NCBI GenBank assembly: GCA_002309655.1
Contig: DBXM01000051.1
Span: 2,856-66,855 of the forward strand
Source of the DNA: Mageeibacillus sp. UBA1212
GTDB taxonomy: Bacteria; Bacillota; Clostridia; UBA1212
DNA: 64,000 bases
Direction: 5' to 3'
Shown here: positions 1 to 64,000 of the stretch, one piece after another
Position numbering within the stretch: position 1 is the stretch's first letter
Layout: each line of letters opens with the position of its first letter
Position numbers and translations under genes: made by a program
Notes under the pieces: generated by a model
What the model was told of the DNA's origin: nothing
Seen by the model: only the letters and a program-made list of their open reading frames with translations
Databases searched by the model: none

Positions 1-601
1 GGTACAACAGCATGCCCTCGAAAATGAGCACCAGCCCCATTCCGCCGCTGTCGACAACGCCGGCCTCCTTAAGGCAAGGAAGCAGCTCGGGCGTGTTGAC
101 AAGGGAAACCTTGAGGCGGGAAACGTACATCCCGAGCAGCGTCTCGAACGAACAGTTGCGCGGAAGCTGAGGTCTGATGAACTCAATGCCCTCCCTCGCG
201 ACCGTCAGAATGGTGCCCTCTTTCGGCGACCTGCAGCCCGCGTAGGCCTGCCTGTAGGCGTGAACCAGCGCCGCCGCCATCGAAGCCGCCGACATAGTCT
301 CGTACCTTCTGAGACTGCGCGCGAAGCCGTCGAAGAAATTCGACACGATAACGCCCGAATTTCCGCGCGCGTTAATAATCATTCCGTCCGCCATCGCGCG
401 AAGATACGCGTTGAGCTTCTGCTGCCCCTCCGCGTCGCTTATGCCGTGCTGAACGGTCAGTCTCATGTTCGTGCCGGTGTCCCCGTCGGGAACCGGGAAA
501 ACGTTCAGGTCGTTGACCTTCTGTTCGTTCTCGCTTATTTTCCGTAGCGCGCCGCGCATCATTTTCGAGAACGCGGTGCCGTCAATGCGATATGTTGCCA
601 T
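1..601 (-). CDS. fakA: Fatty acid kinase subunit A (DAK2-domain protein, YloV-like), N-terminal part. ATG at 601; the C-terminus runs past the window start.
   Basis: Minus-strand translation from 601 gives MATYRIDGTAFSKMMRGALRKISENEQKVNDLNVFPVPDGDTGTNM..., the DAK2 signature VFPVPDGDTGTNM. It lies directly downstream of a DegV gene, as FakA does with FakB. Confidence 0.7.
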   Translation of the reverse strand, partial: MATYRIDGTAFSKMMRGALRKISENEQKVNDLNVFPVPDGDTGTNMRLTVQHGISDAEGQQKLNAYLRAMADGMIINARGNSGVIVSNFFDGFARSLRRYETMSAASMAAALVHAYRQAYAGCRSPKEGTILTVAREGIEFIRPQLPRNCSFETLLGMYVSRLKVSLVNTPELLPCLKEAGVVDSGGMGLVLIFEGMLLY

Positions 602-650
602 CTGTTACCCTGATTCTTAAAGTCTCTGTAAGATTGTCCCGGTTTAAACT

Positions 651-1574
651 TCAGTTCCCGAGGCGTGCAAAAATCTCGCCCTCTTCCTTGAGGTCGTCGG
701 AAATCTTCTTGCCGGTGTAGTAGCAGGCCATGATTCCGGGGCCCGAGTTGGAGCCGCTGCTTCTGAAAATGTCGGTGTAGTAAATCTCCTTCGGGTTAAA
801 GCGTTCCTTAATCATCGCCAGGAACTTCTCGGCCTGGGGCCTTCTCGCGGAGCTCGCGACTATCATGACCTGGTTCTCGGGGTCGATCGCGGTCTCGCCG
901 ATGTAGTCCAGAAGGATCCTGTAGGCGCTCTTCTCGCCCTTGATCTTGGTGAGAACGGTGGTCATGCCGTCCTTCGAAAAATCGCCGCAGGGCTTGATTC
1001 CGATAAGGGTTCCCATGAACGCCTTCGAGTTCGAAATTCTGCCTTTTTTAGCGGAAAACTGAAGGTCGTCGTGCCAGCCGGCCTGGTGGATCGACCACTT
1101 GATTTCCTCGCAGTACGCGAACGTTTCCTCAACGCCGAGACCCTCTTCGCGCTTGACCGCAGCAAGAACCGCGAGCAGACCGCCGCCGGTCGCAAACTTG
1201 CGCGAATCGACGACGAGAATCTTGACGTCCGGATACTTCTCTTTCAGATCGTCTCTCGCGTTGCAGGCGATGTCGTAGGTGCAGCTCATTTTCGAGCTCA
1301 TGCAGAAATAGAGGACGTCCTCGCCTTTCGCGGCGTGCTCCTCAAATACGGCTGTAACTTCCGGAAGCGTCGGCGGCGCCGTCTTGTAGCCCTCGGGGTT
1401 CTTTTTAAGCTTCGCGTAGAACTCCTCGCAGGTCTCCACGTCCCACTCCATCTTGGAGACGATCTCCTGACCGTCGGGATACGTTACGTGACCCTGAATA
1501 TATTCGATTCCGAATCTCTCCCTGATCTCTGCCGAGAGATCGCACGTGATGTCGATAACAATCTTAAAACTCAT
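651..1574 (-). CDS. DegV-family fatty-acid-binding protein (FakB-like).
   Basis: 307 aa. N-terminal IVIDITCDL and overall DegV fold signature. Adjacent to fakA. Confidence 0.8.
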   Translation of the reverse strand: MSFKIVIDITCDLSAEIRERFGIEYIQGHVTYPDGQEIVSKMEWDVETCEEFYAKLKKNPEGYKTAPPTLPEVTAVFEEHAAKGEDVLYFCMSSKMSCTYDIACNARDDLKEKYPDVKILVVDSRKFATGGGLLAVLAAVKREEGLGVEETFAYCEEIKWSIHQAGWHDDLQFSAKKGRISNSKAFMGTLIGIKPCGDFSKDGMTTVLTKIKGEKSAYRILLDYIGETAIDPENQVMIVASSARRPQAEKFLAMIKERFNPKEIYYTDIFRSSGSNSGPGIMACYYTGKKISDDLKEEGEIFARLGN

Positions 1575-1596
1575 TTCAAAACCTCACTTCATTAGT

Positions 1597-2532
1597 TTAT
1601 AAATCCTCATTCCCGAGTATCTTTCTTATCGCGCTCTCCACTTTTTCCGGGTCCGCGATAAACGCCTCAGCGTGCCCCGCTCCGTCCACCACAACGAGGT
1701 CCTTCTTTTCAGACGCGAGCGCCTTTAAATGCTCCTCCGACGCCGCGACGGGAACGACCACGTCCGCCCCTCCGTGAATGAAAAGCGCCGGAACCGTGCA
1801 CTTCGCGAGCTTTTCGTTAATTTGCTCCTTCCCGGTGTCGAACCCGCCGAAAAGGATTCCCGAAAACCTCGACACCTCGGCGAGCAGCCGGCCGAACGCC
1901 CCGATTTTGTGCATTCCGTTCTTGATGGTATCGCAGCCGGTTCTGTAGCCGCACTCGAGGGCCATGAACTTCACCTCGGGGTACTCCGCGAGCCTGTCGG
2001 CTGCAAGACAAATCGTGGCGGCGCCCATCGATACGCCGAAGAGCGCCACTTCCTTTCCGCCGGTTCTTGCGCGAAGCCAGTCGAGCCAGCTAAGAAGGTC
2101 GTTCTTCTCGCGGGTTCCGAAGGAAATGATCCTGCCGCCGCTGTCGAAGTGGGCTCGCTGCGACACGAGAAGCACGTTGTAGCCGAGGTTGCGGAACACC
2201 TTAAAAGCCGCGTGAACGTTGTTAAAAGGCGTCGCCCTGTAGCCGTGGAGCGCGATAACGGTCTTTTCGTTCCCGAAATCGTAGTACCTCGCGCCGAGGG
2301 TCAGTCCGTCGTAGGATTTGATCCTGACCGGCTCGTAGGGAATCGATTTGATCTCTTTCAGCGTGGCGAGCAGCCTGTCCGCGTAGGGGGCGTAGTGCGT
2401 TTCCGAAAGATTTAGCGATTCGAGCGGAATCTCCTTCCCGCGGTGGTACGTTCTGAAAAAAGCAAAAATGATCAGACCCGCAAGAGGCGCCACAAGAAGC
2501 ACCGCAGCCGCGATAATCCAGTACATTTTCAC
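1597..2532 (-). CDS. Membrane-anchored alpha/beta hydrolase (esterase/lipase/thioesterase-like).
   Basis: N-terminal TM helix and GVSMGA nucleophile-elbow motif. Alpha/beta hydrolase length and late-H pattern. Confidence 0.6.
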   Translation of the reverse strand: MKMYWIIAAAVLLVAPLAGLIIFAFFRTYHRGKEIPLESLNLSETHYAPYADRLLATLKEIKSIPYEPVRIKSYDGLTLGARYYDFGNEKTVIALHGYRATPFNNVHAAFKVFRNLGYNVLLVSQRAHFDSGGRIISFGTREKNDLLSWLDWLRARTGGKEVALFGVSMGAATICLAADRLAEYPEVKFMALECGYRTGCDTIKNGMHKIGAFGRLLAEVSRFSGILFGGFDTGKEQINEKLAKCTVPALFIHGGADVVVPVAASEEHLKALASEKKDLVVVDGAGHAEAFIADPEKVESAIRKILGNEDL

Positions 2533-2608
2533 TCCTTTCCGCCGCCGGCAAACTCAAACCGGGCGGCACGTTCACGCGCTCAAAGAAGATTTCAGCGCTT
2601 CCCCGCTT

Positions 2609-2866
2609 TCAGTTTTTCTGCGCGTTTTCGATGTAGCTGACCACGTCGCCGAGCGTCTTAAAATCGCCCATGCCGACGTTGTCGAAGCTGACGCCGAATT
2701 CGTTCTCGATAATAATAATCATGTAGATCATGCCGACCGAAGACAGCCCGAAATAGTCGGTAAGGCCTGATTCCTCGGTGCCCTTCATGATCCTCTCGCT
2801 GTCGCCCGGATTCTGGTAGATCAGTATTTCCTTAAGCTTGGCGGCAATTTCCTCACGCGTTCGCAT
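2609..2866 (-). CDS. Acyl carrier protein-like (phosphopantetheine-binding).
   Basis: 85 aa, acidic 4-helix carrier pattern with a conserved Ser in DYFGLSSVGM. Sits between an AMP-ligase and a hydrolase. Confidence 0.6.
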   Translation of the reverse strand: MRTREEIAAKLKEILIYQNPGDSERIMKGTEESGLTDYFGLSSVGMIYMIIIIENEFGVSFDNVGMGDFKTLGDVVSYIENAQKN

Positions 2867-2881
2867 AATTGAACCTCCGGA

Positions 2882-4402
2882 TCAGGCAAACTTGTTGTAT
2901 CTCTTGATCTTCATCGCGGGCGTGCGCTCGAAGTCCTCGGTGCGGATCGTGATTCTCTGGGGGCGCTGGTACGCGGGAAGCGACTCGGTGACTGTAGATA
3001 CTGCCTCAAGAAGCTTCGCCTTCGCGGTCTCTGCGTCGAACATGGCCAGCTCGGTCTTTCTGGGAACGATCTCCAGGTGCAGGAAGTGCGGTCCGTCACC
3101 GTCGGCGTCTTCGAAGAGCTGGCAGTCCTGAACGTAGCTCAGTTCGTCGTAGCGGGCCTCGACCTCGGCGGGCGAGACGTTCTCGCCGTTGGAAAGAACG
3201 ATGATCTCCTTGGTTCTGCCGGTGATATAAAGGTAGCCGTCCTCGTCGATTCTTGCAAGGTCGCCTGTCTTGAACCAGCCGTCCTCCGAGAACGCGATTT
3301 TGTTCTCCTCCGGTGCGCCGACGTAGCCCTTCATGATATTGACGCCCTTGAGCCACAGCTCGCCGTCAACCAGCTTGAGCTCCTGTCCGGGGTAAGGAAT
3401 GCCGACGGACTCGGGCTTCAGTAAGGGGGTCGGGTTGCCGGACACCAGGTTGGCGGACTCGGTAAGGCCGTATCCGGGGTAGATCGTAACGCCGAGCTTG
3501 CCGCACTCCTGAATGAGATAAGGCGGAACCCATGCCGCGCCGCAGATAATATACTCGATGGTGCCGAACATGTTCTTCTTAAAGAGACGCGAAAGACCCA
3601 GCGCCATTTCCACCAGCGCGGGAACGGTCACGAGAACGTTCGGCCTGTAGGCGCCGATGTCGGCGAAGAGGTCCTTGTTGTTGCGGCAGATGCAGAGCGT
3701 GCTGCCGGTGTAGACGCTGCACATGAGGTTCCTGACGAGTCCGAAAACGTGGGACAGCGGCAGGCAGAGGATGTATCTCCTGTAGAAAACGTCCTTCAGG
3801 CTGTAGCAGCCGAAAACCGTGCCGGCGATCATATTTCTGTGGCTGAGAAGCGCGCCCTTGCTGCGGCCGGTGGTGCCGCCCGTGAACATGATAACGCAGT
3901 CGTCGTCGGGCTCAACGTCCGGATCGTAATCCGTCTCCTCGCCCTCGCCGCTTGCAAGAAGCTTGACGAATCCGGGTTTTCTCGCCTCCGCGACAGCCAG
4001 TTTCTCCTCGAGACCGGCGCCGGAAACGATGCCCTTGAGCCCGAACATCATCGAGACGCCGAAGATCGTTCCCGGGTCAAGCTGGACAGGCAGCACCGCG
4101 ACGGTGACGCCCATTCCAGAGAGCGCGAAAAACGCCTTCAAAAAGTCGGCCGAATTCGGAAGAAGTATTCCCACGCGGTCGCCCTTCACGATGCCGTTGG
4201 CGGCACAGTAGCCTCTGAACTTCCTAACAAGAACGTTCAGCTGCGAATATGTCAGAACGTTCTCCTTGTCCTCGACTGCGTTCCTGTCGCCGTAGGAAAC
4301 GGCCGCCTCCCACATCTCGCCCACCGATTTATAGTAAACGAGACGCGAAAAAGTTTCGCTGTCGGTGTAACGTGCGAAATAGCTGATGTCTTTTGCCTTC
4401 AT
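2882..4402 (-). CDS. AMP-binding acyl-activating enzyme (long-chain acyl-CoA/acyl-ACP synthetase family).
   Basis: TGGTTGRSKGA P-loop-like AMP-binding motif, YGLTE, GWFKTGDL and PAMKIKR C-terminal motifs. Confidence 0.75.
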   Translation of the reverse strand: MKAKDISYFARYTDSETFSRLVYYKSVGEMWEAAVSYGDRNAVEDKENVLTYSQLNVLVRKFRGYCAANGIVKGDRVGILLPNSADFLKAFFALSGMGVTVAVLPVQLDPGTIFGVSMMFGLKGIVSGAGLEEKLAVAEARKPGFVKLLASGEGEETDYDPDVEPDDDCVIMFTGGTTGRSKGALLSHRNMIAGTVFGCYSLKDVFYRRYILCLPLSHVFGLVRNLMCSVYTGSTLCICRNNKDLFADIGAYRPNVLVTVPALVEMALGLSRLFKKNMFGTIEYIICGAAWVPPYLIQECGKLGVTIYPGYGLTESANLVSGNPTPLLKPESVGIPYPGQELKLVDGELWLKGVNIMKGYVGAPEENKIAFSEDGWFKTGDLARIDEDGYLYITGRTKEIIVLSNGENVSPAEVEARYDELSYVQDCQLFEDADGDGPHFLHLEIVPRKTELAMFDAETAKAKLLEAVSTVTESLPAYQRPQRITIRTEDFERTPAMKIKRYNKFA

Positions 4403-4529
4403 AGTACCCTCCGCTGATTAAATTAGTTGCCCGTGCGCGCGCGACGTTTTGAGTGAGCGGCATAATGTGCCGCCGCGGCCGCTTGTGAGCGCGGGAATGT
4501 TGTCTGTATATTAAGAATTACTGCGCCCT

Positions 4530-5294
4530 TTATTGCGCGCCGTTTCCGCCGCCGTCCGTTTCAGAGGTCTCATAAGGAACGCCCTCGACAAGCGACTTTA
4601 AGTAGTTTTCCTTCTCGCCGAGCATTCTCGCGACCTCCTCGATGCGGTCCATCGTGGGCATGTTCCCGAGAAGCGCCTTCACGTCCACGGGCTCGCCGAT
4701 TGCGATCCTCAGACGGTCGAAAATCTTCTGCTTACTGCGCACGTAAACAGGCCAGACAGGCACGCCGCTCTGATACGCCATCAGAACCATGCCTGACTTT
4801 AAATTATCCACCATCGGCGACTTTTTTTCAAGTTCTTTTTTTGCGCCGCCCTGCTCTTTTCCCTGCTTCTGCCCGCCTTCCGAGCCTTCGGGAACGCTGT
4901 CCCCGCCGCAGCCGCAGCCTTCCTTGCCGCGCACGACGTGCCCCTCGGGAAAAATCACGCACAGGTCGCCCTTTTTCAGATGGCCGGTGATTTCCTTAAA
5001 CGAGCTCATTCCGAAGTTCTCGCGGTCGATGGGAATGGTCAGAAACTGCGTGAACATCCAGCGCCTGAAAGGGGTGCTGTAGAGCTCCTTCGCGCACACG
5101 TAGTGATGGCGGCGGTACCAGATGCAGAGCATAAGATACATGGGGTCGGCCATCGAGTTGTGGTTGCTGATCATCAGAGCGCCGCCCCTGACCTTTTTCT
5201 TCGCGTTTTCGTTTTCGTAATACTTTTTCGGCCAGTACCAGAGCAGCGCCGGGCAAGCCGTAAAATGTACAAAGTCGTAAATGAATGTGCCCAT
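4530..5294 (-). CDS. PlsC-family lysophospholipid/glycerolipid acyltransferase.
   Basis: HxxxxD motif (ISNHNSMADP) and FPEG motif. Internal Gly/Cys-rich low-complexity insert. Confidence 0.7.
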   Translation of the reverse strand: MGTFIYDFVHFTACPALLWYWPKKYYENENAKKKVRGGALMISNHNSMADPMYLMLCIWYRRHHYVCAKELYSTPFRRWMFTQFLTIPIDRENFGMSSFKEITGHLKKGDLCVIFPEGHVVRGKEGCGCGGDSVPEGSEGGQKQGKEQGGAKKELEKKSPMVDNLKSGMVLMAYQSGVPVWPVYVRSKQKIFDRLRIAIGEPVDVKALLGNMPTMDRIEEVARMLGEKENYLKSLVEGVPYETSETDGGGNGAQ

Positions 5295-5366
5295 AAGGCA
5301 TCCGCCTTTCTTTCCGCCGCCAATGCGTTCTAAGCGATTTTAAACGCGTTTGCGGGCATTCTTGTT

Positions 5367-6008
5367 TCAGGAGCGTAATTTCTCCTCCGTGGCCTCGCCG
5401 AGCCTTATAACGGCCTCTCTGAGCTTCTCAGAGCAAACCGCGAGGTTTTCGCGCTCGGAAACGTCCGGATCGTAATAATCAAAGAGGTCAATGGGCTTCC
5501 CGACGGTCACGTGGGGCCGCTTGAAAACCTTGAAATACCTGCCGTCAGTGTAGACGGGAATGACCGGGACGTTCATCGCGAGAGCTATATACGCTGCGCT
5601 TGGTTTGAACTCCAGCGGCCTTTCTTCGTCTTTCAGCGGCAGCCGCGACTCCGGAAAAATACCGAGCACGCCTCCCCTGTCGAGAATATCCTCCGACTTC
5701 GGCACGAAGCCGAAATCCTTCGCGTCCCTGTCGACGTACACCGCCCCGAGCATCTTAAGCAGCCTTGCGAGCCCTTTTTTCTCATAGAGGACCTCCGCGG
5801 TCTGGAACCTGACCGTCCTCCGGAAAAAGACGAACAGAAGCTGCACGTAGTCGAAAATCGACGTGTGGTTGCAGACGATCACCGCGGGGCCTTTCAGGTA
5901 CGCGTTTTTCGTTTCTTTGTCCTCGTAGAAGACCTTCGCCCTGAAAAGAAGGAGCGCGCCGGGCCAGCCGGTCAGCTTGGCGAACCAGTTAAATAGAACG
6001 TACCTCAC
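5367..6008 (-). CDS. PlsC-family acyltransferase (second copy).
   Basis: CNHTSIFD (HxxxxD) and IFPESR motifs. The start overlaps the upstream AMP-ligase stop by 4 nt. Confidence 0.65.
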   Translation of the reverse strand: MRYVLFNWFAKLTGWPGALLLFRAKVFYEDKETKNAYLKGPAVIVCNHTSIFDYVQLLFVFFRRTVRFQTAEVLYEKKGLARLLKMLGAVYVDRDAKDFGFVPKSEDILDRGGVLGIFPESRLPLKDEERPLEFKPSAAYIALAMNVPVIPVYTDGRYFKVFKRPHVTVGKPIDLFDYYDPDVSERENLAVCSEKLREAVIRLGEATEEKLRS

Positions 6009-8005
6009 AGCCCCGCCTCCTTCATAAACGCCGCGAGCCCTTCCGCGGTAGTCAGGCCTGCTCCGTCACTGCCGGCCGGGAAGCCGCACCCGAACTCTTT
6101 GTCGAGGTCGGAAACGAGCTGAAAGTAGTCGAGCGAAGTGCCGCCGAGGTCGCGGAAGAAATCGCTGTCCGGATTTACGTTTTCGGGGTCCGCTCCGGTG
6201 GCGTCGCACATGAATTGTATTATATTTTTTACGAGTGCGTCGGGAATTTCTCCGGTCTTACCGGCTTCTTCGCCGCCTTCGCCTTCATTTTTGTATTTCC
6301 AGGAAATATCCTCAATTCCGCCGCTCTCGAGAAGCTTCCTGATCTTCGTTCGCGAGACCTTGAAGTCGCCGTCGGCAATAAGCTTTTTATCCGTGATTAT
6401 GAACTCGGATATCCTGCCGCGGAGGTTTGACGCGGCGGCGGCCTTTTCAAGCCTTGCTTTGAGCGCCGCCGCTTCCCCTGTTCCCGAAAACCTTTTCACC
6501 TCGGCAACGAGGACCGCGCCGGCGCCCTTTTTAACAAGGCAGACCGCTTCGGCGCCGGCGTCCTTGAAAACCTTTTCAGCTTCGTCAGGGTTGATGTTCT
6601 CGCCGTCGGCAAGCACGATAAGGTCGTCGTTCCTGCCGAGGATCTTGTAGTAGCCGTTCTCCTCCGAAGCCAGGTCGCCGGTCGCGAAGTAGCCGTCCGC
6701 CTCGCGCCTCACGCCGTTTTCGATGATATATTTGGCGTTGACCTTGCCCCTTACCGACAGCATGCCGTTCCCGTCCAGCGAGAACTCCACGCCGCCCAGG
6801 GGTCTGCCCACCGCCCCTTTTACAATGTCTTTGACGCGGTTCCTGAGCTCGACGCTTGTGATTCCGGTCTCGGTCATGCCGTAGCCGTTCACGAGCCTGT
6901 AGCCGATCAGGTTGAAGAACCGCAGCGCCTCGCCGGAAATCGGCCCGCCGCCGCTTATCATGAAGCTGATGCTGTCGCCGAACATCCCTCTGCGAATCTC
7001 TCCGAAAGCCGCCTTCGAAAACGCCCTGCCGAGCGCGTTCCCGGCAACCGGCAACGCGTAGATTTTTTCCGCGAGCTTCATTCCCTTTTCGAACTTCGCG
7101 ACCGTCGCCGGCCCCCGCGATTTAATCTTTTTCATCGCCGCGCCGTACACTTTTTCCCAGAACAGCGGCACCGCAAAAATGTGGGTCACGTGCCTGCGCC
7201 TGACCGTCTGCGTGACCGTGTCGGCCGCGAGGTCGTTCAGCAGCACGAACGTTCTGGAATAGAACGCGAACCATATATAGACCGCGACGAGTCCGAAAAT
7301 GTGGTAGAACGGCAGGAACGTCAAATGCTTCAGCTCGCCCCTGTAATGCCTCGCCAGCAGCCGGTTTTGCTTGATAATCTCGAACGAATACTTGATCTGG
7401 CAGTAGAGCTCCTCCGCACCGAAGGCGCAGATTTTGACGCCGGAAGTCGTCCCCGAAGTCATCAAAAGAATCTCACCGCCGCATGCGCGCAGGTCCGGTT
7501 CGGGAATCTCATTAACCGCGCACGCTTCTTCGTAAATGCTCTCCGCAGAATAAGCGGGAAGCCCGCACACCGATCCGCCGCAGCATAATTTACCGTCAGC
7601 AATAACCGCCGCCGCGCCGCACATTTCGCACGCGCTTTTAAGCGTCTCCTCCGCAAGCATAAGGTTCATCAGAAGAGGCCGCCTGCCGCACAGAATGACC
7701 GCCCAGAACATCTCGATCCACAGAAGGCTGTTCGCCATGTAAATGCCCACCGGCGCGTCCTCCGGCAGGTCCGCGAACTTCCCGCGCATTAACCGGGCGG
7801 TTTTGAGAATGTCGTTTTTTGCCTCTTTATAGGTTGTTTTCTCGACCTTCAGCCCTCTCATGCGCTCAATAAGAATGTTCTCCTCTTCCGAGAACATCAG
7901 CTCAAAAAGTGAGCCGAGATCCTTTTCCATAGAGGAGAACCGCGCGAGTTTGCCTGAGACGTATTCGTTTACCGACTTTGCGTCGCCGAGATTTTTTATC
8001 CTCAT
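6005..8005 (-). CDS. AMP-binding acyl-activating enzyme fused to a C-terminal carrier-protein (PP-binding) domain.
   Basis: MTSGTTSGVK, GYGMTE and YFATGDL motifs. The C-terminal ~80 aa carry FFRDLGGTSLDYFQLV (carrier-protein Ser motif). Paralogous to the 31882..33651 product. Confidence 0.75.
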   Translation of the reverse strand: MRIKNLGDAKSVNEYVSGKLARFSSMEKDLGSLFELMFSEEENILIERMRGLKVEKTTYKEAKNDILKTARLMRGKFADLPEDAPVGIYMANSLLWIEMFWAVILCGRRPLLMNLMLAEETLKSACEMCGAAAVIADGKLCCGGSVCGLPAYSAESIYEEACAVNEIPEPDLRACGGEILLMTSGTTSGVKICAFGAEELYCQIKYSFEIIKQNRLLARHYRGELKHLTFLPFYHIFGLVAVYIWFAFYSRTFVLLNDLAADTVTQTVRRRHVTHIFAVPLFWEKVYGAAMKKIKSRGPATVAKFEKGMKLAEKIYALPVAGNALGRAFSKAAFGEIRRGMFGDSISFMISGGGPISGEALRFFNLIGYRLVNGYGMTETGITSVELRNRVKDIVKGAVGRPLGGVEFSLDGNGMLSVRGKVNAKYIIENGVRREADGYFATGDLASEENGYYKILGRNDDLIVLADGENINPDEAEKVFKDAGAEAVCLVKKGAGAVLVAEVKRFSGTGEAAALKARLEKAAAASNLRGRISEFIITDKKLIADGDFKVSRTKIRKLLESGGIEDISWKYKNEGEGGEEAGKTGEIPDALVKNIIQFMCDATGADPENVNPDSDFFRDLGGTSLDYFQLVSDLDKEFGCGFPAGSDGAGLTTAEGLAAFMKEAGL

Positions 8006-8061
8006 CTGTGCATCAACTCTCCCGAACAGGGGGAAATCAATTAAATACCTGCGGGTCTGAA

Positions 8062-8976
8062 TTATTCGCCGCCCGCTTTTTTCTTTTCGAATATGCTCTC
8101 CGCAGCGTAAAGCGTGTTCCTGAGAAGCATCGTGATCGTCATCGGTCCGACGCCGCCGGGAACGGGAGTGATCGCGCCGCAGACCGGGAATACCGACTCG
8201 AAGTCGCAGTCGCCGCAGAGCTTCCCGTTTTCGTCGCGGTTCATGCCCACGTCGATAACGACGGCGCCCGGCTTGATAAACGAGGCGTCGATCATTTTCG
8301 CCCTGCCGACGGCCGCCACAAGAATGTCCGCGTTCCGCGCGATCTCCTTAAGGCCGACCGTTTTGGAGTGGGCTGTGGTGACGGTTCCGTCCGCGGCGAG
8401 AAGAAGCATTGAAACCGGCTTCCCGACGATGTTGCTTCTGCCTATAACAAGGCAGTTTTTGCCGCGCACCGAAGTTCCGGTCGCCGCAATCAGCTCCATA
8501 ATTCCCGCAGGCGTGCAGGGAAGAAAACCGGGGTCGCCGCAGCAGAGACGGCCGACGTTCACCGGATGGAAGCAGTCCACGTCCTTTTCGGGCGAGATCG
8601 CGTTGATGATCTTTTTCTCGTCGATGCCGCGCGGAAGCGGAAGCTGCACGAGAATTCCGTCGATATTCGCGTCGACGTTGAGCCCGCCTATAAGCGAAAG
8701 CAGTTCCTCTTCGGAAACGTCCGCGGGAAGCGCGAACTCCAGCGATGTGAAGCCGACCTCCGCGCAAGCGTTTTTCTTGTTCCGCACGTAGATCTTCGAA
8801 GCGGGGTCGTCGCCCGCGATAACAACGGCGAGCGCCGGCTTCCTGCCGGATTTTTCCTCAAACGCAAGCGCCTGTTCGCGAACAACCGTTCTGATCCTTG
8901 CCGACACGGCCTTCCCGTTGATTATTTTCCCCGAAAACTCCGGCGCTGCCGCAGCCTCATTTAAAACGTCAGTCAT
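8062..8976 (-). CDS. folD: Bifunctional methylenetetrahydrofolate dehydrogenase/cyclohydrolase.
   Basis: Conserved FolD blocks: PALAVVIAGDDPASKIYVRNK, ILVQLPLP, TPAGIMELI and NCLVIGRSNIVGKP. Confidence 0.85.
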   Translation of the reverse strand: MTDVLNEAAAAPEFSGKIINGKAVSARIRTVVREQALAFEEKSGRKPALAVVIAGDDPASKIYVRNKKNACAEVGFTSLEFALPADVSEEELLSLIGGLNVDANIDGILVQLPLPRGIDEKKIINAISPEKDVDCFHPVNVGRLCCGDPGFLPCTPAGIMELIAATGTSVRGKNCLVIGRSNIVGKPVSMLLLAADGTVTTAHSKTVGLKEIARNADILVAAVGRAKMIDASFIKPGAVVIDVGMNRDENGKLCGDCDFESVFPVCGAITPVPGGVGPMTITMLLRNTLYAAESIFEKKKAGGE

Positions 8977-8977
8977 T

Positions 8978-11845
8978 TCATCCTCTTTTTATAACCTTGC
9001 CCGGCTTTCCGCCGACCGATCTCTCGACGTAGCCGTCGTCAACGAGCTTGTCAAAATAGTTCGCGGCCTTATTGTAGCCGATGTTGAACTGCCTCTGGAT
9101 TTTCGAGATCGAGACGTCGTCGCGGGAGATCACGAACTCCACGACCTGCTTGTAGAGGTCCTGCGTGTCGTTCTTCGCGCCGCCCTGCTGTTGGCCCTGT
9201 CCGCCAACTCCCTGGTCTTCGGCGTTGTCGATGGCCTCGACGATGCTGTCGTCGTACTTTCCGCCGGCGGTGTTGCTCTTGATGAAGTTCACGACCGCCT
9301 CGACGGAATCCGTGTCTGTAAAGCCGTTCTGGATCCTCAGCGTCTTGCCCTCCGCGGGCGCGAAGATCATGTCGCCTTTGCCGAGCAGCTTTTCGCCGCC
9401 GGTGGCGTTGAGAATAATCTGCGAGTTGACCTGGTCTGCGACCTTGAGGCAGATTCTGGAAGGAATGTTGGCCTTGATAAGACCGGTCACAACGTCTCTC
9501 GAAGGACGCTGGGTAGCCACGATCAGGTGCATACCGCAGGCGCGCGCCTTCTGCGCAATTCTGTTGATCGCGAATTCAACCGATTTTCCGGCGACCATCA
9601 TAAGGTCGGCCAGCTCGTCGATGAAGATAAGAATCTTCGGCATCGTCTTCCAGCCCTTGCGGACCGCAAGCGCGTTATAGTCGGTAATGTCCTTCACGTT
9701 CCTCTCGGCGAAATACGCGTACCTTCTGTCCATCTCGACCGTCGCCCACGCGAGAGCCGAAGCGGCTTTTTTAGGATCGGTAACGACAGGAAGCAGCAGG
9801 TGCGGCAGTCCGTCGTAGCGCAGGAATTCGACGCTCTTCGGGTCGATCAGAATGAACCTGACCTCGTCCGGCGACGCCTTGAAAAGAATGCTCATGATCA
9901 TTCCGTTCGTGCACACGCTCTTACCGGAGCCGGTGGTACCGCCTATAAGAAGGTGCGGCATCTTTTCGATGTCTGTGACCACCGGGTTGCCGAGAATGTC
10001 CTTGCCCAGCGACGCGGAAACCTTCGAGGAGGAGCGTTTGAAAACGTCAGACGCGATTATCTCTCTCAGGAAGACCGTGGATCTTGCCTTGTTCGGAACC
10101 TCGATGCCCACCGCGCTCTTGCCGGGAATAGGTGCCTCGATCCTGACCGTTTCCGCGGCCAGGTAGAACGCGATCTCGTCCGAAAGCTCCTTTATGCGGT
10201 TCATCCTGATGCCGACCTTGGGAACGATCTCGTAGCGCGTGACGGTCGGACCCACGTAGTAGTTGGTGCAGGTTGCCTCCACGCCGTAGTTTTTGAGAGT
10301 CGCGATAAGCTTTTCTTTGGTTGCGCTGCACTCCGCAAGGCTCGCGTTGTAGGCGGCCGTCTTTGAGGCGCCGTCGTACTTCAGCAGGTCTATCGAAGGC
10401 AGAACGTAGTTTTTATACGTCTCGTTGTTGAGAACGGGAAGATCGTTCGGACCGAAGTGGGCCGGCTTTTTATCCTCGGGCGCGTTGTCCTGTTCTTCTT
10501 CGTTTTTCGAGTCCGCAGTGGCGTCAGCCGTAGCAGTATTCGCGGTTTTGTCATGCTGCGCAGCCGTGTCTTCGCCGCCCGCAGTCGTGAATGCGCCGGC
10601 ATAACCGGACGTGCCGTTGTCCCGCGAAGGCGCCGAAACCGGCTCGCCCAAAGCGTTCTTTTTTCCCGAAGCGTCGGCAAAATCGATACCCGCAAAAGAA
10701 GCCGCGCCTGAGCCGTCGCCCGACTGCATATTTCCGCCTTCACCCGCGGTTGCGTCCTCGCCCGCAAGCGTCGGACTCTTGAAATAATCATCCGCTCCGG
10801 TCAGATCGGCGCCCTCAAACAGGAAGTCGACCTTCCCGCCGTCACCTGAGCCGTCCATTCCGTTCTCGGAGCCGAAAACGTCGCTGCTGGAAGGCGTGCT
10901 GTTCTCGATGTCGTCATCGTCAAAAACGATTCGGCCGACATTCTCCCTCTTCGTGAAGAACTCGTCGGTGTAGTGTTCCTTCGGCTTGTTCTCCTCGTCG
11001 TCTTCGTTGTTCTGTTCGTCCGCTGCGGTCTTCTGGTCGCCGGGCACCGACACGACCTTGATCTGGTCGGTGTTCTCCTGCCTGTTCCTGTCGCGTCCGA
11101 AAAGCTTCTTGAAACCGTTACCGACAGACGTGCCCACCTTGGAGGTGACGTCGCTGACCTTCGTGAAGAACGGCAGCAGCGAGAACTTGAACAGGAGCAT
11201 CGCGAAAATGAGCGTCAGCGGAACCAGCACGACCAGCGCTCCCACTTTTGAAATGGTCGCCAACAACGCCGTCGCCACGCCGCCCGCTATAAGTCCGCCT
11301 CCGAAGGGACTGACCTCGTGCGACTTCCACAGCGACAGAACGAGCGGCAGGAATTTCACCTGACCGTGCTCGGCGATGTAGCTGTCGTAGCAGTTGGAAA
11401 GCGAGTGGAAAAGCGCTGTGAGGAACAGGAAAAAGAAGATCATCGCCGCGGTCGTGCGGCCGGTGAACGTCTGCGACTGGGTGCCTCTCAGGATCGAGAA
11501 CGACAGCACGAGCACCGCGATTAGAAGCAGTATCGTGCCGATAAGTCCGAACACGCCGTAAAGGACCTCTTTAACAAAAGATCCCACCAGCCCCGCCTTC
11601 CCGAGCATACACACGACTACGAAAACGCACACGGAAACCATCACGATCGCGGTGATTTCACGGGTGTTCGCGCTTCTGTGCTTGACGGTAACGCGGGCGT
11701 CCTGCTTTTCCTCCTTCACGCTCTTCTTTTTGTCGGGCGCCTGCGCCTGGGAAGTCTTTTTGGTATTTCCGCCGGATTTCCCGTTCTTTTTCTGCGCCGT
11801 TCCCGATTTGGTATTGGATTTGGTTTTGTTTTTGTCGGTAGCCAT
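8978..11845 (-). CDS. ftsK: DNA translocase FtsK/SpoIIIE.
   Basis: Lys-rich N-terminus, 4-5 TM helices, long acidic disordered linker and ATPase domain with Walker A GGTTGSGKS. C-terminal gamma winged-helix domain. Confidence 0.85.
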   Translation of the reverse strand: MATDKNKTKSNTKSGTAQKKNGKSGGNTKKTSQAQAPDKKKSVKEEKQDARVTVKHRSANTREITAIVMVSVCVFVVVCMLGKAGLVGSFVKEVLYGVFGLIGTILLLIAVLVLSFSILRGTQSQTFTGRTTAAMIFFFLFLTALFHSLSNCYDSYIAEHGQVKFLPLVLSLWKSHEVSPFGGGLIAGGVATALLATISKVGALVVLVPLTLIFAMLLFKFSLLPFFTKVSDVTSKVGTSVGNGFKKLFGRDRNRQENTDQIKVVSVPGDQKTAADEQNNEDDEENKPKEHYTDEFFTKRENVGRIVFDDDDIENSTPSSSDVFGSENGMDGSGDGGKVDFLFEGADLTGADDYFKSPTLAGEDATAGEGGNMQSGDGSGAASFAGIDFADASGKKNALGEPVSAPSRDNGTSGYAGAFTTAGGEDTAAQHDKTANTATADATADSKNEEEQDNAPEDKKPAHFGPNDLPVLNNETYKNYVLPSIDLLKYDGASKTAAYNASLAECSATKEKLIATLKNYGVEATCTNYYVGPTVTRYEIVPKVGIRMNRIKELSDEIAFYLAAETVRIEAPIPGKSAVGIEVPNKARSTVFLREIIASDVFKRSSSKVSASLGKDILGNPVVTDIEKMPHLLIGGTTGSGKSVCTNGMIMSILFKASPDEVRFILIDPKSVEFLRYDGLPHLLLPVVTDPKKAASALAWATVEMDRRYAYFAERNVKDITDYNALAVRKGWKTMPKILIFIDELADLMMVAGKSVEFAINRIAQKARACGMHLIVATQRPSRDVVTGLIKANIPSRICLKVADQVNSQIILNATGGEKLLGKGDMIFAPAEGKTLRIQNGFTDTDSVEAVVNFIKSNTAGGKYDDSIVEAIDNAEDQGVGGQGQQQGGAKNDTQDLYKQVVEFVISRDDVSISKIQRQFNIGYNKAANYFDKLVDDGYVERSVGGKPGKVIKRG

Positions 11846-11967
11846 GTCTTTCCCTTTTATCTTTTGTCTTGCGGTTCGTCCGTGAAGCGTGAATGCCCCA
11901 AGTACGCCGCCTGTTTATTTCCCGGAAAATTTCCGGAAAATGTTTATTTGTGCCGGACTTAAAGTTA

Positions 11968-13050
11968 TTAAATGAAAATGCCGGCAATCGCCGCCTCCGC
12001 GTCTTCAAGCAGAGGCCTTATATAATTCTCGGTCTCGGACCTCGCGAATGCGTCCCGGATTTCGTCGGCGACGCTCTCCTCGAAAGCCGCTCCTTCGGGA
12101 ACGCCCGCCTCAAGGCAGTACAAAGCGTAAAAACCGCCAGCATCCTCGATAACGTACTTCCCGTCCGCTTCATATTCTCCGCAGTCGAAAAACCGTTCAA
12201 GCGCTTCGCCGGCCGCCACGGACGAATCCGTTCCGGATTTGTCGTAGAAAAACACCGCGTCCTCGGACTTTCCGTCGCTTTCCGAGTACTTTTCGACGAA
12301 AGCTGTCATGTCCTCCGCCGAAGAAACCTCCGCGAGAACGCCTTTCAGCCACTCAGTAAAAGCGGCCGCGTCTCTCGTTTTTCCCTGCGCGTCTGCGGGT
12401 TTGAAATACGCGTACGCGAACACCGCCGAAAAGAACCTGTCCCTGTTTTCTTCAACATACTTCGCGACCGCCCCGCTTCCTGCGTCCGCTTTGGAGGCGA
12501 GCTTTTCAGCCAGCAGTTCTGTGCGCTTCAGCATTGCCGCGAACGCAGCGAATTCATCTTTCGTCACGCCGTTCGAGCCTTTCGAAAACTCGTCCTCGCT
12601 TCCTTCGAAGTCCGAAGCCTCATACGCTGCGGAAACTTCTTTCAGCGCGTTTTCGTACGCCGCCGTAACCGCGGGGTCGTCGTCCTTCACGCCTTCCTTT
12701 TGGCACATCGAAATCTCGGCGGCAAGTCCGGCTGCGGCGCGCGCGGCCGTAAATCTTGAGTCAGTCTGAGTTTCTTCGCCCCCCGCGTTATTTCCGGAAA
12801 ATCTCGACAGCAGCGCGTCGTGTTCTCCGGTTCCGTTCCCGATCAGGAACAGGAACCTCTCATAGCAGAACTCGTAAACCGGCGTACCGTCCGAAAGCTT
12901 GAACAGCACCGCTTTTTCGCTGTTTTCAGAGTTTTCCGCCGTCGGTTCCGGATTGTTCCCCTTGCCGGCACACCCCGCAAGCAGCGCAATTACAGTAACG
13001 ACGGCCAGCGCGGTAAGCAGGCAGTTTAAAACCGTTTTTCTGAAGTTCAA
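11968..13050 (-). CDS. Hypothetical lipoprotein.
   Basis: Signal peptide with lipobox LLAGC. Alanine- and glutamate-rich helical protein with no recognised domain. Confidence 0.5.
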   Translation of the reverse strand: MNFRKTVLNCLLTALAVVTVIALLAGCAGKGNNPEPTAENSENSEKAVLFKLSDGTPVYEFCYERFLFLIGNGTGEHDALLSRFSGNNAGGEETQTDSRFTAARAAAGLAAEISMCQKEGVKDDDPAVTAAYENALKEVSAAYEASDFEGSEDEFSKGSNGVTKDEFAAFAAMLKRTELLAEKLASKADAGSGAVAKYVEENRDRFFSAVFAYAYFKPADAQGKTRDAAAFTEWLKGVLAEVSSAEDMTAFVEKYSESDGKSEDAVFFYDKSGTDSSVAAGEALERFFDCGEYEADGKYVIEDAGGFYALYCLEAGVPEGAAFEESVADEIRDAFARSETENYIRPLLEDAEAAIAGIFI

Positions 13051-13075
13051 CGTCGCTCACCCGCCTTTCCGCCGC

Positions 13076-14332
13076 TTACGGCAGCACAAACTCGTAACCC
13101 TGCGACCTGGCGTAATCGATGAACCACCCGAGATTTGCGGTCGTAAGTTCAGACGTCGAGTGGAGGTACAATATGCACCCGGGGAAAAGCGCCGTCTTAA
13201 GGATCTCCTTCCCCTGCTCGATTGAAGGCTCTTTCGACGCGTCGTAGTCCATGTACGCGAACGTCCAGAACACCGTCTTGTACCCGAGGTACTCCGCCAG
13301 CACAATGTCGCGCTTAGAAGTCGAGCCGGACGGCGGCCTGAAATAGACCAGGTTGTAGGAATACCCGAGCTTTGCGTCAAGCCTCCGCTTGAAGTTGTTC
13401 ATCTCGTTCACGAACGTCTCGCGCGACTCGAACGGCAGCTTGATGTGCCTGTCGCCATGCGAACCGATGATGTGACCTTCGTTCACGATTCTCGGCACGA
13501 ACCTTCCTGACGAGGTCCATATGAACCCGCCTGTCAGGAAGAAGATCGCCTTCACGTTCTTGGCTTTGAGCGTGTTGAGAACGGTATCCATCGTGCCATC
13601 GTCGTAGCCGGCCGTGAACGTTAAACAAATCTTTTTCTCGGTGCTCGTTGGCAGTCTGTCAAAAGAATTATGCTGCGCGATGAAGCCAAGCGACTCCTGA
13701 CCGCGGTCCCATATTGCGACCCTCTGCCCGTTTTGATACGTGAACCTGCCGCACGACCACTCGGCAGAACTGGGATTTGTATCGGCGAAAAACTCGCTCG
13801 AAAGCCCGTTCAGCACCGAAAAGTCGAATTCGCTCGGCTCAATGATCTGCGCACCGCCACCCGGAACAGCCGTCCTCAAAGTGCCGGGAACCGGCGTCGG
13901 CGTTGGCGTCGGCGTAGGTGTGGGCGTAGGAGTAGGTGTGGGCGTAGGAGTCGAGGTTGGCGTCGGCGTGGGAGTCGGCGTAGGTGTAGGTGTAGGCGTT
14001 GGAGTGGAGGTTGGCGTCGGCGTCGGAGTAGGCGTCTCCGTGGGCGTGGGCGTCGGCGTCGGTTCCGGAGTCGGAACTTCGGTCGGCTCGGGCGTCTCCT
14101 CTATAAAAGGCGTTTCAGTCGCGTCCGTTTTATCCGTATCCGCCGCAAGAACGTCGCCCTTCTGCCTTTGCGGGTCGTTCTCCCTTCCCGTAGCATCCGC
14201 GCTGTCCGCCCTGAAAGTTCCTGATACAATCATGAACACAACAACGGCAACGGCAGCAGCAGCCCCCGCCGCCGACAATATTGATTTGAGCCGGTTCAAA
14301 CCGTTCTCCATAAATCTCCTCCGCTCAGTCAC
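13076..14332 (-). CDS. Membrane-anchored polysaccharide deacetylase (NodB-homology, PdaA-like) with a (TP)n linker.
   Basis: N-terminal TM, about 40-residue TPTPTP linker and NodB motifs ([25 protein letters not shown]). Confidence 0.7.
13880..14070 (-). repeat. Coding hexanucleotide-type repeat (GGNGTNGG-like tracts) encoding the (TP)n linker.
   Basis: Runs of ggcgtcggcgtaggtgtgggcgtagg on the plus strand. A similar tract recurs at 16262-16345 and 60085-60185. Confidence 0.7.
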
Positions 14333-14338
14333 GCCCGC

Positions 14339-15037
14339 TCAGTCGGCAAGCACCGTGAGCCTGAAACTTCTAACCACGTCCTCGATATCGCTCTTGAACA
14401 TGGCAAATTCTTCCGTTTTATCGTAGGTCACCATCACCATGTAGCAGCACTTCGGCCTTTTTGCACAGTAGATGTAACCGTAAATGTTCGCTTCGTCGCC
14501 GTACCCTTTAAAATACGACGAATATAGGTCGGTATTCTCGCTTCCGACGTTGATAACGTCCGCAGTCGTGAACTGAAACCCGGAATAATCGTCCGAAAAC
14601 AGCCCCTCGCGAATGCGCTTCTCCCAGTCCTCAAGAACCTTCTGAAGCGTCATCTCGCCGTAGTCGACGCCCTCCTCCGCAAGGTAGTAAAACCTGATTT
14701 TCACGCCGTCGTACTTCTGCAGCGAGAACACCACACCGTCAATATCCTTCGTGGCCACCGCCGGCGTCAGCACCGAAACCAGCCCTGTCTCCCGGTCCAT
14801 AAAGAAGCCGCCCTGCCCCTTTTCGGCAGACCAGTCTTCCGGGTAGTCGTACCTGAAGAAGTACCTCGAAGCGTTGAACGTGAGCTTGCCCTCCGGCGGC
14901 TTGTCGTCGATCACCCTCTCAAGCTCCTTGATGACCGGCCAGCTGAAAGCCAGCACGACGGCAATAACAAGAATCAGCAGGAACACGAACCGCTTCCCGC
15001 CTGTGTTGTTGTGTTTAACTTCTCCGTCGTTTTTCAC
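14339..15037 (-). CDS. Hypothetical membrane-anchored protein with a GTG start. Paralogue of the 29361..30101 lipoprotein.
   Basis: GTG at 15037 preceded by aaggaggg SD about 9 nt upstream. One N-terminal TM. Shares DRETGLVSVLTPAVATKDIDG with DRDTGLILVMAPLVSTIDDDG of the 29361..30101 product. Confidence 0.5.
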   Translation of the reverse strand: MKNDGEVKHNNTGGKRFVFLLILVIAVVLAFSWPVIKELERVIDDKPPEGKLTFNASRYFFRYDYPEDWSAEKGQGGFFMDRETGLVSVLTPAVATKDIDGVVFSLQKYDGVKIRFYYLAEEGVDYGEMTLQKVLEDWEKRIREGLFSDDYSGFQFTTADVINVGSENTDLYSSYFKGYGDEANIYGYIYCAKRPKCCYMVMVTYDKTEEFAMFKSDIEDVVRSFRLTVLAD

Positions 15038-15112
15038 GGGACGTGTTCCCTCCTTTCGGGAATGAGTTTAATGATGAATGTGAGGTGAAATCACCCTCAC
15101 CGCAAACAAGCT

Positions 15113-15452
15113 ATGTCAAAGCGCTAAGTTTTGAGCTATTTTTGCTCGTGCAAACCCGAAGCTGTATGAATATACTGCGAGAGGTTTGCACAAGCAAAGC
15201 AATTCGCTCAGCAATTCGTCGTCAGACACATTAGTCTGATTCTTTTCGAGCGAATTGCGTAAAGAGCCCGGAATCCGCTTTTAAATGAAAACGCTTAGTT
15301 TCGAGCTATTTTTGCGCGTACGGGTCCGAAGGTGTACAAGTGTACTCCGAGAGGCCCGTCCGCGCAAAGCAATTTGCCGAGCAATTGCCACTGGCACCTT
15401 ATTTTCACTCTTATACGGCAAATTGCGTAAAGAGCCGAAAGAAAGCGTTTTC
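15113..15452. repeat. Two tandem ~170-bp intergenic units, each predicted to form two conserved stem-loops. Candidate structured RNA of unknown class.
   Basis: Unit 1 spans 15113-15282 and unit 2 spans 15283-15452. Stem A pairs 15144-15156 with 15183-15195 in unit 1 and 15314-15326 with 15353-15365 in unit 2; the AAA/TTT pairs become GGG/CCC. Stem B pairs 15199-15209 with 15248-15258 in unit 1 and 15369-15379 with 15416-15426 in unit 2 (gcaattcgctc/gagcgaattgc versus gcaatttgccg/cggcaaattgc). Conserved unpaired gcgtaaagagcc follows each stem B. Confidence 0.4.
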
Positions 15453-15453
15453 A

Positions 15454-16683
15454 TTAGTGGTCGATGCGGCGGATTTCATAACCCTCCGCGCGGATATAAT
15501 CGATCAAATCGCCCAGCACCGTTGCGTTCGTTGACGAGACAGCGTGCAGCAGGTATACGCAGCCGGGGTGCAGCGTATCCTTCATTTTCTGCAGCGACGC
15601 AGCAGGTTCAGGCTGGGCAGTTGGCTCGTAGTCGCCGTAGGCGAACGACCAGAATACCGAGTAGTATCCGAGGTAGCTTGCGAGCGCAAGGTCTCTCGGG
15701 CAGCTGGCGCCCTGGGGCGGCCTGAAGAAAAGCATTGTAAAGTCGTCGCCGAGAACCTTCTTGAGCTTCCTGTAGACGGAGTTGAGCTCCTCCACAAATT
15801 CCTCGTTGGAGAGCGTCGGCATGACCTTGTGGTGTTCCGTGTGAGAGCCGATAAGGTGCCCTTCGGCGAGCATGCGCTTCATAATGGGAAGAGTCTTGCT
15901 GCCCTCGTCGACGAAGCCGCCGGTCACGAAGAAGATCGCCTGAACGTTCTTAGCCTTAAGGGTGTCGAGAATCTTCTCGGTGTTGCCGTTTTCATATCCG
16001 CAGTCGAAGGTCAGATAGCAGACCTTCTGATCGGTGTTCTTGCGGTAGATGCCGCCGTAGTTTCTGAGGTAGTTGAGCGTGCTCTGGTAGCGGTCCCAGG
16101 GATAGGTGACGTTGCCGTTGGCGTCGCGTTTGACGGCGCCCGGATACCAGTCGAAGCTTCCGTCGGAGCAGTCCTCGAACGCGGTTCTGGGAATGTCATC
16201 CAGGAACGAGAAGTCGATATCGGCGGGGTCAATGATTCTCGCTGCGACGTCGTCGATTCCGTGAGGCGTTGTAGGATTTGAAGCCGTGGGAGCCGGTGTG
16301 GGGGTAGGCGTCGGAGTCGGCGTCGGCGTGGGAGTCGGCGTCGGCGTAGGGGTAGGCGTGGAAGTCGTGCTTCCCGTCTCCGGAGGAACGTCAGTCGCCG
16401 GATTTACGTCGGGAGTAGTTTCCCCGGGAACGGCGGTTTCGTCGCCCTGAGGCAGCGGAGTGGCTTCCGCGGATTCGGTATTGTCCGCCGGAGCTTCTGT
16501 CGGGGTGGCAATCGCCACGTCGTCTGTTGGCGACGGGTTGTTCCTGTTCTTGCCGGTTTTAACCAGCGCCGCGATTTCGACGCCGATAAAGATGGCAAGA
16601 ATGAGGATGATTATGATCATAAAAGTCGACTTTTTGTTGCCGCTGAATTTTGAACCTTTAACGTTTTTATCATTTGCATTCAT
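15454..16683 (-). CDS. Membrane-anchored polysaccharide deacetylase (second PdaA-like paralogue) with a (TP)n linker.
   Basis: N-terminal TM, TPTPTP linker, NodB motifs (CYLTFDCGYENG, HLIGSHTEHH, RPPQG). Confidence 0.7.
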   Translation of the reverse strand: MNANDKNVKGSKFSGNKKSTFMIIIILILAIFIGVEIAALVKTGKNRNNPSPTDDVAIATPTEAPADNTESAEATPLPQGDETAVPGETTPDVNPATDVPPETGSTTSTPTPTPTPTPTPTPTPTPTPTPAPTASNPTTPHGIDDVAARIIDPADIDFSFLDDIPRTAFEDCSDGSFDWYPGAVKRDANGNVTYPWDRYQSTLNYLRNYGGIYRKNTDQKVCYLTFDCGYENGNTEKILDTLKAKNVQAIFFVTGGFVDEGSKTLPIMKRMLAEGHLIGSHTEHHKVMPTLSNEEFVEELNSVYRKLKKVLGDDFTMLFFRPPQGASCPRDLALASYLGYYSVFWSFAYGDYEPTAQPEPAASLQKMKDTLHPGCVYLLHAVSSTNATVLGDLIDYIRAEGYEIRRIDH

Positions 16684-16893
16684 AATTAAATACCCCCGGG
16701 GCGTTTGTTATGCGTGAACAGAAACATGAAAGCCTCTTATTTGCATACACATTTATTATACACCTTTTGTGCCGGCAGTTCAAGTATTTATATATACGCG
16801 CAAAATAAAGGCGGGCCCTCCGCGCCGCGACAGAAGACGCTCAGGTCCGCCCTTCAAAATTATCCGGTTTCAAGTCCGCCGCGAGGCCTTCCT

Positions 16894-17928
16894 TTAGGCG
16901 TTCTCGACCACTTTAACGACCCAGCCCTCGGGCCCCGGAATCCTTCCCATCTGGATGCCGGTAAGCGTGTCGTAAAGTTTCTGCAGCACGGGTCCCATTT
17001 TCTCCATGCCACTCGGGAATTCGATGACGCCGCCGTCGTAGGTGATTTTTCCGACAGGCGAGATGACGGCGGCCGTTCCGCACAGACCGCACTCCGCGAA
17101 GTCCTTCACCTCGGTGAACGGAATCTCGCGCTCCTCCGCCTTCATTCCCAGAATTTCGCTTGCGACGTAAACGAGCGAGCGCCTTGTGATTGACGGCAGG
17201 ATCGTGGTGGATTTGGGAGTGACAATCGTTCCGTCCTTCGTGACGAAGATAAAGTTCGCTCCGCCGGTCTCCTCGACGTGGGTTCTGGTTGCGGCGTCAA
17301 GGTACATGTTCTCGTTGAAGCCGAGCTCGTGGGCGTGTTCGATTGCGTAAAGACTCATCGCGTAGTTGAGGCCCGCTTTCACGTGGCCGGTTCCGTGAGG
17401 CGCAGCGCGGTCGAAGTCGCTGACCATCAGGCTGACGGGTTTCGCGCCGCCTTTAAAATACGGTCCGACCGGAGAGACGAAAATTCTGAACTCGTACTCG
17501 ACGGCGGGTTTGACGCCGAGTACGGGACTTGTTGCAAAAAGAACGGGTCTCACGTAAAGCGTAGCGCCCGAGCCGTAAGGCGGCACGTAGTCGGCGTTCG
17601 CTTTGATGACTTCTTTAACAGCCTCAATGAAGCGGTCCTCCGGGAATACGGGAATGCAGAGCCTTCTGGCGCTCTCGGCAATTCTCGCGGCGTTCAGGTC
17701 GGGCCTGAAGCAGACGATGTCGCCCTTCTCGGTCCGGTAGGCCTTAAGGCCCTCGAAACACGTCTGAGCGTACTGAATGACGCCGGCTGACTCGTTGATT
17801 ACGACGTTCGGGTCGCCGGACATTCTACCCTCGTCCCACTTGCCGTCTTTGTATTCGGAGACAAACCTGAAAGGCGTTGTTCTGTACTGAAATCCGATGT
17901 TCGGCCAATCCATTTCAACTGTTGACAT
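16894..17928 (-). CDS. ilvE: Branched-chain amino acid aminotransferase.
   Basis: Class IV aminotransferase blocks (YAQTCFEGLKAYR, ...EETGGANFIFV..., GTAAVISPVG). Confidence 0.85.
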   Translation of the reverse strand: MSTVEMDWPNIGFQYRTTPFRFVSEYKDGKWDEGRMSGDPNVVINESAGVIQYAQTCFEGLKAYRTEKGDIVCFRPDLNAARIAESARRLCIPVFPEDRFIEAVKEVIKANADYVPPYGSGATLYVRPVLFATSPVLGVKPAVEYEFRIFVSPVGPYFKGGAKPVSLMVSDFDRAAPHGTGHVKAGLNYAMSLYAIEHAHELGFNENMYLDAATRTHVEETGGANFIFVTKDGTIVTPKSTTILPSITRRSLVYVASEILGMKAEEREIPFTEVKDFAECGLCGTAAVISPVGKITYDGGVIEFPSGMEKMGPVLQKLYDTLTGIQMGRIPGPEGWVVKVVENA

Positions 17929-17947
17929 AATGTTTCACTCCCTGCTT

Positions 17948-17986
17948 TGCTTAAAAAATCAAAGCCCCGGGCTGCCCCGGGGCGTC
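17948..17986 (-). terminator. Rho-independent terminator downstream of plsY, 20 nt upstream of the ilvE RBS.
   Basis: Minus-strand gccccggg-gcag-cccggggc hairpin followed by tttgatttttt. Confidence 0.5.
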
Positions 17987-18084
17987 CGTGAAGCGGTACT
18001 TACCGCCGCTTCTTTATTCTAACACTCATTTGCGGCCGTGTCAACGGCAAGAGTTTGCTGAAAGCGCTTTCGGCGGACCGCCTT

Positions 18085-18786
18085 TCAGGAATTCTTCCCG
18101 TCTTTCCCGTCCGCTTCTTCGTTCTTCTTTCCCGCGTTCTTGAAGCTGAGCTTCGACTCCTTCCCCGTGAAGAGGCGGACCAGGTTCGAGCGGTGCCGCA
18201 CAATCAGCAGCACGACAAGAATTATGCAGACAAAGAAGAACACCGTAAGCCCCTTCGTGTTCTCCGCCCAGCCGCCAAGGAACCACACCGGCACCGGGAA
18301 CGCCAGCGCCGCCAGCACTGAGCCCAGCGAAACGTAGCGCGTGATCAGGACCACAATAATGAACACGCCGAGTGCGATTAAGGCCGGAACCGGCGCCAGG
18401 AAAAGCATCACCGAGAACGAAACCAGAACGCCCTTCCCGCCTTTGAAGCCGAAATACACGGGCCAGTTGTGACCTGCAACGCAGCCGAGCGCCGCCGCGA
18501 GCATCGAATAGAGCCCCAGAAAGTGGTCGCGGCAGGCAACGTAAACGATCAGGCAAGGAATAAGGCAGGAGACGATTCCTTTTAAGAAGTCGAGCACGAG
18601 GGTCAGCGCCGCCGCCTTTTTGCCGAAGGTGCGGAGCATGTTCGTGGTGCCCGCGTTCCCGCTGCCGAATTCGCGAACGTCCTTCCCGTAGAACGCCTTT
18701 GACACGATCACGCCGGCGTTCAGGCTTCCGATCAGGTAGCCCGCCAGCGCAAACGCGGATATTACAAGATACTGGACGAATGTCAT
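18085..18786 (-). CDS. plsY: Glycerol-3-phosphate acyltransferase PlsY (acyl-phosphate dependent).
   Basis: GSGNAGTTN signature. Multi-TM protein about 200 aa. Confidence 0.8.
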   Translation of the reverse strand: MTFVQYLVISAFALAGYLIGSLNAGVIVSKAFYGKDVREFGSGNAGTTNMLRTFGKKAAALTLVLDFLKGIVSCLIPCLIVYVACRDHFLGLYSMLAAALGCVAGHNWPVYFGFKGGKGVLVSFSVMLFLAPVPALIALGVFIIVVLITRYVSLGSVLAALAFPVPVWFLGGWAENTKGLTVFFFVCIILVVLLIVRHRSNLVRLFTGKESKLSFKNAGKKNEEADGKDGKNS

Positions 18787-18802
18787 TTAATAAGCCTCCG
18801 TT

Positions 18803-20155
18803 TCAGTAAACGTTCTCCTCCGCCGCCTGCTTTTCGCTCTTCTCGCGGAGCTTGAACACGATCGGCGTTCCATCGAAGCCGAAGTTTTTGCGGATGCGGT
18901 TCTCGATGTAGCGCAGGTAGGAAAAATGGAAAAGCTTTACGCTGTTGCAGAACACCGCGAACGTGGGCGGGGCCACCGCGACCTGGGTCATGTAGTAGAT
19001 TTTCAGGCGTCTGCCCTTGTCGGAGGGCGGCTGTACCACCGCCACCGCCTCATTGAGAACGTCGTTCAGCATTCCAGTCGAGACGCGCTTTCTGCTCTCG
19101 TTGTACACGTTGACAACGGTCTCGAAAAGGTCGTTGACCCGCTTTCCGGTCAAAGCGGAAATGAAAACTATCGGCGCAAACATCATAAAATTGAAGCTGT
19201 TCAGCACGCCTTCGCGGTACTTTTCGAGGGTTCCGGTCTCTTTTTCGATAAGGTCCCACTTGTTGACGGCGACCACAAGCCCCCTGCCCTTGTCGTTGGC
19301 GTAGCCCGCGATCTTGGTGTCCTGTTCGGTCACTCCGTCCACCGCGTCAACAACGATAACGCACACGTCGCACCTGTCGACCGCGTCCAGCGCCCGCATG
19401 ATGCTGTAGCGTTCCACGTCGTCGTTGACCTTGCCGCGCTTGCGCATTCCGGCCGTGTCGATAAAGCAGAATTTCCTGCCTTTGATCTTGACGTAGGTGT
19501 CTATAGCGTCGCGGGTGGTTCCCGAAATATCGCTGACGATAACGCGGTCCTCGCCCAGAATCTTGTTGATAAGTGAAGATTTGCCGGCGTTCGGCTTTCC
19601 GATGACCGCCACTTTGATTACGTCCGCGTCGTCCTCTTCGTCCCGGTGTTCGGGAAGGTAGTCGTAAACCGCGTCAAGCAGTTCGCCGATTCCGAGGCCG
19701 TGGGCCGCCGAAACCGTGCAGAGATCGCCGATGCCCAGGTTGTAGAAGTCGTACGCCTCCGCGGGCGTCTCGCCGATCGTGTCGACCTTGTTCACGCAGA
19801 GGATCACGGGCTTTCCGGTCTTTGTCAGCACCGCCGCGATTTCCTCGTCCGCGGACGTGATCCCGTCCTTGAAGTCGACCATGAACACGACGACGTCCGC
19901 CATTCTGATAGCGGTCTCCGCCTGCCTGCGCATCTCGGAGGGAATGATCTCGTCCGAAGCGGGTTCGATGCCGCCGGTGTCAACGAGCGAGAACCGCCTT
20001 CCGCGCCACTCCGCGTCCGCGATTATTCTGTCGCGCGTGACTCCCGGAGTGTCCTCGACGATTGAAATTCTCTTTCCGCATATATAATTAAAGAGCGAAG
20101 ATTTGCCGACGTTCGGCCGGCCCACTATCGCCACCACTGGTTTTCCCATTTTCAC
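18803..20155 (-). CDS. der: Ribosome-biogenesis GTPase Der (EngA), two GTPase domains plus a KH-like C-terminus.
   Basis: VAIVGRPNVGKSSLFN and VAVIGKPNAGKSSLIN G1 motifs in tandem. C-terminal KH-like domain. Confidence 0.9.
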   Translation of the reverse strand: MKMGKPVVAIVGRPNVGKSSLFNYICGKRISIVEDTPGVTRDRIIADAEWRGRRFSLVDTGGIEPASDEIIPSEMRRQAETAIRMADVVVFMVDFKDGITSADEEIAAVLTKTGKPVILCVNKVDTIGETPAEAYDFYNLGIGDLCTVSAAHGLGIGELLDAVYDYLPEHRDEEDDADVIKVAVIGKPNAGKSSLINKILGEDRVIVSDISGTTRDAIDTYVKIKGRKFCFIDTAGMRKRGKVNDDVERYSIMRALDAVDRCDVCVIVVDAVDGVTEQDTKIAGYANDKGRGLVVAVNKWDLIEKETGTLEKYREGVLNSFNFMMFAPIVFISALTGKRVNDLFETVVNVYNESRKRVSTGMLNDVLNEAVAVVQPPSDKGRRLKIYYMTQVAVAPPTFAVFCNSVKLFHFSYLRYIENRIRKNFGFDGTPIVFKLREKSEKQAAEENVY

Positions 20156-20187
20156 TCACTCTCTTTCCGCGCCGCCGCTTTACTTTT

Positions 20188-21555
20188 TCAGCCGAACAGC
20201 AGCGCCTCGACGAAATCCGCGCCGGTCTTCCCGACCGCGACTATTCTCGCGCCGAGTTCCTTTTCCGCCTCGTCAACGGTAATGTCGTCGAGGAAGACCC
20301 GCTCGCCCGCCTTGAGCATGTTGACCGTTATCAGCACGCGGTCTCCCTTTTTGACGCCGGACTCCTTAAGTTGATCTATAAGGTCACGGCCGGTGATAAG
20401 GCCCGAAACCGTCACGTTGCTGCCGAAAAAGTCGTTTCTGATCGCCTTGACCTTAAAATCCGGCTTTTTGCCGCACGTGCGCGCGAAGTCCGCGACTTTT
20501 TCCGCGACCTCTTTAAGCTTTCTGTAGGCGATCTCGCCTGTCGCGAGCGTTCCCTCAAGGCGCCTCCTTTTAAAGAAGAGCCTGCGCCGCAGCTTTTTCG
20601 CCGCCTCGCGGTCTTCGAGCACCTCGCTAACCTCCGATTCCAGAAGCCTCAGCATGCCCACGCCGTCCTCAAGCGACGGAAAGCCGTCGTATTCGTCCTC
20701 GCCCGGCAGCGGCAGCCCCGCCTTCACGTAAAACTCGTCGGACGCGTACACGAACGAATTCCCGCGCATGATACGCGCCATTTGCCTGTAGTCCTCGATC
20801 AGCCTGACCGTCTCCAGCGCCTCTTTTTCGGTGAACGGCCTGAGCGGGCAAAGCCCCTCGCGGTACCTTGTGAGACCGACCGGAACCACCGAAACCGAGT
20901 TGAAATTCTCCGGAAGCGCCAGCAGCGAATCGAGCGTGAACTTCAGCTCCGCGCCGTCGTTCCAGCCGGGAACGAGCACTATCTGGCCGTTCACGGTGAT
21001 TCCCGCGTCGAGAAGCACCTTCAGTTTTTCCGCGATGTCGCCCGCGCCTCTGTGACCCAGCATTCTGACCCGCAGCTCCGGGTTCATCGTGTGGATCGAC
21101 ACGTTCACCGGCGAAATGTGGTAGCCCGCGAGCCGTTTCAGTTCCTGCATCGTGCAGTTCGTCAGCGTGACATAGCTGCCGGTCAGGAACGAGAGCCTCA
21201 GGTCGTCGTCTTTAAAATAGAGCGTGTCCCGCATTCCCGGCGGCATCTGGTCGATGAAGCAGAAAATGCACGAATTCGCGCAGTGCCGGTCCTTCGCCAG
21301 CATCGGGTTCTCGAACTCGATTCCCGCGTCCTCGTACTCCTCTTTTTCAAGAACCGCCGTGAACTCCGTGCCGTCCGGCCTCACCGCCGTCACCTCGGGG
21401 TTCGCGTCGGCAATGTAGTACCTGTAGTCGAAAATGTCCACAAGCTCATGTCCGGAAACGGCCGCCACCGCGTCGCCGGCTTTTAATCCCGCACGCTCCG
21501 CGGGACTTCCCGGGTCGACGCTTTTTATGATTTTTTCTTTAAGCTCATAATGCAT
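20188..21555 (-). CDS. DUF512-family protein (N-terminal PDZ-like domain plus a CxxxCxxC radical-SAM-like core).
   Basis: CANSCIFCF cysteine triad. Position immediately upstream of der, as in many Firmicutes. Confidence 0.6.
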   Translation of the reverse strand: MHYELKEKIIKSVDPGSPAERAGLKAGDAVAAVSGHELVDIFDYRYYIADANPEVTAVRPDGTEFTAVLEKEEYEDAGIEFENPMLAKDRHCANSCIFCFIDQMPPGMRDTLYFKDDDLRLSFLTGSYVTLTNCTMQELKRLAGYHISPVNVSIHTMNPELRVRMLGHRGAGDIAEKLKVLLDAGITVNGQIVLVPGWNDGAELKFTLDSLLALPENFNSVSVVPVGLTRYREGLCPLRPFTEKEALETVRLIEDYRQMARIMRGNSFVYASDEFYVKAGLPLPGEDEYDGFPSLEDGVGMLRLLESEVSEVLEDREAAKKLRRRLFFKRRRLEGTLATGEIAYRKLKEVAEKVADFARTCGKKPDFKVKAIRNDFFGSNVTVSGLITGRDLIDQLKESGVKKGDRVLITVNMLKAGERVFLDDITVDEAEKELGARIVAVGKTGADFVEALLFG

Positions 21556-21773
21556 GGCCGTCCCCCGGCGACAATTCCCGCCCGCGCTTTTCCGTCAATC
21601 AACTTTGACGGCCGGACCCCGCAAGGCAAAAAACACTAAAAAAAATACTGTCTTACACCCACAAGGCACATCGTTTTCGTCTCTGTGCCGCGGTCAAAGG
21701 CAGTAATAAAACCTGAAGCGGATAAAAACTGACAATTCCGGAGCCGACCCCGGGAACGAAACGCCCGTTACTC

Positions 21774-21806
21774 AAAAACAGCTGTCAATAAAATCAACAG
21801 CTGTTT
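21774..21806 (-). terminator. Terminator hairpin 12 nt downstream of the rpmF stop.
   Basis: aaaacagctgt-(11-nt loop)-acagctgtttt forms a perfect 11-bp stem whose ends make A/T tracts in both orientations. Confidence 0.45.
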
Positions 21807-21818
21807 TAAGAGACGGAA

Positions 21819-22001
21819 TCATTCCTCTGCCATCTTGATAACCTCACGGCCCTTGTAGTAACCGCAGGAACCGCACACGGAATGCGCGAGTTTAAGATTA
21901 TGGCACTGCGGGCATTTCACAAGGCTCGGCGCCTCCAGCTTCCAGTTAGCTCTTCTGGAACGACTTCTTGCCTTAGACCATCTTCTCTTCGGACAAATCA
22001 T
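21819..22001 (-). CDS. rpmF: 50S ribosomal protein L32.
   Basis: 60 aa. ...PKRRWSKARSRSRRANWKL...CPQCHNLKLAHSVCGSCGYY zinc-ribbon L32 pattern. SD gcaggagg upstream. Confidence 0.8.
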   Translation of the reverse strand: MICPKRRWSKARSRSRRANWKLEAPSLVKCPQCHNLKLAHSVCGSCGYYKGREVIKMAEE

Positions 22002-22095
22002 TTTTCACACCTCCTGCTGTAAAAGCTGATTTTTTCAGTTTCGCGTGCTTCTTCAGAAGCGTCGCAAAACGCTATCTTCAAAACAGACGGATGTT

Positions 22096-22124
22096 ATTAT
22101 AACTCTATTGCGGACCCAAGTCAA
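22096..22124 (-). promoter_or_regulatory. Sigma-A-type promoter for rpmF.
   Basis: Minus strand reads TTGACT-17 nt-TATAAT (-35 at 22119-22124, -10 at 22096-22101). Confidence 0.5.
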
Positions 22125-22194
22125 CAAGTTTTTTACGAAAAATCGAGAAAATCCGTAAAAATCGCAAAATAACGCCGCAAAAAACCGCAGGACA

Positions 22195-22240
22195 GCCGGC
22201 GCGCGGCAAATATTAGCGCGCGCCGGCCTTCCCTTTTTAA
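22195..22240. terminator. GC-rich hairpin downstream of the lipoprotein gene. Orientation ambiguous.
   Basis: gccggcgcgcg-(11-nt loop)-cgcgcgccggc forms a perfect 11-bp stem. T-rich tracts lie on both sides (ccctttttaa on plus, gcggtttttt on minus). Confidence 0.35.
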
Positions 22241-22273
22241 TCATCCATTAAAACCGGTAACAGGGTTAAAGCA

Positions 22274-23581
22274 TCACCCGTTGAAAGGCATTCCCGGCGA
22301 CGTGTGGTGGTAGAACGTCTCGATCTCGTAGTTGAAGGGATGCGTCGCCTTGGCGGTGGGCTTGGTGCTCGGCTGCTCGGTGAAGGTCATATTGTAGTCG
22401 TACGCGGCCCAGCCGTCGTTCTCGTCGTTGGCGGCGACTGCGTTGATCGCGATCGTCAGATAGTAGGTCTGACCGTCGGTGGAGGCGTATTTGATCTTTC
22501 CTGCCGGGAACGGTCCGCCCGCGTTCCAGATTGCGAACGACATGTTGCCCTCGGGCGACACGTAGAAGAACTTGCCGTCCATGTCGGTCCAGTAGCCCTG
22601 GTACTGCTCTACGAAATCAGAGATGATCATGTCGTTGAAGAACTCGGGATAGCCGGGCTGGGAGTGGCGGTAGAACTTGGTGATGCCAACCTCGAACGGA
22701 TGGTTCGCGAGCGCCGCGTCGGGATTCGACTGAATGTCCTCGAACGAGAGGTAGAACGTGTAAGCCGACCAGCCGCTGTTCTCGTCGTTGGGAGCGACGG
22801 CGGAAATGTCGACGGTCACGTTGTACTGGTCGCCGGACTTGTAAACGTTGGAGATCTTGCCGCCCGGGAACGGTCCGCCCGCATTCCAGATCGCGAAGAA
22901 AACGCTTCCCTTGTCGGTGATCTGGAAGAAGTTGCCGTCGATAGCGGTCCAGTAGCCCGCGTATTTGGAGACGAAATCGGCGATAGCGCGCTCGGTGAAG
23001 AACGACGGGAACGCGGCCTCAGTGTGGTTGTAATACCTTCTCTGAACCGTCTCGCCGGGAATCGTGCAGTCGATCGAGCGGGGATTGGTGTGCGCGTTGT
23101 CGATGACCGAGAAAGTATATTCCTTCTTCTCGGAGCCGTCCGTGGAAACCAGGCAGGTCAGGAAGTAGAGTCCGTCGCCCGCCTTGGCGACCTTTGTGAC
23201 CTCACCTGCCGGGAACGGTCCTCCCGCGTTCCAGATCGCGAACATCGCGTAGTACTTGCCGCCCTCCTCGGAGAACGTAATGAACTTTCCGTCTTCCTCG
23301 GTCCAGTAGCCCTTGTGGTTGTCGAAAAATTCCTTCATATAGTCGGGCTCGGGCGTCTCGGTGACCGGAGGTTCGGTCGGAGGAGCGGACGGAGGCGGCG
23401 AAATTTGAGGAGTCTGGTTTGCCGCAGGGTCTTCAGTGGCCTCGGGTGCGCCGGTCGAGTTCTGGGAAGAAGGCGTTTCCGAAGGCGCTTGAGTGGAAAA
23501 ATCGAAAAGCGACGAGAGATCGCAAGCCGTGAACATGAACGTCACTGCGATAAGCGTCAGAATTGCAATCAGTTTTTTCAT
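22274..23581 (-). CDS. Secreted lipoprotein with three tandem ~118-aa repeats of an unknown domain.
   Basis: Signal peptide plus lipobox FTAC. The motif AIWNAGGPFP(A/G)GK recurs three times at about 118-aa spacing. Confidence 0.55.
   Translation of the reverse strand: MKKLIAILTLIAVTFMFTACDLSSLFDFSTQAPSETPSSQNSTGAPEATEDPAANQTPQISPPPSAPPTEPPVTETPEPDYMKEFFDNHKGYWTEEDGKFITFSEEGGKYYAMFAIWNAGGPFPAGEVTKVAKAGDGLYFLTCLVSTDGSEKKEYTFSVIDNAHTNPRSIDCTIPGETVQRRYYNHTEAAFPSFFTERAIADFVSKYAGYWTAIDGNFFQITDKGSVFFAIWNAGGPFPGGKISNVYKSGDQYNVTVDISAVAPNDENSGWSAYTFYLSFEDIQSNPDAALANHPFEVGITKFYRHSQPGYPEFFNDMIISDFVEQYQGYWTDMDGKFFYVSPEGNMSFAIWNAGGPFPAGKIKYASTDGQTYYLTIAINAVAANDENDGWAAYDYNMTFTEQPSTKPTAKATHPFNYEIETFYHHTSPGMPFNG
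22490..23250 (-). repeat. Three ~355-bp tandem coding repeats inside the lipoprotein gene.
   Basis: ccgggaacggtccgcccgcgttccagat(t/c)gcgaa recurs at about 22500, 22861 and 23210. Confidence 0.6.
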
Positions 23582-23728
23582 TTCAATTTCCTTTCCGTTA
23601 CAATCTAAATCTATTAAAACCGTTTCATAAAGAAACCTGTAAAGCGTCTAAACCCGTTATCAATTGTTTTATACCACTTTTTCGCGCGTTTGTAAAGGCA
23701 AACCATGCTAACGGTGCTTTACGGTGCT

Positions 23729-26197
23729 TTACGACATCGTCCCTCGCACGGCGAGCTTAGCCGGCGGCATCAGCGTGAGCCGGACCGTCGCAATTATTGC
23801 GAGAATGATTTCCGCGGCGACAATGATTCCGAAGGTCAGGAACGCGACCCTCAAAGGAACGCTTATCGTCAGTCCTCCCACTCCGAGAAGCGGTAGAAGA
23901 TTAACAACGGCGTAAGAGAGCAAAATTGCGGGAAGCGCGTACTTCAGCGTCATTATCAGGTTTTCCAGTATGAATATCGCGATTGAATCTCTTCCCGGTA
24001 TCCCGAGCAGCCTGTAGACGGCGATCAGCCCCAGACGGTCGCGCACACGCAGACGCTGGGTCACGTACAGCATGACAAGGCTGAGAAGTCCGATCGCGCC
24101 CATAATGATGACCCTGGTCTGGATTCTTGAAATCCGCCCGTTCATGAACGAGTCGTATTCCTGCTGATAGGTGTCCCTGACGTCGACCGTTATCACGTTT
24201 TTCAACTCCTCGGGCATCGACGACGCAATGACGGCTTTTACTTTTTCCTTGTCTGCGCACCATAAATTTACGGTCGTCGCGCTCGAGCACGCCATGGTGA
24301 AAAATCTGTCCAAATCTTCATCGGCAATGATGACCGGAGCCGTGATGCCGAAACTGTCATCTACAGGCAGTACCGTTTGCGCCAGCCGCAGCGTGGCTCT
24401 GTTCTTCAAAGTCAGCAAGCCGCCGATTCTGGTTGTATAATAGGAGCTGTCGTTGTTGTAGATGACCACGCCCTTTCCGGAATCCGGTACCGGAGCGTCC
24501 GTCATTCCCGTTATCGAAACAAATTCGGAATAAGTTATGGCGTCCACGCCGTACACCGCGATGTTCAGCAGCCCCAAGGTTGAAATATACACGTCGGGTT
24601 CGCCACTGTCGCAGATACCGACAATTGTCGGAGAATATCTTTTCCCTATTTCAAGGACTTTTCCGAGCATGTATCCGTTGTCCGGAATCATGTTCCGGAG
24701 GATTCCGTGGACGTCGGTGGCTTTGCTTAAGACCCATTTGTCGACAACGATCTCGTCGTATCTCTCGGGCATCCTTCCGTAGACCAGCGTCGACGGGTCG
24801 AGCCTTGAGAGATTCACGAGATTGTAGCTGCCCAGGCTCATCGACAGGGTTCCGTACTGGGGCATCTCCCGTGAGAAGAATCTGAACCGCTGGTTCGTGT
24901 TCGGGATGAAATCGATCTCGCAGCCGCTTTCCGTCAGGAATTCAAAGTAGGCGGGAATGTACTCGTTGACCGAGAGGACTTCCCTGCTGTCGAAATTCTC
25001 GTCTTTGTCAAACGACAGCGCGAGGATATGTGAATCGGACGTTATGAATTCTTCGGGATCGATCCGGGCCGCGGTCATAAGGTCAGAAATCGAGAACAGA
25101 AGCATTACCGAGAGCAGCACGAGAAACAGCACCGAAGCGGCGTTTTTGAGCTTCTTTTTGGACGACGTGGTCTTCATCTCCGAATAAAGCATCTTAAGGC
25201 CGAGACCTGAAAGCGCCTTCTTTTTCTGCGGCAGCCTGCCGGCGGAAGCGTCTTCTTTAACGAAGCCCGAAACCGGCAGCTCGAGGCCGGGTCTCTTCCC
25301 TTCCTTTATGAATGGAGGGTCGTCCTTCCTCGCGTACGCGATCAGACGTGAATCGTCAGTCTTTATGATCACTCTTCCGTCTTCTATGACAACGGAAATG
25401 TCCGCGGGGCTCGCGTTCTCGGCCGTCAGAATTCTCAGCTTCACGCCGCCGGTCGAAAGCACTTCCTCCTGATACTCTCCCGCGTAAACGGTGTTGCCTT
25501 CCGGCGAATCCAGAGGTCCCCGTTCCCAGGCGGTGATATCCTCCGCGACTGTACCGGCGTCGATTTTGATGATCCTGTCCGCGAAGAAATACGCAAGCCG
25601 CTCCTCGTGAGTGACCATCACCACAAGGTTTGTGGCGGAAAGCTCTTTGAGCAGTGAACAGATGTTTATCGTGCTCTCTTCGTCCAGGTTCCCGGTGGGC
25701 TCGTCGGCGAAGATCACCTCCGGCTCTTTGACGATGGCTCTTGCGATGGCGATCCTCTGCTGCTGACCGCCCGAAAGCTCGCCCACAAGTCTCTTCCTGA
25801 AGCGCAGCATGCCGACCTTTTCGAGAGCGTCGGCTACTCTTTTCAACTTTTCCTTTTCCGGCAGATCGACGGAGTGAAGCCCCAGGTAGACGTTGTAGGC
25901 GGCGGAATGCTCCGGCAGCAGATAATAGTTCTGGAAAACGTAGCCGAAACGCTCGTTCCGGACCGTCTCCATTTCACGCGCGCGAGTAATTTTCGAACCG
26001 TCTATGTCAAGGGTGCCGCTGTCGAACGTATCAAGGCCGCCGACGGCGTTGAGAAGGCTTGTCTTTCCGGTGCCGGACCTGCCGAGAATGCACACGAACC
26101 CCTTGTCGGGAAGCGTCAGGCTGATTCCGCGGAGGACTTCTTCATAGGTGCCCGTGCCGCGGCCGTAGGATTTTTTCAGCTTGTTTACCGAAATCAT
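23729..26197 (-). CDS. MacB-like ABC transporter with an N-terminal ATPase fused to a C-terminal FtsX-type permease.
   Basis: Walker A GRSGTGKTS, LSGGQQQRIAIARA signature, Walker B IFADEPT. C-terminal 4-TM FtsX-like region with a large extracytoplasmic loop. Confidence 0.75.
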   Translation of the reverse strand: MISVNKLKKSYGRGTGTYEEVLRGISLTLPDKGFVCILGRSGTGKTSLLNAVGGLDTFDSGTLDIDGSKITRAREMETVRNERFGYVFQNYYLLPEHSAAYNVYLGLHSVDLPEKEKLKRVADALEKVGMLRFRKRLVGELSGGQQQRIAIARAIVKEPEVIFADEPTGNLDEESTINICSLLKELSATNLVVMVTHEERLAYFFADRIIKIDAGTVAEDITAWERGPLDSPEGNTVYAGEYQEEVLSTGGVKLRILTAENASPADISVVIEDGRVIIKTDDSRLIAYARKDDPPFIKEGKRPGLELPVSGFVKEDASAGRLPQKKKALSGLGLKMLYSEMKTTSSKKKLKNAASVLFLVLLSVMLLFSISDLMTAARIDPEEFITSDSHILALSFDKDENFDSREVLSVNEYIPAYFEFLTESGCEIDFIPNTNQRFRFFSREMPQYGTLSMSLGSYNLVNLSRLDPSTLVYGRMPERYDEIVVDKWVLSKATDVHGILRNMIPDNGYMLGKVLEIGKRYSPTIVGICDSGEPDVYISTLGLLNIAVYGVDAITYSEFVSITGMTDAPVPDSGKGVVIYNNDSSYYTTRIGGLLTLKNRATLRLAQTVLPVDDSFGITAPVIIADEDLDRFFTMACSSATTVNLWCADKEKVKAVIASSMPEELKNVITVDVRDTYQQEYDSFMNGRISRIQTRVIIMGAIGLLSLVMLYVTQRLRVRDRLGLIAVYRLLGIPGRDSIAIFILENLIMTLKYALPAILLSYAVVNLLPLLGVGGLTISVPLRVAFLTFGIIVAAEIILAIIATVRLTLMPPAKLAVRGTMS

Positions 26198-28593
26198 CTA
26201 CCCGTCACCTCCTCCAGAAGTTCGCCGTCAATGTCCTCGTAGCTTTCCGAAGCGGAGAAGACCTGCTTTTTGATGGCGCCCGCGGCGACGAAGAAGGAGA
26301 TTACACAGAAAAGGAAGTGAACTGCGAATATCAAAATAAGAACCGGCGGTTCAAGGTACTTGAAGATGTTCACGACTCTGACGTAGCCGAAACGGTTGAG
26401 CAAAAGTATTATCGCGGCGCCCGGTATCTCGGACAGCAGCGTGAACACCAGCATCATTACCGCGATTGCCCCGTACGCCGTCTTCTTCCTGAGACCTATG
26501 TTTTTGAGAAGTCTGAAATAGTCTTTGAGCGACGAGAATGTGAGTCTCAGCAGCACCACCTGGAGCACCAGAGTCAGAACGGCGGCCGCGAGTGAAATCC
26601 TGAGCAGGTTTATTCTTTCCTTTTCGAGCGCCGCGTCCTTCCTTGTTGAGCTTTGAACGAATGGCGAAATTACCAGATACCCGAGAGATTCGATCTCTTC
26701 GATGGCGCGGTCGGTGTAGGCGTAATCGGTTATAAAAACGGAGACCTGATTCGTCTGAAGCGGAGAGGTCATACTGTCAAAAGTGTTTTGGCTGACCAGC
26801 GTAAACCTGGGATGTTCACTTTTGAACAGACCTGCGCACTTCAAATGGTAGCTGTTAACTACATTGACGTACTCAAAACCAATTTCTTCGCTAAAAGACG
26901 GTAAACTGCCGGGTTCATTATACGCGTTGCGGACGTTGAGATACATTATGTCGCCTATTTTCATACTGCCGTACAACGTGTTGACCGGGTATAAAAATTC
27001 GTCGTCGGCAAGCTCCCGCGGGACTTCAACCGGTTTCACGGCCTTCCCGTTGGCGTCGGTTATTACGTCTTTAAAGCGCTCCGCTTCGTACGGTGCCACC
27101 GGATAACGGCCGAGATCGCCGCCGGACAGCAAAATACCGCCGGAACGGTATATCGCGTTCATTGTTGCGTTGTTGAACATGCGGAGGAACTGATCGGAGA
27201 AATAAAGTCCGCTTCCGGACGCCTCCCCGACTACGTCGAACGTCAGGGAAATGTACTCCGAGATCGCCCAATGGGATCTGTCCTTTATAAACACTTCGAT
27301 TTTGGTCCCGGTTTTGACGTCCGGGTCGCCGGAAAGGACCTCGTAAAAGCCCTCCGGCAGCCTTCCGTTTTTCAGATTTCCGGCCCGGGACACCCCCTGC
27401 AGGAACGGCGGATCGTCCGTGTTCGTGAACCTGACTTTAACGCTCAGCGTGAACGCGTCAGGATTTTCTTCCTTGTCGTAGTCCGGCAGATAGTCGCGGC
27501 TCTTGTACTTTTTGTAGTCGACGTCTTCCCTGTAGTAGTAGTTGACGTCGCAGACGTAGCCGTACTTCTCGACGCTGTCGACGTACTTGAGTCCTGATAT
27601 CGCCCCGATTTCATCTTCCGTAAAAATCTCCTCCACATCTTTGGATATGACAAGCCGCCGCGGGTCTCCGTTCAGGAACGCCGAGGCGTCGTACACTCTC
27701 GAGGGGACGTCGTCGGTCGAGATCACGAAATTGCCTATAAATACGAAAGAAGCGATGCAGGTAAGAAGCAGGATGATTACCGAAAAAACGCAGAAAAGAG
27801 GCCTCGCTTTCATCGTAAGTCCCGCGACGTAGGACGACAGTTTAAGGTCCGGCGTCTTCTTTGCAGATGTGTCTTTTTCGCGTGCGTTTTCCGTGTTGTC
27901 TGATGCTGCAGGCCTTATTTTCCGGTCTGAAACGACCCTGCCCTCCGACATCACGATATGTCTGCTGATATGGTTCTCAACCTCGGAGTATTCGTGCGTG
28001 ATGACAATGACGAGCCTGTCCTTTGAGGCTTCTTTAAGGAGTTTAATAACCTTTTCACTGTTATCTCTGTCGAGATTTCCGGTGGGCTCGTCGGCGATGA
28101 GTATTTTTGACGGTTTGGCGAGCGCTCTCGCGATGGCGAGGCGCTGCTTCTGTCCGCTGGAAAGTCTGGCGGCGCGTCTGCGCGCATATTCCGACAGCTC
28201 GACTGTTTTAAGAATTTCGGCCGTCTTCTGCCTTGAAACTTCCTTGCTTGAGCCTGAAAGCAGAAGCGTGCTCTCCACGTTTTCGAAAACGGTATTGCCG
28301 GGAAGAATACCGTAATCCTGCGAAATGTAGCTGACGGCGTCTCTGCGGTAACGCTCCCAGTCCGAGGCGTTGTAGTGCGACGTGGGCTGGCCGCAGAAAT
28401 ACAATTCGCCGCCTTCGTAAGGCAGCACGCCGCTCAGAACGTTCGCAAGCGTGGATTTTCCGCTGCCGTTCTCGCCCGTCACGGCGACGAATTCGCCCGC
28501 ATCAAAAGACAGGCTGACGTCGGAAAGACCCATCACGACAGCGTTCTGTGAAGTATAGAATTTGGAGATGTTTTGAAGCTTAAGAACGCTCAT
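26194..28593 (-). CDS. MacB-like ABC ATPase-FtsX permease fusion (second copy). Its stop overlaps the downstream start by 4 nt.
   Basis: Walker A GENGSGKST, LSSGQKQRLAIARA, ILIADEPT. C-terminal FtsX-type TMs. Confidence 0.75.
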   Translation of the reverse strand: MSVLKLQNISKFYTSQNAVVMGLSDVSLSFDAGEFVAVTGENGSGKSTLANVLSGVLPYEGGELYFCGQPTSHYNASDWERYRRDAVSYISQDYGILPGNTVFENVESTLLLSGSSKEVSRQKTAEILKTVELSEYARRRAARLSSGQKQRLAIARALAKPSKILIADEPTGNLDRDNSEKVIKLLKEASKDRLVIVITHEYSEVENHISRHIVMSEGRVVSDRKIRPAASDNTENAREKDTSAKKTPDLKLSSYVAGLTMKARPLFCVFSVIILLLTCIASFVFIGNFVISTDDVPSRVYDASAFLNGDPRRLVISKDVEEIFTEDEIGAISGLKYVDSVEKYGYVCDVNYYYREDVDYKKYKSRDYLPDYDKEENPDAFTLSVKVRFTNTDDPPFLQGVSRAGNLKNGRLPEGFYEVLSGDPDVKTGTKIEVFIKDRSHWAISEYISLTFDVVGEASGSGLYFSDQFLRMFNNATMNAIYRSGGILLSGGDLGRYPVAPYEAERFKDVITDANGKAVKPVEVPRELADDEFLYPVNTLYGSMKIGDIMYLNVRNAYNEPGSLPSFSEEIGFEYVNVVNSYHLKCAGLFKSEHPRFTLVSQNTFDSMTSPLQTNQVSVFITDYAYTDRAIEEIESLGYLVISPFVQSSTRKDAALEKERINLLRISLAAAVLTLVLQVVLLRLTFSSLKDYFRLLKNIGLRKKTAYGAIAVMMLVFTLLSEIPGAAIILLLNRFGYVRVVNIFKYLEPPVLILIFAVHFLFCVISFFVAAGAIKKQVFSASESYEDIDGELLEEVTGR

Positions 28594-28608
28594 TTAACGG
28601 TTCTCCCC

Positions 28609-29274
28609 TTATTTAAACTCGGGCTTCGACGAGATCTTCGCCGGCAGCGCGTATTTCTTCTCGAATTTCCCGGTAAATTTCATCTCGCGGGCCCACAGCG
28701 CCTGATACCTGTACGGAAGCTTTTTGTTTATCGCGTTGCGGCCGTATTTTCCGTCTCCGGCTACCGGGTGGCCGAGGTGGGCCATGTGGGCCCTAATCTG
28801 GTGGGTCCTGCCTGTGACGAGCATGATGTCGCACAGCGTCGTATCCGAAACGGGGTCGTACGAAAGCGGTTTGACCTTCGTGATTATCTCGCGCGCCAGC
28901 TTTCGCGGCGTGTCGTAAATGTAGACCGTTCCCTTCTTAGCGTCCTTGAAATGGAACGCTTTTAAAGTCTTAAAGGTCTTTCCGTCCCCTAAAAGACCCG
29001 CGGGACGCCCCGCAAGCACCGCCGTGTAGGTCTTCGAGATTTCTCCGTCCTTCATCGCCTGCTCCGCATCCGCCAGCGCCTGCGGGTTCTTCGCGAAAAG
29101 CACGATTCCCCCGGTGTTCCGGTCGAGCCGGTGGCAGAGCTCCGCGGACGGCGAAACCTCCCTTTTGACGGCCTCCAGCAGCGAATCCGCGTCTCCCGGG
29201 TCGGGAACGCACACGAACCCCTGCTCCTTTTCGACGGCTATGAAATTATCGTCTTCGTACAGTACCTTAAACAT
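28609..29274 (-). CDS. RluA-family pseudouridine synthase.
   Basis: HRLDRNTGG catalytic Asp motif and TGRTHQIRAH. Confidence 0.8.
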   Translation of the reverse strand: MFKVLYEDDNFIAVEKEQGFVCVPDPGDADSLLEAVKREVSPSAELCHRLDRNTGGIVLFAKNPQALADAEQAMKDGEISKTYTAVLAGRPAGLLGDGKTFKTLKAFHFKDAKKGTVYIYDTPRKLAREIITKVKPLSYDPVSDTTLCDIMLVTGRTHQIRAHMAHLGHPVAGDGKYGRNAINKKLPYRYQALWAREMKFTGKFEKKYALPAKISSKPEFK

Positions 29275-29360
29275 AAACCCTGAACGGATTTCCGTCCTCT
29301 TAATTTACAAAATCCACCGCGTTGCCGCGATGGATTCTGCAAGAGTATATCCGTGAGGCA

Positions 29361-30101
29361 TCAGCCTACGTCGGAAGTCTCCCAGCCCTTCTTTCTGAAG
29401 TCGCCGATCGTCTCGTAGTAAGCGTTATAGTATTTGTCGTAGAGCTCAGCCTTGGCTTCGAACGTTACGATGAAGTACTCAACGCCCTGCATGACTATGT
29501 TGTAAACACCGCGCCAGTTTTCACCGTCTTTGGTAAACGTGTAGGCAACTGTCGAGAACTGGAGTTTACTGTACCTTGCGGTAAAGATTTCGGGGTCGCC
29601 CTTCTCGAGGAATGTCTCACGGGGAGATCCGTTGTAATGCTTGTTGTTGAAGTAGAACTTGGACTCGGGATCCTGGAGCCATTTTACAACGTCGTTTCTG
29701 GATGTCGTCATCGTGATGCCTTCGCCGTTGTGGAAGTATACGCAGTACTCAACGCCGTCGACAAGCTTCTGAACCTTGGTCTCGTTGCCGTCAGCGTCGG
29801 TAATGACCTCTTCCTCTACGGTAACGTTGCCGTCATCGTCGATTGTGGAGACCAGCGGAGCCATAACGAGAATAAGACCGGTATCTCTGTCAAGAATTCT
29901 CTTGTCCGCGTCCATACGGGTAATCGTCCAGTCAGGTCTGTAGCCCTGCTGGAAATAGTAACGATAATTTTCGTACTGATTAGGAAGAACACCGTTTGGA
30001 TCGATAAAATGGAACTCCCGTTTGCAGCCGAAAAGAGCAACAGCAAAGCACACAACAAGCAGAGACGCAACAACAATCCTGATAAGTTTTTTAAGTTGCA
30101 C
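29361..30101 (-). CDS. Hypothetical lipoprotein. Paralogue of the 14339..15037 product.
   Basis: Signal peptide plus lipobox LFGC. Shared blocks with the 14339..15037 protein (see that entry). Confidence 0.5.
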   Translation of the reverse strand: MQLKKLIRIVVASLLVVCFAVALFGCKREFHFIDPNGVLPNQYENYRYYFQQGYRPDWTITRMDADKRILDRDTGLILVMAPLVSTIDDDGNVTVEEEVITDADGNETKVQKLVDGVEYCVYFHNGEGITMTTSRNDVVKWLQDPESKFYFNNKHYNGSPRETFLEKGDPEIFTARYSKLQFSTVAYTFTKDGENWRGVYNIVMQGVEYFIVTFEAKAELYDKYYNAYYETIGDFRKKGWETSDVG

Positions 30102-30284
30102 TGTAAATCCCTCCGTTAAAGAAAATTAGAGCAAACTTCCGTCCCCCGCATTTCGTTGCGAAGCGTCGAAGTCACTTCATGATATGTTATTTTACCAATA
30201 TTATTCTTGAATTGCAACACTTTTTTTGCGATAAAAGCGTATTCAATCTTATTTTAAACTCTCTCACGCCCGGTTTGCGGCCGT

Positions 30285-31790
30285 TTACGCCTCTCCCGCG
30301 GATTTTCTGACCGCCTCGGCGCCGTGGTAGCGCGCGGTCACGTACAGAATCAGGAAGATTATCATGTATGCGATGAGGCGCCTGTCGACGATGCCGAGAA
30401 TGAGATTCACCGCGTATTTCATCACCGACAGAAGGTTCTGCTCGCGGGCGATGTTCTCGGTGCCGTCGTAGTATTTCAGCGAGTATTTGACGGTTCCCGA
30501 GGTGTCTGAAATGCCGTCGTAGCAGAAATAGCGGCCGTCGGAGGCGGTTCCCGGATAGCAGTAGAAGTCAGACGGCATGTAGATCTTCGCCGACCCGGAC
30601 GCGCTCATGTCGTGGTAGAGCCTGTAGCAGCTCACGCAGTACTTGTCCGAAGAGGCCGACGCAGCGACCTTCGAAACCATCGTGGCGATCGCGGTCTTCC
30701 CGTCTTCCTCCTCAAGCGCAATGCCCTCCGGCAGGAACGTCACGTCGCTTATTCCGAACGACGAGTCGTCTGAAAGAGGCGTGTTGATGAGTCCGAGCGA
30801 GCCGTTCGCGGGGTTTATCTCGCAGAGGAAGAACGTGCACCACGGGTCGGAATAGTAGTCCGACGACAGAAGCACGGCGCCGAATTCACGTTCGGTGGAA
30901 ATCGCCTTCTCTGAGACCGCGGTGAACTTCACGGCCTGGTCCTCGTCTGTCGTGTCCGGGAAAAACATCTCCGCGTACGCCTGGCTGTTGAACCTGCGGC
31001 CGTACATGTACGTTTTCCCGTCGCGCGCCTTCGCGAACCCGTCGATCCTGAAGCCCGAAAGGTCCTCGGAGACCGTTATGTTGAACAGCTGCCTGCCGTC
31101 TTCCGTGAACGCGATGACTACCGGGAGCTTGCCGTCGCCGCCGCTGATAGTTCCGTTCATGAAGAACACGCCTCCCGCGGAAGAGACGCCCTTCACCGAC
31201 ACGTCCTCGGAGAGCGCCTTCTCGAAGAGCAGACTGCCGTCAATGTCCCTGACCGACACCCGGTTGCCGCCCGCCACCGAAGCCGCGAAAACGCCGCTGC
31301 TGTAGATTCCGGCAAAGTACGACACAGATTCCGTCTCATCCTCAGCAGGTGAAAGACTGATCGAGCCGTCGAGTTTTCCCTCATTTACCGCGTAGACCTC
31401 CGCGCGGCTCTCGTTGTTGACGAGAAGCAGCACTGTGATCCTGCCGTCAGAGCAGCTTTTCGCAAGTCTGAAATCGCGCTCCATCGAGAGGCCGGCGGCG
31501 TCTATGAACTTTCCTTCCTCGTCGTACATTTTCACGTAAACGGAAGGATTGCTGAGTATGTCGTCGCCCTGCAGGAACGTTCCGACCATGTTCAGCTTGC
31601 CGTCGTTCATCGGGTAGATCGCGTCCACCGTCATCGAAGACATGAACATGTCGTTAGGGTCTGCCTTGTAGAACGAGTTGACGTGGCGGACGGAGAACAG
31701 ATAGACCGCGCTCACGGCCAGAACGAAAACAAGCACGATTATGAGTATTCTGAGCACAACGTTGATACCGCGTTCCAAACTCCGGTTCAC
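30285..31790 (-). CDS. Hypothetical membrane protein with N- and C-terminal TM helices and a large extracytoplasmic domain.
   Basis: Hydrophobic segments at residues about 12-34 and about 465-485. No recognised motif. Confidence 0.45.
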   Translation of the reverse strand: MNRSLERGINVVLRILIIVLVFVLAVSAVYLFSVRHVNSFYKADPNDMFMSSMTVDAIYPMNDGKLNMVGTFLQGDDILSNPSVYVKMYDEEGKFIDAAGLSMERDFRLAKSCSDGRITVLLLVNNESRAEVYAVNEGKLDGSISLSPAEDETESVSYFAGIYSSGVFAASVAGGNRVSVRDIDGSLLFEKALSEDVSVKGVSSAGGVFFMNGTISGGDGKLPVVIAFTEDGRQLFNITVSEDLSGFRIDGFAKARDGKTYMYGRRFNSQAYAEMFFPDTTDEDQAVKFTAVSEKAISTEREFGAVLLSSDYYSDPWCTFFLCEINPANGSLGLINTPLSDDSSFGISDVTFLPEGIALEEEDGKTAIATMVSKVAASASSDKYCVSCYRLYHDMSASGSAKIYMPSDFYCYPGTASDGRYFCYDGISDTSGTVKYSLKYYDGTENIAREQNLLSVMKYAVNLILGIVDRRLIAYMIIFLILYVTARYHGAEAVRKSAGEA

Positions 31791-31881
31791 CTCCGTCCTT
31801 CCTCAACGGTCAATTTAAGTAGATTCATTATCGCCCCGCGAGCTGTTTAACCGGTTCGGTAAAAGCCGCCGGGCGCGTGTT

Positions 31882-33651
31882 TTATTTCAGTTTTTCGATC
31901 TTGACGTACTTGGAAAGTCCGCTGCCGTCCTCGACCTCGCGCTTGATCACCACGCGGCGGATCTTGATGCCGTTGGAGAGCGGCAGGTCCTCCTTGGTGA
32001 TCAGGCAGTAGTTGAGTTTCTTGTAGACGGGAAGCTCCGCGTTCCTGGCGGCGATTTCCTTCCTGAGCTTCTCGGTGAGCTCGGGGTCGTCCACGTAGGC
32101 GGGTTCGGTCTGGCACACGATGACGATGTCCTCATAAACGCTTCCGCCGCCCTTGTTGATGCCGAGCACAGTGAACGCCTTGACGCCTTCAATGTTCAGG
32201 AACGAGTCCTCCAGTTCGTCCGGGTAGACGTTCTCGCCGGATTCGTTGACGACGACCTCCTTGAGCCTTCCCTCTATATAAAGGGCGCCCTTCTCGAGCC
32301 TTCCGATGTCGCCGGATCTGAACCAGCCGTCCTCGTCCGTGGCCGCCGGCGCGTGCTTGCCGTTTTTGAGCATGCCGCTGTGGACCGAACCGCCGCGCAT
32401 CACAAGCTCGCCCGCGGACTGATCGTTGTCGTTGAAGGGCACGATCTTGTATTCCATGGAGGCGACCGGAACGCCGACGACGCCCTGAAGCCTGTATTTG
32501 ATCTTCCTGCGCCGCTCCATGGAGGAGATGCCGACCTCGGTCATGCCGAAGCCGCACAGCGTGTAGTAGCCGATGCCGTTGATGATCTTCAGAGACTCGG
32601 GAAGCACGTGACCGCCGCCGCAGATGATGCACTGGATGTCCCTGCCCGCGAGCTCCTTAAGAACCGTTTTGTTGAAAAGCGCCTTCGCGACCGCGATACC
32701 GAAATCGGGTCCGATCCTCTGCGCGAAAATGCTCAGGTTCAGCATGAAGTTGAACATGAACTGCTTGAATTTGGACTGCTTCGAGAGCTTGCCCTTGATG
32801 CCCTTCGCGATGTTGTTGACGAGCAGCGGCACTGCGAGAATGTGGGTGACCCGGTGGTCGCGGCACGTCTGAAGGAGAACAGAAGGCGCCATTCTGTCGG
32901 GCATTACCTGCGAGGCACCGAAAAAGCTGTACCAGAGGTAGTTCGCCATGAAGCCGAAAACGTGGTTGAGCGGCAGGAAGCAGAGCATTCTCTTGTCCCT
33001 GTCGTCGCAGATGTTCTTGTCGGCTCTGATGATCGGGCCGGCGTTCATGACCTGGTTGTAGATCGCGTCGTTGTTATAGATGAAAATCTTGGCCGTGCTG
33101 GTAGTGCCGGAGGTGCAGAGCGCCACCTCGTCGCCCCAGTCGTAGGAATCGATCCGCTCGATTGCGGTCCTGGACGTTTTGTCGGCGTTGACGGCGATCT
33201 CGAGGATCTGTCTCTTGTCGAGTTTCAGAATGTCAGTCGCGGCGATCGTGACGCAGTTTTCGTACTGATGTCCGTCGTTCGTAATGATCGCGACTGCGCC
33301 GCCCTCGTCGATAAAGTACTGTGTAAGCTTTTCGTCGTGGCGCGCGTCAATAAGGAACGGGCTGAAGCCGGCCATGAGAATGCCCCAGAATATCTCGAAC
33401 CACTCCGGGCAGTTGGCGAGCTTGAAGCAGACGAAGCCCTTTTGGACGCCGTTCATTTTCTCGCGGATCTTGTCGGCGCAGTACCCGCTCACGAGTTCGA
33501 CGTCGGTGAAGCTGAGCTTTTTGATCTGTCCGTCAAGCTTGTACTCGACCGCCGGCATGTCGCCGTGGTGCGAATAGACCTTGAAAATTCCCTTGTAGGA
33601 ATGCTCGCCCTTTTCGAGCATGTCCAGGCATTCGAAACAATATTTGTCCAT
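31882..33651 (-). CDS. AMP-binding acyl-activating enzyme (third copy).
   Basis: CTSGTTSTAK, GFGMTE and WFRSGDIG motifs. Paralogous to the 6005..8005 product over its enzymatic core. Confidence 0.7.
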   Translation of the reverse strand: MDKYCFECLDMLEKGEHSYKGIFKVYSHHGDMPAVEYKLDGQIKKLSFTDVELVSGYCADKIREKMNGVQKGFVCFKLANCPEWFEIFWGILMAGFSPFLIDARHDEKLTQYFIDEGGAVAIITNDGHQYENCVTIAATDILKLDKRQILEIAVNADKTSRTAIERIDSYDWGDEVALCTSGTTSTAKIFIYNNDAIYNQVMNAGPIIRADKNICDDRDKRMLCFLPLNHVFGFMANYLWYSFFGASQVMPDRMAPSVLLQTCRDHRVTHILAVPLLVNNIAKGIKGKLSKQSKFKQFMFNFMLNLSIFAQRIGPDFGIAVAKALFNKTVLKELAGRDIQCIICGGGHVLPESLKIINGIGYYTLCGFGMTEVGISSMERRRKIKYRLQGVVGVPVASMEYKIVPFNDNDQSAGELVMRGGSVHSGMLKNGKHAPAATDEDGWFRSGDIGRLEKGALYIEGRLKEVVVNESGENVYPDELEDSFLNIEGVKAFTVLGINKGGGSVYEDIVIVCQTEPAYVDDPELTEKLRKEIAARNAELPVYKKLNYCLITKEDLPLSNGIKIRRVVIKREVEDGSGLSKYVKIEKLK

Positions 33652-33748
33652 TTAGTAAACTCTCCTTAAAATTAATGAGATCTTAAGTTCCCGGAAGCGC
33701 CTGCACGCGAACGGAATCGTCGCGCCGTGCCCCGGTGTCAGTCAAAAA

Positions 33749-34312
33749 TCAGTCGCGCGTGTAGCCCGCCTCCGCGAGCAGCTTTTCCGTGAGCGGCTTC
33801 ATGACGGCCTCTTCCTCGGGCGTCTCGTGGTCGTAGCCCATCAGGTGCAGAAATCCGTGGCAGAGCAAAAACGCGAGCTCCCTCTTCTCGGAGTGGCCGT
33901 ACTCCTTCGCCTGCTCCCTGACCTTCTCGACGGAAACGACGAGCTCCCCGAGCATTATCGCGCCGTTTTCCGGATTCAGGTCGTACTCGTCGAAAATGCC
34001 GTCGCCCTCGTTCATATCGAGGAACGGGAACGACAGAACGTCGGTCGCGCGGTCGATTCCCCGCTCTTCCTTGTTGATCCCGCGGATCATTCCGTTGTCG
34101 ACAAAATAGACGTTGACGGTGGTCCCTGTGTCCGCCGCGAACTCGGGAAAATTCTTCTCCGCCTTGGTCAGAATGTCATCGGCGACCGCGCAATACTCAA
34201 GCAGCTCCGCGTCGGAAAGCAGTCCCCGCACCGGCTCTTTGGAAGCCGCGTCGAGATCGTCTCTTGTCTCCGCCGTGCTTACCGCGGGCGAGAACAAATA
34301 CTCAGCAATCAT
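33749..34312 (-). CDS. ybeY: Endoribonuclease YbeY (rRNA maturation). The true start may lie downstream of the annotated ATG.
   Basis: HGFLHLMGYDH zinc-binding motif and DVLSFPF block. The start overlaps the phoH stop by 4 nt, the usual phoH-ybeY arrangement. Confidence 0.7.
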   Translation of the reverse strand: MIAEYLFSPAVSTAETRDDLDAASKEPVRGLLSDAELLEYCAVADDILTKAEKNFPEFAADTGTTVNVYFVDNGMIRGINKEERGIDRATDVLSFPFLDMNEGDGIFDEYDLNPENGAIMLGELVVSVEKVREQAKEYGHSEKRELAFLLCHGFLHLMGYDHETPEEEAVMKPLTEKLLAEAGYTRD

Positions 34313-35280
34313 TTTTTAATTTCCTTTTCCTCGTATTTTTCGTACGCTTTTATGATCTTTTTCACAAGCTCGTGCCTCACGACGTCTCTCTCGGTGAAGT
34401 TGACAAACGCGATTCCTTCTATGCCGTCGAGAATGTTCTTCGCGCTCTTGAGGCCCGAAGCGGTGTCGCGGGGCAGGTCTATCTGCGTTACGTCGCCGTT
34501 CACGACCGCCCTGGAGCCGTTGCCGATTCTCGTCAGGAACATCTTGAGCTGCTCGCGGGTCGTGTTCTGCGCTTCGTCGAGAATGATGAACGCGCTGTCG
34601 AGCGTGCGGCCTCTCATATAAGCCAGCGGCGCGATCTCGATTATGCCCTTCTCCAGCTTTTTCTGGAACGAGTCGAAGCCCATAATGTCGAAAAGCGCGT
34701 CGTAGAGCGGCCTCAGGTACGGGTCAACTTTGTTCTGCAGGTCACCCGGCAGGAATCCGAGCTTTTCGCCCGCCTCTACGGCCGGCCTTGTGAGTATAAT
34801 GCGTGAAACTTGATTCTTCCTTAATTCCGAAACCGCCTCAGCCACCGCCAGGAACGTCTTTCCTGTTCCCGCGGGACCGATTCCGAAGGTCACCGTGTTC
34901 GACACGATCGCGTCCACGTACGCCTTCTGGCCGGCGGTTTTGGGCTTGATCGGAGTGCCCTTCGCGTTAAGGCAGACGCAGTCCGTGAGGATGGTTCCCG
35001 GTGCCGGCGCCCTGCCGACGCTCTCCATGTCGCAGTAGTAGGCCGCCAGCTGCCTCGTGACAATCTCGCCCGCCTTGGCCGCCTCGGCCACGTTTCTGAT
35101 GACGTTGATCGAGTGCCTGACCGCCGCCTCGTTGTCGCCCTCGACGGTGATTATTCCGTCGCCGAGAATCACGCTGGTCATGAACGCGTCCTCAACGATC
35201 GCCATGTTTTCGTCGTTTCTGCCGAAAATGTTCTTTAAATCTTCAAGTGATCCGTCAAAAATGTAATTCTGAGTCGTCAA
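34309..35280 (-). CDS. phoH: PhoH-family ATPase.
   Basis: Walker A GPAGTGKTFLAVA and PhoH C-terminal blocks. Confidence 0.8.
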   Translation of the reverse strand: MTTQNYIFDGSLEDLKNIFGRNDENMAIVEDAFMTSVILGDGIITVEGDNEAAVRHSINVIRNVAEAAKAGEIVTRQLAAYYCDMESVGRAPAPGTILTDCVCLNAKGTPIKPKTAGQKAYVDAIVSNTVTFGIGPAGTGKTFLAVAEAVSELRKNQVSRIILTRPAVEAGEKLGFLPGDLQNKVDPYLRPLYDALFDIMGFDSFQKKLEKGIIEIAPLAYMRGRTLDSAFIILDEAQNTTREQLKMFLTRIGNGSRAVVNGDVTQIDLPRDTASGLKSAKNILDGIEGIAFVNFTERDVVRHELVKKIIKAYEKYEEKEIKK

Positions 35281-35488
35281 ACGAAAATTCCCTTCCCGCG
35301 CGCTTAAAAAGCCCTACCCGCTGTATTTGATCGCGAATCCGCTCCGCCCTGCGCGCATCTTTTAAAATTCCGGCCGTTTCGGCCTCAACTTACATTCTAC
35401 AACAACCTCGATTCATTTTCAAGCGTTTTGAACTTCCGCGCGTGCCGTGCGTGCGCGTGAAGCCCTTCGTATTTCATTCCTCATTCCC

Positions 35489-35517
35489 TTGACATCCCTT
35501 CGTCCCGGTGCTATCAT
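35489..35517 (+). promoter_or_regulatory. Sigma-A-type promoter for the MFS transporter gene.
   Basis: TTGACA-17 nt-TATCAT (-35 at 35489-35494, -10 at 35512-35517). Confidence 0.5.
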
Positions 35518-35564
35518 CCCGCGTGCGGTCAGACTTCTTAACCCGGCCGCGTCACGGAGCGGAA

Positions 35565-36851
35565 ATGGACATCAAATCTAAATCTTATTCTGCATATCAA
35601 AAGGGGCTCATTTTTCTCTGCTGGGCGATCTATACCGTCTCGTATTTCGGCAGGCTCAGCTTCAGTTCCAACATCACGAACATAATGGAATCGTACGGGG
35701 TGACGCACGCCGAAGCCGGGCTTGTGACCACCTTCTTTTTCTTTGCCTACGGAGCCGGCCAGTTCGTGAACGGTCTCCTTTGCAAGCACTACAACAAGAC
35801 GGTCCTGTTCCCCGCCGCGCTGACGGTTTCGGCTGCGATTAACGTCGCGGTTTTCGCGGGTCTTCCGTTCAATCTTATCAAGTATTTCTGGTTCGTGAAC
35901 GGCTGTTCGCAGTCCGTGCTATGGAGCTCGCTCATTCTGATTCTCGGCGAGAATCTCGACAGGAAGCACGCCGACATCTCGGTGGCGGTGCTTGGAACCA
36001 CCACTTCGATAGGAACGTTTTTGTCCTATTTTTCGGGATTTGCGTTCACCCGCTGGGGCAATTATAAAATAGTGTTTCCGGTGGCCGCGGCGGTGATGAT
36101 TCTGATGGCGGCGATGTGGCTCGTGTTCTACCCGCGACTTATCAGGAATATAAACGCGTCAAAACCGCTCGCGCCGGAACCGTCCGCTCAACAGGAGATT
36201 TCAGGTGAAAAACCGGACTCTCAGGAACAGCGCGAAAACGTCTCAAAGCTTGCAGGAAGAGCCGCAATAGTTACGGTTGCGGTCTTCGCGTTCTTCTCGG
36301 TTGTCTGCAACTTCCTGAAGGACGGCCTCCAGACCTGGGTCCCCGCGATCCTCAAGGAAACCTACCACATGGACGACAGCATCTCGATTCTGCTGACGCT
36401 CGTGCTTCCGGGCATTTCAGCTTTCTGCGGACTCGTCACCCTCGCCTTCTCAAAGGTAATCAAAAGCTTCCCGCTGCTGGCGGCGGCCATGTTCGGCGTG
36501 TCTGCCCTCTGCGCGCTGGTCCTGAGGTTCACGCTCGGTGTCTCCTTTATCGCGGCGCTCGTATTTTTCGCGATCATTTCGCTTCTAGCCCACTGCATAA
36601 ACTCGGTATCGACCAATCTGCTGCCTCTTCGCGTGCGCGGCTCGCTGAACCCCGGAACCGTCTCGGGAATCCTGAACGGCAGCTGCTACGTCGGCTCCAC
36701 GATCAGCGCGTACGGCCTGGGCCTCATTGCGGACAACGCCGGTTGGGACACCGTTTTCAGCGTATTTTTAATCTCCGCGGCGGTCGCCTCGCTGACCGGA
36801 CTCGTGTTCTTTTTCGTCGAAAACGCAAGATCGCGGAAGAATTCAGGGTAG
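35565..36851 (+). CDS. MFS transporter, with the start moved to the ATG at 35565.
   Basis: 12-TM MFS architecture with a GRLSFS loop motif. Start chosen downstream of the promoter -10 with SD acggagcgg. The track ORF starting at 35508 would overlap the promoter. Confidence 0.7.
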   Translation: MDIKSKSYSAYQKGLIFLCWAIYTVSYFGRLSFSSNITNIMESYGVTHAEAGLVTTFFFFAYGAGQFVNGLLCKHYNKTVLFPAALTVSAAINVAVFAGLPFNLIKYFWFVNGCSQSVLWSSLILILGENLDRKHADISVAVLGTTTSIGTFLSYFSGFAFTRWGNYKIVFPVAAAVMILMAAMWLVFYPRLIRNINASKPLAPEPSAQQEISGEKPDSQEQRENVSKLAGRAAIVTVAVFAFFSVVCNFLKDGLQTWVPAILKETYHMDDSISILLTLVLPGISAFCGLVTLAFSKVIKSFPLLAAAMFGVSALCALVLRFTLGVSFIAALVFFAIISLLAHCINSVSTNLLPLRVRGSLNPGTVSGILNGSCYVGSTISAYGLGLIADNAGWDTVFSVFLISAAVASLTGLVFFFVENARSRKNSG

Positions 36852-36964
36852 TTCTTTGTAAAACTGCCGGATTATTTAACAAAAATCGTTTTACTATCCC
36901 GTTTCAATGCGATATAATCATGAATTGAGCTCAAAGCTTTAATTATCCTTAACGGAGTGTACAA

Positions 36965-37747
36965 ATGAGAGAATTTTTCGGAATCGGCGGTTACATGCGC
37001 GAACCTGAGGGCTACCTGTCCCCCGCGCATCTTATTTTTGTGTCTTCGCTCATGCTCGTCATGCTGGCGGCGGCGATTATTTTGGGTCTTGTCTACCGCA
37101 AAAAGAGTGAAAAAGAAAAACTGAAAGTCATCGCAGTCGCGGCGATTCTCATGGACTCGATCGAGCTGTTCAAAATCGTTTTCGTGTGCTGGCGCGAACA
37201 CAACTTCTCGCATATTCTCATCGTGCTGCCCCTGTTCCTGTGCAGCATTCCGCTGTTCACGCTTCCGCTGGCGGCGTTCGGGAAAGGCAGACTCCGCGAG
37301 GCGTCGCTTGACTTCACGTTCATTTTCGGTCTTCTGATCGCCTTCCTGGGAACCTACGGCGCCGGCCAGAACTACTCGGTCTACCCCGTGCTCGGTTTCG
37401 ACAACGTCGTCTCGGGAATCACCCACGCAATCTCCGGTTTCGCGGCGCTCTACATCGCGGTCTCCGGCCTGCTCAGCATGAAGAAAGAGAACATCGGCAT
37501 CTCGTTCGGAATCCTCTGCGGCTTCTGCGTGGCGGCGTACGTGGCTGACATCCTGATCCCTTACAACTACATGTTCCTGATGCGCGGCGACGGCACCCCC
37601 TACGACATTTTCTACAACCTCGTGAACGGCAACAAGATCCTCTACCCGCTGATCGTCGTCTTCCTGTTCCTGCTCTACATCTCCTGCTTCTACGCGGTAT
37701 TTTTCCTGATACGGAAAAACAGGCAGAAAAAGAAGAACGCGGCGTAA
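36965..37747 (+). CDS. Hypothetical polytopic membrane protein (YwaF-like).
   Basis: About 7 predicted TM helices. Possible TTTACT-17-TATAAT promoter at about 36889-36918. Confidence 0.5.
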   Translation: MREFFGIGGYMREPEGYLSPAHLIFVSSLMLVMLAAAIILGLVYRKKSEKEKLKVIAVAAILMDSIELFKIVFVCWREHNFSHILIVLPLFLCSIPLFTLPLAAFGKGRLREASLDFTFIFGLLIAFLGTYGAGQNYSVYPVLGFDNVVSGITHAISGFAALYIAVSGLLSMKKENIGISFGILCGFCVAAYVADILIPYNYMFLMRGDGTPYDIFYNLVNGNKILYPLIVVFLFLLYISCFYAVFFLIRKNRQKKKNAA

Positions 37748-37771
37748 CCCGGTTCTTTATAGTATACAAAA

Positions 37772-37808
37772 CACCGCGGCAGTCAAAGCTCCGCGGTGCT
37801 TTTTTTTA
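37772..37808. terminator. Bidirectional rho-independent terminator between convergent genes.
   Basis: caccgcgg-(11-nt loop)-ccgcggtg followed by T8, with an A4 tract upstream. Confidence 0.7.
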
Positions 37809-37823
37809 TGTTCTGAAATATGT

Positions 37824-38765
37824 TTATTTGATAAATTCGAGAATGTCCGCCGTGACCTCGGGGGCCGCGGAGTCGTTCAGCACCTCGTGCCTGTTATCCT
37901 CATAGAGCTTCATTTTGACGTTCTTGCCGACCGCCTGCAGGTTGTCCCTGACCTTGATGACGCCCTTGCCGTAGTCTCCCACCGGGTCGTCACTTCCCGA
38001 CACCAGGAACACCGGAATGTCCTCCGGGAACTCCCTGAACCACTTCTTGGAGTTGCAGTTTTTGGTGAGCTGCATAAGGTCGGAGAGCGCCGATACCGTG
38101 AACCGGAAGCTGCAGTGGGTGTCGTTCTTGTACATGTTGCGGATGGCTCTGTCCTTGGAAAGCCAGGAACGCCTGTCGTTTTCCTCCTTGAAATGGCTGT
38201 TGTAGCTGCCGAAGGCGAGGAACTCCAGGAACGTCGAGTAGGCCTTCTCGCCCTTAAAGAACTTCGTTATTTTAGTCAGGAAGAGGCCGATTCCCGCCGC
38301 GGGGTTGGGACCGCCGGTGCCCATCACAATGAGCTTTTCGGGCTTCGAATAATTTGCGGTTCCGATGTAGTTCGACGCCGCCAGCCTGACAATGAACGAG
38401 CCCATGCTGTGGCCCATCAGGTAGTAAGGAAGGTCCCTGCCGTACTCGTTCCTGACCGCGTTCGCGAATACTCCAATGTCCTCCACCAGCCTCTTCCAGC
38501 CGTCCTTGTGGGCGATGAAGCCGTACTCGCTCTCGTCATTCACGGTGTAGCCGTGGCCCAGGTGGTCGTAGCCGAACACGAGATACCCCTCGTCCCGCAA
38601 TCTTCTCATGAAAAAGTCGTAACGGACCGTATACTCCGACATGCCGTGAACGACCTGGTAGATGCCCTTCGGCCTGCCTTCGGGAACGTAAACGCGCCCC
38701 GCCAGCATGTGAACGCCGTCAGACGATAACACTTTTTTCTCGATAAAACCCTGCGCCTCTGCCAT
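37824..38765 (-). CDS. Alpha/beta hydrolase of the lysophospholipase/monoacylglycerol-lipase type.
   Basis: GHSMGS nucleophile elbow in MGHSMGSFIV. Hydrolase_4-like length. Next to glpK. Confidence 0.65.
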   Translation of the reverse strand: MAEAQGFIEKKVLSSDGVHMLAGRVYVPEGRPKGIYQVVHGMSEYTVRYDFFMRRLRDEGYLVFGYDHLGHGYTVNDESEYGFIAHKDGWKRLVEDIGVFANAVRNEYGRDLPYYLMGHSMGSFIVRLAASNYIGTANYSKPEKLIVMGTGGPNPAAGIGLFLTKITKFFKGEKAYSTFLEFLAFGSYNSHFKEENDRRSWLSKDRAIRNMYKNDTHCSFRFTVSALSDLMQLTKNCNSKKWFREFPEDIPVFLVSGSDDPVGDYGKGVIKVRDNLQAVGKNVKMKLYEDNRHEVLNDSAAPEVTADILEFIK

Positions 38766-38776
38766 AATACACTCCT

Positions 38777-40288
38777 TTATTTCTCATTTCCGATTTCAAA
38801 TTTAAACTCGCGGCAAGCTCTTACTGCCTCTTTCCATCCAGCGGTAAGTTTCCGCCGCTCGGCCTCGCTCATTGTAGGCACGAATTCCCGCTCGGCCGCC
38901 ACCTTTACCGCCACGTCGCGCCTCGTCTGCCACATTCCCGCAGTGAGCCCCGCAAGGAACGCCGCACCCAAAGCGGTCGCCTCGTTGTTGGCCGGCTTCG
39001 CGACCTTCACGCAGGAAATGTCCGCCTGGAACCGCAGCAGGAATTTGTTCGCGGCCGCTCCGCCGTCCACCTTCAAAGTGAGCGGCCTCTGCCCCATGTC
39101 GCCCGCGATCGACTGAACGAGATCGTCCGTCTGGTACGCGATCGCCTCCAGCGCCGCGCGAACGATCTCCGCTTTTCCTGTAGCCCCGGTGATTCCGAAA
39201 AGGCTCCCGCGAGCGTCCATGTCCCAGTAAGGCGCGCCGAGACCCGCCAGCGCCGGAACCACGTAAAGTCCCTTCGAAGAGCCCGCTTTTTCGGCGATTT
39301 CCTCAGTTTCGGAGGCGTTTTTGATGACTCCCAGGTTGTCGCGGAGCCACTTCACGATCGCGCCGCCGGTGAAAACGCTGCCCTCGAGGGCGTACTGCGG
39401 CTCCTCGCCCTCAAGCGTCGCCGCAATTGTAGTTACGAGACCGTTCGTGCTCCTGACAGGAACGTTCCCCGTGTTGGCGAGCAGGAAGCAGCCGGTCCCG
39501 TAAGTGTTTTTCATTTCACCCGGGAACCAGCAGCACTGGCCGAAAAGCGCCGCCTGCTGGTCGCCGGCGATACCCGCCACCGGAATTTTGACGCCGGCGA
39601 CGTCCGCGATACCGTAAAGCGTTCCCGAAGCCTTGACCTCGGGCATCATCGACGCCGGGATCCCGAAAAGCTCAAGCAGCTCCTCATCCCACTTAAGTGT
39701 GTGGATGTTGAAGAGCATCGTGCGCGACGCGTTGGTCATATCCGTCGCGTGAACCTTCCCTCCCGTGAGCTTCCAGAGGAGCCACGTGTCGACGGTTCCG
39801 AACAAAAGGTCGCCGTTTTCGGCCGCCTCCCGCGCGCCCTTGACGTTGTCGAGGATCCACTTAATTTTGGTGGCGCTGAAATACGCGTCGAGCCTGAGCC
39901 CGGTTTTAGCCGATATCATCTCACCAAAGCCCTTGATTTCAAGCTCCTCGCAAAGCTGGGACGTGCGCCTGCACTGCCAGACGATGGCGTTAAAAACCGG
40001 CTTCCCCGTGTGCCTGTCCCAGACGATCGTTGTCTCACGCTGGTTTGTGATTCCCATCGCCATGACCTCGTCCGGATTCACGCCGCCGGAAGTGATCGCC
40101 TTCGTGATCGCTCTCAGCTGCTTTTCGTAGATCTCCTCGGGGTCCTCTTCGACCCACGCGGGCTTCGGGAATATCTGCCTGACCTCGTACTGCGCGGACG
40201 AAACCGCCTTTAAATTCGAGTCGAGAACGATTCCCCTTACGCTTGTCGTGCCGGCGTCAACCGCCAGAATGTATTTTTTCAATTTCAA
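38777..40288 (-). CDS. glpK: Glycerol kinase.
   Basis: FGGY-family N-terminus YILAVDAGTTSVR and conserved GlpK blocks (GTSCF-like, GGAANK region). Confidence 0.85.
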   Translation of the reverse strand: MKLKKYILAVDAGTTSVRGIVLDSNLKAVSSAQYEVRQIFPKPAWVEEDPEEIYEKQLRAITKAITSGGVNPDEVMAMGITNQRETTIVWDRHTGKPVFNAIVWQCRRTSQLCEELEIKGFGEMISAKTGLRLDAYFSATKIKWILDNVKGAREAAENGDLLFGTVDTWLLWKLTGGKVHATDMTNASRTMLFNIHTLKWDEELLELFGIPASMMPEVKASGTLYGIADVAGVKIPVAGIAGDQQAALFGQCCWFPGEMKNTYGTGCFLLANTGNVPVRSTNGLVTTIAATLEGEEPQYALEGSVFTGGAIVKWLRDNLGVIKNASETEEIAEKAGSSKGLYVVPALAGLGAPYWDMDARGSLFGITGATGKAEIVRAALEAIAYQTDDLVQSIAGDMGQRPLTLKVDGGAAANKFLLRFQADISCVKVAKPANNEATALGAAFLAGLTAGMWQTRRDVAVKVAAEREFVPTMSEAERRKLTAGWKEAVRACREFKFEIGNEK

Positions 40289-40315
40289 AAACCTCCCGCC
40301 GCCTTCATTCTATAA

Positions 40316-41845
40316 TCAGGCTCGATCCGCAAAACCCAGAAGCGCCTTCAGCCTCTCCTCAAACGTTCCCGGATTCTCGTCGTAAGTGTAGTAATTCTCA
40401 GCCGCTCCGCGCAGCACCTCTCTAAGGTCCGCGTTGTCCTGCCGCCTTATAAGATAAGCCTCAACGTCCTGAATGCCGTCGCGAGTGTTGATGAACCGCG
40501 CGGATAGATTGTACTTTCTCCTTTCCGGATCCGGGTAAACGATGTGGCCGTCGCCTTTAAACCTCGCGTCGTCGAAAAGGCCGTAGAGCTGCGAGCCGTA
40601 GTAGTTGAACCCCCAGTGCAGGAAGCCCTTCGCGCCTGTAAGAGCGCAGACCCACTCCATGAGCCTCGAGCGGATGAACGGCATGTCGACGAACTTGTTG
40701 ATCCACCAGCCCTCCTCCGGGAAGCAGCAGGAATAAGTCCAGACCTCCCTGCCGCCGGCGATCACCTTTTCGAAAAACTCCGGGTCCTCCTCGTACACGT
40801 TGATCCTCGGAACCATAACGTCGCAAACGTCGCAAAGCCCGTGCGCACTCTCGATCATGTCAAGCGGCTCCCCCGCGGGAAGCTCAGGCGCCACTTCGGC
40901 GATTATAGCCCTCGCCCATCTCCACGCCTCGGTAGTGTGGGGTTCGTCCTCGATGTGGGTACGGAAAAGCCTGAGCGTGCCGTTCCCTTTAATGTGTTCG
41001 TAAATCGCGCCGTAGTACTGTCTCAGATACTCCGCGGCCTCTTCCGTCATCGTGTTCATCGTAACGTGTTCGGAATTTTCGCCAAGCGTGCCTATGGTCT
41101 TTCCCTCGACGGACTGGATCATCGCGGAGATCGTAAACGTCTTCGCGGCGCCCTCCTTAATGAACAGGTCCACGTAGCGGTCCCAGAGCGAAAAGTCGAA
41201 CGTCCACTTTCCGTCGCCTGTCTTGCGGCTTCCCGCGCCTGCGAGCAGCGGGAACGAGTTGATCACGACAGCGTTGCAGCGGAGCTCCCTGAAGACGCGC
41301 GCAATCATCCTCGTGTACTCCCACCACTCGTCCGAAAACGTTTTCGCGCAGCTGACGTTTTTGTCGTTGAAGTCGAAAAAGTACTCGTGGTTGAAGCGTC
41401 CCCTGTTGCTGTCGGGAATTACGGTCTCCGAGACGTTTACCGTAAAACATGCCGCGAATTCGCCGCGCGAGGTTATGACAGTTACCTTCGATTCAAAGGT
41501 CTTCCCCGCGAAGCAGGAAGGCACGAAAAAGTCGACCCAGAAGCTCTGCGCGGCGTGCGCCTTCACTTCCAGCGGCAGCGCCTCTTCGACAGGGGCGAGC
41601 TCGTCCGGGTAGTCGACGCGGTCGTTGTACATTCTGTATCTCTGCGCGAAAAGTCTCACGGCCACGTTTTCCGGCGCCTCCGCCTTTACGTCCGTAACCG
41701 TAAAATCCGCAAGCTCCCTTAAAACGACCTGCGCCGAGACGTAAGCGTTCGCGGCTGTGCAGAGCGTTTTCGAGTTCTTGGAATCACGCTCCGGCCTCGC
41801 GCTTTTGAATACCTGTTTTGTTGAATACTCTGTCCAGATAAACAT
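40316..41845 (-). CDS. DUF4091-like putative glycoside hydrolase.
   Basis: About 500-aa cytoplasmic protein with the Trp/acidic-rich pattern typical of DUF4091 TIM-barrel proteins. Low-confidence family call. Confidence 0.45.
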   Translation of the reverse strand: MFIWTEYSTKQVFKSARPERDSKNSKTLCTAANAYVSAQVVLRELADFTVTDVKAEAPENVAVRLFAQRYRMYNDRVDYPDELAPVEEALPLEVKAHAAQSFWVDFFVPSCFAGKTFESKVTVITSRGEFAACFTVNVSETVIPDSNRGRFNHEYFFDFNDKNVSCAKTFSDEWWEYTRMIARVFRELRCNAVVINSFPLLAGAGSRKTGDGKWTFDFSLWDRYVDLFIKEGAAKTFTISAMIQSVEGKTIGTLGENSEHVTMNTMTEEAAEYLRQYYGAIYEHIKGNGTLRLFRTHIEDEPHTTEAWRWARAIIAEVAPELPAGEPLDMIESAHGLCDVCDVMVPRINVYEEDPEFFEKVIAGGREVWTYSCCFPEEGWWINKFVDMPFIRSRLMEWVCALTGAKGFLHWGFNYYGSQLYGLFDDARFKGDGHIVYPDPERRKYNLSARFINTRDGIQDVEAYLIRRQDNADLREVLRGAAENYYTYDENPGTFEERLKALLGFADRA

Positions 41846-41896
41846 CGGGTTTTCTCCTTTTTATAGATAAAAATCACTTGTCTTTACAAATAAGGT

Positions 41897-43114
41897 TCAC
41901 TCATCGTACTTGCCGTACATCGTGGACGGCGGCAGCGTCGCGCCCTCTCCGTTCTCGTCCGGGAACGGCGTCAGGTCGTCGTGCTCGTAGAGCTTCCTGT
42001 CCTCTTCCTTCGAAAAGTCCGGCACCCTGAAGTTCTCGCCGTGCTTGAGGCAGCTCCGCCACGCCAGGATCGCGGTCGCCGACATCGCCACGCCCTTATA
42101 CACGTCAAAGAAAGGCGTTTTGCCGTCGCGGAAGTAGTCGATCATATTCTGAACGATCCAGTAGTCGCCTCCGCCGTGGCCTGCGCTGAGCGCTTTTTCC
42201 GCCTTTTCGCCCCAATAGGAAATGTCAGGCGTCAGGTACTGCACGCATTCCTGAACGTCCTCCGGCTTCGTGTAATGCTCGTAGAAAAGCCTGACCTTGC
42301 CGTCGGTGTAGCCTCCCTGCTCGACAGACCCCAGATCGCCGACGATCCTGTAGCGGCTGTAGTCGGAAGCCATCGCGGTGCAGCCCGTGAAAACTGCCGT
42401 CATTCCGTTGTCCATCTCGCAGAACATCTGCGCGGTCCCGTCGTCGTTCGGCCTGTAGTCCCTGTACTGCTCAAGCCTCTTCGAGTGGACCGCGCGCGCG
42501 GAGACGTACTTCGGCATGGAGTTTGTCATATACATAAGCGGTCCCATCGCGTGCGTAATGTAATAAGTGCGCGGCATCCACGCTCTCCAGTGCATCGGGA
42601 ACGGCGTCAGGTACTTCATGTCCTCGAACGTTCCCGAGTGGTTGTACTCGCCCTGCGCATAGAGGAACGTCCCGAGCGTGCCGCCGTCGATAATCCGCTT
42701 CATCTCGAGGTTCGGCGTCATGAACGGATAATTCTCCGCGATCATGTACTTTCTGCCTGTCCGCTCAACGCACCTGACGAGCTCAACGCAGAGCTTGAGC
42801 GTAGCCGCCGAGGTGCACTCACTGACTACGTCCATTCCGTTCTCCATCGCTTTGATTGCGAATTCCGCGTGCTGGTGGAAGAAATTGCACAGAAAAACGG
42901 CGTTCATTCCGGCGCTCTTCCCGTACTCCAGGAACGAGTCGAAGTCTTTGAAAAGCTCCGCCCCTTCGAGCCCCTTCACGCCGTCGAGTTTGTCGGCCTG
43001 CCTGTCGCAAACCGCCACGATTTTAATGACGTCCGGATCTTCCGCGGCGATAAGATTGATGTAGCTGTTGCCGCGCCACGCTCCGAAAATACCGAGTTTT
43101 ATAGTTTCAGCCAT
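41897..43114 (-). CDS. Gfo/Idh/MocA-family oxidoreductase, with the start moved to the ATG at 43114.
   Basis: MAETIKLGIFGAWRG Rossmann N-terminus preceded by SD ggaggag. The track ORF carries 21 extra N-terminal residues with no SD. Confidence 0.7.
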   Translation of the reverse strand: MAETIKLGIFGAWRGNSYINLIAAEDPDVIKIVAVCDRQADKLDGVKGLEGAELFKDFDSFLEYGKSAGMNAVFLCNFFHQHAEFAIKAMENGMDVVSECTSAATLKLCVELVRCVERTGRKYMIAENYPFMTPNLEMKRIIDGGTLGTFLYAQGEYNHSGTFEDMKYLTPFPMHWRAWMPRTYYITHAMGPLMYMTNSMPKYVSARAVHSKRLEQYRDYRPNDDGTAQMFCEMDNGMTAVFTGCTAMASDYSRYRIVGDLGSVEQGGYTDGKVRLFYEHYTKPEDVQECVQYLTPDISYWGEKAEKALSAGHGGGDYWIVQNMIDYFRDGKTPFFDVYKGVAMSATAILAWRSCLKHGENFRVPDFSKEEDRKLYEHDDLTPFPDENGEGATLPPSTMYGKYDE

Positions 43115-43215
43115 AATTCTCCTCCCGCAAAACAGCCGGTTTCCGCCCTTTATTGAACGTCCGGTCGTGCCCCGCAAAAAACATGAATGTGTGTTTTATC
43201 CGTTTTAGCTCCTGC

Positions 43216-43764
43216 TTATCTGTTTACCATCTTCTTGGAATCCAAGTAATCATTAAAATATTTTTCTAATAAATCAATAAAAGCAGAGCTTCGATAATCA
43301 GCCATTTTGCACAAATGAGTTCCAAATGCATCATATTTATCTATCATTGCAAGCCATCTCAATTCTTTGCCTCTTTCAGGGTCATCATCCATTGTGAAAA
43401 GAATGAACGACCCATCACCATACTTAAGCTGTACGCCTTGTCCATAAGGTCGATCCGTATATCCGTAAGGGTATGTATAAGGATAAAAGAAATCAACTTC
43501 TGAAAGCTCGTTTAAGAATTCACTCCTCAAACTATCGTCAAGAGTGTACACAATTTCCAGACAATCCATATCTAAATTGACTTCTATACCCGGGGTTTCT
43601 CCTTTTTGGCTCTTTATCGGTAATTGCTCATAATAACGAACAAAACTCACCTCCACGATATCGTTCATCAACTCATCAGAATCAAAAAAGTACATCGGAG
43701 GGTCGACCGCACAAGAAACCATAAATAAACAAAGTATTACAAGACAGAATAAACAACGTTTCAT
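43216..43764 (-). CDS. Small lipoprotein immediately downstream of the RHS toxin. Candidate cognate immunity protein.
   Basis: Lipobox LFMVSC. AT-rich codon usage like the RHS gene. 49-nt gap after the toxin stop. Confidence 0.45.
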   Translation of the reverse strand: MKRCLFCLVILCLFMVSCAVDPPMYFFDSDELMNDIVEVSFVRYYEQLPIKSQKGETPGIEVNLDMDCLEIVYTLDDSLRSEFLNELSEVDFFYPYTYPYGYTDRPYGQGVQLKYGDGSFILFTMDDDPERGKELRWLAMIDKYDAFGTHLCKMADYRSSAFIDLLEKYFNDYLDSKKMVNR

Positions 43765-43813
43765 TAATTTGCTCCCTTCATTCCAAAAGTTTTTGAGCTA
43801 ATCAAAATGCTAA

Positions 43814-46800
43814 TCAGTAGGATTCATCCCACCAAAAAAAAGCAGGAAAAATAAAATAGCTCAATCCATAATACCACCAAGCTCTGGCAATGACATCTGA
43901 AGACTGTCCTCTCTTGGCATTTCCAAGAATATCAGCTAGAGCCTCCCAAGGCTCTTCGTATAATCTGTATTTCCTGTCAAGTTTGCAAGAAGAAGGAATT
44001 GCGACTGTTATTAAATATGTTATAATCCCTGACATCATCAATTGCCAGTTATGACCACGCTCATGCCTAAGGTCGTTCTCATCATCTCCATCAGCTAACA
44101 GAATTATGCCAAAAGATCCTGATCTTTCGCCCTCCCCTATTCGGAATACTGGAACTCCTTTGTAAAACGACACTTTTCTTGATTTCAAAACATCGCTGAC
44201 ATCTGAATTAAACGGGTTATATTCAATCTCCTTAAGATCCGTCTTAATATCTTCATCAAAGCAAGACATAATACACATCCCAGCATATGATAAAACAGAT
44301 GCAGCAATTTGAACAGCAGACCCTCCAATTGGTGTAAAAGCCAAAAGAAGTGCAATAACCAAAATAGCATAATGACCATTAATATCTACGCAATTCACCG
44401 GATCATTCCTGCAATATGTGTAAAGATTACACCCAAGCGGGCCTTCCCCGATGTTCAGCTGTGAGTCAGCGTTAATGAATCTTCCTAAATAAGGGTCGTA
44501 ATACCGGCTCTTAAGGTAATAGAATCCTGTTTCGTTGTCGTAATAGTATCCCCTGTATCTTACCGGGTTGATGTAACCAATGCTTGTAGTGTCGGTTGTA
44601 ACGTCTACTCCGCTGCCGTTCTTGATTGAGATTAAAGAGCCCCATGTGTCGTAGGTATAGGCTGCAACTACTGCCCCAGCGCTGTTAATTATGTGCGTTA
44701 TATCGCCCTGTATGTTGCGGATGTATCGGTAATATGATGGTGCGCCGCTGTTTTGAGAATATGCAAAGCCACAAATTCTGCCCGCAGCATCATAGTCGAA
44801 AACCATCTCGTATGAGCCGTCTGCCGCCCATTCGGATTTAAGCGTATCACCCACCCAAAAGTAATTGATCCGTTTTGAAACGTTATCGTTTGAAACAAGC
44901 GTTTTTCTTGTTCTCAGTCCGTCTGCATCGTAAAGATAGCTTTGCGCATAAGCGGCTCCGTTTGGTGTTACAGTTGCAAGCTTGTTTCCCCGGCTCCAGG
45001 TCATTGCATAGCTTGTTTTCCCCATATAGGTCAACGGATTTCCGACAGTATCGTAAGAGTAATATGACCCGCCAATATATGTTGACAAGATGTCCTTGTC
45101 CGTCGCGTTATAACCGTAAATCGGGATTGAGAGTAGCGTTGCGGTCCCTAAAAGCGATGATGTGCCTATGTTGGGACTGTACGAGAATATCATTTTGGCA
45201 AGCAGATTGCCGCCGTTATCGTATGTATATCTGATAGTATAGCCGCTTCCGTTATTAAGTTTTTTATTGTCTTCACGAATTAACTGACCAAGTGCATCAT
45301 ACTCATATTTATTGGTCAAAATCCCGTTATCCGATATCGTTTTTATCTTGCCGTTATCGTAGTAAGTATATGTCAGCGCCGGAACTGATGACAGCGAGCA
45401 AGTCTCGGAGGATACGAGATATGTCTCATTGGTCAAATGGTACGTGTGACCGTTGTATACAGTATCCTTCTCCTTAACAACGTATGAATACGACTTGTTC
45501 AAAGAAGAAGAGGGGTTGTCATGAGCGAATGATGTAATTCGTCCAATGTCATCAAACGTAAGTGTTTTTGTTCCGGTAACGCCTTCTCTGACCGACATTT
45601 TGCTTGCGGCATCAGATTCAGTCCGCGAATCATACTCCCTGGTTGTAAGAGCTGTCGTAAAAAACTCTGTTTCTATATTCCCGCTTTGCCCAACGTCATA
45701 TTGATAAAAAACCTTGTTTCCGTCACTTGATAAAACGCATTTCAGTCTGCCGGTCGGATCATAGCTGTACTGTTTTGTGTTTACGCGAGCAGAATCGGAA
45801 CGGTCAACAGACTTAACCACATTTCCGTTATTGTCGTAATACCATACAAAGGTTGCATTGCTGATGTTAGCGTTTGAATCGAAAGCGACATACGTCAGGC
45901 GTCCCAAAGAATCATATCCAAAGTACTTTGTCTGACCGTTTCCATAATGAATTTCAGATAACTGTCCGAATGTTCCGCCATAGGAATAACCGGCTACGGT
46001 CCGGATACTGCTGCCATTTGCATCCAGAATCGCGAAAGACGTCATATTGCCTGCATTATTCGTCCCGAAAGAATATGAAAACCCGTTGTGTGAAATACCG
46101 GTTGAATACGGATTGTATGCTATCCCGAAAGACGAACCGCCTTCTGACTCGCCGATCAATCTGCCATATGAGTCATACGTAAAAGATGTCGCACCCCCGC
46201 TACCGTCCGTAACAGAAAGCAGATCACCCGTCGCACTTGAATATGAGTAAGTTATGTCGTTTCCCGACATATCTGTTTCTCTGTGTAAAAACCTTCCGTC
46301 AGACGTGTAGTCGTAAACTTTGTGAGAGATACAGTTGATACCTGAAAGTGTTGCCGATTCGATAATCTTACCGTGCGCGTTGTACGCATATAGGTCGTAA
46401 GTATCAACCGATAATGAACTGTTTCCGCCCGGTGCAAATGACTCATCTGTGCGAATCACCTGTGTCGGGACAAGAGTACTGTATGAATAAAATGTAGATG
46501 TTTCGTTTCCGGCAGCGTCGGTGTGGTAAACTGCCGAGATTCTGTCCGGAAGAGTATTCTCATAAGCATATTCAGTTTCCGCCCCTGAGAAACCTCTCTC
46601 AAACTGAATTCTTCCAAAACTGTCGTAAACGTACTGGCTTCTGTCTGAATAATCCCCAAAACTGTCTATATACTCTGCCGTTAAACCGCCAAAGCACACA
46701 TCAGTGTAGTTGTAGTCGTTGACAAGGCTTATCGTAACGTCGCTGCTGAACCCTTCGATTTTGATAATTACACTTACAAACTGCCATCCCTCTGTGGCGG

Positions 46801-49800
46801 CAGAGAACAAAAGTTCCTCATCGTGTGAACTGCTGCTGCTAAAGTGAATACCGATGCCGAATTTACCGGAACTGACTGCTTTTCCTTTGCCGAACCCGCT
46901 CACCACCAGGTATCCTCCGTCGGATACCGAAGATGGCAAAACCCGGCTCAAGCTTCTTTGTGAACTGATGCTGCCGGGTATAACAACGCCTCTTATCAGG
47001 TCATTTTCCGAAACTGTCGGAGAAAAAGAACCGTTTACCGTCCATTCAGTTGTTCCGTTATAAAAGGAACTGTCGGGAATCTGATTTGTAGGTCTTGCAA
47101 GCGCCCCCTCTGTCAGCGACACGAGGTCGAAATACAGATTACCGCTTAAGTTTTTAACACCAATAAGGATGCTTACGCTTCCTTCAGTGGCAATCGATGG
47201 GATCTCGAATGTATACTGAATCGAACTTAAATTGGAATAAGCCTTTTGAGAAGATACCATTTTAACATTTGGCTGTCCGTAAAAAGTGTACTTTATCCCA
47301 AACACTAATTCTCCGGACCCGGTTAGTTCGGATGTATCAACAGCGGCAGTGAGAGTGTATGTTTTTCCGGTATCAGCCGACGGAACCGGATACGACGCGT
47401 ACACCTCTGTATTTGGAAAGTTCGCAATATTCTGAGAAAGTTTAAAACAAGTATCGCCGTATTTAAATCCAACGAAATGACCTGCCGTAGTATTCGATAC
47501 CAAGTCTCCGCTGCCAAACAATGAGAAGTAACTCCACTCGTCTGAAAACGAAGTAAAATCCTCCACAAGATTTCCGTCGGTCATTACTGCGGACGTCTGT
47601 CCGGACAGCAGATTCATGGCGCCGACGGTGCCTCCCTCATACTCGCTTCCGGACACGTTTCCTAAACTGTCAAAAACAGATGTAGTCCTGCCGTTTCGAT
47701 CGAAATAAATATACTCAGTATATGATGTTGAGAAATTATATGCGTTATAGCATGTCGTTGGATTCCCAAGCGAAAAAAGAGCCATATCGCACGGTTCATA
47801 GACAGAGGATTCCACAAACACATATTTGGTAACAATTGTTGTTGCACACACACCCGTGGCATTCGGCGAGCTTCGTGTGAGGAAAACATATTCTCTGTCA
47901 TTATTCTCGGAAGATGATTTCCTGTATCCAAAACGATTCAGAGCCCCGTTAGAATTATATGAAATATTAGTATGCTCACCGGTTGGAAGGCTGATTTTGT
48001 TTAAATACTCACCCGAATAGAAGAACGAAACTGCGCGATCCGGGCAGTCATCGTTCTTAATGCTATTCAGCCGCGATTGCGCATATACAAAAGAAATCTG
48101 CACTCCGTTGCCGTCAACAACGCCCGTAATTTTAGGAGTTGACCCGGAATAACTGATCAGGAAACTGTCCCCATACTCGTTTTCAAACTCTTCAAGATAA
48201 CCTGATGCATTAAAACATGCTTTTTTACCGTCATGATAATCAATTATTCGAGTTAAATCATTATACTCGTAAATAGGGTATTCTTCACATTTGTATATAT
48301 GGCCGCTTGAATGAATGTAGCTGTGTTTTGCTCCTGTCCCGTCAGTAAGAACATAATAAGAGTAGGAGCTGTTATTAATATCAGTAACGGTCTCGGCTTT
48401 CATTGTTTGTATAACAGATGGTCTCCAACCGTTGCCGTAATAAAGATCTGTCTCAGTGTTTTTAAATGCGGTGCTGTACACCAGATCAATTGAAACAGGC
48501 AGTATTTCACCTGTTGTCGATACAACCGGGTGTATAAATACGACATCCCCGTTGATGTCTTTAATATATGCTGTGCCTGAGCCGTCAATGGAAATTGAGT
48601 GAGTCGACTGATAGCTGTTTAACCCCGAGTTGTCGGAAAAAGTGATCTGAACAGCAGTCATCGGCACTAAGTAGTGCCCAGGAAGAGAACCCGAAGGAGC
48701 TTCCGTAGTCAGGGCAAGTCCATAGCTGTTACCTCTTACATAATCCTGAATTATGGATGTAATATCAAGTGAAAAGCTTATAGATGAAGGCAGATATCCG
48801 ACTGCCTGAAGCCTTGCAGAGTCAGTTAAACCGCCATAGGAACCCGGAACCGACGGAGTAGTATTTCCAAGATACGCATCATCCGGATCCCAATTGCTGT
48901 TGATTTTTTCAGCCCTGACAAATGTATCAAAGGGGATAGCAGGCATTATATAGGCGTTGACGGCAAGTGAAGCCGCCCCGATTGTCACCCCGGCAGGCAA
49001 GCCGGTTAAAAAATCAGGTTTGAATTTCAGATATGTTTGCACGCCGTTTCCGATAGCCAAACCGTAACCGCGATTGTTTCCCTCTATGTAAACCGCCTCA
49101 TAGGCATCATCTTCATCAGGATAAACAATGACTATTGTCGGATCAATTCTTACAGGGAATTCCCTGTTCTCCTCATTTATCCACTCCGCATCGGCAATGA
49201 CAGTGACAAGAAAACCGTCTCCGGTATCGTCCAGAGTCACAGAAAGACAATCCGAGCATTCATCCTTGGAATCTCTCATATAATCCGCGGTCAGTTTGAA
49301 AACTGAGTTTCCGGACTCATTGTAAATCAGAATACAGTTGTCTTTTAATTCGGCATTGCAGTTATTTACCGAAAGAACAAACGAATATACGTACTGTTCG
49401 AAACCACCCTCGCTTATGACAATGTTTTCTTTAATTTCATAAGGCTTTATCGTGTATTCAAGAGATGCAGAGGGGGAAGTATTAGAACTTGCGAACAAAT
49501 TATCGTAAACAACTGTTCCGTTCTCGCAGGGGTTTTCGGTCAGCAGTTCATCATCAGTGTGAGTAACCTGATCATACCGTGCCTCCGAAGGTTCATCTGA
49601 CGTGTTAAGCGGAGAAAGAGAAAGCGAAACACCGTTGTAATCCAAATCTATCAATTCATTGCCGTCTTCTGAAGAAGTAGCAAAAGAAATCGTATACGGG
49701 GCGTCGAGTGTTATGAACCGTCCATCCCGCTCGTGAAGCGTAAGGTTAATCTTCCTCCAGACTCCTTCTCCGGTCTTGTAATTGACAGGACGGCCGAATA

Positions 49801-50188
49801 CTAAACGGGTATAGTTTCCGTTTTTCAGAGCGTAATCTCTTGTAAATCCATTGGTGAAATCGGTTGTCTGATATCTGACGTCGGAGCGCTTGTAGGGATC
49901 AACATCCTCGACAGTCGCAGGGTGTCCGAGTTTTTCAAGCAAAAGCTGCTCATATTCCGAGGACTTGTCGTTTTTTACTATTCCGCCTGTTGCAAACTCA
50001 TCTCCGGGAGTTGCATAGTATTCCGATGATGTGTGATAAGACTGTTTTGGAAGATTTGCAGCATGTTCTTCGCCGTATACGTTTGCAAAAACATTCGTCG
50101 GGATCAACGTTGCAAATATAGCGAAGACGAGCACAATCGCAACAGCCTTGAATTCTATGTTGAAATGCCGAATACTATTCATGACCAA
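43814..50188 (-). CDS. Secreted RHS/YD-repeat polymorphic toxin (2124 aa) whose variable C-terminal domain carries an HExxH motif.
   Basis: Signal peptide. Many YD repeats (YDALGQL, YTYDNGGNL, YLYDADGLRTRK, FDYDAAGRI). RHS core end YYDPYLGRFINADS. About 240-aa C-terminal tail with LRHERGHNWQ and hydrophobic helices. SD ggaggattgg upstream of the ATG. Confidence 0.85.
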   Translation of the reverse strand: MVMNSIRHFNIEFKAVAIVLVFAIFATLIPTNVFANVYGEEHAANLPKQSYHTSSEYYATPGDEFATGGIVKNDKSSEYEQLLLEKLGHPATVEDVDPYKRSDVRYQTTDFTNGFTRDYALKNGNYTRLVFGRPVNYKTGEGVWRKINLTLHERDGRFITLDAPYTISFATSSEDGNELIDLDYNGVSLSLSPLNTSDEPSEARYDQVTHTDDELLTENPCENGTVVYDNLFASSNTSPSASLEYTIKPYEIKENIVISEGGFEQYVYSFVLSVNNCNAELKDNCILIYNESGNSVFKLTADYMRDSKDECSDCLSVTLDDTGDGFLVTVIADAEWINEENREFPVRIDPTIVIVYPDEDDAYEAVYIEGNNRGYGLAIGNGVQTYLKFKPDFLTGLPAGVTIGAASLAVNAYIMPAIPFDTFVRAEKINSNWDPDDAYLGNTTPSVPGSYGGLTDSARLQAVGYLPSSISFSLDITSIIQDYVRGNSYGLALTTEAPSGSLPGHYLVPMTAVQITFSDNSGLNSYQSTHSISIDGSGTAYIKDINGDVVFIHPVVSTTGEILPVSIDLVYSTAFKNTETDLYYGNGWRPSVIQTMKAETVTDINNSSYSYYVLTDGTGAKHSYIHSSGHIYKCEEYPIYEYNDLTRIIDYHDGKKACFNASGYLEEFENEYGDSFLISYSGSTPKITGVVDGNGVQISFVYAQSRLNSIKNDDCPDRAVSFFYSGEYLNKISLPTGEHTNISYNSNGALNRFGYRKSSSENNDREYVFLTRSSPNATGVCATTIVTKYVFVESSVYEPCDMALFSLGNPTTCYNAYNFSTSYTEYIYFDRNGRTTSVFDSLGNVSGSEYEGGTVGAMNLLSGQTSAVMTDGNLVEDFTSFSDEWSYFSLFGSGDLVSNTTAGHFVGFKYGDTCFKLSQNIANFPNTEVYASYPVPSADTGKTYTLTAAVDTSELTGSGELVFGIKYTFYGQPNVKMVSSQKAYSNLSSIQYTFEIPSIATEGSVSILIGVKNLSGNLYFDLVSLTEGALARPTNQIPDSSFYNGTTEWTVNGSFSPTVSENDLIRGVVIPGSISSQRSLSRVLPSSVSDGGYLVVSGFGKGKAVSSGKFGIGIHFSSSSSHDEELLFSAATEGWQFVSVIIKIEGFSSDVTISLVNDYNYTDVCFGGLTAEYIDSFGDYSDRSQYVYDSFGRIQFERGFSGAETEYAYENTLPDRISAVYHTDAAGNETSTFYSYSTLVPTQVIRTDESFAPGGNSSLSVDTYDLYAYNAHGKIIESATLSGINCISHKVYDYTSDGRFLHRETDMSGNDITYSYSSATGDLLSVTDGSGGATSFTYDSYGRLIGESEGGSSFGIAYNPYSTGISHNGFSYSFGTNNAGNMTSFAILDANGSSIRTVAGYSYGGTFGQLSEIHYGNGQTKYFGYDSLGRLTYVAFDSNANISNATFVWYYDNNGNVVKSVDRSDSARVNTKQYSYDPTGRLKCVLSSDGNKVFYQYDVGQSGNIETEFFTTALTTREYDSRTESDAASKMSVREGVTGTKTLTFDDIGRITSFAHDNPSSSLNKSYSYVVKEKDTVYNGHTYHLTNETYLVSSETCSLSSVPALTYTYYDNGKIKTISDNGILTNKYEYDALGQLIREDNKKLNNGSGYTIRYTYDNGGNLLAKMIFSYSPNIGTSSLLGTATLLSIPIYGYNATDKDILSTYIGGSYYSYDTVGNPLTYMGKTSYAMTWSRGNKLATVTPNGAAYAQSYLYDADGLRTRKTLVSNDNVSKRINYFWVGDTLKSEWAADGSYEMVFDYDAAGRICGFAYSQNSGAPSYYRYIRNIQGDITHIINSAGAVVAAYTYDTWGSLISIKNGSGVDVTTDTTSIGYINPVRYRGYYYDNETGFYYLKSRYYDPYLGRFINADSQLNIGEGPLGCNLYTYCRNDPVNCVDINGHYAILVIALLLAFTPIGGSAVQIAASVLSYAGMCIMSCFDEDIKTDLKEIEYNPFNSDVSDVLKSRKVSFYKGVPVFRIGEGERSGSFGIILLADGDDENDLRHERGHNWQLMMSGIITYLITVAIPSSCKLDRKYRLYEEPWEALADILGNAKRGQSSDVIARAWWYYGLSYFIFPAFFWWDESY

Positions 50189-50531
50189 TCCTCCGAATTA
50201 AACCGATGCAGGTAATGCATCTTCTCTCTTTTGTGCTTTGATTATACATCGTTTCTCACATTCAAATCAATTGCTTTTTAAAGAACGATGTAAAGTACGA
50301 TTATCGTTTGGCTTGACTACAGTCAGTCATTTTGCATTGTGATTAGGAAAAACTCAGAGACCCACTGACGTTACGGTTGGAGGCGAAGATAATATAGGCA
50401 AAAAAACGTTAAGGCCGGTTTTTCTACTGTCCGTGCTCGCAGAGAGCATGATAATACTAAGAATGTCTTAAAAGAAATAACCTGAACGCCTTGAAATTTC
50501 CGCTAAAATTGCTTAAAACCGAAAAAAGCAT

Positions 50532-50560
50532 TTCACGCGCGCGGAAAAAAGTGGTATAAT
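50532..50560 (+). promoter_or_regulatory. Promoter with an extended -10 for the glpA-like operon.
   Basis: TTCACG-17 nt-TGgTATAAT (TATAAT at 50555-50560). SD aaacggaggt sits before the ATG at 50594. Confidence 0.5.
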
Positions 50561-50593
50561 GACAGCACCAAATCAAACGGAGGTCTTTCCCGA

Positions 50594-51982
50594 ATGTATG
50601 ATGTGATTATAATCGGCGCGGGCGTTGTCGGAGGAATGATAGCGAGGGAACTGTCGCGGTTCAACGTGTCGGTATTGATTCTCGAAAAAGAAAACGACGT
50701 CGCGCGCGGCGCAACGGGCGCGAACAGCGGTATCGTTCACGCCGGCTTTGACGCGGCAACAGGCAGTCTGAAGGCACATCTCAACGTCCTCGGATGTAAA
50801 ATGATGAAGGACGTGGCCGCGGAACTCGGCGTAAAATACGTCAACAACGGCTCGCTCGTTATCGCCTTCGGGCCCGAACAGGACGAACACGTGAAAACGC
50901 TTTACGCGCGCGGGATCGCGAACGGCGTCGAGGGGCTTAAAATCCTTGACTCAAAAGAGCTTCACGAACTGGAGCCCAACGTGGCCCCGGACGCGACTTC
51001 CGCTCTGTTCGCCCCTTCGGCGGGAATAATCTGCCCCTACAGCCTTGCGATTGCGGCGGTGGGCAGCGCAATGGACAACGGATGCGAATTAAAGCTCCGC
51101 AGTGAAGTGACAGGAATCGTTCGCGAAGACGGCTTATATAAGGTGACGTTGGCCGGCGGCGCGATTGAAGAGGCGCGGTTTGTCGTGAACTGCGCGGGCG
51201 TCTTTTCCGACAAGGTAGCAGCGTTCGCCGGGAAGTGCGATTTCACCGTGCATCCGAGAAGCGGCGAGTATCTGCTTCTGGACAGGGAGTGCGGCGAGCT
51301 TGTGAGCCGCACGATTTTCAGGGTTCCCACTAAAATGGGCAAGGGTATTCTCGTGTCCCCCACCGCCCACGGGAATCTCATTCTCGGCCCCACCTCCACC
51401 GACATCGAAGACAAGGAAGACAAGCGCACCACCCGCGAAGGACTCGACATGGTGGCGAAGGGCGCGGCTTCAAGCGTCAGCGGGCTTCCTTTTAGAAGCG
51501 TCATCACCTCGTTCACGGGCCTCCGCTCGGTGGGCTCCACAGGCGATTTCATCATTAATGAGAGCGACGGCTTCGTGAACTGCGCGGGCATCGAGTCACC
51601 GGGTCTCAGCGCCTCCCCCGCCATCGCGGTCTACGTCAGGAACCTTCTTGCCGGCGCGGGACTCGTTCTCGAGCCCAAGGCGGACTACGTTCCCGGAAGG
51701 CGCGTTTACAAGGCGGATGAAAAGCTCTACACTCACATCGTGTGCCGCTGCGAAACGATCAGCGAGGGCGAGATAGTTTCCGCGATTCACACCAACCCGG
51801 GTGCCACCGACATCGACGGCGTCAAAAAACGCACCAGAAGCGGTATGGGCAGGTGCCAGGGCGGGTTCTGCCAGCCCTTCGTCGCTGAAATTCTCGCGCG
51901 GGAGCTCGGCAGGAGTCTTCTCGAAATTACCAAATCCGGCCCCGGATCGGACATTCTCGCCGGCAGGGTCAAGGAGGTGTGA
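50594..51982 (+). CDS. FAD-dependent oxidoreductase (GlpA/LhgO-like) with a C-terminal BFD-like [2Fe-2S] domain.
   Basis: VIIIGAGVVGGMIAREL dinucleotide-binding N-terminus. C-terminal CRCETISEGEI...GRCQGGFC cysteine pattern. Confidence 0.75.
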   Translation: MYDVIIIGAGVVGGMIARELSRFNVSVLILEKENDVARGATGANSGIVHAGFDAATGSLKAHLNVLGCKMMKDVAAELGVKYVNNGSLVIAFGPEQDEHVKTLYARGIANGVEGLKILDSKELHELEPNVAPDATSALFAPSAGIICPYSLAIAAVGSAMDNGCELKLRSEVTGIVREDGLYKVTLAGGAIEEARFVVNCAGVFSDKVAAFAGKCDFTVHPRSGEYLLLDRECGELVSRTIFRVPTKMGKGILVSPTAHGNLILGPTSTDIEDKEDKRTTREGLDMVAKGAASSVSGLPFRSVITSFTGLRSVGSTGDFIINESDGFVNCAGIESPGLSASPAIAVYVRNLLAGAGLVLEPKADYVPGRRVYKADEKLYTHIVCRCETISEGEIVSAIHTNPGATDIDGVKKRTRSGMGRCQGGFCQPFVAEILARELGRSLLEITKSGPGSDILAGRVKEV

Positions 51983-51985
51983 GCC

Positions 51986-53308
51986 ATGGCAAACGTCAAA
52001 AAATCCGTTAAAAACAGCCCCGAAGAGGCGGAAAACGTCAAAAAGACGTCTCTTGTAATAATCGGAGGCGGTCCCGCGGGAATGGCGGCAGCGGTCAGCG
52101 CCTACGAACACGGCGTCCGCGACATACTCATTCTCGAGCGCGACTCGCACCTGGGCGGCATTCTCAACCAATGCATCCACGCGGGCTTCGGTCTCCACAA
52201 ATTCGGCGAGGAACTGACCGGTCCCGAGTACGCCTCTCGCTACGCCGAAAAAGTCATCTCGCTCGGCATTCCGTACAAGCTCGGCGCGATGGTAACAGAC
52301 ATCACCCCCGAAAAGCGCATCACTTACTTAAGCGAAGAGGACGGAAAGGTCACTCTCGACGCCGACGCGGTGATTCTCGCAATGGGCGCGCGCGAAAGAA
52401 GCCGCGGCGCTCTCAACATTCCCGGAACGAGACCGGCAGGCGTCTACACAGCAGGCACAGCGCAGCGCTATGTCAATATAAAAGGTCTCATGCCCGGCAA
52501 AAAGGTCGTGATTCTCGGCTCCGGCGATATCGGCCTAATCATGGCGCGCAGAATGACTCTCGAAGGCGCGGAGGTCAAAGCCGTCTGCGAGCTGCTCCCC
52601 TATTCCGGCGGTCTCGCCCGCAACATCGCGCAGTGCCTCGACGACTTTGGCATCCCGCTCATGCTCAGCCACACTGTTACCGAAATTCACGGCAAGGACC
52701 GCGTCACGGGAGTCACGATCTCGGAAGTTGACGAAAGGCGCAATCCCATTCCCGGCACCGAACAGTACATAGAATGCGACACGCTGCTCCTCTCCTGCGG
52801 GCTCCTTCCCGAGAACGAGCTGTCGAAAAAGGCGGGCGTGGCGCTTGACAGAGTTACCGGCGGCGCGGTGGTGAACGACTCCCGCGAGACTTCGGTTCCC
52901 GGCATTTTCTCCTGCGGCAACGTGCTCCACATTCACGACCTGGTCGACTACGTGTCCGACGAAGGCGAGCTGTGCGGCATTTTCGCGGCGGAATATCTGG
53001 AAAATGAAGGAAAAACGGCGGAAAATACCGGAAAAACAATAAAAGTCAAAGCTGGCGGCATCGTCAGATACACCGTTCCCATGAGCATCAACGACCCCGG
53101 AAGAGACGTGAAGATCTTCTTCAGAGTCGGCGAAAACATGCGCAACGCGAAGATCGAGGCAGTCTCAGGCGATTCTGTGATTTACTCAAAAACGAAGAAG
53201 CGGGTCGCGCCGGGCGAGATGGAAAATATCACCCTCACCCCGAAAATTCTCGCGCAGGCCCTCGAAACCGGCGAACTCACCGTAAGGATCATGAAGGAGG
53301 CGAACTGA
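51986..53308 (+). CDS. Pyridine nucleotide-disulfide oxidoreductase family protein (FAD/NAD-binding).
   Basis: Two Rossmann motifs, LVIIGGGPAGMAAA and VVILGSGDIGLIMA. Confidence 0.7.
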   Translation: MANVKKSVKNSPEEAENVKKTSLVIIGGGPAGMAAAVSAYEHGVRDILILERDSHLGGILNQCIHAGFGLHKFGEELTGPEYASRYAEKVISLGIPYKLGAMVTDITPEKRITYLSEEDGKVTLDADAVILAMGARERSRGALNIPGTRPAGVYTAGTAQRYVNIKGLMPGKKVVILGSGDIGLIMARRMTLEGAEVKAVCELLPYSGGLARNIAQCLDDFGIPLMLSHTVTEIHGKDRVTGVTISEVDERRNPIPGTEQYIECDTLLLSCGLLPENELSKKAGVALDRVTGGAVVNDSRETSVPGIFSCGNVLHIHDLVDYVSDEGELCGIFAAEYLENEGKTAENTGKTIKVKAGGIVRYTVPMSINDPGRDVKIFFRVGENMRNAKIEAVSGDSVIYSKTKKRVAPGEMENITLTPKILAQALETGELTVRIMKEAN

Positions 53309-53309
53309 C

Positions 53310-53669
53310 ATGGAGAAAATGACGAAAACAATGACCTGCATCGTCTGCCCGATCGGCTGCTCGCTGACTGCGGTCAGAGACGAAAACGGGAACGTTACGG
53401 TCACCGGCAACTCCTGCCCCCGAGGCGCCAAATACGCGGTGTCCGAGCTCACCGCCCCGGTCCGCACGCTGACCTCCGTTGTGAGAACCGAAAACGGCGA
53501 CATGCTCTCCGTTAAAACGAGCGAGCCCATTCCCAAGGAACTCGTTCGCGAAGCCGCCAAAGCGCTGGCCGGCGTTGTCGCCAAGACGCCTGTCCGCATC
53601 GGCGACGTCATCGTGAAGGACATTTTAGGAACCGGTTCGGATATCGTCGCCACGAAAGACATCGGTTAA
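53310..53669 (+). CDS. DUF1667-domain protein, third member of the clostridial glycerol-3-phosphate dehydrogenase-like trio.
   Basis: CIVCPIGC...CPRG cysteine pattern. Tight coupling, with the start 2 nt after the upstream stop. Confidence 0.6.
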   Translation: MEKMTKTMTCIVCPIGCSLTAVRDENGNVTVTGNSCPRGAKYAVSELTAPVRTLTSVVRTENGDMLSVKTSEPIPKELVREAAKALAGVVAKTPVRIGDVIVKDILGTGSDIVATKDIG

Positions 53670-53693
53670 GAATCAAGTGTTTATATAATAAGC

Positions 53694-53745
53694 GCGGCCG
53701 CTCCCCTCTGAAAAATTCCAAGGGGGAGCGGCCGCTTCCTTTATA
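53694..53745. terminator. Bidirectional terminator between convergent genes.
   Basis: gcggccgctcccc-(15-nt loop)-ggggagcggccgc forms a perfect 13-bp stem flanked by A/T-rich tracts. Confidence 0.6.
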
Positions 53746-53762
53746 GCTGCACACTAAAACAA

Positions 53763-54740
53763 TTATTTCTTCTTCGTGAGCAGAATGATCACCACGATTA
53801 TTACCGCGATCGCGAGTATCGACACGACGACTGTAAGGCAGATCATTGCCAGCTGCGCGCTCGAGATTTCGATCTTGCCTTCAGGGGGTTCCCAGCCGGG
53901 CGTTTCGGTCGCGGGAGCTTCCGTAGGATTAACGGGTTCACCGGTGGGCGTCGAAGGATCCTCCGAAGGCGCTTCGGTCTCAACAGGAGCCGCCGCCTTG
54001 AACTCCACCTGAATTATATTCGTGTACGAGTTGGTCGACTTCCCGTCCTTCACCGACTCGACCATGCAGCAGTAGTTGACCGTTCCCGGCGTGTCGGAAG
54101 AGATCTCAATCGAGGGGCCGTCGAAGCCGTCGTCCATAATCGCCTTGATGTCCGCAAGATTTTCGCTGAAGCTCGTGTACCACTGATAGTTGTACGTGAC
54201 GCCTTCCTGAGGCTCCGCTTCGACCGAAAGAACGGCCTTTTCGCCGCAGGTGGCGGTAACCTTCGCCGGCGCCTTCATTACCGGAGGCATAGGCATTCCC
54301 GCTTCGCAAATGCTGACGACCGCCGCCGGTGAAGTCGTTTTGACTCCGTTCTCATCGCAGACGCAGTAAACCTCGGCGCCTCCCAGGTCCTTCGTGACGC
54401 CTTCAAAGAACAGTGTCTTGCCGTCGGCTGAAACGCCGAAGCCGGTCACGTAGTTGATCCACTGCGCCGAAGAGAGGTCGAGGTTGGCGAAATCGTACGT
54501 GTTGCCGTCAAATTTCAGGTACCACGAAAAGGTCGCGTAGGCGCTCTCGGAATCGACCGTGTAAGTCGCCACGGAGTCCTCCGGGAACTGTCTGGACATG
54601 GGATACGCGGTGAAATCCGCGAACACGCACGCAGGCGCGAATAATACAAACACAAGAGCCGCCGCAAAGGCAGCCGCCAAAAACCTGACAGCAAGTCTCA
54701 TAATTTCCCTCTTTTTAGACAAATAATAAACCCCGCCCAA
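53763..54740 (-). CDS. Surface protein with a signal peptide, Ig-like region, Pro/Thr/Glu-rich stalk and a C-terminal TM anchor.
   Basis: N-terminal hydrophobic signal. C-terminal ICLTVVVSILAIAVIIVVIILLTKKK. Confidence 0.45.
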   Translation of the reverse strand: MGGVYYLSKKREIMRLAVRFLAAAFAAALVFVLFAPACVFADFTAYPMSRQFPEDSVATYTVDSESAYATFSWYLKFDGNTYDFANLDLSSAQWINYVTGFGVSADGKTLFFEGVTKDLGGAEVYCVCDENGVKTTSPAAVVSICEAGMPMPPVMKAPAKVTATCGEKAVLSVEAEPQEGVTYNYQWYTSFSENLADIKAIMDDGFDGPSIEISSDTPGTVNYCCMVESVKDGKSTNSYTNIIQVEFKAAAPVETEAPSEDPSTPTGEPVNPTEAPATETPGWEPPEGKIEISSAQLAMICLTVVVSILAIAVIIVVIILLTKKK

Positions 54741-54821
54741 AATCGCCTTAGGCGGAACAGAAAGGCCGGAACCTTCCGTTTCAGAGTCCGGTTCCGGCCC
54801 GTTTCAGCCGTTATTAATGCG

Positions 54822-55388
54822 TCAGGCCCACTCGTTTTTGGACGCGGGAACTCTGATGTCGGCAAGAAGGCCTTCATGCTCCCAGAGGAACCACTCGCCT
54901 GTGGAGGGCTTGTTCCTGAGCATTACCGGTCTCGGGTTGTCCGCGCCGGACGATCTGACCCAGAGCTGGAGATAGCCGCCCTCGATCTCACTGTACTGGT
55001 TGGAAGTGAGGGTGATTTTGTAGGGCTCGGAGGGGGTGTAGTCGTTCGCGGGCGAAGTGCCTTCGAAGTAGGAGCGCACAACGTATTCCTTGCCGTCGTA
55101 GGCGAGCCTGTCGTTGATGAAGGTCTTGTCGAACGCGGACAGCGGTCTCGGACCTCTCACGTAGTTGAGCATCTCAAAGCAGACTTCCTTGTCCGCCGGA
55201 TAGAGGTTGAGCGCGACGATCGCGAGCGCCGCAGTCTCGTAAGGATCCTTCAGGCTTGCCTGCGGAAGCGCCTTGAACGCCTCGAGCGTGGTCGGAATGT
55301 CGTCAAAAGTAATCGTTTTCGAGCCGCTGTTGAATACCTGCTTCACGGCCTCTTCTGTCTTTTTCTTCAGGTTGTCAAAAAATCCCAT
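54822..55388 (-). CDS. Hypothetical cytoplasmic protein.
   Basis: 188-aa ORF with good coding statistics and no recognised motif. Confidence 0.4.
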   Translation of the reverse strand: MGFFDNLKKKTEEAVKQVFNSGSKTITFDDIPTTLEAFKALPQASLKDPYETAALAIVALNLYPADKEVCFEMLNYVRGPRPLSAFDKTFINDRLAYDGKEYVVRSYFEGTSPANDYTPSEPYKITLTSNQYSEIEGGYLQLWVRSSGADNPRPVMLRNKPSTGEWFLWEHEGLLADIRVPASKNEWA

Positions 55389-55545
55389 TTTATCTGCCTC
55401 CGTTTTAAATATTTTTCGAAATAACGTGCCGGGAATGCGCTCGATGAACGCCCGAACCGGACTGTTCTTTCCGTATTAATTATATCACGCGCAAGCGCAC
55501 GCCGTCAACAAAGACCGGAAATCCTTAAATTAACTTAAAGCCGTG

Positions 55546-56037
55546 TCATTCCTGCCTGTCTTCATTTTCGCCGTCAGCTTCAATTTCTGCAACAGCTTCG
55601 CCTCCGGAACTCCCGCTCTCGTCAGCGTCCTGAACGTTCTCCGGCTCCGCGGCAGCCGCTTTCTTCCTGCCGGAAAAAAACTTTTTGAGATAGCTTTCCT
55701 CTACGGCTTTGCCGTCGTCCTTGTGGAGTTTGATCTCCCACTGGATAAGGACCGTCAGCGCCGCGCGCAGCAGAATGACCGCGCCGAGAATAAGAAGCTC
55801 GCTCCACTCGCGCACGATAACGGTTCTGAGCAGCTCGCCGCCCATTTTGAACTGGAGAGCCAGCGCGATTCCCTCAGCCAGGTCGAGCTTGACCTTGCGG
55901 TCTCTCTTCGCGAGTCCGATTATCGCCTTGATGACCGTTACCACCAGCACCACGACGCCGACAAGTTCTACCGCCAGCACCAGATACTGGATCACGTACG
56001 TGAATATGTTCTCTACTTTCTGGTAAAACACTTCCAT
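55546..56037 (-). CDS. Small membrane protein with an acidic C-terminal tail.
   Basis: Two to three TM helices followed by a Glu/Asp-rich tail. Confidence 0.4.
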   Translation of the reverse strand: MEVFYQKVENIFTYVIQYLVLAVELVGVVVLVVTVIKAIIGLAKRDRKVKLDLAEGIALALQFKMGGELLRTVIVREWSELLILGAVILLRAALTVLIQWEIKLHKDDGKAVEESYLKKFFSGRKKAAAAEPENVQDADESGSSGGEAVAEIEADGENEDRQE

Positions 56038-56082
56038 AATGAATAAATATTCCTCAATATGAAATCCTCAAAATTACGCAAA

Positions 56083-58146
56083 TCATCCTCTGAAAACGAA
56101 CTCGAACCTGCCGCCCGGGGCCGCCTCGCCGTCCGTGTAGAGATTCAGGATCTCGCCTTCATTGTCGCCGGTAAGGTTGTTGTCGGTCCATTTATAGCCG
56201 AATTCAGCCGGCTTTCCGCCGAGTCCCAGGCCGAGAACGGTCCGCTCGATCCTTATCTGGATTATATTCCTGCGCACGTAAATGTCCGCTCCGCCGGCAA
56301 CCTCCCAGTTCCAGCCGCCTTTCGAACGCTCGACGACCGCCCTGCTGCCCTCGGGATTTACTCTGTTCACGACGAACTCGAACCCTTCCCAGGAGTCCGT
56401 TCCCGAGGCTTGAGTGTCGAGGAAGAGCCGCATCCAGCCCTCGCCGTCCGAAGCAGTGATCACGTCGGCGCACTCCGCGTAAAAATACACGAAATTGTCG
56501 TCGTAGGCAACCTTGACAGCCGCAACGTCGTTCCGCGCGGTGTTGTTCTTGTAGGTCTTCCCGCCGTAGCCCTTCGAACCGTTTTTGCGGCTTCTTTCAG
56601 TCGTGCTTCCCACGTACGTGTAGGTCGTGCCGACGTCGTCCCACTGGGAAATCTTTCCGCCGACGTCGATGGTCTTCTGCGCCGCGGGAACAACCGTATC
56701 CTCAACGCCCTTGAAGCGCCTTATGTTCTCGCACAGCTGGTAGTAATAGTAGTCGCGCATCTCGCCGAGAGAGGGCTCGCAGTCGCGGCTGTGTTCGGTG
56801 TCGAACTGGTCGACCATCGTGTTTTTAAGCGTCTTGTCGCCGGCCCAGGTTTCGGACCTGATCGCGACCCACTCGTTCCAGCCGGTGACGAAAATGAACT
56901 CCGGGTCGTTGTTGAGCGCGAAGTCCCACTGCTGCTGGAAGTTGATTCCGTAGTATTTCGAATTCGCGATATTTTTGTCGACAGTGACCACGCTGCCGTC
57001 TCCGAGCTTATAGGTGTAGCTGTAGTCGCCCTTCGCGTAGCTCCTGCCCATGACGTTGTAGCCGCTCATGGCGGTGATGCAGTTGCGCTTGTAGTCCGCG
57101 TTCTGGGCGACGCCCACCGTGATCTCCTCGACCGTGCCGTCCGGTTTTCTGTAGACGCACTGCGGGTAGACCGAGAGCCAGCCCCAGTAGCTGTTCGAGT
57201 TTTCGGTGCTGAAATACGTCGCCTCGTTGTACTTGAACGTAAAGAAATTCCTGATTTCCTTGTCTTTGCCGGACCACCCGAGAGCGTCGGGATACGCGAG
57301 AATCAGCGGTTTCCCGTTCCACATGAACCAGAGATCCTTGTATTTTTCCTGGGAATAGACCTTTTTGTAGAGCTCGCGCAGCTGCGTGTTGGAGTTGTCG
57401 CCCGGTCCGAACGGCAGCATGAATACGATGCACGGCGCGTTGACGCCCTCTTTCCTGGCCTGCCCGAACACCTCGAACAGCGCCGTGAACGACGCCTCCC
57501 ACAGGAAGGTTCCGTTCGTGTTGTCGAGAATGATGCAGTCGACGCCTGCGTCCGCAAGCAGCTCCGCCTGCTTTCTCAACACGTATCTGTCGGTCGTCGA
57601 GTAGTAATTGTAAATGGGCTCATCCCAGAAATGGTAACCGCCGACGCCCTTCCAGACCTTGTGGTTGTAGTCGTGGGTGGCCTTTTCGCGCTCCTCGTCC
57701 GACTCAAGCGTCGCGAGGATCTGGGTGACGTTCCTGATGCCGGTGGACAGCGAGAGCTCCTGATGCCAGGAGGAATAGAAAATGCCGACGAATTTCCCGT
57801 TTTGGGTACTTGACGGAACGGTGCCGGTTCTCAGGGTCGAAGAGTATTCCGTGCCGCCGTTCGAAAGCGTGCGCCCGAGGCCGTCGACAGCCGCGTAGCT
57901 TTCGGGGTGAACGAGTCCCAAGGCAACCTCCGTAACCGGATAGCGCGCCTCAATATCGTAGGCCTCTTCATCGGAAAGAGGCGCCGGCGTGACGTAAGGA
58001 GTCGCCGGCGGAGGCACCTCAGTAGGAATCTCAGTCGTCTTCGGAGCGGATCCTCCCGGGGCGCATCCCGCAAGAATTCCCGCGACCAAAACGGCCGCGA
58101 TTGCGAGCGACGCAGTCTTCTTTAAACCGGATAAATGTGAACGCAA
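56083..58146 (-). CDS. Large lipoprotein, probably a glycoside hydrolase with a TIM-barrel-like core and a C-terminal beta-sandwich domain.
   Basis: Lipobox LAGC. FVTGWNEW-type block. C-terminal Gly/Trp-rich beta-region. Confidence 0.45.
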   Translation of the reverse strand: MRSHLSGLKKTASLAIAAVLVAGILAGCAPGGSAPKTTEIPTEVPPPATPYVTPAPLSDEEAYDIEARYPVTEVALGLVHPESYAAVDGLGRTLSNGGTEYSSTLRTGTVPSSTQNGKFVGIFYSSWHQELSLSTGIRNVTQILATLESDEEREKATHDYNHKVWKGVGGYHFWDEPIYNYYSTTDRYVLRKQAELLADAGVDCIILDNTNGTFLWEASFTALFEVFGQARKEGVNAPCIVFMLPFGPGDNSNTQLRELYKKVYSQEKYKDLWFMWNGKPLILAYPDALGWSGKDKEIRNFFTFKYNEATYFSTENSNSYWGWLSVYPQCVYRKPDGTVEEITVGVAQNADYKRNCITAMSGYNVMGRSYAKGDYSYTYKLGDGSVVTVDKNIANSKYYGINFQQQWDFALNNDPEFIFVTGWNEWVAIRSETWAGDKTLKNTMVDQFDTEHSRDCEPSLGEMRDYYYYQLCENIRRFKGVEDTVVPAAQKTIDVGGKISQWDDVGTTYTYVGSTTERSRKNGSKGYGGKTYKNNTARNDVAAVKVAYDDNFVYFYAECADVITASDGEGWMRLFLDTQASGTDSWEGFEFVVNRVNPEGSRAVVERSKGGWNWEVAGGADIYVRRNIIQIRIERTVLGLGLGGKPAEFGYKWTDNNLTGDNEGEILNLYTDGEAAPGGRFEFVFRG

Positions 58147-58510
58147 AGCAGGTTCCTTCCTTTCGTTGTCTGGGAAAACACTGATTTAATGCTCTTTACG
58201 CAAGCGGCGAATAACTGACTGCACGTGATTGAGCGTTGCACGTTATTCTCTGCTGCGTTTAGTCGCATAAGGTGTCTAACGACAGATTTGCTGCCGCTTG
58301 CTTTTCGAGAGCTCCCCTCTCGCAGTACCTCTGTACAGCTTCGGGGTCGCGCTCGAAAAAATAGCTATTAACTCAGCGTTTTCCTTGAATTCGCTTTTAG
58401 CGCTTTAATGATACCTTTTGGACCGCTTTTTGTCAATAATAATATGACTGTTCGGGAAGAATCAATACCGTCAAAATCTGCCGAATTGGGCAGAAAATTG
58501 CCCGAAAGTA

Positions 58511-58539
58511 TTGACTTTTGCCCGAATTCGTTGTATAAT
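58511..58539 (+). promoter_or_regulatory. Strong sigma-A-type promoter for the XRE-Fic module, with flanking repeats.
   Basis: TTGACT-17 nt-TATAAT. Direct repeat ttgcccgaa at 58497 and 58518. Inverted repeat tgggca-gaaaat-tgccc at 58484-58500. Confidence 0.55.
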
Positions 58540-58567
58540 AAGCATATCATATCTAAGAGGTGGAACC

Positions 58568-58798
58568 ATGGCAGTCAACTATATGAAACTGTGGCATTTG
58601 CTTCTGGACAGAGGCCTGAAAAAGGTCGATCTTGAACGCATGTCCGGCATTTCACACTACACAACAAAAAGAATGACCAGAAACCAGAACATCCCTACCG
58701 ACGATCTCGGCCGTATCTGTCTTGCGCTCGAATGCAAAGTGGAAGATATTATTGAGTTTATACCCGACGAATCGTTTATTGCGGTACAAAACAACTGA
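58568..58798 (+). CDS. XRE-family helix-turn-helix transcriptional regulator (76 aa).
   Basis: SD aagaggtgg. HTH pattern [35 protein letters not shown]. Confidence 0.65.
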
Positions 58799-58820
58799 CA
58801 AACCGGAGGACGAACCGTTC

Positions 58821-59672
58821 ATGAAAACATCAATCAGATTTTTTGAAGATACCGCGGTAAGAGCCGTCTGGGACGAAGAGAGTTCCAAATGGTGGTTTTG
58901 CGCCGCGGACATCGCGGAAGCGCTGACCAAAAGCAGGAATCCGCGCGTATATTGGGCAACCGTGAAACGAAGAAATCCTCAGTTGATTGCAATTTGCAAA
59001 CAACTGAAACTCAGAGCTTCCGACGGCAAAAAATACCTCACGGACGTTGTCGACGAAAGCGGTTTGAATACCGTTATCGCCCTGATTCCGAGCAAAAAGA
59101 GCGAAGTATTCTCAAAGTGGATGAAGAACCTTGAAACTTCTCTGGACGAGAAAAGCAGGCTGAAAGCGTACGAACTGTTCGACAGCGGCTTCATTGACTA
59201 CATCGAGGTTGGAACGGTCAAAGGGCTTCAGCAGATTCACGCGTATATTTTCGGCGGCCTTTACGATTTTGCCGGACAGATCCGGAAGCTGAACATAGCC
59301 AAGGGCGGCTTTGCGTTTGCGCCCGCAATGTATCTTGCCGAAAACCTTAAAACAATCGAGCGCATGCCCGGGAACACCTTCGAGGAAATCGTTGCAAAAT
59401 ACGTCGAAATGAACGTCGCCCACCCTTTCATGGAAGGCAACGGCAGAAGCACAAGGATATGGCTTGATCTTATACTTAAGAAGAATCTCAATCTGTGCGT
59501 CGACTGGAGCAAAGTCAACAAAAAAGACTACCTGGCCGCAATGCAGCGAAGCGTTGTCAACACGGACGCCATCACGGACCTTTTTCGCAACGCCCTTACC
59601 GGCGACATCGACAACCGCGAAATTATAATGAAAGGCATCGATTATTCGTATTACTACGAAGCGGAAGAATAA
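58821..59672 (+). CDS. Bro-N (KilA-N-like) domain fused to a Fic (AMPylation) domain.
   Basis: N-terminal Bro-N pattern [29 protein letters not shown]...ESGLNTVI...SEVFSKWM. C-terminal canonical Fic motif [14 protein letters not shown] ggagga. Confidence 0.75.
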
Positions 59673-59762
59673 CCAAATTATATGCACGCGTATATAAAAC
59701 AGTAGAAAAGCCCGTGCGGTTTTGCTATAATAACCACGATAAAAAATCAGGGAGAAAAAAGT

Positions 59763-62069
59763 ATGGGGAACTCTCGCAAGCAGCCGAATATTCTTAAAAC
59801 CGCGATCGTGTTCCTGCTCGCAGCCGCGATTGTGCTGCTCGTTGTAATTATGATCAAATCTGGAATCGACAAGTCTCGGGTTGAACCCGATCCCACCGGC
59901 GATATTATGGCGGGAACAGATTCCGCGTACGAAACAGGAAGTGTCGACGTAACCGGGGCACCCGAGGAGACAAACCCCGCGGAGACAGATCAGGGAGACA
60001 GTGAGACCCCGACTCCGTTCACGCCGGCAAACACTCCGGCACCTGCGGAGACCGCGACACCGGCAAATGTAACCGCTTCGCCCACGCCCACTCCTGCGCC
60101 GACAAACACCCCCACGCCGACTCCCACTCCGACGCCTACTCACACGCCGACTCCGACCCCCACGCCTACGCCCACGCCAACATCGGCCCAGCCTACAGGC
60201 AGTTCCGGAGTCACCAACGCGGAGCTTCTGGCGATGGAGCGCAAAAATCCTTCCAAGTCTTCAGGCGGTCTGATGATCTCCGAGGTGATGACATCCAACA
60301 CTCAGTTCGCGCCCCAGGGCGGCGAGTACTTCGACTGGGTCGAGCTGTACAACCCCGGCCCCGACACAGTGCGTCTTTCCGACTACACCCTCACCGACAG
60401 GATGAAAAAGACCGACAAGTTCCGGCTTCCCGACAGAACGCTGGCTCCCGGCGGCTACTATCTCATCTTCTGCTCCGGCGAAGGTACCGCCAACCGGGCG
60501 TCGTTTAAGCTCTCCTCCGACGGCGAGTCCGTCTACCTCTACAAGAACGGCGAGCTTCAGGACAGCGTCGACGTTCCGCTTCTCATCCAGAACACAACCT
60601 ACGCGAGATACGGTGAATCATGGGTCTATTCGGTTATTCCGACTCCCGAAAGCGCCAACGCGGCCGGCAGGAATTCCCTTCTCGCCCCGCCCGTTTCCAA
60701 CGTTAAAAGCGGCTGCTACACCGACCCGGTCACGATCACGCTTTCCGGTGCGGGAACGGTCTACTACACGACCGACGGCACCGCCCCGACGACCTCCTCG
60801 AAAGTCGCGAACGGTTCCATTACCGTCACGAAACCCCAGTCCATCCGCGCCATCTGCGTCAGCGACGGCGAGCAGAGTCCGGAGGCATATTTTACCTATA
60901 TTGTGGACAAAACGGCCACCACGCTCCCGATCGTGAACATCGCGGCCGACCTTGAATCCCTCTCCGCTCCGGGAGGCGTTTTCAGCGATCAGCACCAGCC
61001 CTACAAAGGCACCGAGGCGCCGATCCTCCTTACGCTCGTCGAAAACGGCGAGGTGAAATTCTCCGTTCCCTGCGGATTCAAGCTCCACGGCAACGACAGC
61101 CGCTACGGCGCGAAGCAGAATTTCCGACTGCGATTTAAATCCTCTTACGGCGCCAGCAAGCTTCGCTACAAGGTCTTTGAAAACAGGGAGATCTACGAAT
61201 TCGACTCGCTTCTTTTAAAGAGCGGCAGCGAGGACTACACCAGAACGATAATGCGCGACGAGCTGACCACCTCGCTTGTGGACGGAGCGACTTCCCTTTA
61301 CGTCCAGGCGTACAGACCTGTCACGCTTTACATCGACGGCGAGTACTGGGGTATTTACTACCTCCGCGAGCGTCTCGACGAAGACTACGTCGAGGACCAC
61401 ACAGGCTGGGATTCCTCAACGGTTGACGTTATAAAGAGCCTCGGCGAACTTGACGCCGGCTCGATGACCGACTTTTACGACGTCAGGCGCTTCTGCAATT
61501 CGCACGACATGACAGTCGCCGAAAACTACGAATACGCCTGCTCGCGCATCGACATCGACAACGTCATCGACTGGTACATCTGCCGCTCGTACTTCTCCGA
61601 CCACGACATCAGCAATATAAGAATGTTCCGCTCGCCCGACGGCGACAACAAGTGGCACTACATGTTCTACGACCTCGACTGGAGCCTCGACCCGCATTTC
61701 GCGACTGAGGGCTCGTTCACGTGGATCGTCGAGCACACCGAGGACAGCTTCTTCCAGCGACTGATGCTCAACGCTACGTTCCGCGATAAGCTGCTCCGCC
61801 GCCTTGCCGAGCTCAGGAAGACCATCCTGAACGAGGAACACATTCTCGCGGCGATCGACCACATTGCCGACATCATCCGGCCCGAGATAGAACGCGACAG
61901 AGTGCGCTGGGGCATCCGCCAGGGCAAGTGGCAGGAAAACCTGGAAGAACTCAAGGACTTCTTCAGGAACGGCAGCCGCGACACCGCCTACATGAACGAC
62001 ATCAAGAGCTTCTTCGGGCTCTCCGCCTCGCAGCTGATCTCGCAGTACGGCTTCGAGAACGTGAAATGA
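59763..62069 (+). CDS. Membrane-anchored CotH-family protein with a (TP)n linker and a lamin-tail domain.
   Basis: N-terminal TM, TPTPTP linker, LTD block LMISEVMTSN...DWVELYNPG and CotH core (WGIYYLRERLDEDYV, YFSDHDI). Confidence 0.7.
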   Translation: MGNSRKQPNILKTAIVFLLAAAIVLLVVIMIKSGIDKSRVEPDPTGDIMAGTDSAYETGSVDVTGAPEETNPAETDQGDSETPTPFTPANTPAPAETATPANVTASPTPTPAPTNTPTPTPTPTPTHTPTPTPTPTPTPTSAQPTGSSGVTNAELLAMERKNPSKSSGGLMISEVMTSNTQFAPQGGEYFDWVELYNPGPDTVRLSDYTLTDRMKKTDKFRLPDRTLAPGGYYLIFCSGEGTANRASFKLSSDGESVYLYKNGELQDSVDVPLLIQNTTYARYGESWVYSVIPTPESANAAGRNSLLAPPVSNVKSGCYTDPVTITLSGAGTVYYTTDGTAPTTSSKVANGSITVTKPQSIRAICVSDGEQSPEAYFTYIVDKTATTLPIVNIAADLESLSAPGGVFSDQHQPYKGTEAPILLTLVENGEVKFSVPCGFKLHGNDSRYGAKQNFRLRFKSSYGASKLRYKVFENREIYEFDSLLLKSGSEDYTRTIMRDELTTSLVDGATSLYVQAYRPVTLYIDGEYWGIYYLRERLDEDYVEDHTGWDSSTVDVIKSLGELDAGSMTDFYDVRRFCNSHDMTVAENYEYACSRIDIDNVIDWYICRSYFSDHDISNIRMFRSPDGDNKWHYMFYDLDWSLDPHFATEGSFTWIVEHTEDSFFQRLMLNATFRDKLLRRLAELRKTILNEEHILAAIDHIADIIRPEIERDRVRWGIRQGKWQENLEELKDFFRNGSRDTAYMNDIKSFFGLSASQLISQYGFENVK

Positions 62070-62091
62070 TTTCTTTGGAATAATATGACGC

Positions 62092-62131
62092 GAAGCCGCG
62101 CCGGGACGTCCCCGGCGCGGCTTCTGCTTTT
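62092..62131. terminator. Bidirectional terminator (perfect 16-bp palindrome).
   Basis: gaagccgcgccgggac|gtcccggcgcggcttc followed by tgcttttcc. A/T tract on the other side. Confidence 0.7.
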
Positions 62132-62156
62132 CCCTATATCTAGGTAATACTATAGC

Positions 62157-62882
62157 TTAATAATTCTGCTCCTTCAGGAACTCGATGCACCTGCGGGACT
62201 CGGAAATGCCGTCCGGATCAAGCCCCTCGCTCTCGACGATGATTCCCAATCCGAGCTCGACAGCTTTCTGAAGCACCGCCTTCACCGGCGCCTCGCCCTG
62301 CCCCAGCGACTTCCCGATGCCGCCCTTGAAGCCGTCCTTCAGGTGAATCAGGGAAATTCTCTTCTTCAACCTCTCAAGCATCTCAACCGGGTCGCGGCCG
62401 GCGTTGAACGCCCAGTAGGTGTCGATTTCGAACATTATGTCCGTGCGCTTCTCGAGCTCTTCGTGAATGATCTGACCGTCGGCGTTCGGGAAGAATTCGT
62501 GCGAGTGGTTGTGGTAGTGGAGCTTCATTCCCGCCGCCTCGAGAATCGGCTGCGCGCGGTTCACTATTTCGATAAATTCGTCGATTTTCGCCGCGGTCGA
62601 AAGGTCGTGTCCGGGAATAACGTAGTTCTCGCACCCGATCTCCCTGTGAAACGCGATGCTCTCCTGAATATATTCCGGTCTGAGGCCGTCCGCCCCCGAG
62701 TGCGTTCCGATCGCTTTCAGACCGTTTTCGTCGAGCATTCTTTTAATATCCGCGCCGGAGTGGCCGAAATAGCCGGCGAACTCGACCGTTTTGTAACCCA
62801 TTTCCGCAACCTTCGCGAGCGTTCCCTCAAGGTCGTCCGCGGTAAAATCTCTAACGCTGAAAAGCTGAAGTCCGTAATCCAT
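62157..62882 (-). CDS. Sugar phosphate isomerase/epimerase (xylose-isomerase-like TIM barrel).
   Basis: AP-endonuclease-2/TIM-barrel pattern with conserved His/Glu/Asp metal ligands (HYHNHSHE, IHLKD). Confidence 0.65.
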   Translation of the reverse strand: MDYGLQLFSVRDFTADDLEGTLAKVAEMGYKTVEFAGYFGHSGADIKRMLDENGLKAIGTHSGADGLRPEYIQESIAFHREIGCENYVIPGHDLSTAAKIDEFIEIVNRAQPILEAAGMKLHYHNHSHEFFPNADGQIIHEELEKRTDIMFEIDTYWAFNAGRDPVEMLERLKKRISLIHLKDGFKGGIGKSLGQGEAPVKAVLQKAVELGLGIIVESEGLDPDGISESRRCIEFLKEQNY

Positions 62883-63051
62883 AAAGAGTTACCTCCCTTA
62901 ATTTATTGTGGCTTTATTATACGACGCCGGCGCTCCGAAATCAACCGGAAAACGCTTGTTGAGCCCGCATTTGCGCGCATAGACTCTTGCTGCGCGAGCC
63001 GAAAAAGAGTATAATCCGTGTATAATAAAACTCTCAAAGGAGAATTCTTCA

Positions 63052-63861
63052 ATGGATATCAAACAGCTTTTCAACAGAGATCCTTCCGAGAAGCCGCTGG
63101 ACGTCATCAAGGACGACGGCGGATTCACTTCGATTTTCAGGACCGTTGCGGTCGTCGGCGACTCGCTCTCATCCGGCGAGCTCGAAGCAATCGAACCGGG
63201 CTGCCCGCGCACCTACCACGACTATTTCGACATTTCCTGGGGCCAGTACCTGGCGAGAATGGCGGGAATCACTGTCTACAACTTCACCCGCGGCGGCATG
63301 ACCGCCTCCGAGTACTGCAACTCCTTCGCGGACGCAATGGGCTACTGGGACAAGGCGAAGGCGGCTCAGGCCTACATTATCGCTCTCGGCTGCAACGACC
63401 TCGACGGCCTCAACCAGGAGATCGGTTCTGTCGACGACATCTGCGACGAAGACTGGCACTTCAACAAGCCCACGTTCGCCGGCTTTTTCGCGAAGATCAT
63501 CCAGCACTACAAAGAGATCCAGCACGACGCGGTGTTCTTCCTGGTGACCATGCCCGACGAAAACACCGCCTGGTACAACAGCAACCCAGATATCGCAAGG
63601 CGCCACAAGGGGCAGCACGACCTGATGCACGCCCTCGCGGAAAAGTTCTCCAACACCTACGTGATCGACCTTCACGAATACGGACCGGTCTACGACGAGG
63701 AATTCCACAAGCTGTTCTACACCGGCGGCCACCTGAACTCCGCGGGCTACTACCTAACTGCGAAAATGATCGGCTCGTACATCGACTACATCGTGCGCCA
63801 CAACATGGAAAAATTCAACCAGGCGGGATTTATCGGAACGCCTTACAGATACTGTGAATGA
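63052..63861 (+). CDS. SGNH/GDSL-family hydrolase.
   Basis: Block I VVGDSLSSG with catalytic Ser. Block III GCNDL. C-terminal DxxH-like region. Confidence 0.7.
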   Translation: MDIKQLFNRDPSEKPLDVIKDDGGFTSIFRTVAVVGDSLSSGELEAIEPGCPRTYHDYFDISWGQYLARMAGITVYNFTRGGMTASEYCNSFADAMGYWDKAKAAQAYIIALGCNDLDGLNQEIGSVDDICDEDWHFNKPTFAGFFAKIIQHYKEIQHDAVFFLVTMPDENTAWYNSNPDIARRHKGQHDLMHALAEKFSNTYVIDLHEYGPVYDEEFHKLFYTGGHLNSAGYYLTAKMIGSYIDYIVRHNMEKFNQAGFIGTPYRYCE

Positions 63862-63887
63862 TTACTTTTTAGCTATATAACAGAAAC

Positions 63888-63935
63888 GCGGAGTCCATCC
63901 CTGAACGATCCGGGAGGGGCTCCGCTTATTATTAA
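63888..63935. terminator. Terminator hairpin after the SGNH hydrolase gene, probably shared with a convergent gene entering from the window end.
   Basis: gcggag...(loop)...ctccgc stem followed by ttattatt. A possible minus-strand CDS terminates near 63958. Confidence 0.5.
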
Positions 63936-64000
63936 TAACAATGCCACCGGTTTTTTAAGACTCAAACCCGAGTCCGACCTCTTTCAGCATCTTCCTCAGG

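Follow-up and report, generated by a model that had tools for sequence, protein, structure and literature searches.

The question raised by this locus is what task, if any, is shared by eight genes that combine adenylate-forming ligases, acyl carriers, PlsC-family acyltransferases, a hydrolase and a fatty acid kinase system at one end of a 64,000-nucleotide stretch of a Mageeibacillus sp. UBA1212 contig (the window). All eight genes (G1 to G8 in order) lie on the minus strand within positions 1-8005, and the gaps between them, from G1 to G8, are -4, 72, 127, 15, 82, 22 and 49 nt. An earlier note had read the locus as a duplicated, split Aas system co-transcribed with FakA/FakB; the co-orientation, operon-like packing and domain calls on which it built were all borne out at the positions given below, as was the 4-nt overlap between the ligase-carrier and acyltransferase genes, where the GTG start of G2 overlaps the stop of G1. 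The operon is longer than that note had said. An identical contig (L001), which extends beyond the window, shows the full-length FakA gene followed by a second hydrolase gene, located just past the window start.

Is this arrangement more than an accident of gene order? We compared the 80 best relatives, taken from species-representative genomes, and the order A1-T1-T2-A2-C2-(L)-H1-B-(M)-K-H2 (ligase-carrier, PlsC, PlsC, ligase, ACP, hydrolase, FakB, FakA, second hydrolase) was held in essentially every locus that was long enough. The hosts are dozens of rumen and gut Clostridia, and the median intergenic gaps among their loci are 18 nt or less. Because the same order is found in about 70 species-level genomes with unrelated upstream flanks, the arrangement is far beyond chance. 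Protein identity between loci is only 41-50%, which excludes the loci being assembly copies of one another.

The folD gene lies 56 nt upstream of G1 and is a neighbor in the closest relatives only. The region upstream of G1 (8006..8090, minus strand), comprising the gap to folD and the end of folD, matched no Rfam family and contains a weak promoter-like site, TCGAAA-18-AATAAT at 8090-8061, with matches at 9/12 positions; this is the sole candidate transcript start in the window lineage. Near-consensus sigma-70 promoters within 150 nt upstream of G1 were found in 47 of 75 relatives, compared with 2 of 225 coding controls. Terminator-like sites in the window were no commoner than in shuffled sequence, and none fell cleanly inside any operon gap.

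The first gene of the conserved block, G1 (6005..8005; 666 aa), encodes an adenylate-forming ligase (PF00501, AMP-binding, residues 55-410, 114 bits) with a fused C-terminal ACP-like carrier (PF00550, PP-binding, residues 595-645, 38 bits). Its P-loop SGT..K191, GYGMTE, TGD, GR.DD..(G)EN.NP and K549/R552 are invariant in 14 homologues; databases name G1 homologues “non-ribosomal peptide synthetase”, and the best structural matches of its AF2 model (pLDDT 74.8) are A-PCP didomains, for example those of McyG and CAR. The second ligase, G4 (2882..4402; 506 aa; PF00501, 202 bits), is a stand-alone enzyme of the acyl-CoA-synthetase type that has kept all core motifs, including the A10 lysine (77 sequences). 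Its best NCBIfam match is the long-chain-fatty-acid--CoA ligase model PRK06187 (212 bits against a cut-off of 476), and its best solved relative is Mycobacterium tuberculosis FadD13 (3r44, 131 bits). Neither ligase reaches any curated family cut-off among the NCBIfam models. Affiliation with aryl-acid ligases would have spoken against the earlier reading; fatty-acid ligases are the top family hits for both enzymes, but MenE, malonyl-CoA and aryl-CoA ligases score close to these, above all for G1, which matches fatty-acid ligases no better than MenE or chlorobenzoate ligase. A third AMP-ligase does exist at 31882-33651, as pointed out previously (AMP-binding, 129 bits). Its gene lies outside the operon, adjoining ybeY and phoH, and its paralogous counterpart is the adenylation domain of G1 (29% identity over 504 aa), not G4.

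The stand-alone carrier G5 (2609..2866; 85 aa) starts 15 nt after G4 and is a divergent ACP, scoring 17 bits on PF00550 (cut-off 20.8) and 29-33 bits on NCBIfam ACP models, under their cut-offs as well. The G5 family profile nevertheless aligns with the full length of E. coli AcpP (35 bits), and the carrier portion of the G1 profile finds FAS-type ACPs among PDB entries (E-values 1e-10 to 1e-12) and scores 41.8 bits with E. coli AcpP. The phosphopantetheine serine is present in both: Ser624 of G1, in LGGTSLD, is invariant in the 14 homologues, at least 95% of 70 sequences retain Ser43 of G5 (in G-x-x-S-V), and each of the two serines aligns with Ser36 of AcpP. By these alignments, both carriers are ACP-like.

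The two acyltransferase genes stand side by side. G2 (5367..6008; 213 aa; PF01553, 64 bits) has its GTG start behind AAGGAGG and is translationally coupled to G1; the motifs NHxxxxD, GxxxVxR and PExR are conserved in 79 sequences, and the only solved relative is Thermotoga maritima PlsC (5kym, E-value 8e-6). G3 (4530..5294; 254 aa; PF01553, 69 bits) has conserved NHxxxxDP and FPxG motifs (78 sequences) and, in the window lineage, a low-complexity insert of about 45 aa (residues 123-170) that is not conserved. The G2 family profile scores higher with E. coli PlsC (48 bits) than with the Aas acyltransferase domain (25 bits), while for G3 the two tie (39 and 41 bits, respectively). Both proteins fall below the TIGR00530 cut-off (56.7 bits for G2 against 103), and these models cannot assign their acceptor class.

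The remaining genes of the block are a hydrolase and the FakB and FakA components. G6 (1597..2526; 309 aa) is an alpha/beta-fold serine hydrolase (Hydrolase_4, 58 bits; Abhydrolase_1, 41 bits) that we start at ATG 2526, which has a good ribosome-binding site, whereas the open reading frame list has GTG 2532. Its HG, GxSMG, Asp and His positions are conserved in 67 sequences, and its solved relatives are esterases and monoacylglycerol lipases. One N-terminal transmembrane helix begins at about residue 5, with no Lys or Arg before it and about three after it in 88% of sequences; going by the positive-inside rule only, the catalytic domains of G6 and of its paralogue after FakA would be cytoplasmic. 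G7 (651..1574; PF02645, 157 bits), 22 nt after G6, is a strongly conserved (67 sequences) DegV-family fatty-acid-binding protein of the FakB type, which exceeds the TIGR00762 cut-off (175.6 against 99.7 bits) and stays under that of the FakB1 equivalog model (99.9 against 350 bits). G8 (1..601), cut by the window edge after 200 codons, is FakA, the catalytic subunit of fatty acid kinase (Dak2, 117 bits; YloV subfamily model, 214 bits). The whole protein on L001 has 611 aa and Dak2, FakA-like_M and FakA-like_C domains; the gene for the hydrolase paralogue follows.

Two further genes accompany the block in many relatives and are missing from it in the window lineage. A PLAAT/LRAT-like gene (LRAT domain, 63-69 bits) is present in 60 loci of the 80 best relatives and matches human PLAAT3 (E-value about 1e-7), one of the permuted NlpC/P60 acyltransferases. 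Unlike PLAAT3 and LnsA, it is fused in 22 of the 60 loci to an Sfp-type phosphopantetheinyl transferase, and we know of no description of such a fusion. Enzymes of the PLAAT/LRAT type take phospholipid acyl chains via a Cys thioester; a bacterial acyltransferase from this superfamily is Staphylococcus aureus LnsA (PMC7387801). The other gene, found between fakB and fakA in 32 relatives, encodes an MFS_2 transporter with no detectable similarity to LplT or any solved lysolipid transporter.

Is this, then, a duplicated Aas? The ligase and PlsC-type parts do occur twice as separate genes, each time with a carrier. In the usual meaning of the word they are not duplicates: identity is 33% between G1 and G4 (over 151 aa) and 24% between G2 and G3, and gene order differs between the modules, which at 24-33% identity are old and divergent. 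Likewise, “Aas” holds as a functional analogy and not as membership, as all scores fall well short of the NCBIfam Aas cut-offs and neither module meets any Aas or AasS model.

On balance, we think that the operon is probably one conserved transcription unit that readies free fatty acids to be esterified into the glycerolipids of the membrane, at its cytoplasmic face. G1 would adenylate a fatty acid and bind it by a thioester linkage to the fused ACP-like domain of the same protein, from which G2 would move the acyl group to a glycerolipid acceptor, for example lysophosphatidic acid or a lysophospholipid. G4 would similarly load the stand-alone carrier G5, with G3 as the most likely partner of this pair. 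In parallel, FakB (G7) and FakA (G8) would convert fatty acid to acyl-phosphate, the PlsY substrate for position 1, and the membrane-anchored G6 and its paralogue after FakA may cleave (lyso)lipid esters and so supply or edit the fatty acid pool. In most relatives the set would be completed by the PLAAT/LRAT-like enzyme, a dedicated Sfp-type phosphopantetheinyl transferase and the MFS_2 transporter.

Every partner gene (FakA, FakB, the PLAAT3-like domain and the esterase/lipase-like hydrolases) points to acyl-lipid chemistry, and the phosphopantetheinyl transferase, PLAAT-like phospholipase/acyltransferase and MFS transporter of the relatives fit lipid salvage. By analogy, E. coli Aas shows that a PlsC domain, an ANL ligase and an ACP can make a working lysophospholipid reacylation system. 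Of the integrated module for fatty acid activation and lysolipid reacylation proposed earlier, the conserved unit stands; that the substrate is a fatty acid and, above all, that the acceptor is a lysolipid is inferred from context, because ligases for other substrates, MenE among them, reach almost the same scores. The assignment of G3 to G4/G5 is likewise presumptive, and it is not strict, because natural variants exist that lack G4 and G5 and keep G3 (L062) or lack G4 and keep the ACP (L065). There is also no evident need for two acyl-carrier ligases beside FakAB, and a transporter that is dissimilar to LplT and missing from the window lineage counts against the proposal too.

Our literature search turned up no paper describing this operon, in agreement with the earlier note, which did not know it as a described unit. 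Like E. coli Aas/LplT, it brings together a PlsC-family HX4D acyltransferase, an ANL ligase and an acyl-carrying ACP; both Aas domains are picked up by the family profiles of G3 (41 bits) and G4 (121 bits), and Aas is co-transcribed with an MFS transporter, which the operons of 32 relatives, though not that of the window, have in MFS_2. Unlike in Aas, the activities reside in separate genes, twice, with private carriers (one fused, one stand-alone) in place of the cell's AcpP; G2 is nearer to PlsC, G1 has little in common with the Aas ligase (22 bits with the family profile), the likeness of MFS_2 to LplT stops at the fold (3 bits), and FakAB and hydrolases are included. The operon also resembles the Gram-positive exogenous route FakA/FakB-PlsX-PlsY-PlsC, with G7 as DegV/FakB, G8 as FakA and PlsC-family enzymes presumably acting last. 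In that route, however, acyl-ACP for PlsC comes from acyl-phosphate via PlsX, whereas here two adenylating ligases with dedicated carriers stand beside fakAB; acyl-ACP and acyl-CoA synthetases are generally a Gram-negative strategy, according to a review (PMC10146087). The reaction proposed for the ligases is that of AasS of the Vibrio harveyi type, reported to load free fatty acid on ACP in an ATP-dependent manner (PMC12086093). G4 is closest to FadD13-type ligases and is set apart from AasS by the names of its PDB matches, none of the 34 chains matched at an E-value of 1e-20 or better being named acyl-ACP synthetase; furthermore, AasS uses housekeeping AcpP and has no linked acyltransferase, whereas the operon has dedicated carriers and PlsC-family genes. 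A dedicated additional acyl carrier for exogenous fatty acids is also seen in AcpB. AcpB is loaded through PlsX from acyl-phosphate, not by an adenylating ligase of its own, and is not known to be linked to extra PlsC genes. One study describes it as a second, non-FAS acyl carrier for exogenous fatty acids in a Firmicute, Enterococcus faecalis (PMC6509188).

The same chemistry would also serve internal remodeling, a bacterial Lands cycle differing from the salvage reading only in the source of the acyl chains. The PLAAT-like enzyme and hydrolases would deacylate the cell's own phospholipids, FakAB and the ligase/carrier pairs would reactivate the released chains, and G2 and G3 would reacylate, thereby adjusting membrane composition. 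The predicted cytoplasmic location of both hydrolase domains agrees with this, no block member resembles a secreted protein, the block of the window lineage is free of transporter genes, and S. aureus FakAB is reported to recycle the internal free fatty acid pool (PMC5539427). The MFS_2 gene in 32 relatives suggests import, however, and the hydrolase topology comes from the positive-inside rule only; we regard such a cycle as unlikely.

Rather less probable is that G2 and G3 are housekeeping acyltransferases and the operon the main, obligatory phosphatidic acid route, with a ligase/carrier pair for each glycerol-3-phosphate position and AcpP and PlsX bypassed. The block is core-like, with housekeeping-like divergence across many lineages, includes FakA and usually has its own strong promoter; the resemblance of G2 to PlsC agrees with such a role, and the window contains no other PlsC-family gene or ACP, although 64 kb is a small sample of a genome. 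On the other hand, G2 and G3 are under the LPAAT domain model cut-off, and L062 has lost G4 and G5. Relatives from the Ruminococcus bromii group depend on branched short-chain acids to prime fatty-acid synthesis; a working FASII would follow from this, which speaks against an obligatory route of this kind.

We consider it a shade more doubtful still that the first five genes make a specialized acylated product (a lipoamino acid, an acylated glycolipid or a small NRPS-like metabolite), with a G1 substrate other than a fatty acid and fakAB linked through shared acyl supply only. The database name, didomain architecture (McyG, carboxylic acid reductase) and indifferent ligase scores of G1 favor such a product, as does the Sfp-type enzyme of relatives, which is typical of secondary-metabolite clusters. 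The block has, however, no condensation, reductase, thioesterase-domain or tailoring gene, the G1 carrier resembles FAS ACPs, and ornithine-lipid acyltransferase models give G2/G3 16-17 bits compared with 57-61 for the LPAAT domain model. Dlt models are absent from the G5 matches and from the top 25 for G4, and a block of unvarying order with FakA inside it does not resemble patchy biosynthetic clusters. Finally, that lipid-related genes became adjacent by chance is very improbable: the 72-, 82- and 127-nt gaps could house internal promoters and one promoter-like site (10/12) lies inside G3, but the synteny described above, with order, orientation and short gaps recurring between unrelated flanks, contradicts it.

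Judged by its domain content, motifs, packing and conservation as a block, this is a real, widespread and uncharacterized lipid operon. It looks like an apparently undescribed route by which membrane lipids are predicted to be built from salvaged fatty acids.

The earlier note described eight genes at positions 1-8005, and gene coordinates together with Pfam and NCBIfam scans show that its account of their layout and domains was accurate. All eight lie on the minus strand. The first, G1 (6005-8005, 666 aa), encodes an AMP-binding domain (PF00501, 114 bits) joined to a C-terminal PP-binding domain (PF00550, 38 bits). It is followed by two acyltransferase genes, G2 (5367-6008, 213 aa) and G3 (4530-5294, 254 aa), with respective PF01553 scores of 64.3 and 69.1 bits (cut-off 23); a second AMP-binding ligase, G4 (2882-4402, 506 aa, PF00501 202 bits); and G5 (2609-2866, 85 aa), a small protein with weak ACP matches. 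The last three genes are the alpha/beta hydrolase G6 (1597-2526, 309 aa, Hydrolase_4 58 bits), the DegV-fold FakB homolog G7 (651-1574, 307 aa, DegV 157 bits) and the FakA homolog G8 (1-601), of which the window holds the first 200 codons (Dak2 117 bits). The stop codon of G1 and the GTG start of G2 overlap by 4 nt, with AAGGAGG ahead of G2, and G4 and G5 are 15 nt apart; the remaining gaps measure 72, 127, 82, 22 and 49 nt. The frequency of terminator-like hairpins does not exceed that in shuffled sequence, none of them falls cleanly within a gap of the block, and an Rfam search for regulatory RNA gave zero matches in the block. The same strand carries folD, at a distance of 56 nt, and ftsK upstream of G1.

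Identical copies of the block's proteins are encoded on contigs assembled from public runs SRR094437 and SRR094926. Among these contigs, L001 carries the full FakA (611 aa, with Dak2, FakA-like_M and FakA-like_C), followed by a second alpha/beta hydrolase, H2, which is paralogous to G6; the unit thus comprises at least nine genes. FakA of the window lineage (L001:5667-7502; L003:17486-19327) is about 60 aa longer than that of the human-gut genome L034 (611 versus 551 aa), and the alignment of the L003 protein splits in two near residue 320, pointing to an interdomain insert.

Some other features of the window deserve mention. Two paralogous proteins of about 410-420 aa (13076-14332 and 15454-16683, both minus strand) begin with a membrane helix, continue through a long Thr-Pro repeat linker and end in a domain whose His-rich motifs, in the translation read by eye, resemble those of polysaccharide deacetylases. 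A 2124-aa open reading frame with RHS repeats (43814-50188, minus strand, 68 bits) suggests a protein of the toxin-delivery type, and is followed on the same strand by genes for a glycoside hydrolase (GH123) and an FGGY kinase. A Pfam scan of large ORFs and six-frame profile scans detected no plsX, plsY, acpP, fab or further plsC within the 64-kb window, a stretch too short to speak for the genome.

More than 1500 relatives of G1 were found at E 1e-10 or better. The two-domain architecture is present in all but one of the 120 best, the exception having only the AMP-binding domain on record, and most of these 120 are 636-720 aa long. Where database names are given, they read only "AMP-binding protein" or "non-ribosomal peptide synthetase". 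In species-representative genomes, one per species, at least 246 stretches encode a G1 relative; this number is a lower bound, as the genome scan relied on just two peptide patterns. We fetched the best 80 of the 246 stretches with 10-kb flanks and established their gene order by searches with the window proteins, then by ORF calling. Their sources are Clostridia of the rumen and gut, with labels such as Ruminococcus sp., Oscillospiraceae, Lachnospiraceae and Christensenellales. Represented are the complete genomes of the rumen isolates Ruminococcus sp. JL13D9 (NZ_CP162392) and JE7B6 (NZ_CP162391), both close to R. bromii and R. bovis according to a preprint, and the human-gut genome L034; loci L012 and L053 belong to cultured members of the R. 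bromii group.

A single order, A1/T1/T2/A2/C2/[L]/H1/B/[M]/K/H2, was found on every contig that was long enough; here A1 to C2 correspond to G1 to G5, and H1, B and K to G6, G7 and G8, while L (a PLAAT/LRAT-like protein) and M (an MFS_2 transporter) are block genes of relatives only. The conservation of gene order across Clostridia, which the earlier note had proposed to test, is therefore borne out. Identity to the window proteins is 41-49% for A1, about 50% for T1, 35-45% for T2, about 50% for A2, C2 and FakA, and about 32% for H1. The median intergenic distance in the related loci is 18 nt or less at each junction of the block. Upstream flanks have no conserved neighbor, with no gene family common to more than six loci, and folD and ftsK adjoin the block in the five closest relatives only. 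Downstream, the only recurrent genes are H2 and, in 27 loci, one for a small membrane protein of about 142 aa on the same strand after H2 (L010:18405-18833 and 26 other loci), whose N-terminal part is a zinc ribbon, whose C-terminal part is hydrophobic, and which could also belong to the unit. In 47 of 75 loci, the 150 nt upstream of A1 contain a near-consensus sigma-70 promoter, compared with 2 of 225 coding-sequence controls. Taken together, the fixed order, short gaps, unrelated flanks and promoter before A1 are strong evidence that the block is one selected transcription unit starting at G1.

Reduced variants of the block also exist. L062 has lost A2, C2 and the LRAT gene and keeps T2, and L065 has no A2 or LRAT domain and keeps C2 and a phosphopantetheinyl transferase (PPTase), indicating that the pairing of T2 with A2 and C2 is not strict. 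The hydrolase H1 is missing from L056 and L057. None of the 80 loci contains a ligase-acyltransferase fusion; the sole candidate fusion joins T1 and T2 in one open frame in L074 (L074:4263-5561), a possible double acyltransferase of about 430 aa that, as a single case, could be a sequencing error, and other apparent fusions are contig-end artefacts. An 809-aa G1 homolog (P0020), considered as a Rosetta-stone fusion, carries just an N-terminal extension.

Relatives carry two additional genes in the block. L is found in 60 of the 80 loci; its product has an LRAT domain (63-69 bits), matches human PLAAT3 (group XVI phospholipase A1/A2; E about 1e-7) and has one of three sizes: about 140 aa, where it consists of LRAT alone, about 283 aa or about 345 aa. 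The match extends over the C-terminal part in 22 of the 60 loci; in the 344-aa protein of L034 (L034:14941-15975) this part is an Sfp-type 4'-phosphopantetheinyl transferase domain fused to the PLAAT/LRAT-like domain. To our knowledge, such a fusion has not been described. The presence of a PPTase within the operon of relatives argues that the carriers of the block are genuine phosphopantetheinylated proteins, and that of a PLAAT-like enzyme argues that the chemistry of the operon is phospholipid acyl chemistry. LnsA, a bacterial member of the PLAAT superfamily, is an established acyltransferase component (PMC7387801). The M gene, encoding a transporter of the MFS_2/GPH family, lies between fakB and fakA in 32 loci. 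We asked whether M is related to LplT or to a lysolipid transporter of known structure; it scored 3 bits against E. coli LplT, and sequence and profile searches of the PDB gave only a weak match to a plant sucrose transporter, so that lysolipid import by M stays hypothetical. Neither L nor M is in the block of the window or of its closest relatives (L003-L007), or anywhere in the 64 kb.

Both ligases of the block are AMP-binding enzymes of the ANL type: their P-loop, GYGxTE, TGD, hinge and A10 lysine motifs are invariant or at least 95% conserved, those of G1, including the A10 lysine K549, being invariant in 14 homologs. The top match of G4 is PRK06187 (long-chain-fatty-acid--CoA ligase) with 212 bits against a cut-off of 476. 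For G1, the best curated models are MenE (92 bits) and PRK06187 (86 bits), and its profile matches (MenE, chlorobenzoate ligase, FadD13 and FadD10) are all weak. An attempt to read the G1 substrate from structure was uninformative, as a Foldseek search of the PDB with an AF2 model (pLDDT 74.8) returned generic ANL and A-PCP matches (McyG, CAR, MenE, FadD13). Model scores for D-alanylation (Dlt) and for ornithine-lipid synthesis, two other readings that we considered and rejected, were absent or very weak. The third paralogous ligase reported in the earlier note (31882-33651, minus strand, 589 aa) is confirmed and belongs to the G1 type, not to that of G4, with 29% identity to the G1 adenylation domain over 504 aa (E 8e-57) and the same unusual P-loop, SGTTS..K. 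It has no carrier domain and sits among unrelated housekeeping genes, with ybeY and phoH next to it; it might charge a carrier in trans, for example in relatives that do not have G4.

The phosphopantetheine serine, a further point raised in the earlier note, is kept in both carriers. In G1 it is Ser624 of the motif LGGTSLD, invariant in 14 homologs; the carrier profile finds ACPs of the fatty-acid-synthase type in the PDB (E 1e-10 to 1e-12) and scores 41.8 bits against E. coli AcpP. G5 alone falls under the Pfam and NCBIfam cut-offs, and its family profile aligns with AcpP residues 3-77 (35 bits), with Ser43, kept in at least 95% of 70 sequences, opposite the AcpP attachment serine. By these alignments, the G1 carrier and G5 are both predicted to be ACPs, four-helix carriers with the serine at the start of helix II.

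The NHxxxxD (HX4D), PExR/FPxG and distal proline motifs of the acyltransferases G2 and G3 are conserved in 78-79 sequences. Both proteins score below the cut-off of the LPAAT domain model TIGR00530 (56.7 and 60.6 bits; cut-off 102.95 bits), match the only solved PlsC structure, 5kym, weakly (E 8e-6 and 1e-3), and have no strong transmembrane segment. Residues 123-170 of G3 (window 4785-4928, minus strand) form a low-complexity insert of about 45 residues, rich in Gly, Glu and Lys, that separates the FPEG motif from the distal one; it is missing in the more distant relatives, where the protein has about 200 aa. The best promoter-like site of the region, TTGAAA-17-GATAAT at 4831-4803, falls inside this insert.

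The HG, GxSMG, Asp and His positions are conserved in both hydrolases, G6 and H2. Each has one N-terminal helix starting from about residue 5; in about 90% of sequences no basic residue precedes this helix and about three follow it. According to the positive-inside rule, the catalytic domain would face the cytoplasm, which makes it unlikely that these enzymes are secreted lipases. With 175.6 bits, G7 exceeds the TIGR00762 cut-off of 99.7, and it does not reach the FakB1 equivalog (99.9 of 350); the FakA equivalog is likewise not reached by the 200-residue fragment of G8 (162 of 975). The DegV fold of G7 and the full three-domain FakA on L001 identify the pair as FakB and FakA.

The earlier note likened the block to a duplicated, split Aas system. 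In its annotated record, E. coli aas encodes a fused acyltransferase/acyl-ACP synthetase and adjoins lplT, whereas in the window acyltransferases and ligases are separate genes and the block contains no transporter that could serve as an LplT-like partner flippase. We built family profiles from the related loci and scored them on E. coli proteins. The G2 profile gave 25 bits on the Aas acyltransferase domain and 48 bits on PlsC, and the G3 profile gave 41 and 39 bits, respectively. On the Aas ligase domain, G4 reached 121 bits, comparable with the 131 bits of G4 against FadD13, and G1 22 bits. All scores of block proteins on curated Aas models are an order of magnitude below the cut-offs: G2 reaches 15.7 of the 886 bits required by NF005959 and 50 of the 1221 required by NF006386, on which G3 has 53, and G4 has 123 of the 1349 required by NF005291. 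A split Aas, present twice, is a fair account of how the block may work, but not of the families to which its proteins belong. Nor are the two modules recent duplicates, since G1 and G4 share 33% identity over just 151 residues, and G2 and G3 24%, even though the latter two remain each other's nearest relatives (80-108 bits).

The most economical reading, to which we incline without great confidence, is that the operon serves lipid salvage or remodelling on the cytoplasmic face of the membrane. There would be three ways of activating free fatty acids: conversion to acyl-phosphate via FakAB, loading onto the carrier of G1 and loading onto G5. PlsC-family enzymes would then esterify the activated chains into glycerolipids, with lysophosphatidic acid, lysophospholipids, glycerol-3-phosphate or a glycolipid as candidate acceptors of G2 and G3; membrane-anchored esterases, with a PLAAT-like enzyme in most lineages, may feed or edit the fatty-acid pool. 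Purely internal remodelling is a less likely explanation. A bolder variant, which we regard as improbable, is a lipid assimilation pathway complete in itself that needs neither AcpP nor PlsX and is built on two private carriers. Each carrier would be charged by its own ligase, and the two together would supply two different positions or acceptors with salvaged chains; the PLAAT-PPTase fusion would shift chains of dietary or host phospholipids onto the carriers with no ATP spent, and salvaged chains would be kept apart from the de novo pool. We know of no such pathway in Gram-positive bacteria. A housekeeping phosphatidic-acid route appears more doubtful still, and so does a specialised product. 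That the genes form no functional unit at all, set against their fixed order in the related loci, is very improbable.

In textbooks, Gram-positive bacteria use free fatty acids by one route, FakAB followed by PlsX, PlsY and PlsC. A recent review assigns FakAB to Gram-positive organisms and acyl-ACP/CoA synthetases generally to Gram-negative ones (PMC10146087), so that a Firmicute operon combining FakAB with ligases and private carriers departs from the accepted scheme. In a full-text literature search, with subscription journals mostly outside its coverage, we found no description of this operon. Every part comes from known families and the overall purpose is known; what appears to be new is the combination, in which fakAB, two carrier-dedicated ligases and two extra acyltransferases are placed in one predicted transcript. 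The operon is common among Clostridia of the rumen and gut and offers a compact, testable set of proteins, including the ligase-ACP fusion with its coupled acyltransferase and the PLAAT-PPTase fusion, and cultured isolates exist. If the proposed function is true, it would help to explain how abundant starch- and fiber-degrading anaerobes acquire or recycle lipid on fat-containing diets; it would also matter for rumen biohydrogenation and the toxicity of fatty acids there, and inhibitors targeting FASII would likely fail in such bacteria.

Follow-up and report, generated by a model that had tools for sequence, protein, structure and literature searches.

Two minus-strand genes frame the locus described here, which lies in the window, the whole 64,000-nt stretch of DNA that was analysed. 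A polysaccharide deacetylase gene (Polysacc_deac_1) occupies positions 15454-16683, and a GTG-start gene encoding a 232-aa membrane-anchored protein with no Pfam match occupies positions 14339-15037. Both are as the initial annotation described them, and both are context rather than part of the element. The genes of the window are housekeeping genes in mixed functional order, the neighbours of the units being the deacetylase, the Pfam-less protein, an aminotransferase and PlsY. The spacer between the two genes holds two structured units, and a third copy lies some distance away.

Three copies of one element in the window

The first full copy, U1, spans positions 15118-15281 and is assigned to the plus strand; it is adjoined by the GTG-start gene. 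Its closing helix, P1, has a 5ʹ arm at 15118-15137 and a 3ʹ arm at 15265-15281, and these arms enclose stem A (15141-15198) and stem B (15199-15258). The second full copy, U2 (15286-15453, likewise plus), has the same parts in the same order, with the 5ʹ arm of P1 at 15286-15307, stem A at 15311-15368, stem B at 15369-15426 and the 3ʹ arm of P1 at 15433-15453. This last arm runs up to the minus-strand stop codon of the deacetylase gene (15454-15456), so that the stop codon touches U2; by a simple ORF call, the gap between U2 and the opposite-strand gene is 3 nt. The two units can be aligned over their full length at 81% mean column identity, which bears out the earlier placement of two adjacent homologous units. 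Their minimum-free-energy folds reach −61.7 kcal/mol for U1 (z −5.7) and −75.1 kcal/mol for U2 (z −8.9), and in each case 0 of 200 shuffled sequences folded as well.

At the centre of each copy is an invariant core, located on the plus strand at 15156-15184 in U1 and, with identical layout, at 15326-15354 in U2. It consists of a CCGAAG/CGAGAGG internal loop flanking a 7-bp apical hairpin that contains a conserved U-U mismatch. Written as a 29-nt pattern (CCGAAG..GTA......TAC..CGAGAGG), the core occurs three times in the window against 0.00 occurrences expected. A covariance model built without any window sequence returned exactly U1, U2 and the third copy, U3, at E values of about 1e-7; the match in U1 covers 15141-15198 (E 4.7e-7).

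U3 escaped the initial annotation. It lies on the minus strand at 58176-58381 and belongs to a subtype with a long stem B, with stem A at 58302-58359, stem B at approximately 58200-58301 and the 3ʹ arm of P1 at approximately 58176-58197. The core pattern is present, the fold has a z score of −5.5 and the covariance-model match has an E value of 1.4e-7; moreover, U3 is 81-88% identical to units of unrelated metagenome contigs. It sits in the 5ʹ region of a TTG-start gene (56083-58146, minus strand). A sigma-70-like promoter at 58408-58436 (TTGACA, 17 nt, TATCAT; 11 of 12 matches), identified as a consensus match only, lies on the strand that carries the structure of U3, approximately 25 nt upstream of it. 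No promoter-like site was found for U1 or U2. What precedes U1 is a short hairpin, gtgagg...cctcac, at 15080-15100 (strand not assigned), 17 nt before the 5ʹ end of the unit; it occupies the place that a terminator-like hairpin takes in relatives and is retained in the sister strain L224.

Open reading frames cross U2 on both strands, and each begins with MKTLSF because P1 is palindromic. A coding role for these frames was rejected, as they are not conserved and relatives differ by insertions and deletions.

Fold, covariation and structured strand

Each copy is predicted to fold, on the strand that carries CCGAAG...CGAGAGG, into a three-way junction of P1, stem A and stem B, a shape common to U1, U2 and U3. 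The earlier description of two stem-loops per unit was incomplete in that it missed P1, the long, imperfect helix that closes the junction. Stem A comprises a lower helix, the invariant internal loop and the apical hairpin, and stem B is a 10-11-bp helix around a variable insert made up of a small hairpin and then ACCUUAU. Stem A pairs gctcgtgcaaacc with ggtttgcacaagc in U1 and gcgcgtacgggtc with ggcccgtccgcgc in U2. Stem B pairs gcaattcgctc with gagcgaattgc in U1 (11 bp) and gcaatttgccg with cggcaaattgc in U2. These two stems had been quoted correctly, and both are present in the minimum-free-energy folds of U1 and U2. The repeated gcaattcg in the 5ʹ strand of stem B is likewise real in U1; the mutually exclusive pairings read into it have no covariation behind them, and in relatives the second copy amounts only to a conserved GCAAU motif.

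P1 is formed on its inner side by GCUAUU and AAGAGC, which pair around an A-G mismatch that is conserved. The stretch gcgtaaagagcc, formerly taken as single-stranded, is mostly the 3ʹ strand of this inner helix. The outer flanks are paired in P1 too, for example GAAAACGCUU with AAGCGUUUUC in U2. Over a unit length of 165-250 nt, the P1 arms of 15-28 nt form imperfect terminal inverted repeats at both ends of every unit, a feature of MITEs. Ahead of stem B, the junction has the sequence GUAG in some members and AAAG or AAAA in others, those of the window included. By eye, none of the hammerhead core, the hairpin-ribozyme core or the K-turn consensus fits the surroundings of CCGAAG/CGAGAGG, and a likeness of ...UACNNCGAGAGG to the sarcin-ricin loop is apparently coincidence.

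The helices are maintained by compensatory changes, as had been proposed from U1 and U2, and this holds both between those two units and across dozens of homologues. The MAFFT alignments A4 and A6, the latter including the row winU1, were the basis for counting covariation; a model-made alignment, A5, was not used for this purpose because it misplaced P1 and stem B where the insert was long. The covariance model was built from units without the stem-B insert. Among 38 homologues aligned with MAFFT, the window excluded, 89.4% of helix cells are paired compared with 66.5% in shuffles, both partners differ in 38 of 47 pairs, and covariation scores 0.616, whereas sliding the partners gives no more than 0.153. 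The window subfamily (19 sequences) behaves in the same way, with 89.1% of cells paired versus 75.6%, both sides changed in 27 of 54 pairs, and a score of 0.360, compared with 0.095 or less on sliding. Within A6, every column from 39 to 67 either is invariant or covaries, and the apical U-U mismatch is found in 19 of 19 rows. The nucleotides of the loops and the junction do not vary across family-level taxa, although the homologues were gathered by a fixed core pattern, so that the invariance of the core is partly ascertainment and decayed copies are under-sampled.

Several observations bear on which strand carries the structure. In 81 of 83 units the CCGAAG strand has the more stable fold of the two, the difference averaging approximately 10 kcal/mol. 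Pairs that read G-U on this strand outnumber those that read A-C by 125 to 48 across the family and by 18 to 3 where the helices of the window subfamily are well defined, and G-U is the most frequent pair type at several positions of the 38-homologue alignment. The A-G mismatch and tandem G-A pairs are conserved on the same strand. In the GC-richer window subfamily, folding energy by itself does not tell the strands apart (11 of 17), and in U1 the minus strand even has the slightly better fold; the strand of U1 and U2 was therefore assigned from the G-U and G-A tallies and from their homology with the AT-rich relatives. By these sequence criteria, the structured strand of U1 and U2 is the plus strand, antisense to both flanking genes. 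The initial annotation had set the region in the reading direction of those genes, downstream of one and upstream of the other; the G-U and G-A evidence puts the structure on the opposite strand.

The same features could in principle mark a site that acts as single-stranded DNA, recognised by a recombinase in the manner of an integron attC site or an IS200/IS605-type end. As in attC sites, the structured strand faces the abutting ORF from the other strand and reaches the stop codon of that ORF; conservation is also stronger for structure than for sequence, the central part is of variable length, and units can lie in tandem. However, the ends of U2 have no R''/R' core sites (RYYYAAC/GTTRRRY), ordinary housekeeping genes surround the units with neither an integrase nor an HUH transposase close by, and tandem G-A and U-U pairs in a three-way junction are seen more typically in RNA. 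In addition, U1 and U2 are antisense to a long co-oriented run of genes and so would not lie on the lagging-strand template if the genes follow replication. We regard a single-stranded DNA site as very improbable.

Distribution, position and array instability

The element is widespread in Oscillospirales-type Clostridia of gut and rumen, where several copies per genome occupy unrelated intergenic sites. The core pattern occurs in at least 119 blocks of Clostridia genomes (Oscillospiraceae, Acutalibacteraceae, Congzhengia and others), and a covariance-model search gave 111 matches in 100 sources, some without the exact core pattern. A second pattern, applied to metagenomes, yielded 19 close relatives with 78-88% identity confined to the unit and flanks that cannot be aligned; this pattern was too loose, and the true members are 20 motif sites on 16 of the 120 matched contigs. 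Copies within a single genome are 57-95% identical and often old, with their helices still kept. Only two viral contigs carried the core pattern, and a phage origin was rejected.

No partner gene was found beside the element. When 1431 ORFs from 125 loci were compared by all-against-all BLASTP, no neighbour protein family appeared in more than 11 loci, and the recurring families were only generic ones (ABC ATPase, response regulator, AraC and P-type ATPase). There was no recurrent transposase within 5 kb of the units and no reverse transcriptase or other partner protein near any copy.

Searches against catalogued RNAs gave no assignment, in agreement with the earlier statement that no known riboswitch class applies. 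The whole window had 0 matches at the gathering threshold to Rfam 15, whose families include riboswitches, leaders, sRNAs, ribozymes and the IS605-orfB, HEARO and group II intron models; a permissive scan (E up to 10) of both window loci and one relative returned only chance-level matches to eukaryotic miRNAs and snoRNAs, and in 15 homologous loci only T-box and tRNA were matched, elsewhere in those loci. The literature searched contained no description of the element, the catalogue of 3161 candidate structured RNAs (PMC8040213) not having been compared motif by motif. On these comparisons, the family appears to be uncatalogued.

The units follow a positional rule with respect to genes. In 49 of 60 cases the gene downstream of a unit is encoded on the opposite strand, its stop codon lying a median of 4-6 nt away, and this orientation is seen in 13 of 17 cases within the window subfamily. 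A strong hairpin (arms of at least 11 nt) lies within 20 nt of the 5ʹ end in 37 units and at the 3ʹ end in 3. A hairpin embedded in stem B is preceded by an A-tract in 28 of 48 units and followed by a T-tract in 8 of 48; it is therefore read as a terminator for the abutting gene. This embedded terminator is absent from the window subfamily. In the AT-rich relatives, P1 and the hairpin beside it have an arm sequence in common, and this arm could pair in alternative ways. A minus-strand riboswitch with terminator mimicry, based on this P1-sharing hairpin, was rejected, as the G-U/A-C ratio and the folding energies put the structure on the strand where the hairpin is upstream.

Such an arrangement invites comparison with a REP-like module in the 3ʹ untranslated region of the abutting gene, here the deacetylase gene, that stabilises or terminates its mRNA, in which case the minus-strand transcript would be the relevant one. 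The unit touches the stop codon of that gene, the window units fold stably on the minus strand too, the AT-rich relatives have a terminator oriented for the abutting gene, and repeats of the SPRITE type carry sequences like Rho-independent terminators (PMC10969869). The 125-to-48 excess of G-U over A-C and the conserved purine-purine mismatches are, however, on the other strand. If transcription stops at the embedded terminator, most of the structure would lie outside the mRNA, and the window subfamily has no such terminator. A 3ʹ untranslated module is accordingly judged improbable.

Ahead of an sRNA pair and a structured 3ʹ untranslated region, both of which keep some probability, the initial annotation offered a tandem riboswitch or leader, taken here as one for the membrane-protein gene. 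A minus-strand cis-regulatory leader of this sort would fit the location of the units between two co-directional genes on the minus strand, and the tandem layout with conserved unpaired nucleotides recalls tandem aptamers; U3 and a few relatives are also upstream of genes on the same strand, U3 behind a good promoter match. Yet the loci are unrelated and share no downstream gene family or pathway, the units keep to stop codons of opposite-strand genes, and the strand evidence points to an antisense structure. No terminator-like site was found after U1 or U2 on the minus strand, nor was a terminator or Shine-Dalgarno-sequestering platform evident after U1 on that strand, and the units match no Rfam family. 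Furthermore, the sister strain L224, which is 98% identical, has four units in the same spacer, two of them internally deleted, compared with the two units of the window; an array that varies in this way and includes crippled units is not expected of a conserved leader. The leader reading is thus largely refuted and retains only a slight residual probability, and ligand sensing by the element is not indicated.

Array instability extends beyond this spacer. Internally deleted or partial tandem copies occur at other loci, and assemblies break inside the array: by exact-protein look-up, the public contigs that contain the 14339-15037 gene all stop 148 nt upstream of the gene, inside the repeat array. 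Exact-protein look-ups for further strain variants otherwise found nothing. A direct repeat of at least 10 nt of the unit's own 3ʹ tail was found upstream in 14 of 71 units, compared with 2% in cross-locus controls, and these are mostly partial tandem copies; a clean 17-nt flanking repeat was seen only in L022. Among the loci compared there was no clean empty site and no uniform target-site duplication, so that mobility is deduced from distribution only. Copies truncated at the 5ʹ end were considered as a sign of reverse transcription and set aside as weak, given that most solo 3ʹ ends are internally deleted or partial tandem copies.

Alternatively, each unit could be a structured RNA that is useful in its own right, one of many copies of a small RNA or of an RNA that binds protein (such as a decoy or scaffold whose protein partner recognises the CCGAAG/CGAGAGG loop), and host selection rather than mobility would then maintain the copies. 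Deep covariation among copies of one genome with only 57-79% identity, invariant loops and junction across family-level taxa, an RNA-typical strand bias and the strong promoter-like site directly upstream of U3 would all be in keeping with this. Many copies, however, leave no room for a promoter, with a hairpin 3-10 nt before the 5ʹ end, and none was found for U1 or U2. Crippled copies are tolerated, copy number differs between near-identical strains, and the stop-codon rule is unexpected for free-standing sRNA genes. Host selection of this kind is possible, and we consider it unlikely.

Comparison with known elements and a proposed history

Dispersed structured intergenic repeats are known from several bacteria, and include the bcr repeats of Bacillus cereus and the REP/BIME sequences of enterobacteria. 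REP/BIME units are imperfect palindromes of 20-40 nt with a conserved GTAG head and are mobilised by a RAYT transposase. Among Firmicutes, the pneumococcal BOX, RUP and SPRITE elements also belong to this type (PMC10969869). Like all of these, the family described here is multicopy and intergenic, has stable folds within 100-250 nt, forms tandem clusters or nests and is often found near gene ends; like SPRITE, its AT-rich members have a terminator-like hairpin. It differs in lacking any sequence or model similarity to them in the Rfam scans and any known parent insertion sequence. It also differs in architecture, being a three-way junction with an invariant internal loop and with covariation that holds across family-level taxa, rather than a simple hairpin or a terminal-inverted-repeat element of a single species. 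Set against REP/BIME in particular, the units are three-way junctions of 165-250 nt, and GUAG is present only in some members.

Other systems share single features with the family. Group IIC introns are built of domains I-VI with a catalytic domain V, exceed 600 nt and usually contain a reverse-transcriptase ORF. Their typical location is immediately 3ʹ of a terminator stem-loop or another inverted repeat (PMC1702495). The 37 units within 20 nt downstream of a strong hairpin on the structured strand resemble them in insertion niche only; at 165-250 nt, with no domain V or VI, no nearby reverse-transcriptase ORF and no Rfam group II match, the units are otherwise unlike these introns. Tandem riboswitches of the glycine and THF types likewise present two adjacent, homologous, covarying units with conserved unpaired nucleotides in an intergenic spacer. 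Unlike them, the element has no conserved gene association and no evident expression platform, is on the wrong strand for the flanking genes and varies in copy number between strains. The attC sites of integrons are similar in that folding involves the strand antisense to the upstream ORF, starting at the stop codon of that ORF, and in that the centre is variable and arrays form. The ends of U2 (TGAAAAC... and ...GTTTTCA), by contrast, do not fit the attC boxes, there is neither an integrase nor a cassette array, and a three-way junction replaces the bulged hairpin. Finally, the element is unlike a retron msr-msd or a TnpB/IscB omega RNA in that no reverse-transcriptase, tnpB or iscB gene is recurrently adjacent.

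Taken together, U1 and U2, along with U3, are on balance probably copies of a dispersed, RNA-structured repeat family that is itself probably mobile, and not a tandem riboswitch. We infer the function of this family and its mode of mobility as follows. The element would be, or would once have been, a non-autonomous mobile element, or else it may have spread by recombination. Its structure was presumably selected as RNA, from the plus strand in the case of U1 and U2, and less likely as single-stranded DNA. Copies would persist mainly between a stop codon and the next terminator hairpin, and the AT-rich relatives, whose own terminator faces the abutting gene, would do little harm there. Resident copies may then duplicate and delete in tandem, as could have produced the U1-U2 pair. 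A likely local effect of so stable a structure (−60 to −90 kcal/mol) is to insulate neighbouring genes or to end transcription between them.

A more specific version of mobility would have the element act as a small non-autonomous mobile RNA that homes by base-pairing to the 3ʹ side of terminator-type hairpins. Its 5ʹ arm would be complementary to the 3ʹ arm of the target hairpin, the target arm would recur at the 3ʹ end of the element to form P1, and the RNA would be copied in by a trans-acting enzyme encoded elsewhere in the genome. This version is distinctly improbable. Were it true, the element would be a bacterial counterpart of a SINE, or a mobile element resembling a guide RNA, that brings a replacement terminator with it.

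Should the family prove to be as it appears, it would rank among the better-supported uncatalogued structured elements of the uncultured Oscillospirales that dominate gut and rumen communities. It would provide a reason why assemblies of such genomes break at certain intergenic spacers, a marker that varies at the strain level and a source of false riboswitch calls. Of particular interest are what recognises the CCGAAG/CGAGAGG loop and how a non-coding element spreads to so narrow a niche, between stop codon and terminator, while keeping an RNA-type structure. Resolving these points might uncover a new system in Clostridia, either for mobility in trans or for RNA binding.

Repeat units in the window and their fold

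Two adjacent repeat units, U1 (15118-15281) and U2 (15286-15453), occupy most of an intergenic spacer (15038-15453) that lies between two minus-strand genes, in agreement with the initial annotation: a GTG-start gene of 232 aa (14339-15037), which has no Pfam match, and a polysaccharide deacetylase gene (15454-16683; Pfam Polysacc_deac_1). The units align with each other as first described, with 81% column identity and the same predicted shape, a three-way junction closed by a long helix, P1, and bearing two arms, stem A and stem B. Folded as plus-strand RNA, U1 reaches -61.7 kcal/mol (z = -5.7 against dinucleotide shuffles) and U2 -75.1 kcal/mol (z = -8.9). Both arms appear in the predicted folds with exactly the sequences originally proposed, as do the exchange of AAA:UUU for GGG:CCC in stem A between U1 and U2 and the perfect 11-bp stem B of either version. 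GCGUAAAGAGCC, earlier taken to be single-stranded after each unit, is instead mostly the 3ʹ strand of P1. That helix had been overlooked, as had a third copy, U3, on the minus strand 43 kb from U1 and U2 (58176-58381). The window contains three instances of a 29-nt core, CCGAAG..GUA......UAC..CGAGAGG, versus 0.00 expected by chance.

The 232-aa gene lies between two polysaccharide deacetylase paralogs, both with long Pro-Thr linkers (13076-14332 and 15454-16683), which suggests local gene duplication around the array. A minus-strand ORF of 57 aa runs through U2 (15281-15456), opening at an ATG that overlaps the deacetylase stop codon (TAATG), and a plus-strand ORF in the same interval has an identical MKTLSF start, a consequence of the palindromic P1; both are treated as chance since neither is conserved in relatives. 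In the largest apparent intergenic gap of the window (21555-22274), which is ordinary, a TTGACT/TATAAT promoter and terminator-like hairpins accompany a short gene for an L32-like ribosomal protein (MICPKRRWSKARSRSRRANWK...).

The initial annotation had matched the units to no riboswitch class, and Rfam 15 likewise returned no match across the whole window at gathering thresholds. Permissive scans (E up to 10) of both window loci and one relative gave nothing meaningful, and 15 homologous loci yielded only unrelated T-box and tRNA matches. No description of the element was found in the literature searched, short of a motif-by-motif comparison with the 3161 unnamed structured RNA candidates catalogued in PMC8040213.

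A dispersed family and its likely structured strand

The core pattern matched at least 119 blocks in a scan of one-genome-per-species contigs. Among the matches listed, nearly all belong to uncultured Clostridia of gut and rumen (labels include Oscillospiraceae, Acutalibacteraceae, Congzhengia, Ruminococcus, Fimenecus and Coliplasma, among others), and several genomes carry more than one; viral contigs gave 2 matches only. Three matches are labelled outside Clostridia, L084 and L098 as Helicobacteraceae (covariance-model scores of 44.9 and 55.3 bits, respectively) and L051 as Phycisphaerales, and these may be true homologues, contamination or chance. Most family members are AT-rich. A second pattern, designed for the GC-richer subtype of the window, found 20 motif sites on 16 metagenome contigs among the matches listed, and these sites together with the three window copies provided an alignment of 19 full-length units. 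Fifteen of the 16 contigs are 78-88% identical to the window within the unit alone, their flanks being unalignable; the 16th represents a sister strain, L224. Homologue sets were gathered by fixed patterns. A covariance model built from 38 homologues, with the window sequences deliberately left out, recovers exactly U1, U2 and U3 (E about 1e-7, custom-model E-values being rough) and has 111 matches in 100 sources, including some copies without the exact core pattern. Copies within one genome are 57-95% identical (mean 76%) and those of different genomes average 65% (maximum 94%); several old lineages therefore coexist per genome.

All members follow the order P1, stem A, junction, stem B and unpaired linker. 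The P1 helix spans 15-28 bp and contains a conserved internal loop. In stem A, a 7-bp apical hairpin tops the invariant internal loop CCGAAG/CGAGAGG and a lower helix, joined in some members by an extra hairpin; a junction of roughly NUAG or AAAG follows. Stem B is a 10-11 bp helix enclosing an insert of 4-150 nt, usually a hairpin and then (U/A)ACCUUAU, with 2 or 3 unpaired nucleotides before the 3ʹ strand of P1. Covariation was counted across 38 units, trimmed of the stem B insert, on a MAFFT alignment made independently of the structure, among sequences that are related to each other and whose core is fixed by the search pattern. Standard pairs fill 89.4% of helix cells (66.5% in shuffles), 38 of 47 pairs are altered on both sides, and the covariation score is 0.616; shuffles give 0.19, and sliding the partners by 1-3 columns gives no more than 0.153. 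For the 19 units of the window subfamily, the values are 89.1% standard pairs (comparison value 75.6%), 27 of 54 pairs with changes in both partners, and a covariation score of 0.360 versus at most 0.095. The compensatory changes first seen between U1 and U2 thus extend through the family, and the covariation counted does not stand at the chance level named at the outset as grounds for rejecting them.

The structure appears to belong to the strand carrying CCGAAG...CGAGAGG. Among AT-rich members, the complement folds less well than this strand in 81 of 83 units, the difference being about 10 kcal/mol; consensus helices hold 125 G-U against 48 A-C pairs, and several helix positions pair most often as G-U. 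Folding energy is not decisive in the window subfamily, where it favors the CCGAAG strand in only 11 of 17 units and is slightly better for U1 on the minus strand. Well-defined helices of this subfamily show 18 G-U versus 3 A-C pairs, and the CCGAAG strand keeps an A-G mismatch in P1 (18 of 19 units) and tandem G-A/A-G pairs in stem A (10-11 of 19), mismatches that would read pyrimidine-pyrimidine on the complement. Because of this G-U excess and these conserved pairs, the structured strand of U1 and U2 is likely the plus strand, antisense to both flanking genes. The tandem riboswitch initially considered, which would lie on the minus strand, is hardly credible given that strand assignment, and U1 and U2 show no sign of ligand sensing.

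Position beside opposite-strand genes

Around homologues, genes were taken as simple longest-ORF calls. All-against-all BLASTP clustering of 1431 ORFs within 5 kb of 125 copies revealed no specific partner protein; the largest families are generic (ABC ATPase, response regulator, AraC, P-type ATPase). The units do follow a positional rule. In 49 of 60 cases the downstream gene lies opposite to the structured strand, the median distance from the last paired base to the stop codon of that gene being 4-6 nt, and the window subfamily has this arrangement in 13 of 17, with several gaps of 2-6 nt. U2 conforms, its P1 ending at the deacetylase stop codon. U3 departs from the rule in that a TTG-start gene follows on its own strand; a sigma-70-like promoter (TTGACA, 17 nt, TATCAT) lies about 25 nt upstream of U3 on that strand, and the search at U1 and U2 revealed no promoter-like site. 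At 58568-59672, divergent from U3, a small Cro/C1-type HTH gene driven by a strong promoter of its own (58511-58539) precedes a gene with Bro-N and Fic/DOC domains, a pair that looks like a mobile or toxin-type module.

The antisense, stop-codon-touching geometry is shared with attC sites, and it is all that is shared; tests for the defining attC features were negative, and a recombination site acting as single-stranded DNA is very improbable. Of 48 AT-rich units, 28 have an A-tract ahead of the stem B hairpin and only 8 a T-tract behind it, an asymmetry by which the hairpin is a predicted intrinsic terminator for the abutting opposite-strand gene. A REP-like 3ʹ UTR module acting on that other strand would accord with such a terminator; the strand bias of the fold lies on the CCGAAG side, the window subfamily has only a small hairpin in its stem B insert, and we regard this account as doubtful.

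Strong, near-perfect hairpins stand within 20 nt of the 5ʹ end in 37 units versus 3 at the 3ʹ end, and the 3ʹ arm of the 5ʹ-flanking hairpin corresponds to the unit's own final 10-24 nt in 14 of 71 (2% in cross-locus controls). These hairpins may be insertion targets or units collapsed to their P1 arms. Near-perfect palindromes of the form GGAGCTGTAAAAAA...TTTTTTACAGCTCC or ...CTGTAGCAAAATG...CATTTTGCTACAG turn up repeatedly in different genomes of Clostridia and lie almost exclusively beside unit 5ʹ ends (for example L112:4245-4290, L117:4129-4173, L085 and L030); solitary ones (L073:7457, L085:6569, L117:2481, L082:3701) could be empty targets or collapsed units. Group IIC introns insert at the 3ʹ side of terminator-type hairpins (PMC1702495), and targeting by analogy may underlie the positional rule; this niche is the only likeness, the defining intron features having been tested for and found absent. 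A non-autonomous, guide-like mobile RNA homing to terminator hairpins would use the same niche, and is a slim prospect. Alternatively, the rule possibly reflects survivorship, copies between a stop codon and its terminator doing little harm, especially when they supply a replacement terminator.

Array instability and the nature of the element

The arrays vary in copy number. Across the flanking genes, metagenome contig L224 and the window share 98% identity, yet L224 has four units (L224:320-870) in the spacer where the window has two. One is intact in stem A, two are internally deleted, lacking the stem A apex or the entire stem A, and the last is chimeric, its stem B being broken and its 5ʹ half equal to U1. 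Tandem pairs are frequent (L024, L064, L091, L215, L219), and tandem copies at other loci are likewise internally deleted or partially duplicated. All three public contigs with the 232-aa gene (L242-L244, from samples including SRR094437, SRR094926 and SRR5324825) stop within the array, exactly 148 nt upstream of that gene; this repeat therefore interrupts short-read assemblies.

In behavior, the element comes closest to the structured intergenic repeats of Firmicutes, among them pneumococcal BOX, RUP and SPRITE (PMC10969869). Repeats of Bacillus cereus (bcr) and REP/BIME elements are of the same kind. The element belongs to none of BOX, RUP, SPRITE, bcr or REP/BIME, and we classify it as a dispersed structured repeat or an orphan structured RNA motif. 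On balance, we favor a family of dispersed repeats with its structure under selection on a single strand and, in the simplest case, at the RNA level; a multicopy RNA selected by its hosts is an unlikely alternative. The distribution of the family suggests mobility: units would spread to many unrelated intergenic sites and then expand and decay locally in tandem. In the window, the predicted folds of U1 and U2 would most likely separate the deacetylase gene from the next one as a highly stable roadblock or insulator.

Follow-up and report, generated by a model that had tools for sequence, protein, structure and literature searches.

The locus analyzed here, in a 64,000-nucleotide stretch of a Mageeibacillus sp. 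UBA1212 contig (the window), places a small DNA-binding protein directly ahead of a Fic enzyme and so raises the question of what the pair is for: whether the enzyme is a toxin restrained by its neighbor, part of a former prophage, a tool of normal physiology, or a defense protein under separate control. Two genes on the + strand make up the locus. The first (58568-58798) encodes a 76-aa XRE regulator of the HTH_26 (XRE/VanU-like) type (Pfam HTH_26, E 3.4e-15) and is preceded by the ribosome-binding site AAGAGGTGG at 58555-58563. After a gap of 22 nt, within which GGAGGA lies at 58805-58810, the second gene (58821-59672) encodes a 283-aa fusion of a Bro-N domain to a Fic domain. The original prediction had described these two genes and their spacing, with coordinates that agreed almost to the base, and its HTH, Bro-N, and Fic domain calls were borne out by Pfam. 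No convincing intrinsic terminator was found 3' of the Fic gene, and there were no Rfam matches in 58000-59900.

The fusion was matched over its full length by the PADLOC profile PDC-S04 (model PDLC04841; aa 2-282 on model positions 4-291 of 292, E 6.1e-129), which makes it a known candidate defense protein. Its homologues number more than 8000; among the best 120, identity is 74-99% and the architecture is the same. At least 574 species genomes from several phyla carry the fusion (57-79% identity among the 80 kept), and nucleotide homology of the Fic gene to other loci runs exactly from start codon to stop codon (blastn). These patterns are what is expected of an accessory, horizontally moved gene, and we regard the fusion as probably such a gene. 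Its neighbors are variable and include some R-M, TIR, Schlafen/AlbA_2, KAP NTPase, PIN/HipA, and IS/integrase genes; because the immediate neighbors are mostly housekeeping genes (74 and 67 surveyed loci), enrichment in defense islands is not demonstrated here. A rumen survey reported 1628 PDC-S04 calls (PMC13356809), and in one native-host study no protection against phage was seen with a PDC-S04 gene (bioRxiv 10.1101/2024.12.20.629700).

The GC content of the module is 0.42-0.50, versus 0.55-0.62 in the flanks, and the module is thus a low-GC islet within the core chromosome. Only core-chromosome genes were seen among the Pfam matches of the window (best 25 of 58 families, largest ORFs) and in the gene list of a near-identical contig (L001). 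Phage genes were absent within 8 kb on either side and from the Pfam matches listed for the rest of the window, and no integrase was present among the Pfam matches listed for the window or among the L001 genes, in agreement with the earlier observation that none was adjacent. The site of the module varies at the strain level. Its flanks are ordinary chromosomal genes, with a 687-aa lipoprotein gene on one side and a CotH gene on the other; searching for the exact 687-aa sequence to find an empty site gave no match. A further feature nearby is an insertion (58165-58384) with an 18-nt terminal repeat. A metagenome scan with this repeat gave 75 matches, all of which share only ∼20 nt except L146, which is the same locus. 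Because the matches other than L146 are due to chance, there is no evidence that the insertion is a multicopy MITE.

Next, the enzymatic half of the fusion was compared with Fic proteins of known structure. Residues 107-283 (59139-59669, + strand) form an NmFic-type (class III-like) Fic core. Pfam Fic was matched at aa 133-219 (E 9.6e-13), and the NCBIfam equivalog NF046029 was matched at 275.8 bits (cut-off, 230), with aa 107-280 covering profile positions 3-176 of 177. The core is ∼65% identical to NmFic of Neisseria meningitidis over the whole 177-residue chain, and NmFic chains were retrieved at E 1.6e-72. A first AF2 run, on an alignment of little depth in which every sequence was at least 74% identical, gave a pLDDT of 58 and left Bro-N unmodelled; the model used here was obtained after the alignment had been widened by 50%-cluster representatives. 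This model superposed on NmFic with a TM of 0.94-0.95 and an rmsd of 1.3-2.0 Å, and on NmFic, EfFic, and HpFic structures with a TM of 0.83-0.97 (normalised to the target).

The catalytic motif (aa 201-212; 59421-59456, + strand) fits HxFx(D/E)GNGRxxR, with H201 corresponding to NmFic H107, and E196 (NmFic E102) is conserved. At the C terminus, the segment S276-Y-Y-Y-E280 (59646-59660, + strand), followed by A281, aligned with the inhibitory segment of NmFic (S182...E186), such that S182, Y183, and E186 of NmFic correspond to S276, Y277, and E280 of the fusion. The fusion reads SYYYEA at this point and falls outside the strict (S/T)xxxE(G/N) motif. SYYYE(E/Q/T/A) was found in 77 of 86 translated fusion ORFs of at least 270 aa; stand-alone relatives carry SYYYEG, and in the fusion family the inhibitory Glu is never followed by G or N. 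The pLDDT at residues 280-283 was below 50, and because of this low value the docking of Glu280 in the active site is read from homology rather than from the model. Because the C-terminal inhibitory Ser/Glu (SYYYEA) is retained, the Bro-N–Fic enzyme is probably made in a latent form and not as a free toxin. The original prediction had called the enzyme competent for AMPylation; it was right about the intact motif but overlooked the C-terminal inhibitory helix that aligns with NmFic. An intact intramolecular inhibitory helix, which it had itself named as contrary evidence, is present by homology.

Inhibition of NmFic is conditional, not permanent: the enzyme is autoinhibited, is activated by monomerisation and auto-AMPylation of Tyr183, and targets Tyr109 of GyrB (PMC6408439, PMC12894286). 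The fusion shares with NmFic (PDB 2G03, 3S6A, and 5CKL) and EfFic the motif, the flap, and the inhibitory Ser/Tyr/Glu. It differs from both in the additional N-terminal Bro-N domain of ∼105 aa and from NmFic in the residue after the inhibitory Glu, which is Ala (E/Q/T/A in the family) where NmFic has Gly. Two further NmFic residues are not conserved, the tetramer-interface E156 (A250 in the fusion) and Y188 (E282). Because G or N never follows the inhibitory Glu and E156 is replaced by Ala, regulation of the fusion may differ from that of NmFic. By definition, a class III Fic protein has a single domain, FIC only (PMC6408439), and the fusion lies outside this definition.

EfFic, a close homologue, is a bifunctional AMPylase/deAMPylase (PMC6408439), and a regulatory rather than toxic role is therefore possible. 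The fusion could be a non-defense, physiological Fic whose reversible AMPylase/deAMPylase activity adjusts gyrase or some other host protein during stress; Bro-N would then serve as a DNA tether and the XRE protein as a local repressor. In its favor, class III NmFic and EfFic have been reported to regulate growth or to be bifunctional (PMC6408439, PMC12894286), the fusion retains the inhibitory Glu, a residue that supports deAMPylation, many fusion loci have housekeeping neighbors, and the negative phage protection result in the one study cited above would be expected. This explanation accounts poorly, however, for a patchy cross-phylum distribution with homology that stops at the ORF borders, for the low-GC islet, and for strain-level variation at the site; moreover, the regulator family is otherwise attached to defense systems, and the Bro-N subtype recurs on other candidate defense C termini (PDC-S13). 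On balance, we consider a physiological Fic rather unlikely, and a latent enzyme serving in defense remains our preferred reading.

The N-terminal domain bears on the possibility of a phage origin. Residues 2-104 (58824-59132, + strand) form a Bro-N domain (Pfam Bro-N, aa 13-102, E 5.5e-9), over which the AF2 model reached a pLDDT of about 80-94, and ∼100 Bro-N residues superposed on viral Bro-N proteins with an rmsd of 2-4 Å. A PDB sequence search with the Bro-N part returned armadillo-repeat and RelE matches only, which were judged spurious. PHROG antirepressor families matched the fusion at E 1e-3 to 1e-5, and the XRE protein matched a PHROG repressor family. Bro-N is typical of phage antirepressors, and together with these PHROG and structural matches it would suit a prophage immunity remnant consisting of a Cro/CI-like repressor and a Bro-N antirepressor with an acquired Fic domain. 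Yet the full-length fusion was found in 0 of 50,697 phage records, and IMG/VR held one full-length copy. The C-terminal half is the Fic core, an enzyme, and not an antirepressor-type Ant/KilAC domain, the surroundings lack phage genes within the limits given above, and the nearest XRE relatives head R-M operons. A prophage remnant is therefore highly improbable. The original assignment of the N terminus to a domain typical of phage antirepressors holds for the domain itself but not for a phage origin, the fusion being essentially absent from phages. The same Bro-N subtype is joined to other candidate defense C termini, for example, in PDC-S13. Xre-Bro pairs and antirepressors resemble the locus in having an XRE gene beside a Bro-N protein (PMC2701414, PMC4257102); here, in contrast, the C terminus is Fic and not KilAC, Ant, or ORF6C, the pair lies outside a prophage, and the pairing is not conserved.

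The region upstream of the two-gene operon was compared with that of XRE relatives. A sigma-70-type promoter, TTGACT-17-TATAAT (58511-58539, + strand), agrees with the consensus at 11 of 12 positions and is as originally claimed. The palindrome GGGCA-GAAAAT-TGCCC (N6; 58488-58503) is conserved in relatives and is the candidate main operator of the XRE protein. GGGCA-N6-TGCCC occurs once in the 64-kb window (chance expectation, 0.04), and its center lies ∼50 nt 5' of the predicted transcription start. The direct repeat TTGCCCGAA is present twice on the + strand: copy 1 (58498-58506) overlaps the right arm of the palindrome and ends 5 nt before the −35 element, and copy 2 (58518-58526) lies within the −35/−10 spacer, where its GCCC core (58520-58523) could serve as a repressing half-site. 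These two sites, at 58498 and 58518, are the only exact occurrences of the 9-mer in the whole 64 kb. Both direct copies and the inverted repeat are thus present as first described, but the statement that they bracket the promoter is slightly loose because copy 2 sits in the spacer.

The spacing of these elements is maintained in other genomes. GGGC-N8-GCCC is invariant and in register 5' of four other XRE lineages (79-87% identity), with varying flanking bases; a GCCC 3-4 nt after the −35 element is kept in all XRE relatives that are at least 79% identical; and TTGAC and TATAAT are in register in L108 and L197-L201. GGGC-N8-GCCC, the −35 element, GCCC, and the −10 element are therefore conserved in register over five lineages in which the surrounding bases are different. 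Unrelated loci with XRE genes of 79-87% identity share the inverted repeat and both GCCC cores of the direct copies, and by these alignments the conservation exceeds chance; it does not extend to the GAA tail of the 9-mer. Hence, the proposal that the repeats are XRE operators is plausible, and the short inverted repeat is a phylogenetically conserved element. A near-palindrome, TCTGCCGAA/TTGGGCAGA (58477-58494), was rejected as an operator because relatives have not kept its left arm.

The homology extends through most of the regulator gene. The segment 58487-58770 (+ strand), comprising operator, promoter, and XRE, forms a portable controller unit that is homologous (76% at the nucleotide level; blastn and alignment against L108-L111) to controller cassettes heading type I R-M operons. 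The closest XRE relatives (79-87% identity) lie directly 5' of type I R-M hsdM genes, and at 57-71% identity the genes behind the XRE relatives encode a DruB homologue, a MORC-like ATPase together with a methylase, or a PAPS-reductase/PglZ system. An HTH gene was the upstream neighbor of the fusion in about 11-12 of ∼77 loci and belonged to at least three unrelated HTH lineages, and ∼85% of the surveyed fusion loci were without an adjacent HTH/XRE gene. The XRE protein is not a dedicated partner of Bro-N–Fic, and regulator and cargo are exchanged as separate units. With XRE relatives heading other operons and a promoter/operator shared at 79% identity and above, the locus is chimeric, with a portable controller cassette joined to a one-ORF cargo that is a candidate for defense; the roles of both are deduced from sequence. 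The original description of the module as regulated, defense-like, and non-housekeeping fits the PDC-S04 match, the low-GC islet, and an XRE family that heads R-M, Druantia-like, and PglZ operons.

These distributions also bear on a type II toxin-antitoxin system, in which the XRE protein would be an antitoxin that binds and neutralises Fic and autoregulates the operon, in the manner of FicA/VbhA with class I Fic toxins, of Xre-Bro pairs, or of mobile mystery protein A/B. A small HTH gene 22 nt 5' of a potentially toxic enzyme in one operon has the expected layout, and Xre-Bro pairs have been proposed as TA-like modules (PMC2701414), but these pairs, when tested, did not behave in a TA-like way (PMC4257102). 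A weak NCBIfam match to mobile mystery protein B scored 33.4 against a cut-off of 124.4 (mob_myst_B, TIGR02612/TIGR02613 pair), with no match of the XRE protein to protein A, and the VbhT equivalog scored 48.7 against a cut-off of 800. The Fic protein has its own inhibitory segment, and the XRE protein contains neither (S/T)xxxE(G/N) nor even [ST]xxxE. Its closest relatives head R-M and other multigene defense operons, not toxins. Because most fusion loci (∼85%) have no HTH neighbor and the XRE protein has no inhibitory motif, the toxin-antitoxin reading is weak, and we judge it quite improbable.

A parallel for a controller cassette is offered by R-M C proteins and RptR. As at this locus, a small, dimer-sized DNA-binding protein comes first in the operon that it presumably controls (concept, PMC12255303) and operator repeats lie inside its own promoter; XRE relatives, moreover, are found directly 5' of R-M genes. 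There are differences as well. The XRE protein is HTH_26/VanU-like and gave no sequence match to solved C proteins in the PDB search, its sole PDB sequence match at E values up to 1 being VanU (3TYR, E 6e-11), and RptR has another fold. The R-M operons headed by XRE relatives are of type I, not type II, other XRE relatives head non-R-M defense operons, and the cargo here is a Fic enzyme; DNA binding and regulation by the XRE protein are putative, by analogy with these systems.

Taken together, the results describe a two-gene operon of two independently mobile parts in a low-GC islet, and its most likely function, which we favor with moderate confidence, is abortive-infection or growth-arrest phage defense (PDC-S04). 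The controller cassette would consist of the strong sigma-70 promoter, the palindrome 5' of the −35 element, the spacer GCCC half-site, and the 76-aa HTH_26 regulator, which presumably binds these sites and, if it acts like R-M controller proteins and RptR, regulates its own operon. Such autoregulation would keep downstream expression within limits, for example, after transfer to a new host. The cargo is a single ORF that joins Bro-N to an NmFic-type Fic AMP-transferase with an intact motif, probably latent. If the enzyme behaves like NmFic, the inhibitory segment would have to be displaced for activation, either by auto-AMPylation of the adjacent Tyr or by an altered oligomeric state. The substrate is likely to be a tyrosine in the ATPase domain of GyrB/ParE, whose modification would stop DNA replication, and Bro-N is the likely sensing or targeting module, which may bind DNA or a phage protein.

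Two linked ideas, which we put forward tentatively, would carry this proposal further: that Bro-N is a modular phage-sensing head, and that the VanU-like HTH_26 regulator with its promoter is a general plug-in controller of defense. On infection, the Bro-N head might relieve the NmFic-type C-terminal autoinhibition, so that sensor and effector of abortive infection would be contained in one protein, which poisons gyrase/topo IV; the family-wide departure from G/N behind the inhibitory Glu, together with the missing tetramer-interface residue of NmFic, could then be adaptations to a new mode of control. The cassette of HTH_26 and the GGGC-N8-GCCC promoter, for its part, might control defense cargo generally in gut and rumen Clostridia, with type I R-M, Druantia-like, MORC-like/methylase, BREX-like, and Fic cargo swapped by recombination at ORF borders.

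The locus is a new example of known parts and not a new kind of system. PDC-S04 was defined as a single-gene candidate, whereas here a co-transcribed XRE controller comes first, as in only ∼15% of loci. Defense by a Fic-domain protein has a precedent in SoFic, proposed or shown to be anti-phage via AMPylation (PMC12249575; bioRxiv 10.64898/2026.07.09.737422); the PADLOC SoFic match of the fusion is marginal (E 0.0018), and SoFic, which has been assigned to class II (PMC11514479), is built differently. If the proposed function holds, the fusion would be a very common single-protein defense or growth-arrest module in gut and rumen bacteria, in which a sensor domain has been added to a structurally well-understood autoinhibited enzyme, and would be tractable for the study of how Fic autoinhibition is released in vivo. 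For annotation, the HTH_26 lineage and its operator may serve to flag downstream genes as tightly controlled, probably defense, cargo. Other fusion genes have a second HTH_26 lineage upstream, with its own conserved palindrome, or regulators of HTH_3 types; small HTH genes have been recruited independently upstream of fusions, which fits selection for tight control of expression.

The 76-aa XRE ORF (58568-58798, plus strand; ribosome-binding site AAGAGGTGG; Pfam HTH_26, E 3.4e-15) is separated by 22 nt, including GGAGGA, from the 283-aa Bro-N–Fic ORF (58821-59672, plus strand), which carries Pfam Bro-N at aa 13-102 (E 5.5e-9), Pfam Fic at aa 133-219 (E 9.6e-13), and the Fic catalytic motif at aa 201-212. 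A promoter scan placed TTGACT-17-TATAAT at 58511-58539 on the plus strand (11/12 positions matched). The 9-mer TTGCCCGAA is found at 58498 and 58518 and nowhere else in the 64 kb, and the inverted repeat GGGCA-N6-TGCCC occurs once in the window, at 58488-58503 (0.04 expected by chance). The gene pair, domains, Fic motif, promoter, and repeats of the original prediction were all present in the window sequence as described.

The GC content is 0.42 to 0.50 over 58200-59800 versus 0.55 to 0.62 in both flanks. The largest upstream ORFs belong to core-chromosome Pfam families (Der-type GTPase domains, G3P_acyltransf, YbeY, PhoH, tetrahydrofolate dehydrogenase/cyclohydrolase domains, FtsK_SpoIIIE, and FGGY carbohydrate-kinase domains). 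No adjacent integrase had been seen previously, and none was found among the best 25 Pfam families listed for the largest window ORFs or within 8 kb on each side of the module in the gene list of the near-identical contig L001. The full-length fusion was found in 0 of 50,697 phage records, once in IMG/VR, and once in a set of 72,556 plasmids, on a Treponema replicon of 424 kb. That the locus is a prophage remnant is unlikely. The stand-alone NmFic-like gene, with a canonical SYYYEG tail, is carried by about 800 Enterococcus plasmids (PLSDB hits H8 to H31) and by IMG/VR viral contigs (L089 to L101); the fused form is nearly absent from both plasmids and viral contigs.

The Fic half matched the NCBIfam NmFic equivalog NF046029 at 275.8 bits (cutoff, 230), with aa 107-280 aligned to positions 3-176 of the 177-position profile. 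Residues 106-282 aligned to solved NmFic chains without gaps through the C terminus (E 1.6e-72; ∼65% identity). In this structure-sequence alignment, NmFic H107, E102, S182, Y183, and E186 match H201, E196, S276, Y277, and E280 of the fusion, while G187, Y188, and E156 are replaced by A281, E282, and A250. In a second AlphaFold model of the fusion (mean pLDDT, 86.2; pTM, 0.62), the Fic half superposed on NmFic with target-normalized TM scores of 0.94 to 0.95 (rmsd, 1.3 to 2.0 Å; 174 to 177 columns). Residues 280-283 had pLDDT values below 50, so that it is homology and not the model that puts Glu280 in the active site. By sequence, the Fic half belongs to the NmFic type and retains the inhibitory segment.

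NmFic is autoinhibited by a C-terminal Glu, is inactive as a tetramer, and is switched on by monomerization and auto-AMPylation of Tyr183; its target is GyrB, and EfFic, a close homologue, has both AMPylase and deAMPylase activity (PMC6408439, PMC12894286). Because the alignment runs through the C terminus and autoinhibition of NmFic is known, an intact intramolecular inhibitory helix, which the original prediction had named as evidence against its own reading, is indicated by homology in the form of S276, Y277, and E280. In NmFic, the model enzyme, this inhibition is conditional. The strict pattern (S/T)xxxE(G/N), suggested as a search term, matched neither the XRE nor the Bro-N–Fic protein, but a SYYYE segment aligned with the inhibitory Ser and Glu of NmFic.

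The matching ORF was translated from each fetched locus, and the 86 ORFs of at least 270 aa were retained. In 77 of these, the segment is SYYYE with E, Q, T, or A as the next residue, which is never G or N; every stand-alone NmFic-like relative in viral contigs has SYYYEG. The residue after the inhibitory Glu is a consistent, unexplained family-level difference between fusion and stand-alone proteins. Two Bro-N–Fic relatives, P0201 and P0222, have degenerate catalytic motifs (KPFDKCNGPAIR and KPFEHGSERSLR) with Lys in place of His and probably represent members of the family that have lost catalytic activity.

The fusion matched the PADLOC PDC-S04 model PDLC04841 over nearly its full length (aa 2-282 on positions 4-291 of 292; E 6.1e-129), PDC denoting "phage defence candidate" (PMC11514479). 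A protein search returned at least 8,000 homologues; the best 120 were 74 to 99% identical, nearly all 282 to 297 aa long, and nearly all annotated as Bro-N plus Fic. A species-genome scan confirmed at least 574 fusion loci, and the 80 retained, at 57 to 79% identity, come from Clostridia, Lentisphaeria, Armatimonadota, Bacteroidales, and both Alpha- and Betaproteobacteria. A rumen survey reported 1,628 PDC-S04 calls (PMC13356809). These matches mark the fusion as a known, very common accessory gene.

The Bro-N half was modeled as a beta-sheet-plus-helices domain (aa 2-104 of the improved AlphaFold model), with ∼100 residues superposing at an rmsd of 2 to 4 Å on Bro-N proteins of phages and baculoviruses. 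When aa 1-105 were searched against 1.84 billion cluster representatives, 4,285 matches had E values up to 1e-3, and 32 longer representatives were taken from these. In all 32, the Bro-N part matched the PADLOC profiles of both PDC-S04 and PDC-S13. Eight C termini were of the NmFic type, two were HTH_3, and the rest, including PDC-S13-type sequences, had no Pfam match. Since it precedes such different C termini, Bro-N is a promiscuous N-terminal module, which here may serve as a sensor or DNA tether. In P0197, P0191, P0244, and P0173 (PADLOC PDLC04920), a Bro-N 40 to 50% identical is joined to a different ∼180-aa C terminus of the PDC-S13 type with no Pfam match; P0173 has an extra C-terminal HTH. 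This second fusion suggests that Bro-N is a head common to several candidate effectors.

Next, the neighbors of the fusion were compared. Contigs L001 to L003 and L107, which are near-identical to the window, have the whole locus in common with it. Among ∼77 other fusion loci, the upstream gene is HTH_26 in 8 (38 to 41% identical to the window XRE; 7 of the 8 overlap the Fic start by 4 nt) and HTH_3 in 4 (3 on the same strand, 1 on the opposite strand). The remaining upstream neighbors are unrelated and include R-M methylases, type I R subunits, recombinases, IS21/integrase, and many housekeeping genes. Downstream, ResIII, HSDR_N, TIR_2, SLFN_AlbA_2, and KAP_NTPase were found in a minority of loci. 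These eight HTH_26 genes share a conserved promoter of their own, in which a perfect palindrome, TTCTCTAAATA(T/A)TAGAGAA, abuts the −35 element. They include a second HTH_26 lineage paired with Bro-N–Fic genes in Christensenellaceae-type genomes (L030, L032, L038, L042, L044, L047, and L051), with the palindrome ∼90 nt upstream of the XRE start codons and the XRE stop overlapping the Fic start by 4 nt. Nucleotide homology between the window and all the fusion loci of the species-genome scan is bounded by the start codon (58820-58824) and the stop codon (∼59672).

A search with the window XRE protein gave only 15 relatives. Three of them, P0272 (87%), P0275 (81%), and P0276 (79%), lie directly upstream of and overlap type I R-M hsdM, and PADLOC confirmed MTase_I and Specificity_I at these loci. 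P0278 (71%) precedes a DruB homologue (E 7.5e-91); P0284 (57%; in 265 collection blocks) precedes an HATPase_c_3 ATPase, a type I-like methylase, and an S subunit; and P0280 (58%) precedes a 1,007-aa protein, a PAPS-reductase protein, and a PglZ-like protein. The 57 to 71% relatives in L112/L113, L114 to L117, and L118 to L121 all begin with MAVSY(M/K)KLWHLLLDR and head three operon types, and these groups differ from one another in upstream sequence.

The window and the hsdM loci share 58487-58770 (operator, promoter, and XRE) at 76% nucleotide identity. Across five lineages of at least 79% XRE protein identity, the promoter is in register, with an invariant order of GGGC-N8-GCCC, the −35 element TTGAC 7 to 8 nt on, GCCC 3 to 4 nt past the −35 element, and TATAAT; the bases between and around these elements vary. 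Because this register is kept in XRE lineages heading other cargo, the inverted repeat and the GCCC cores of the direct repeat, both parts of the originally proposed operators, are genuinely conserved and go with the regulator, not with the cargo. XRE would bind them. The nearest solved structure to XRE is VanU (3TYR; E 6e-11). The functional arrangement resembles that of R-M controller proteins and of RptR, recently described as repressing a type I R-M island (PMC12255303), but their fold family differs from that of XRE.

The locus is a chimera in which a controller cassette of the kind usually found at the head of type I R-M operons was joined to a PDC-S04-family Bro-N–Fic ORF, the junction leaving the Fic ORF 22 nt from the XRE stop codon. 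None of the parts is new in kind: the Fic core is of class III type, the fusion falls in a PADLOC candidate family, and the controller is a small HTH protein. Their pairing is an idiosyncratic recombinant found only in one species-level lineage. The genomic contexts of the XRE relatives are decisive here, and XRE would be an occasional, exchangeable controller and not a partner of Fic. A toxin-antitoxin pair is a weak explanation, because XRE has no inhibitory motif, it is not conserved beside Fic across fusion loci, its relatives head nontoxin operons, and tested Xre-Bro pairs were not toxin-antitoxin systems (PMC4257102). Modest new points are the noncanonical residue after the inhibitory Glu, which is family-wide; the evidence for an HTH_26 lineage and its operator as a portable controller common to several defense systems; and the clean modularity at ORF borders.

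Beyond the observed anatomy, homologies, distribution, modularity, and operator conservation, we infer each functional step of a working model that, as a whole, is the most likely. XRE would autoregulate the operon by acting on the palindrome near −50 and on the spacer half-site. The Fic enzyme would be made latent and activated by release of its C-terminal segment, and active Fic would AMPylate GyrB/ParE, leading to growth arrest, with Bro-N providing a trigger or targeting. A nondefense regulatory role for Fic is a serious rival; in one study, a PDC-S04 gene gave no phage protection in its native host (bioRxiv 10.1101/2024.12.20.629700).

The downstream neighbor (59763-62069, plus strand) encodes a 768-aa protein with an N-terminal membrane anchor, a CotH kinase domain, a long Pro/Thr repeat (∼60040-60180), a lamin-tail domain, and a CHB_HEX_C domain; it has its own promoter-like site, TAGAAA-17-(TG)TATAAT, at 59703-59731. 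A divergent promoter-like site, TTGACA-17-TATCAT (58408-58436, minus strand; 11/12), is directed at a 687-aa lipoprotein gene and is kept in L002 and L003. In the window, it is separated from that gene by a strain-specific insertion of ∼220 nt (58165-58384), which lies between the lipoprotein gene and the XRE promoter and is missing from these two contigs. The insertion, bounded by an 18-nt inverted repeat (GGAAAACACTGATTTAAT/ATTAACTCAGCGTTTTCC), has a strong predicted RNA fold (−85.6 kcal/mol; z = −5.6). It had no Rfam match and no second copy within the window, and a metagenome scan with its terminal repeat returned the same locus only. A strain variant, L146 (3609-4012, corresponding to window 58120-58310), has the same left flank, matches the insertion for its first ∼145 nt, and then departs into two ∼55-nt direct repeats (…CCACTCAGTCTCC(G/A)GTTTTGCTTCGCAAAAAGTCGCCTTCGTGCGA…), after which the contig ends. 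Because this variant diverges partway through the insertion, the intergenic site beside the lipoprotein gene looks like a variation hotspot.
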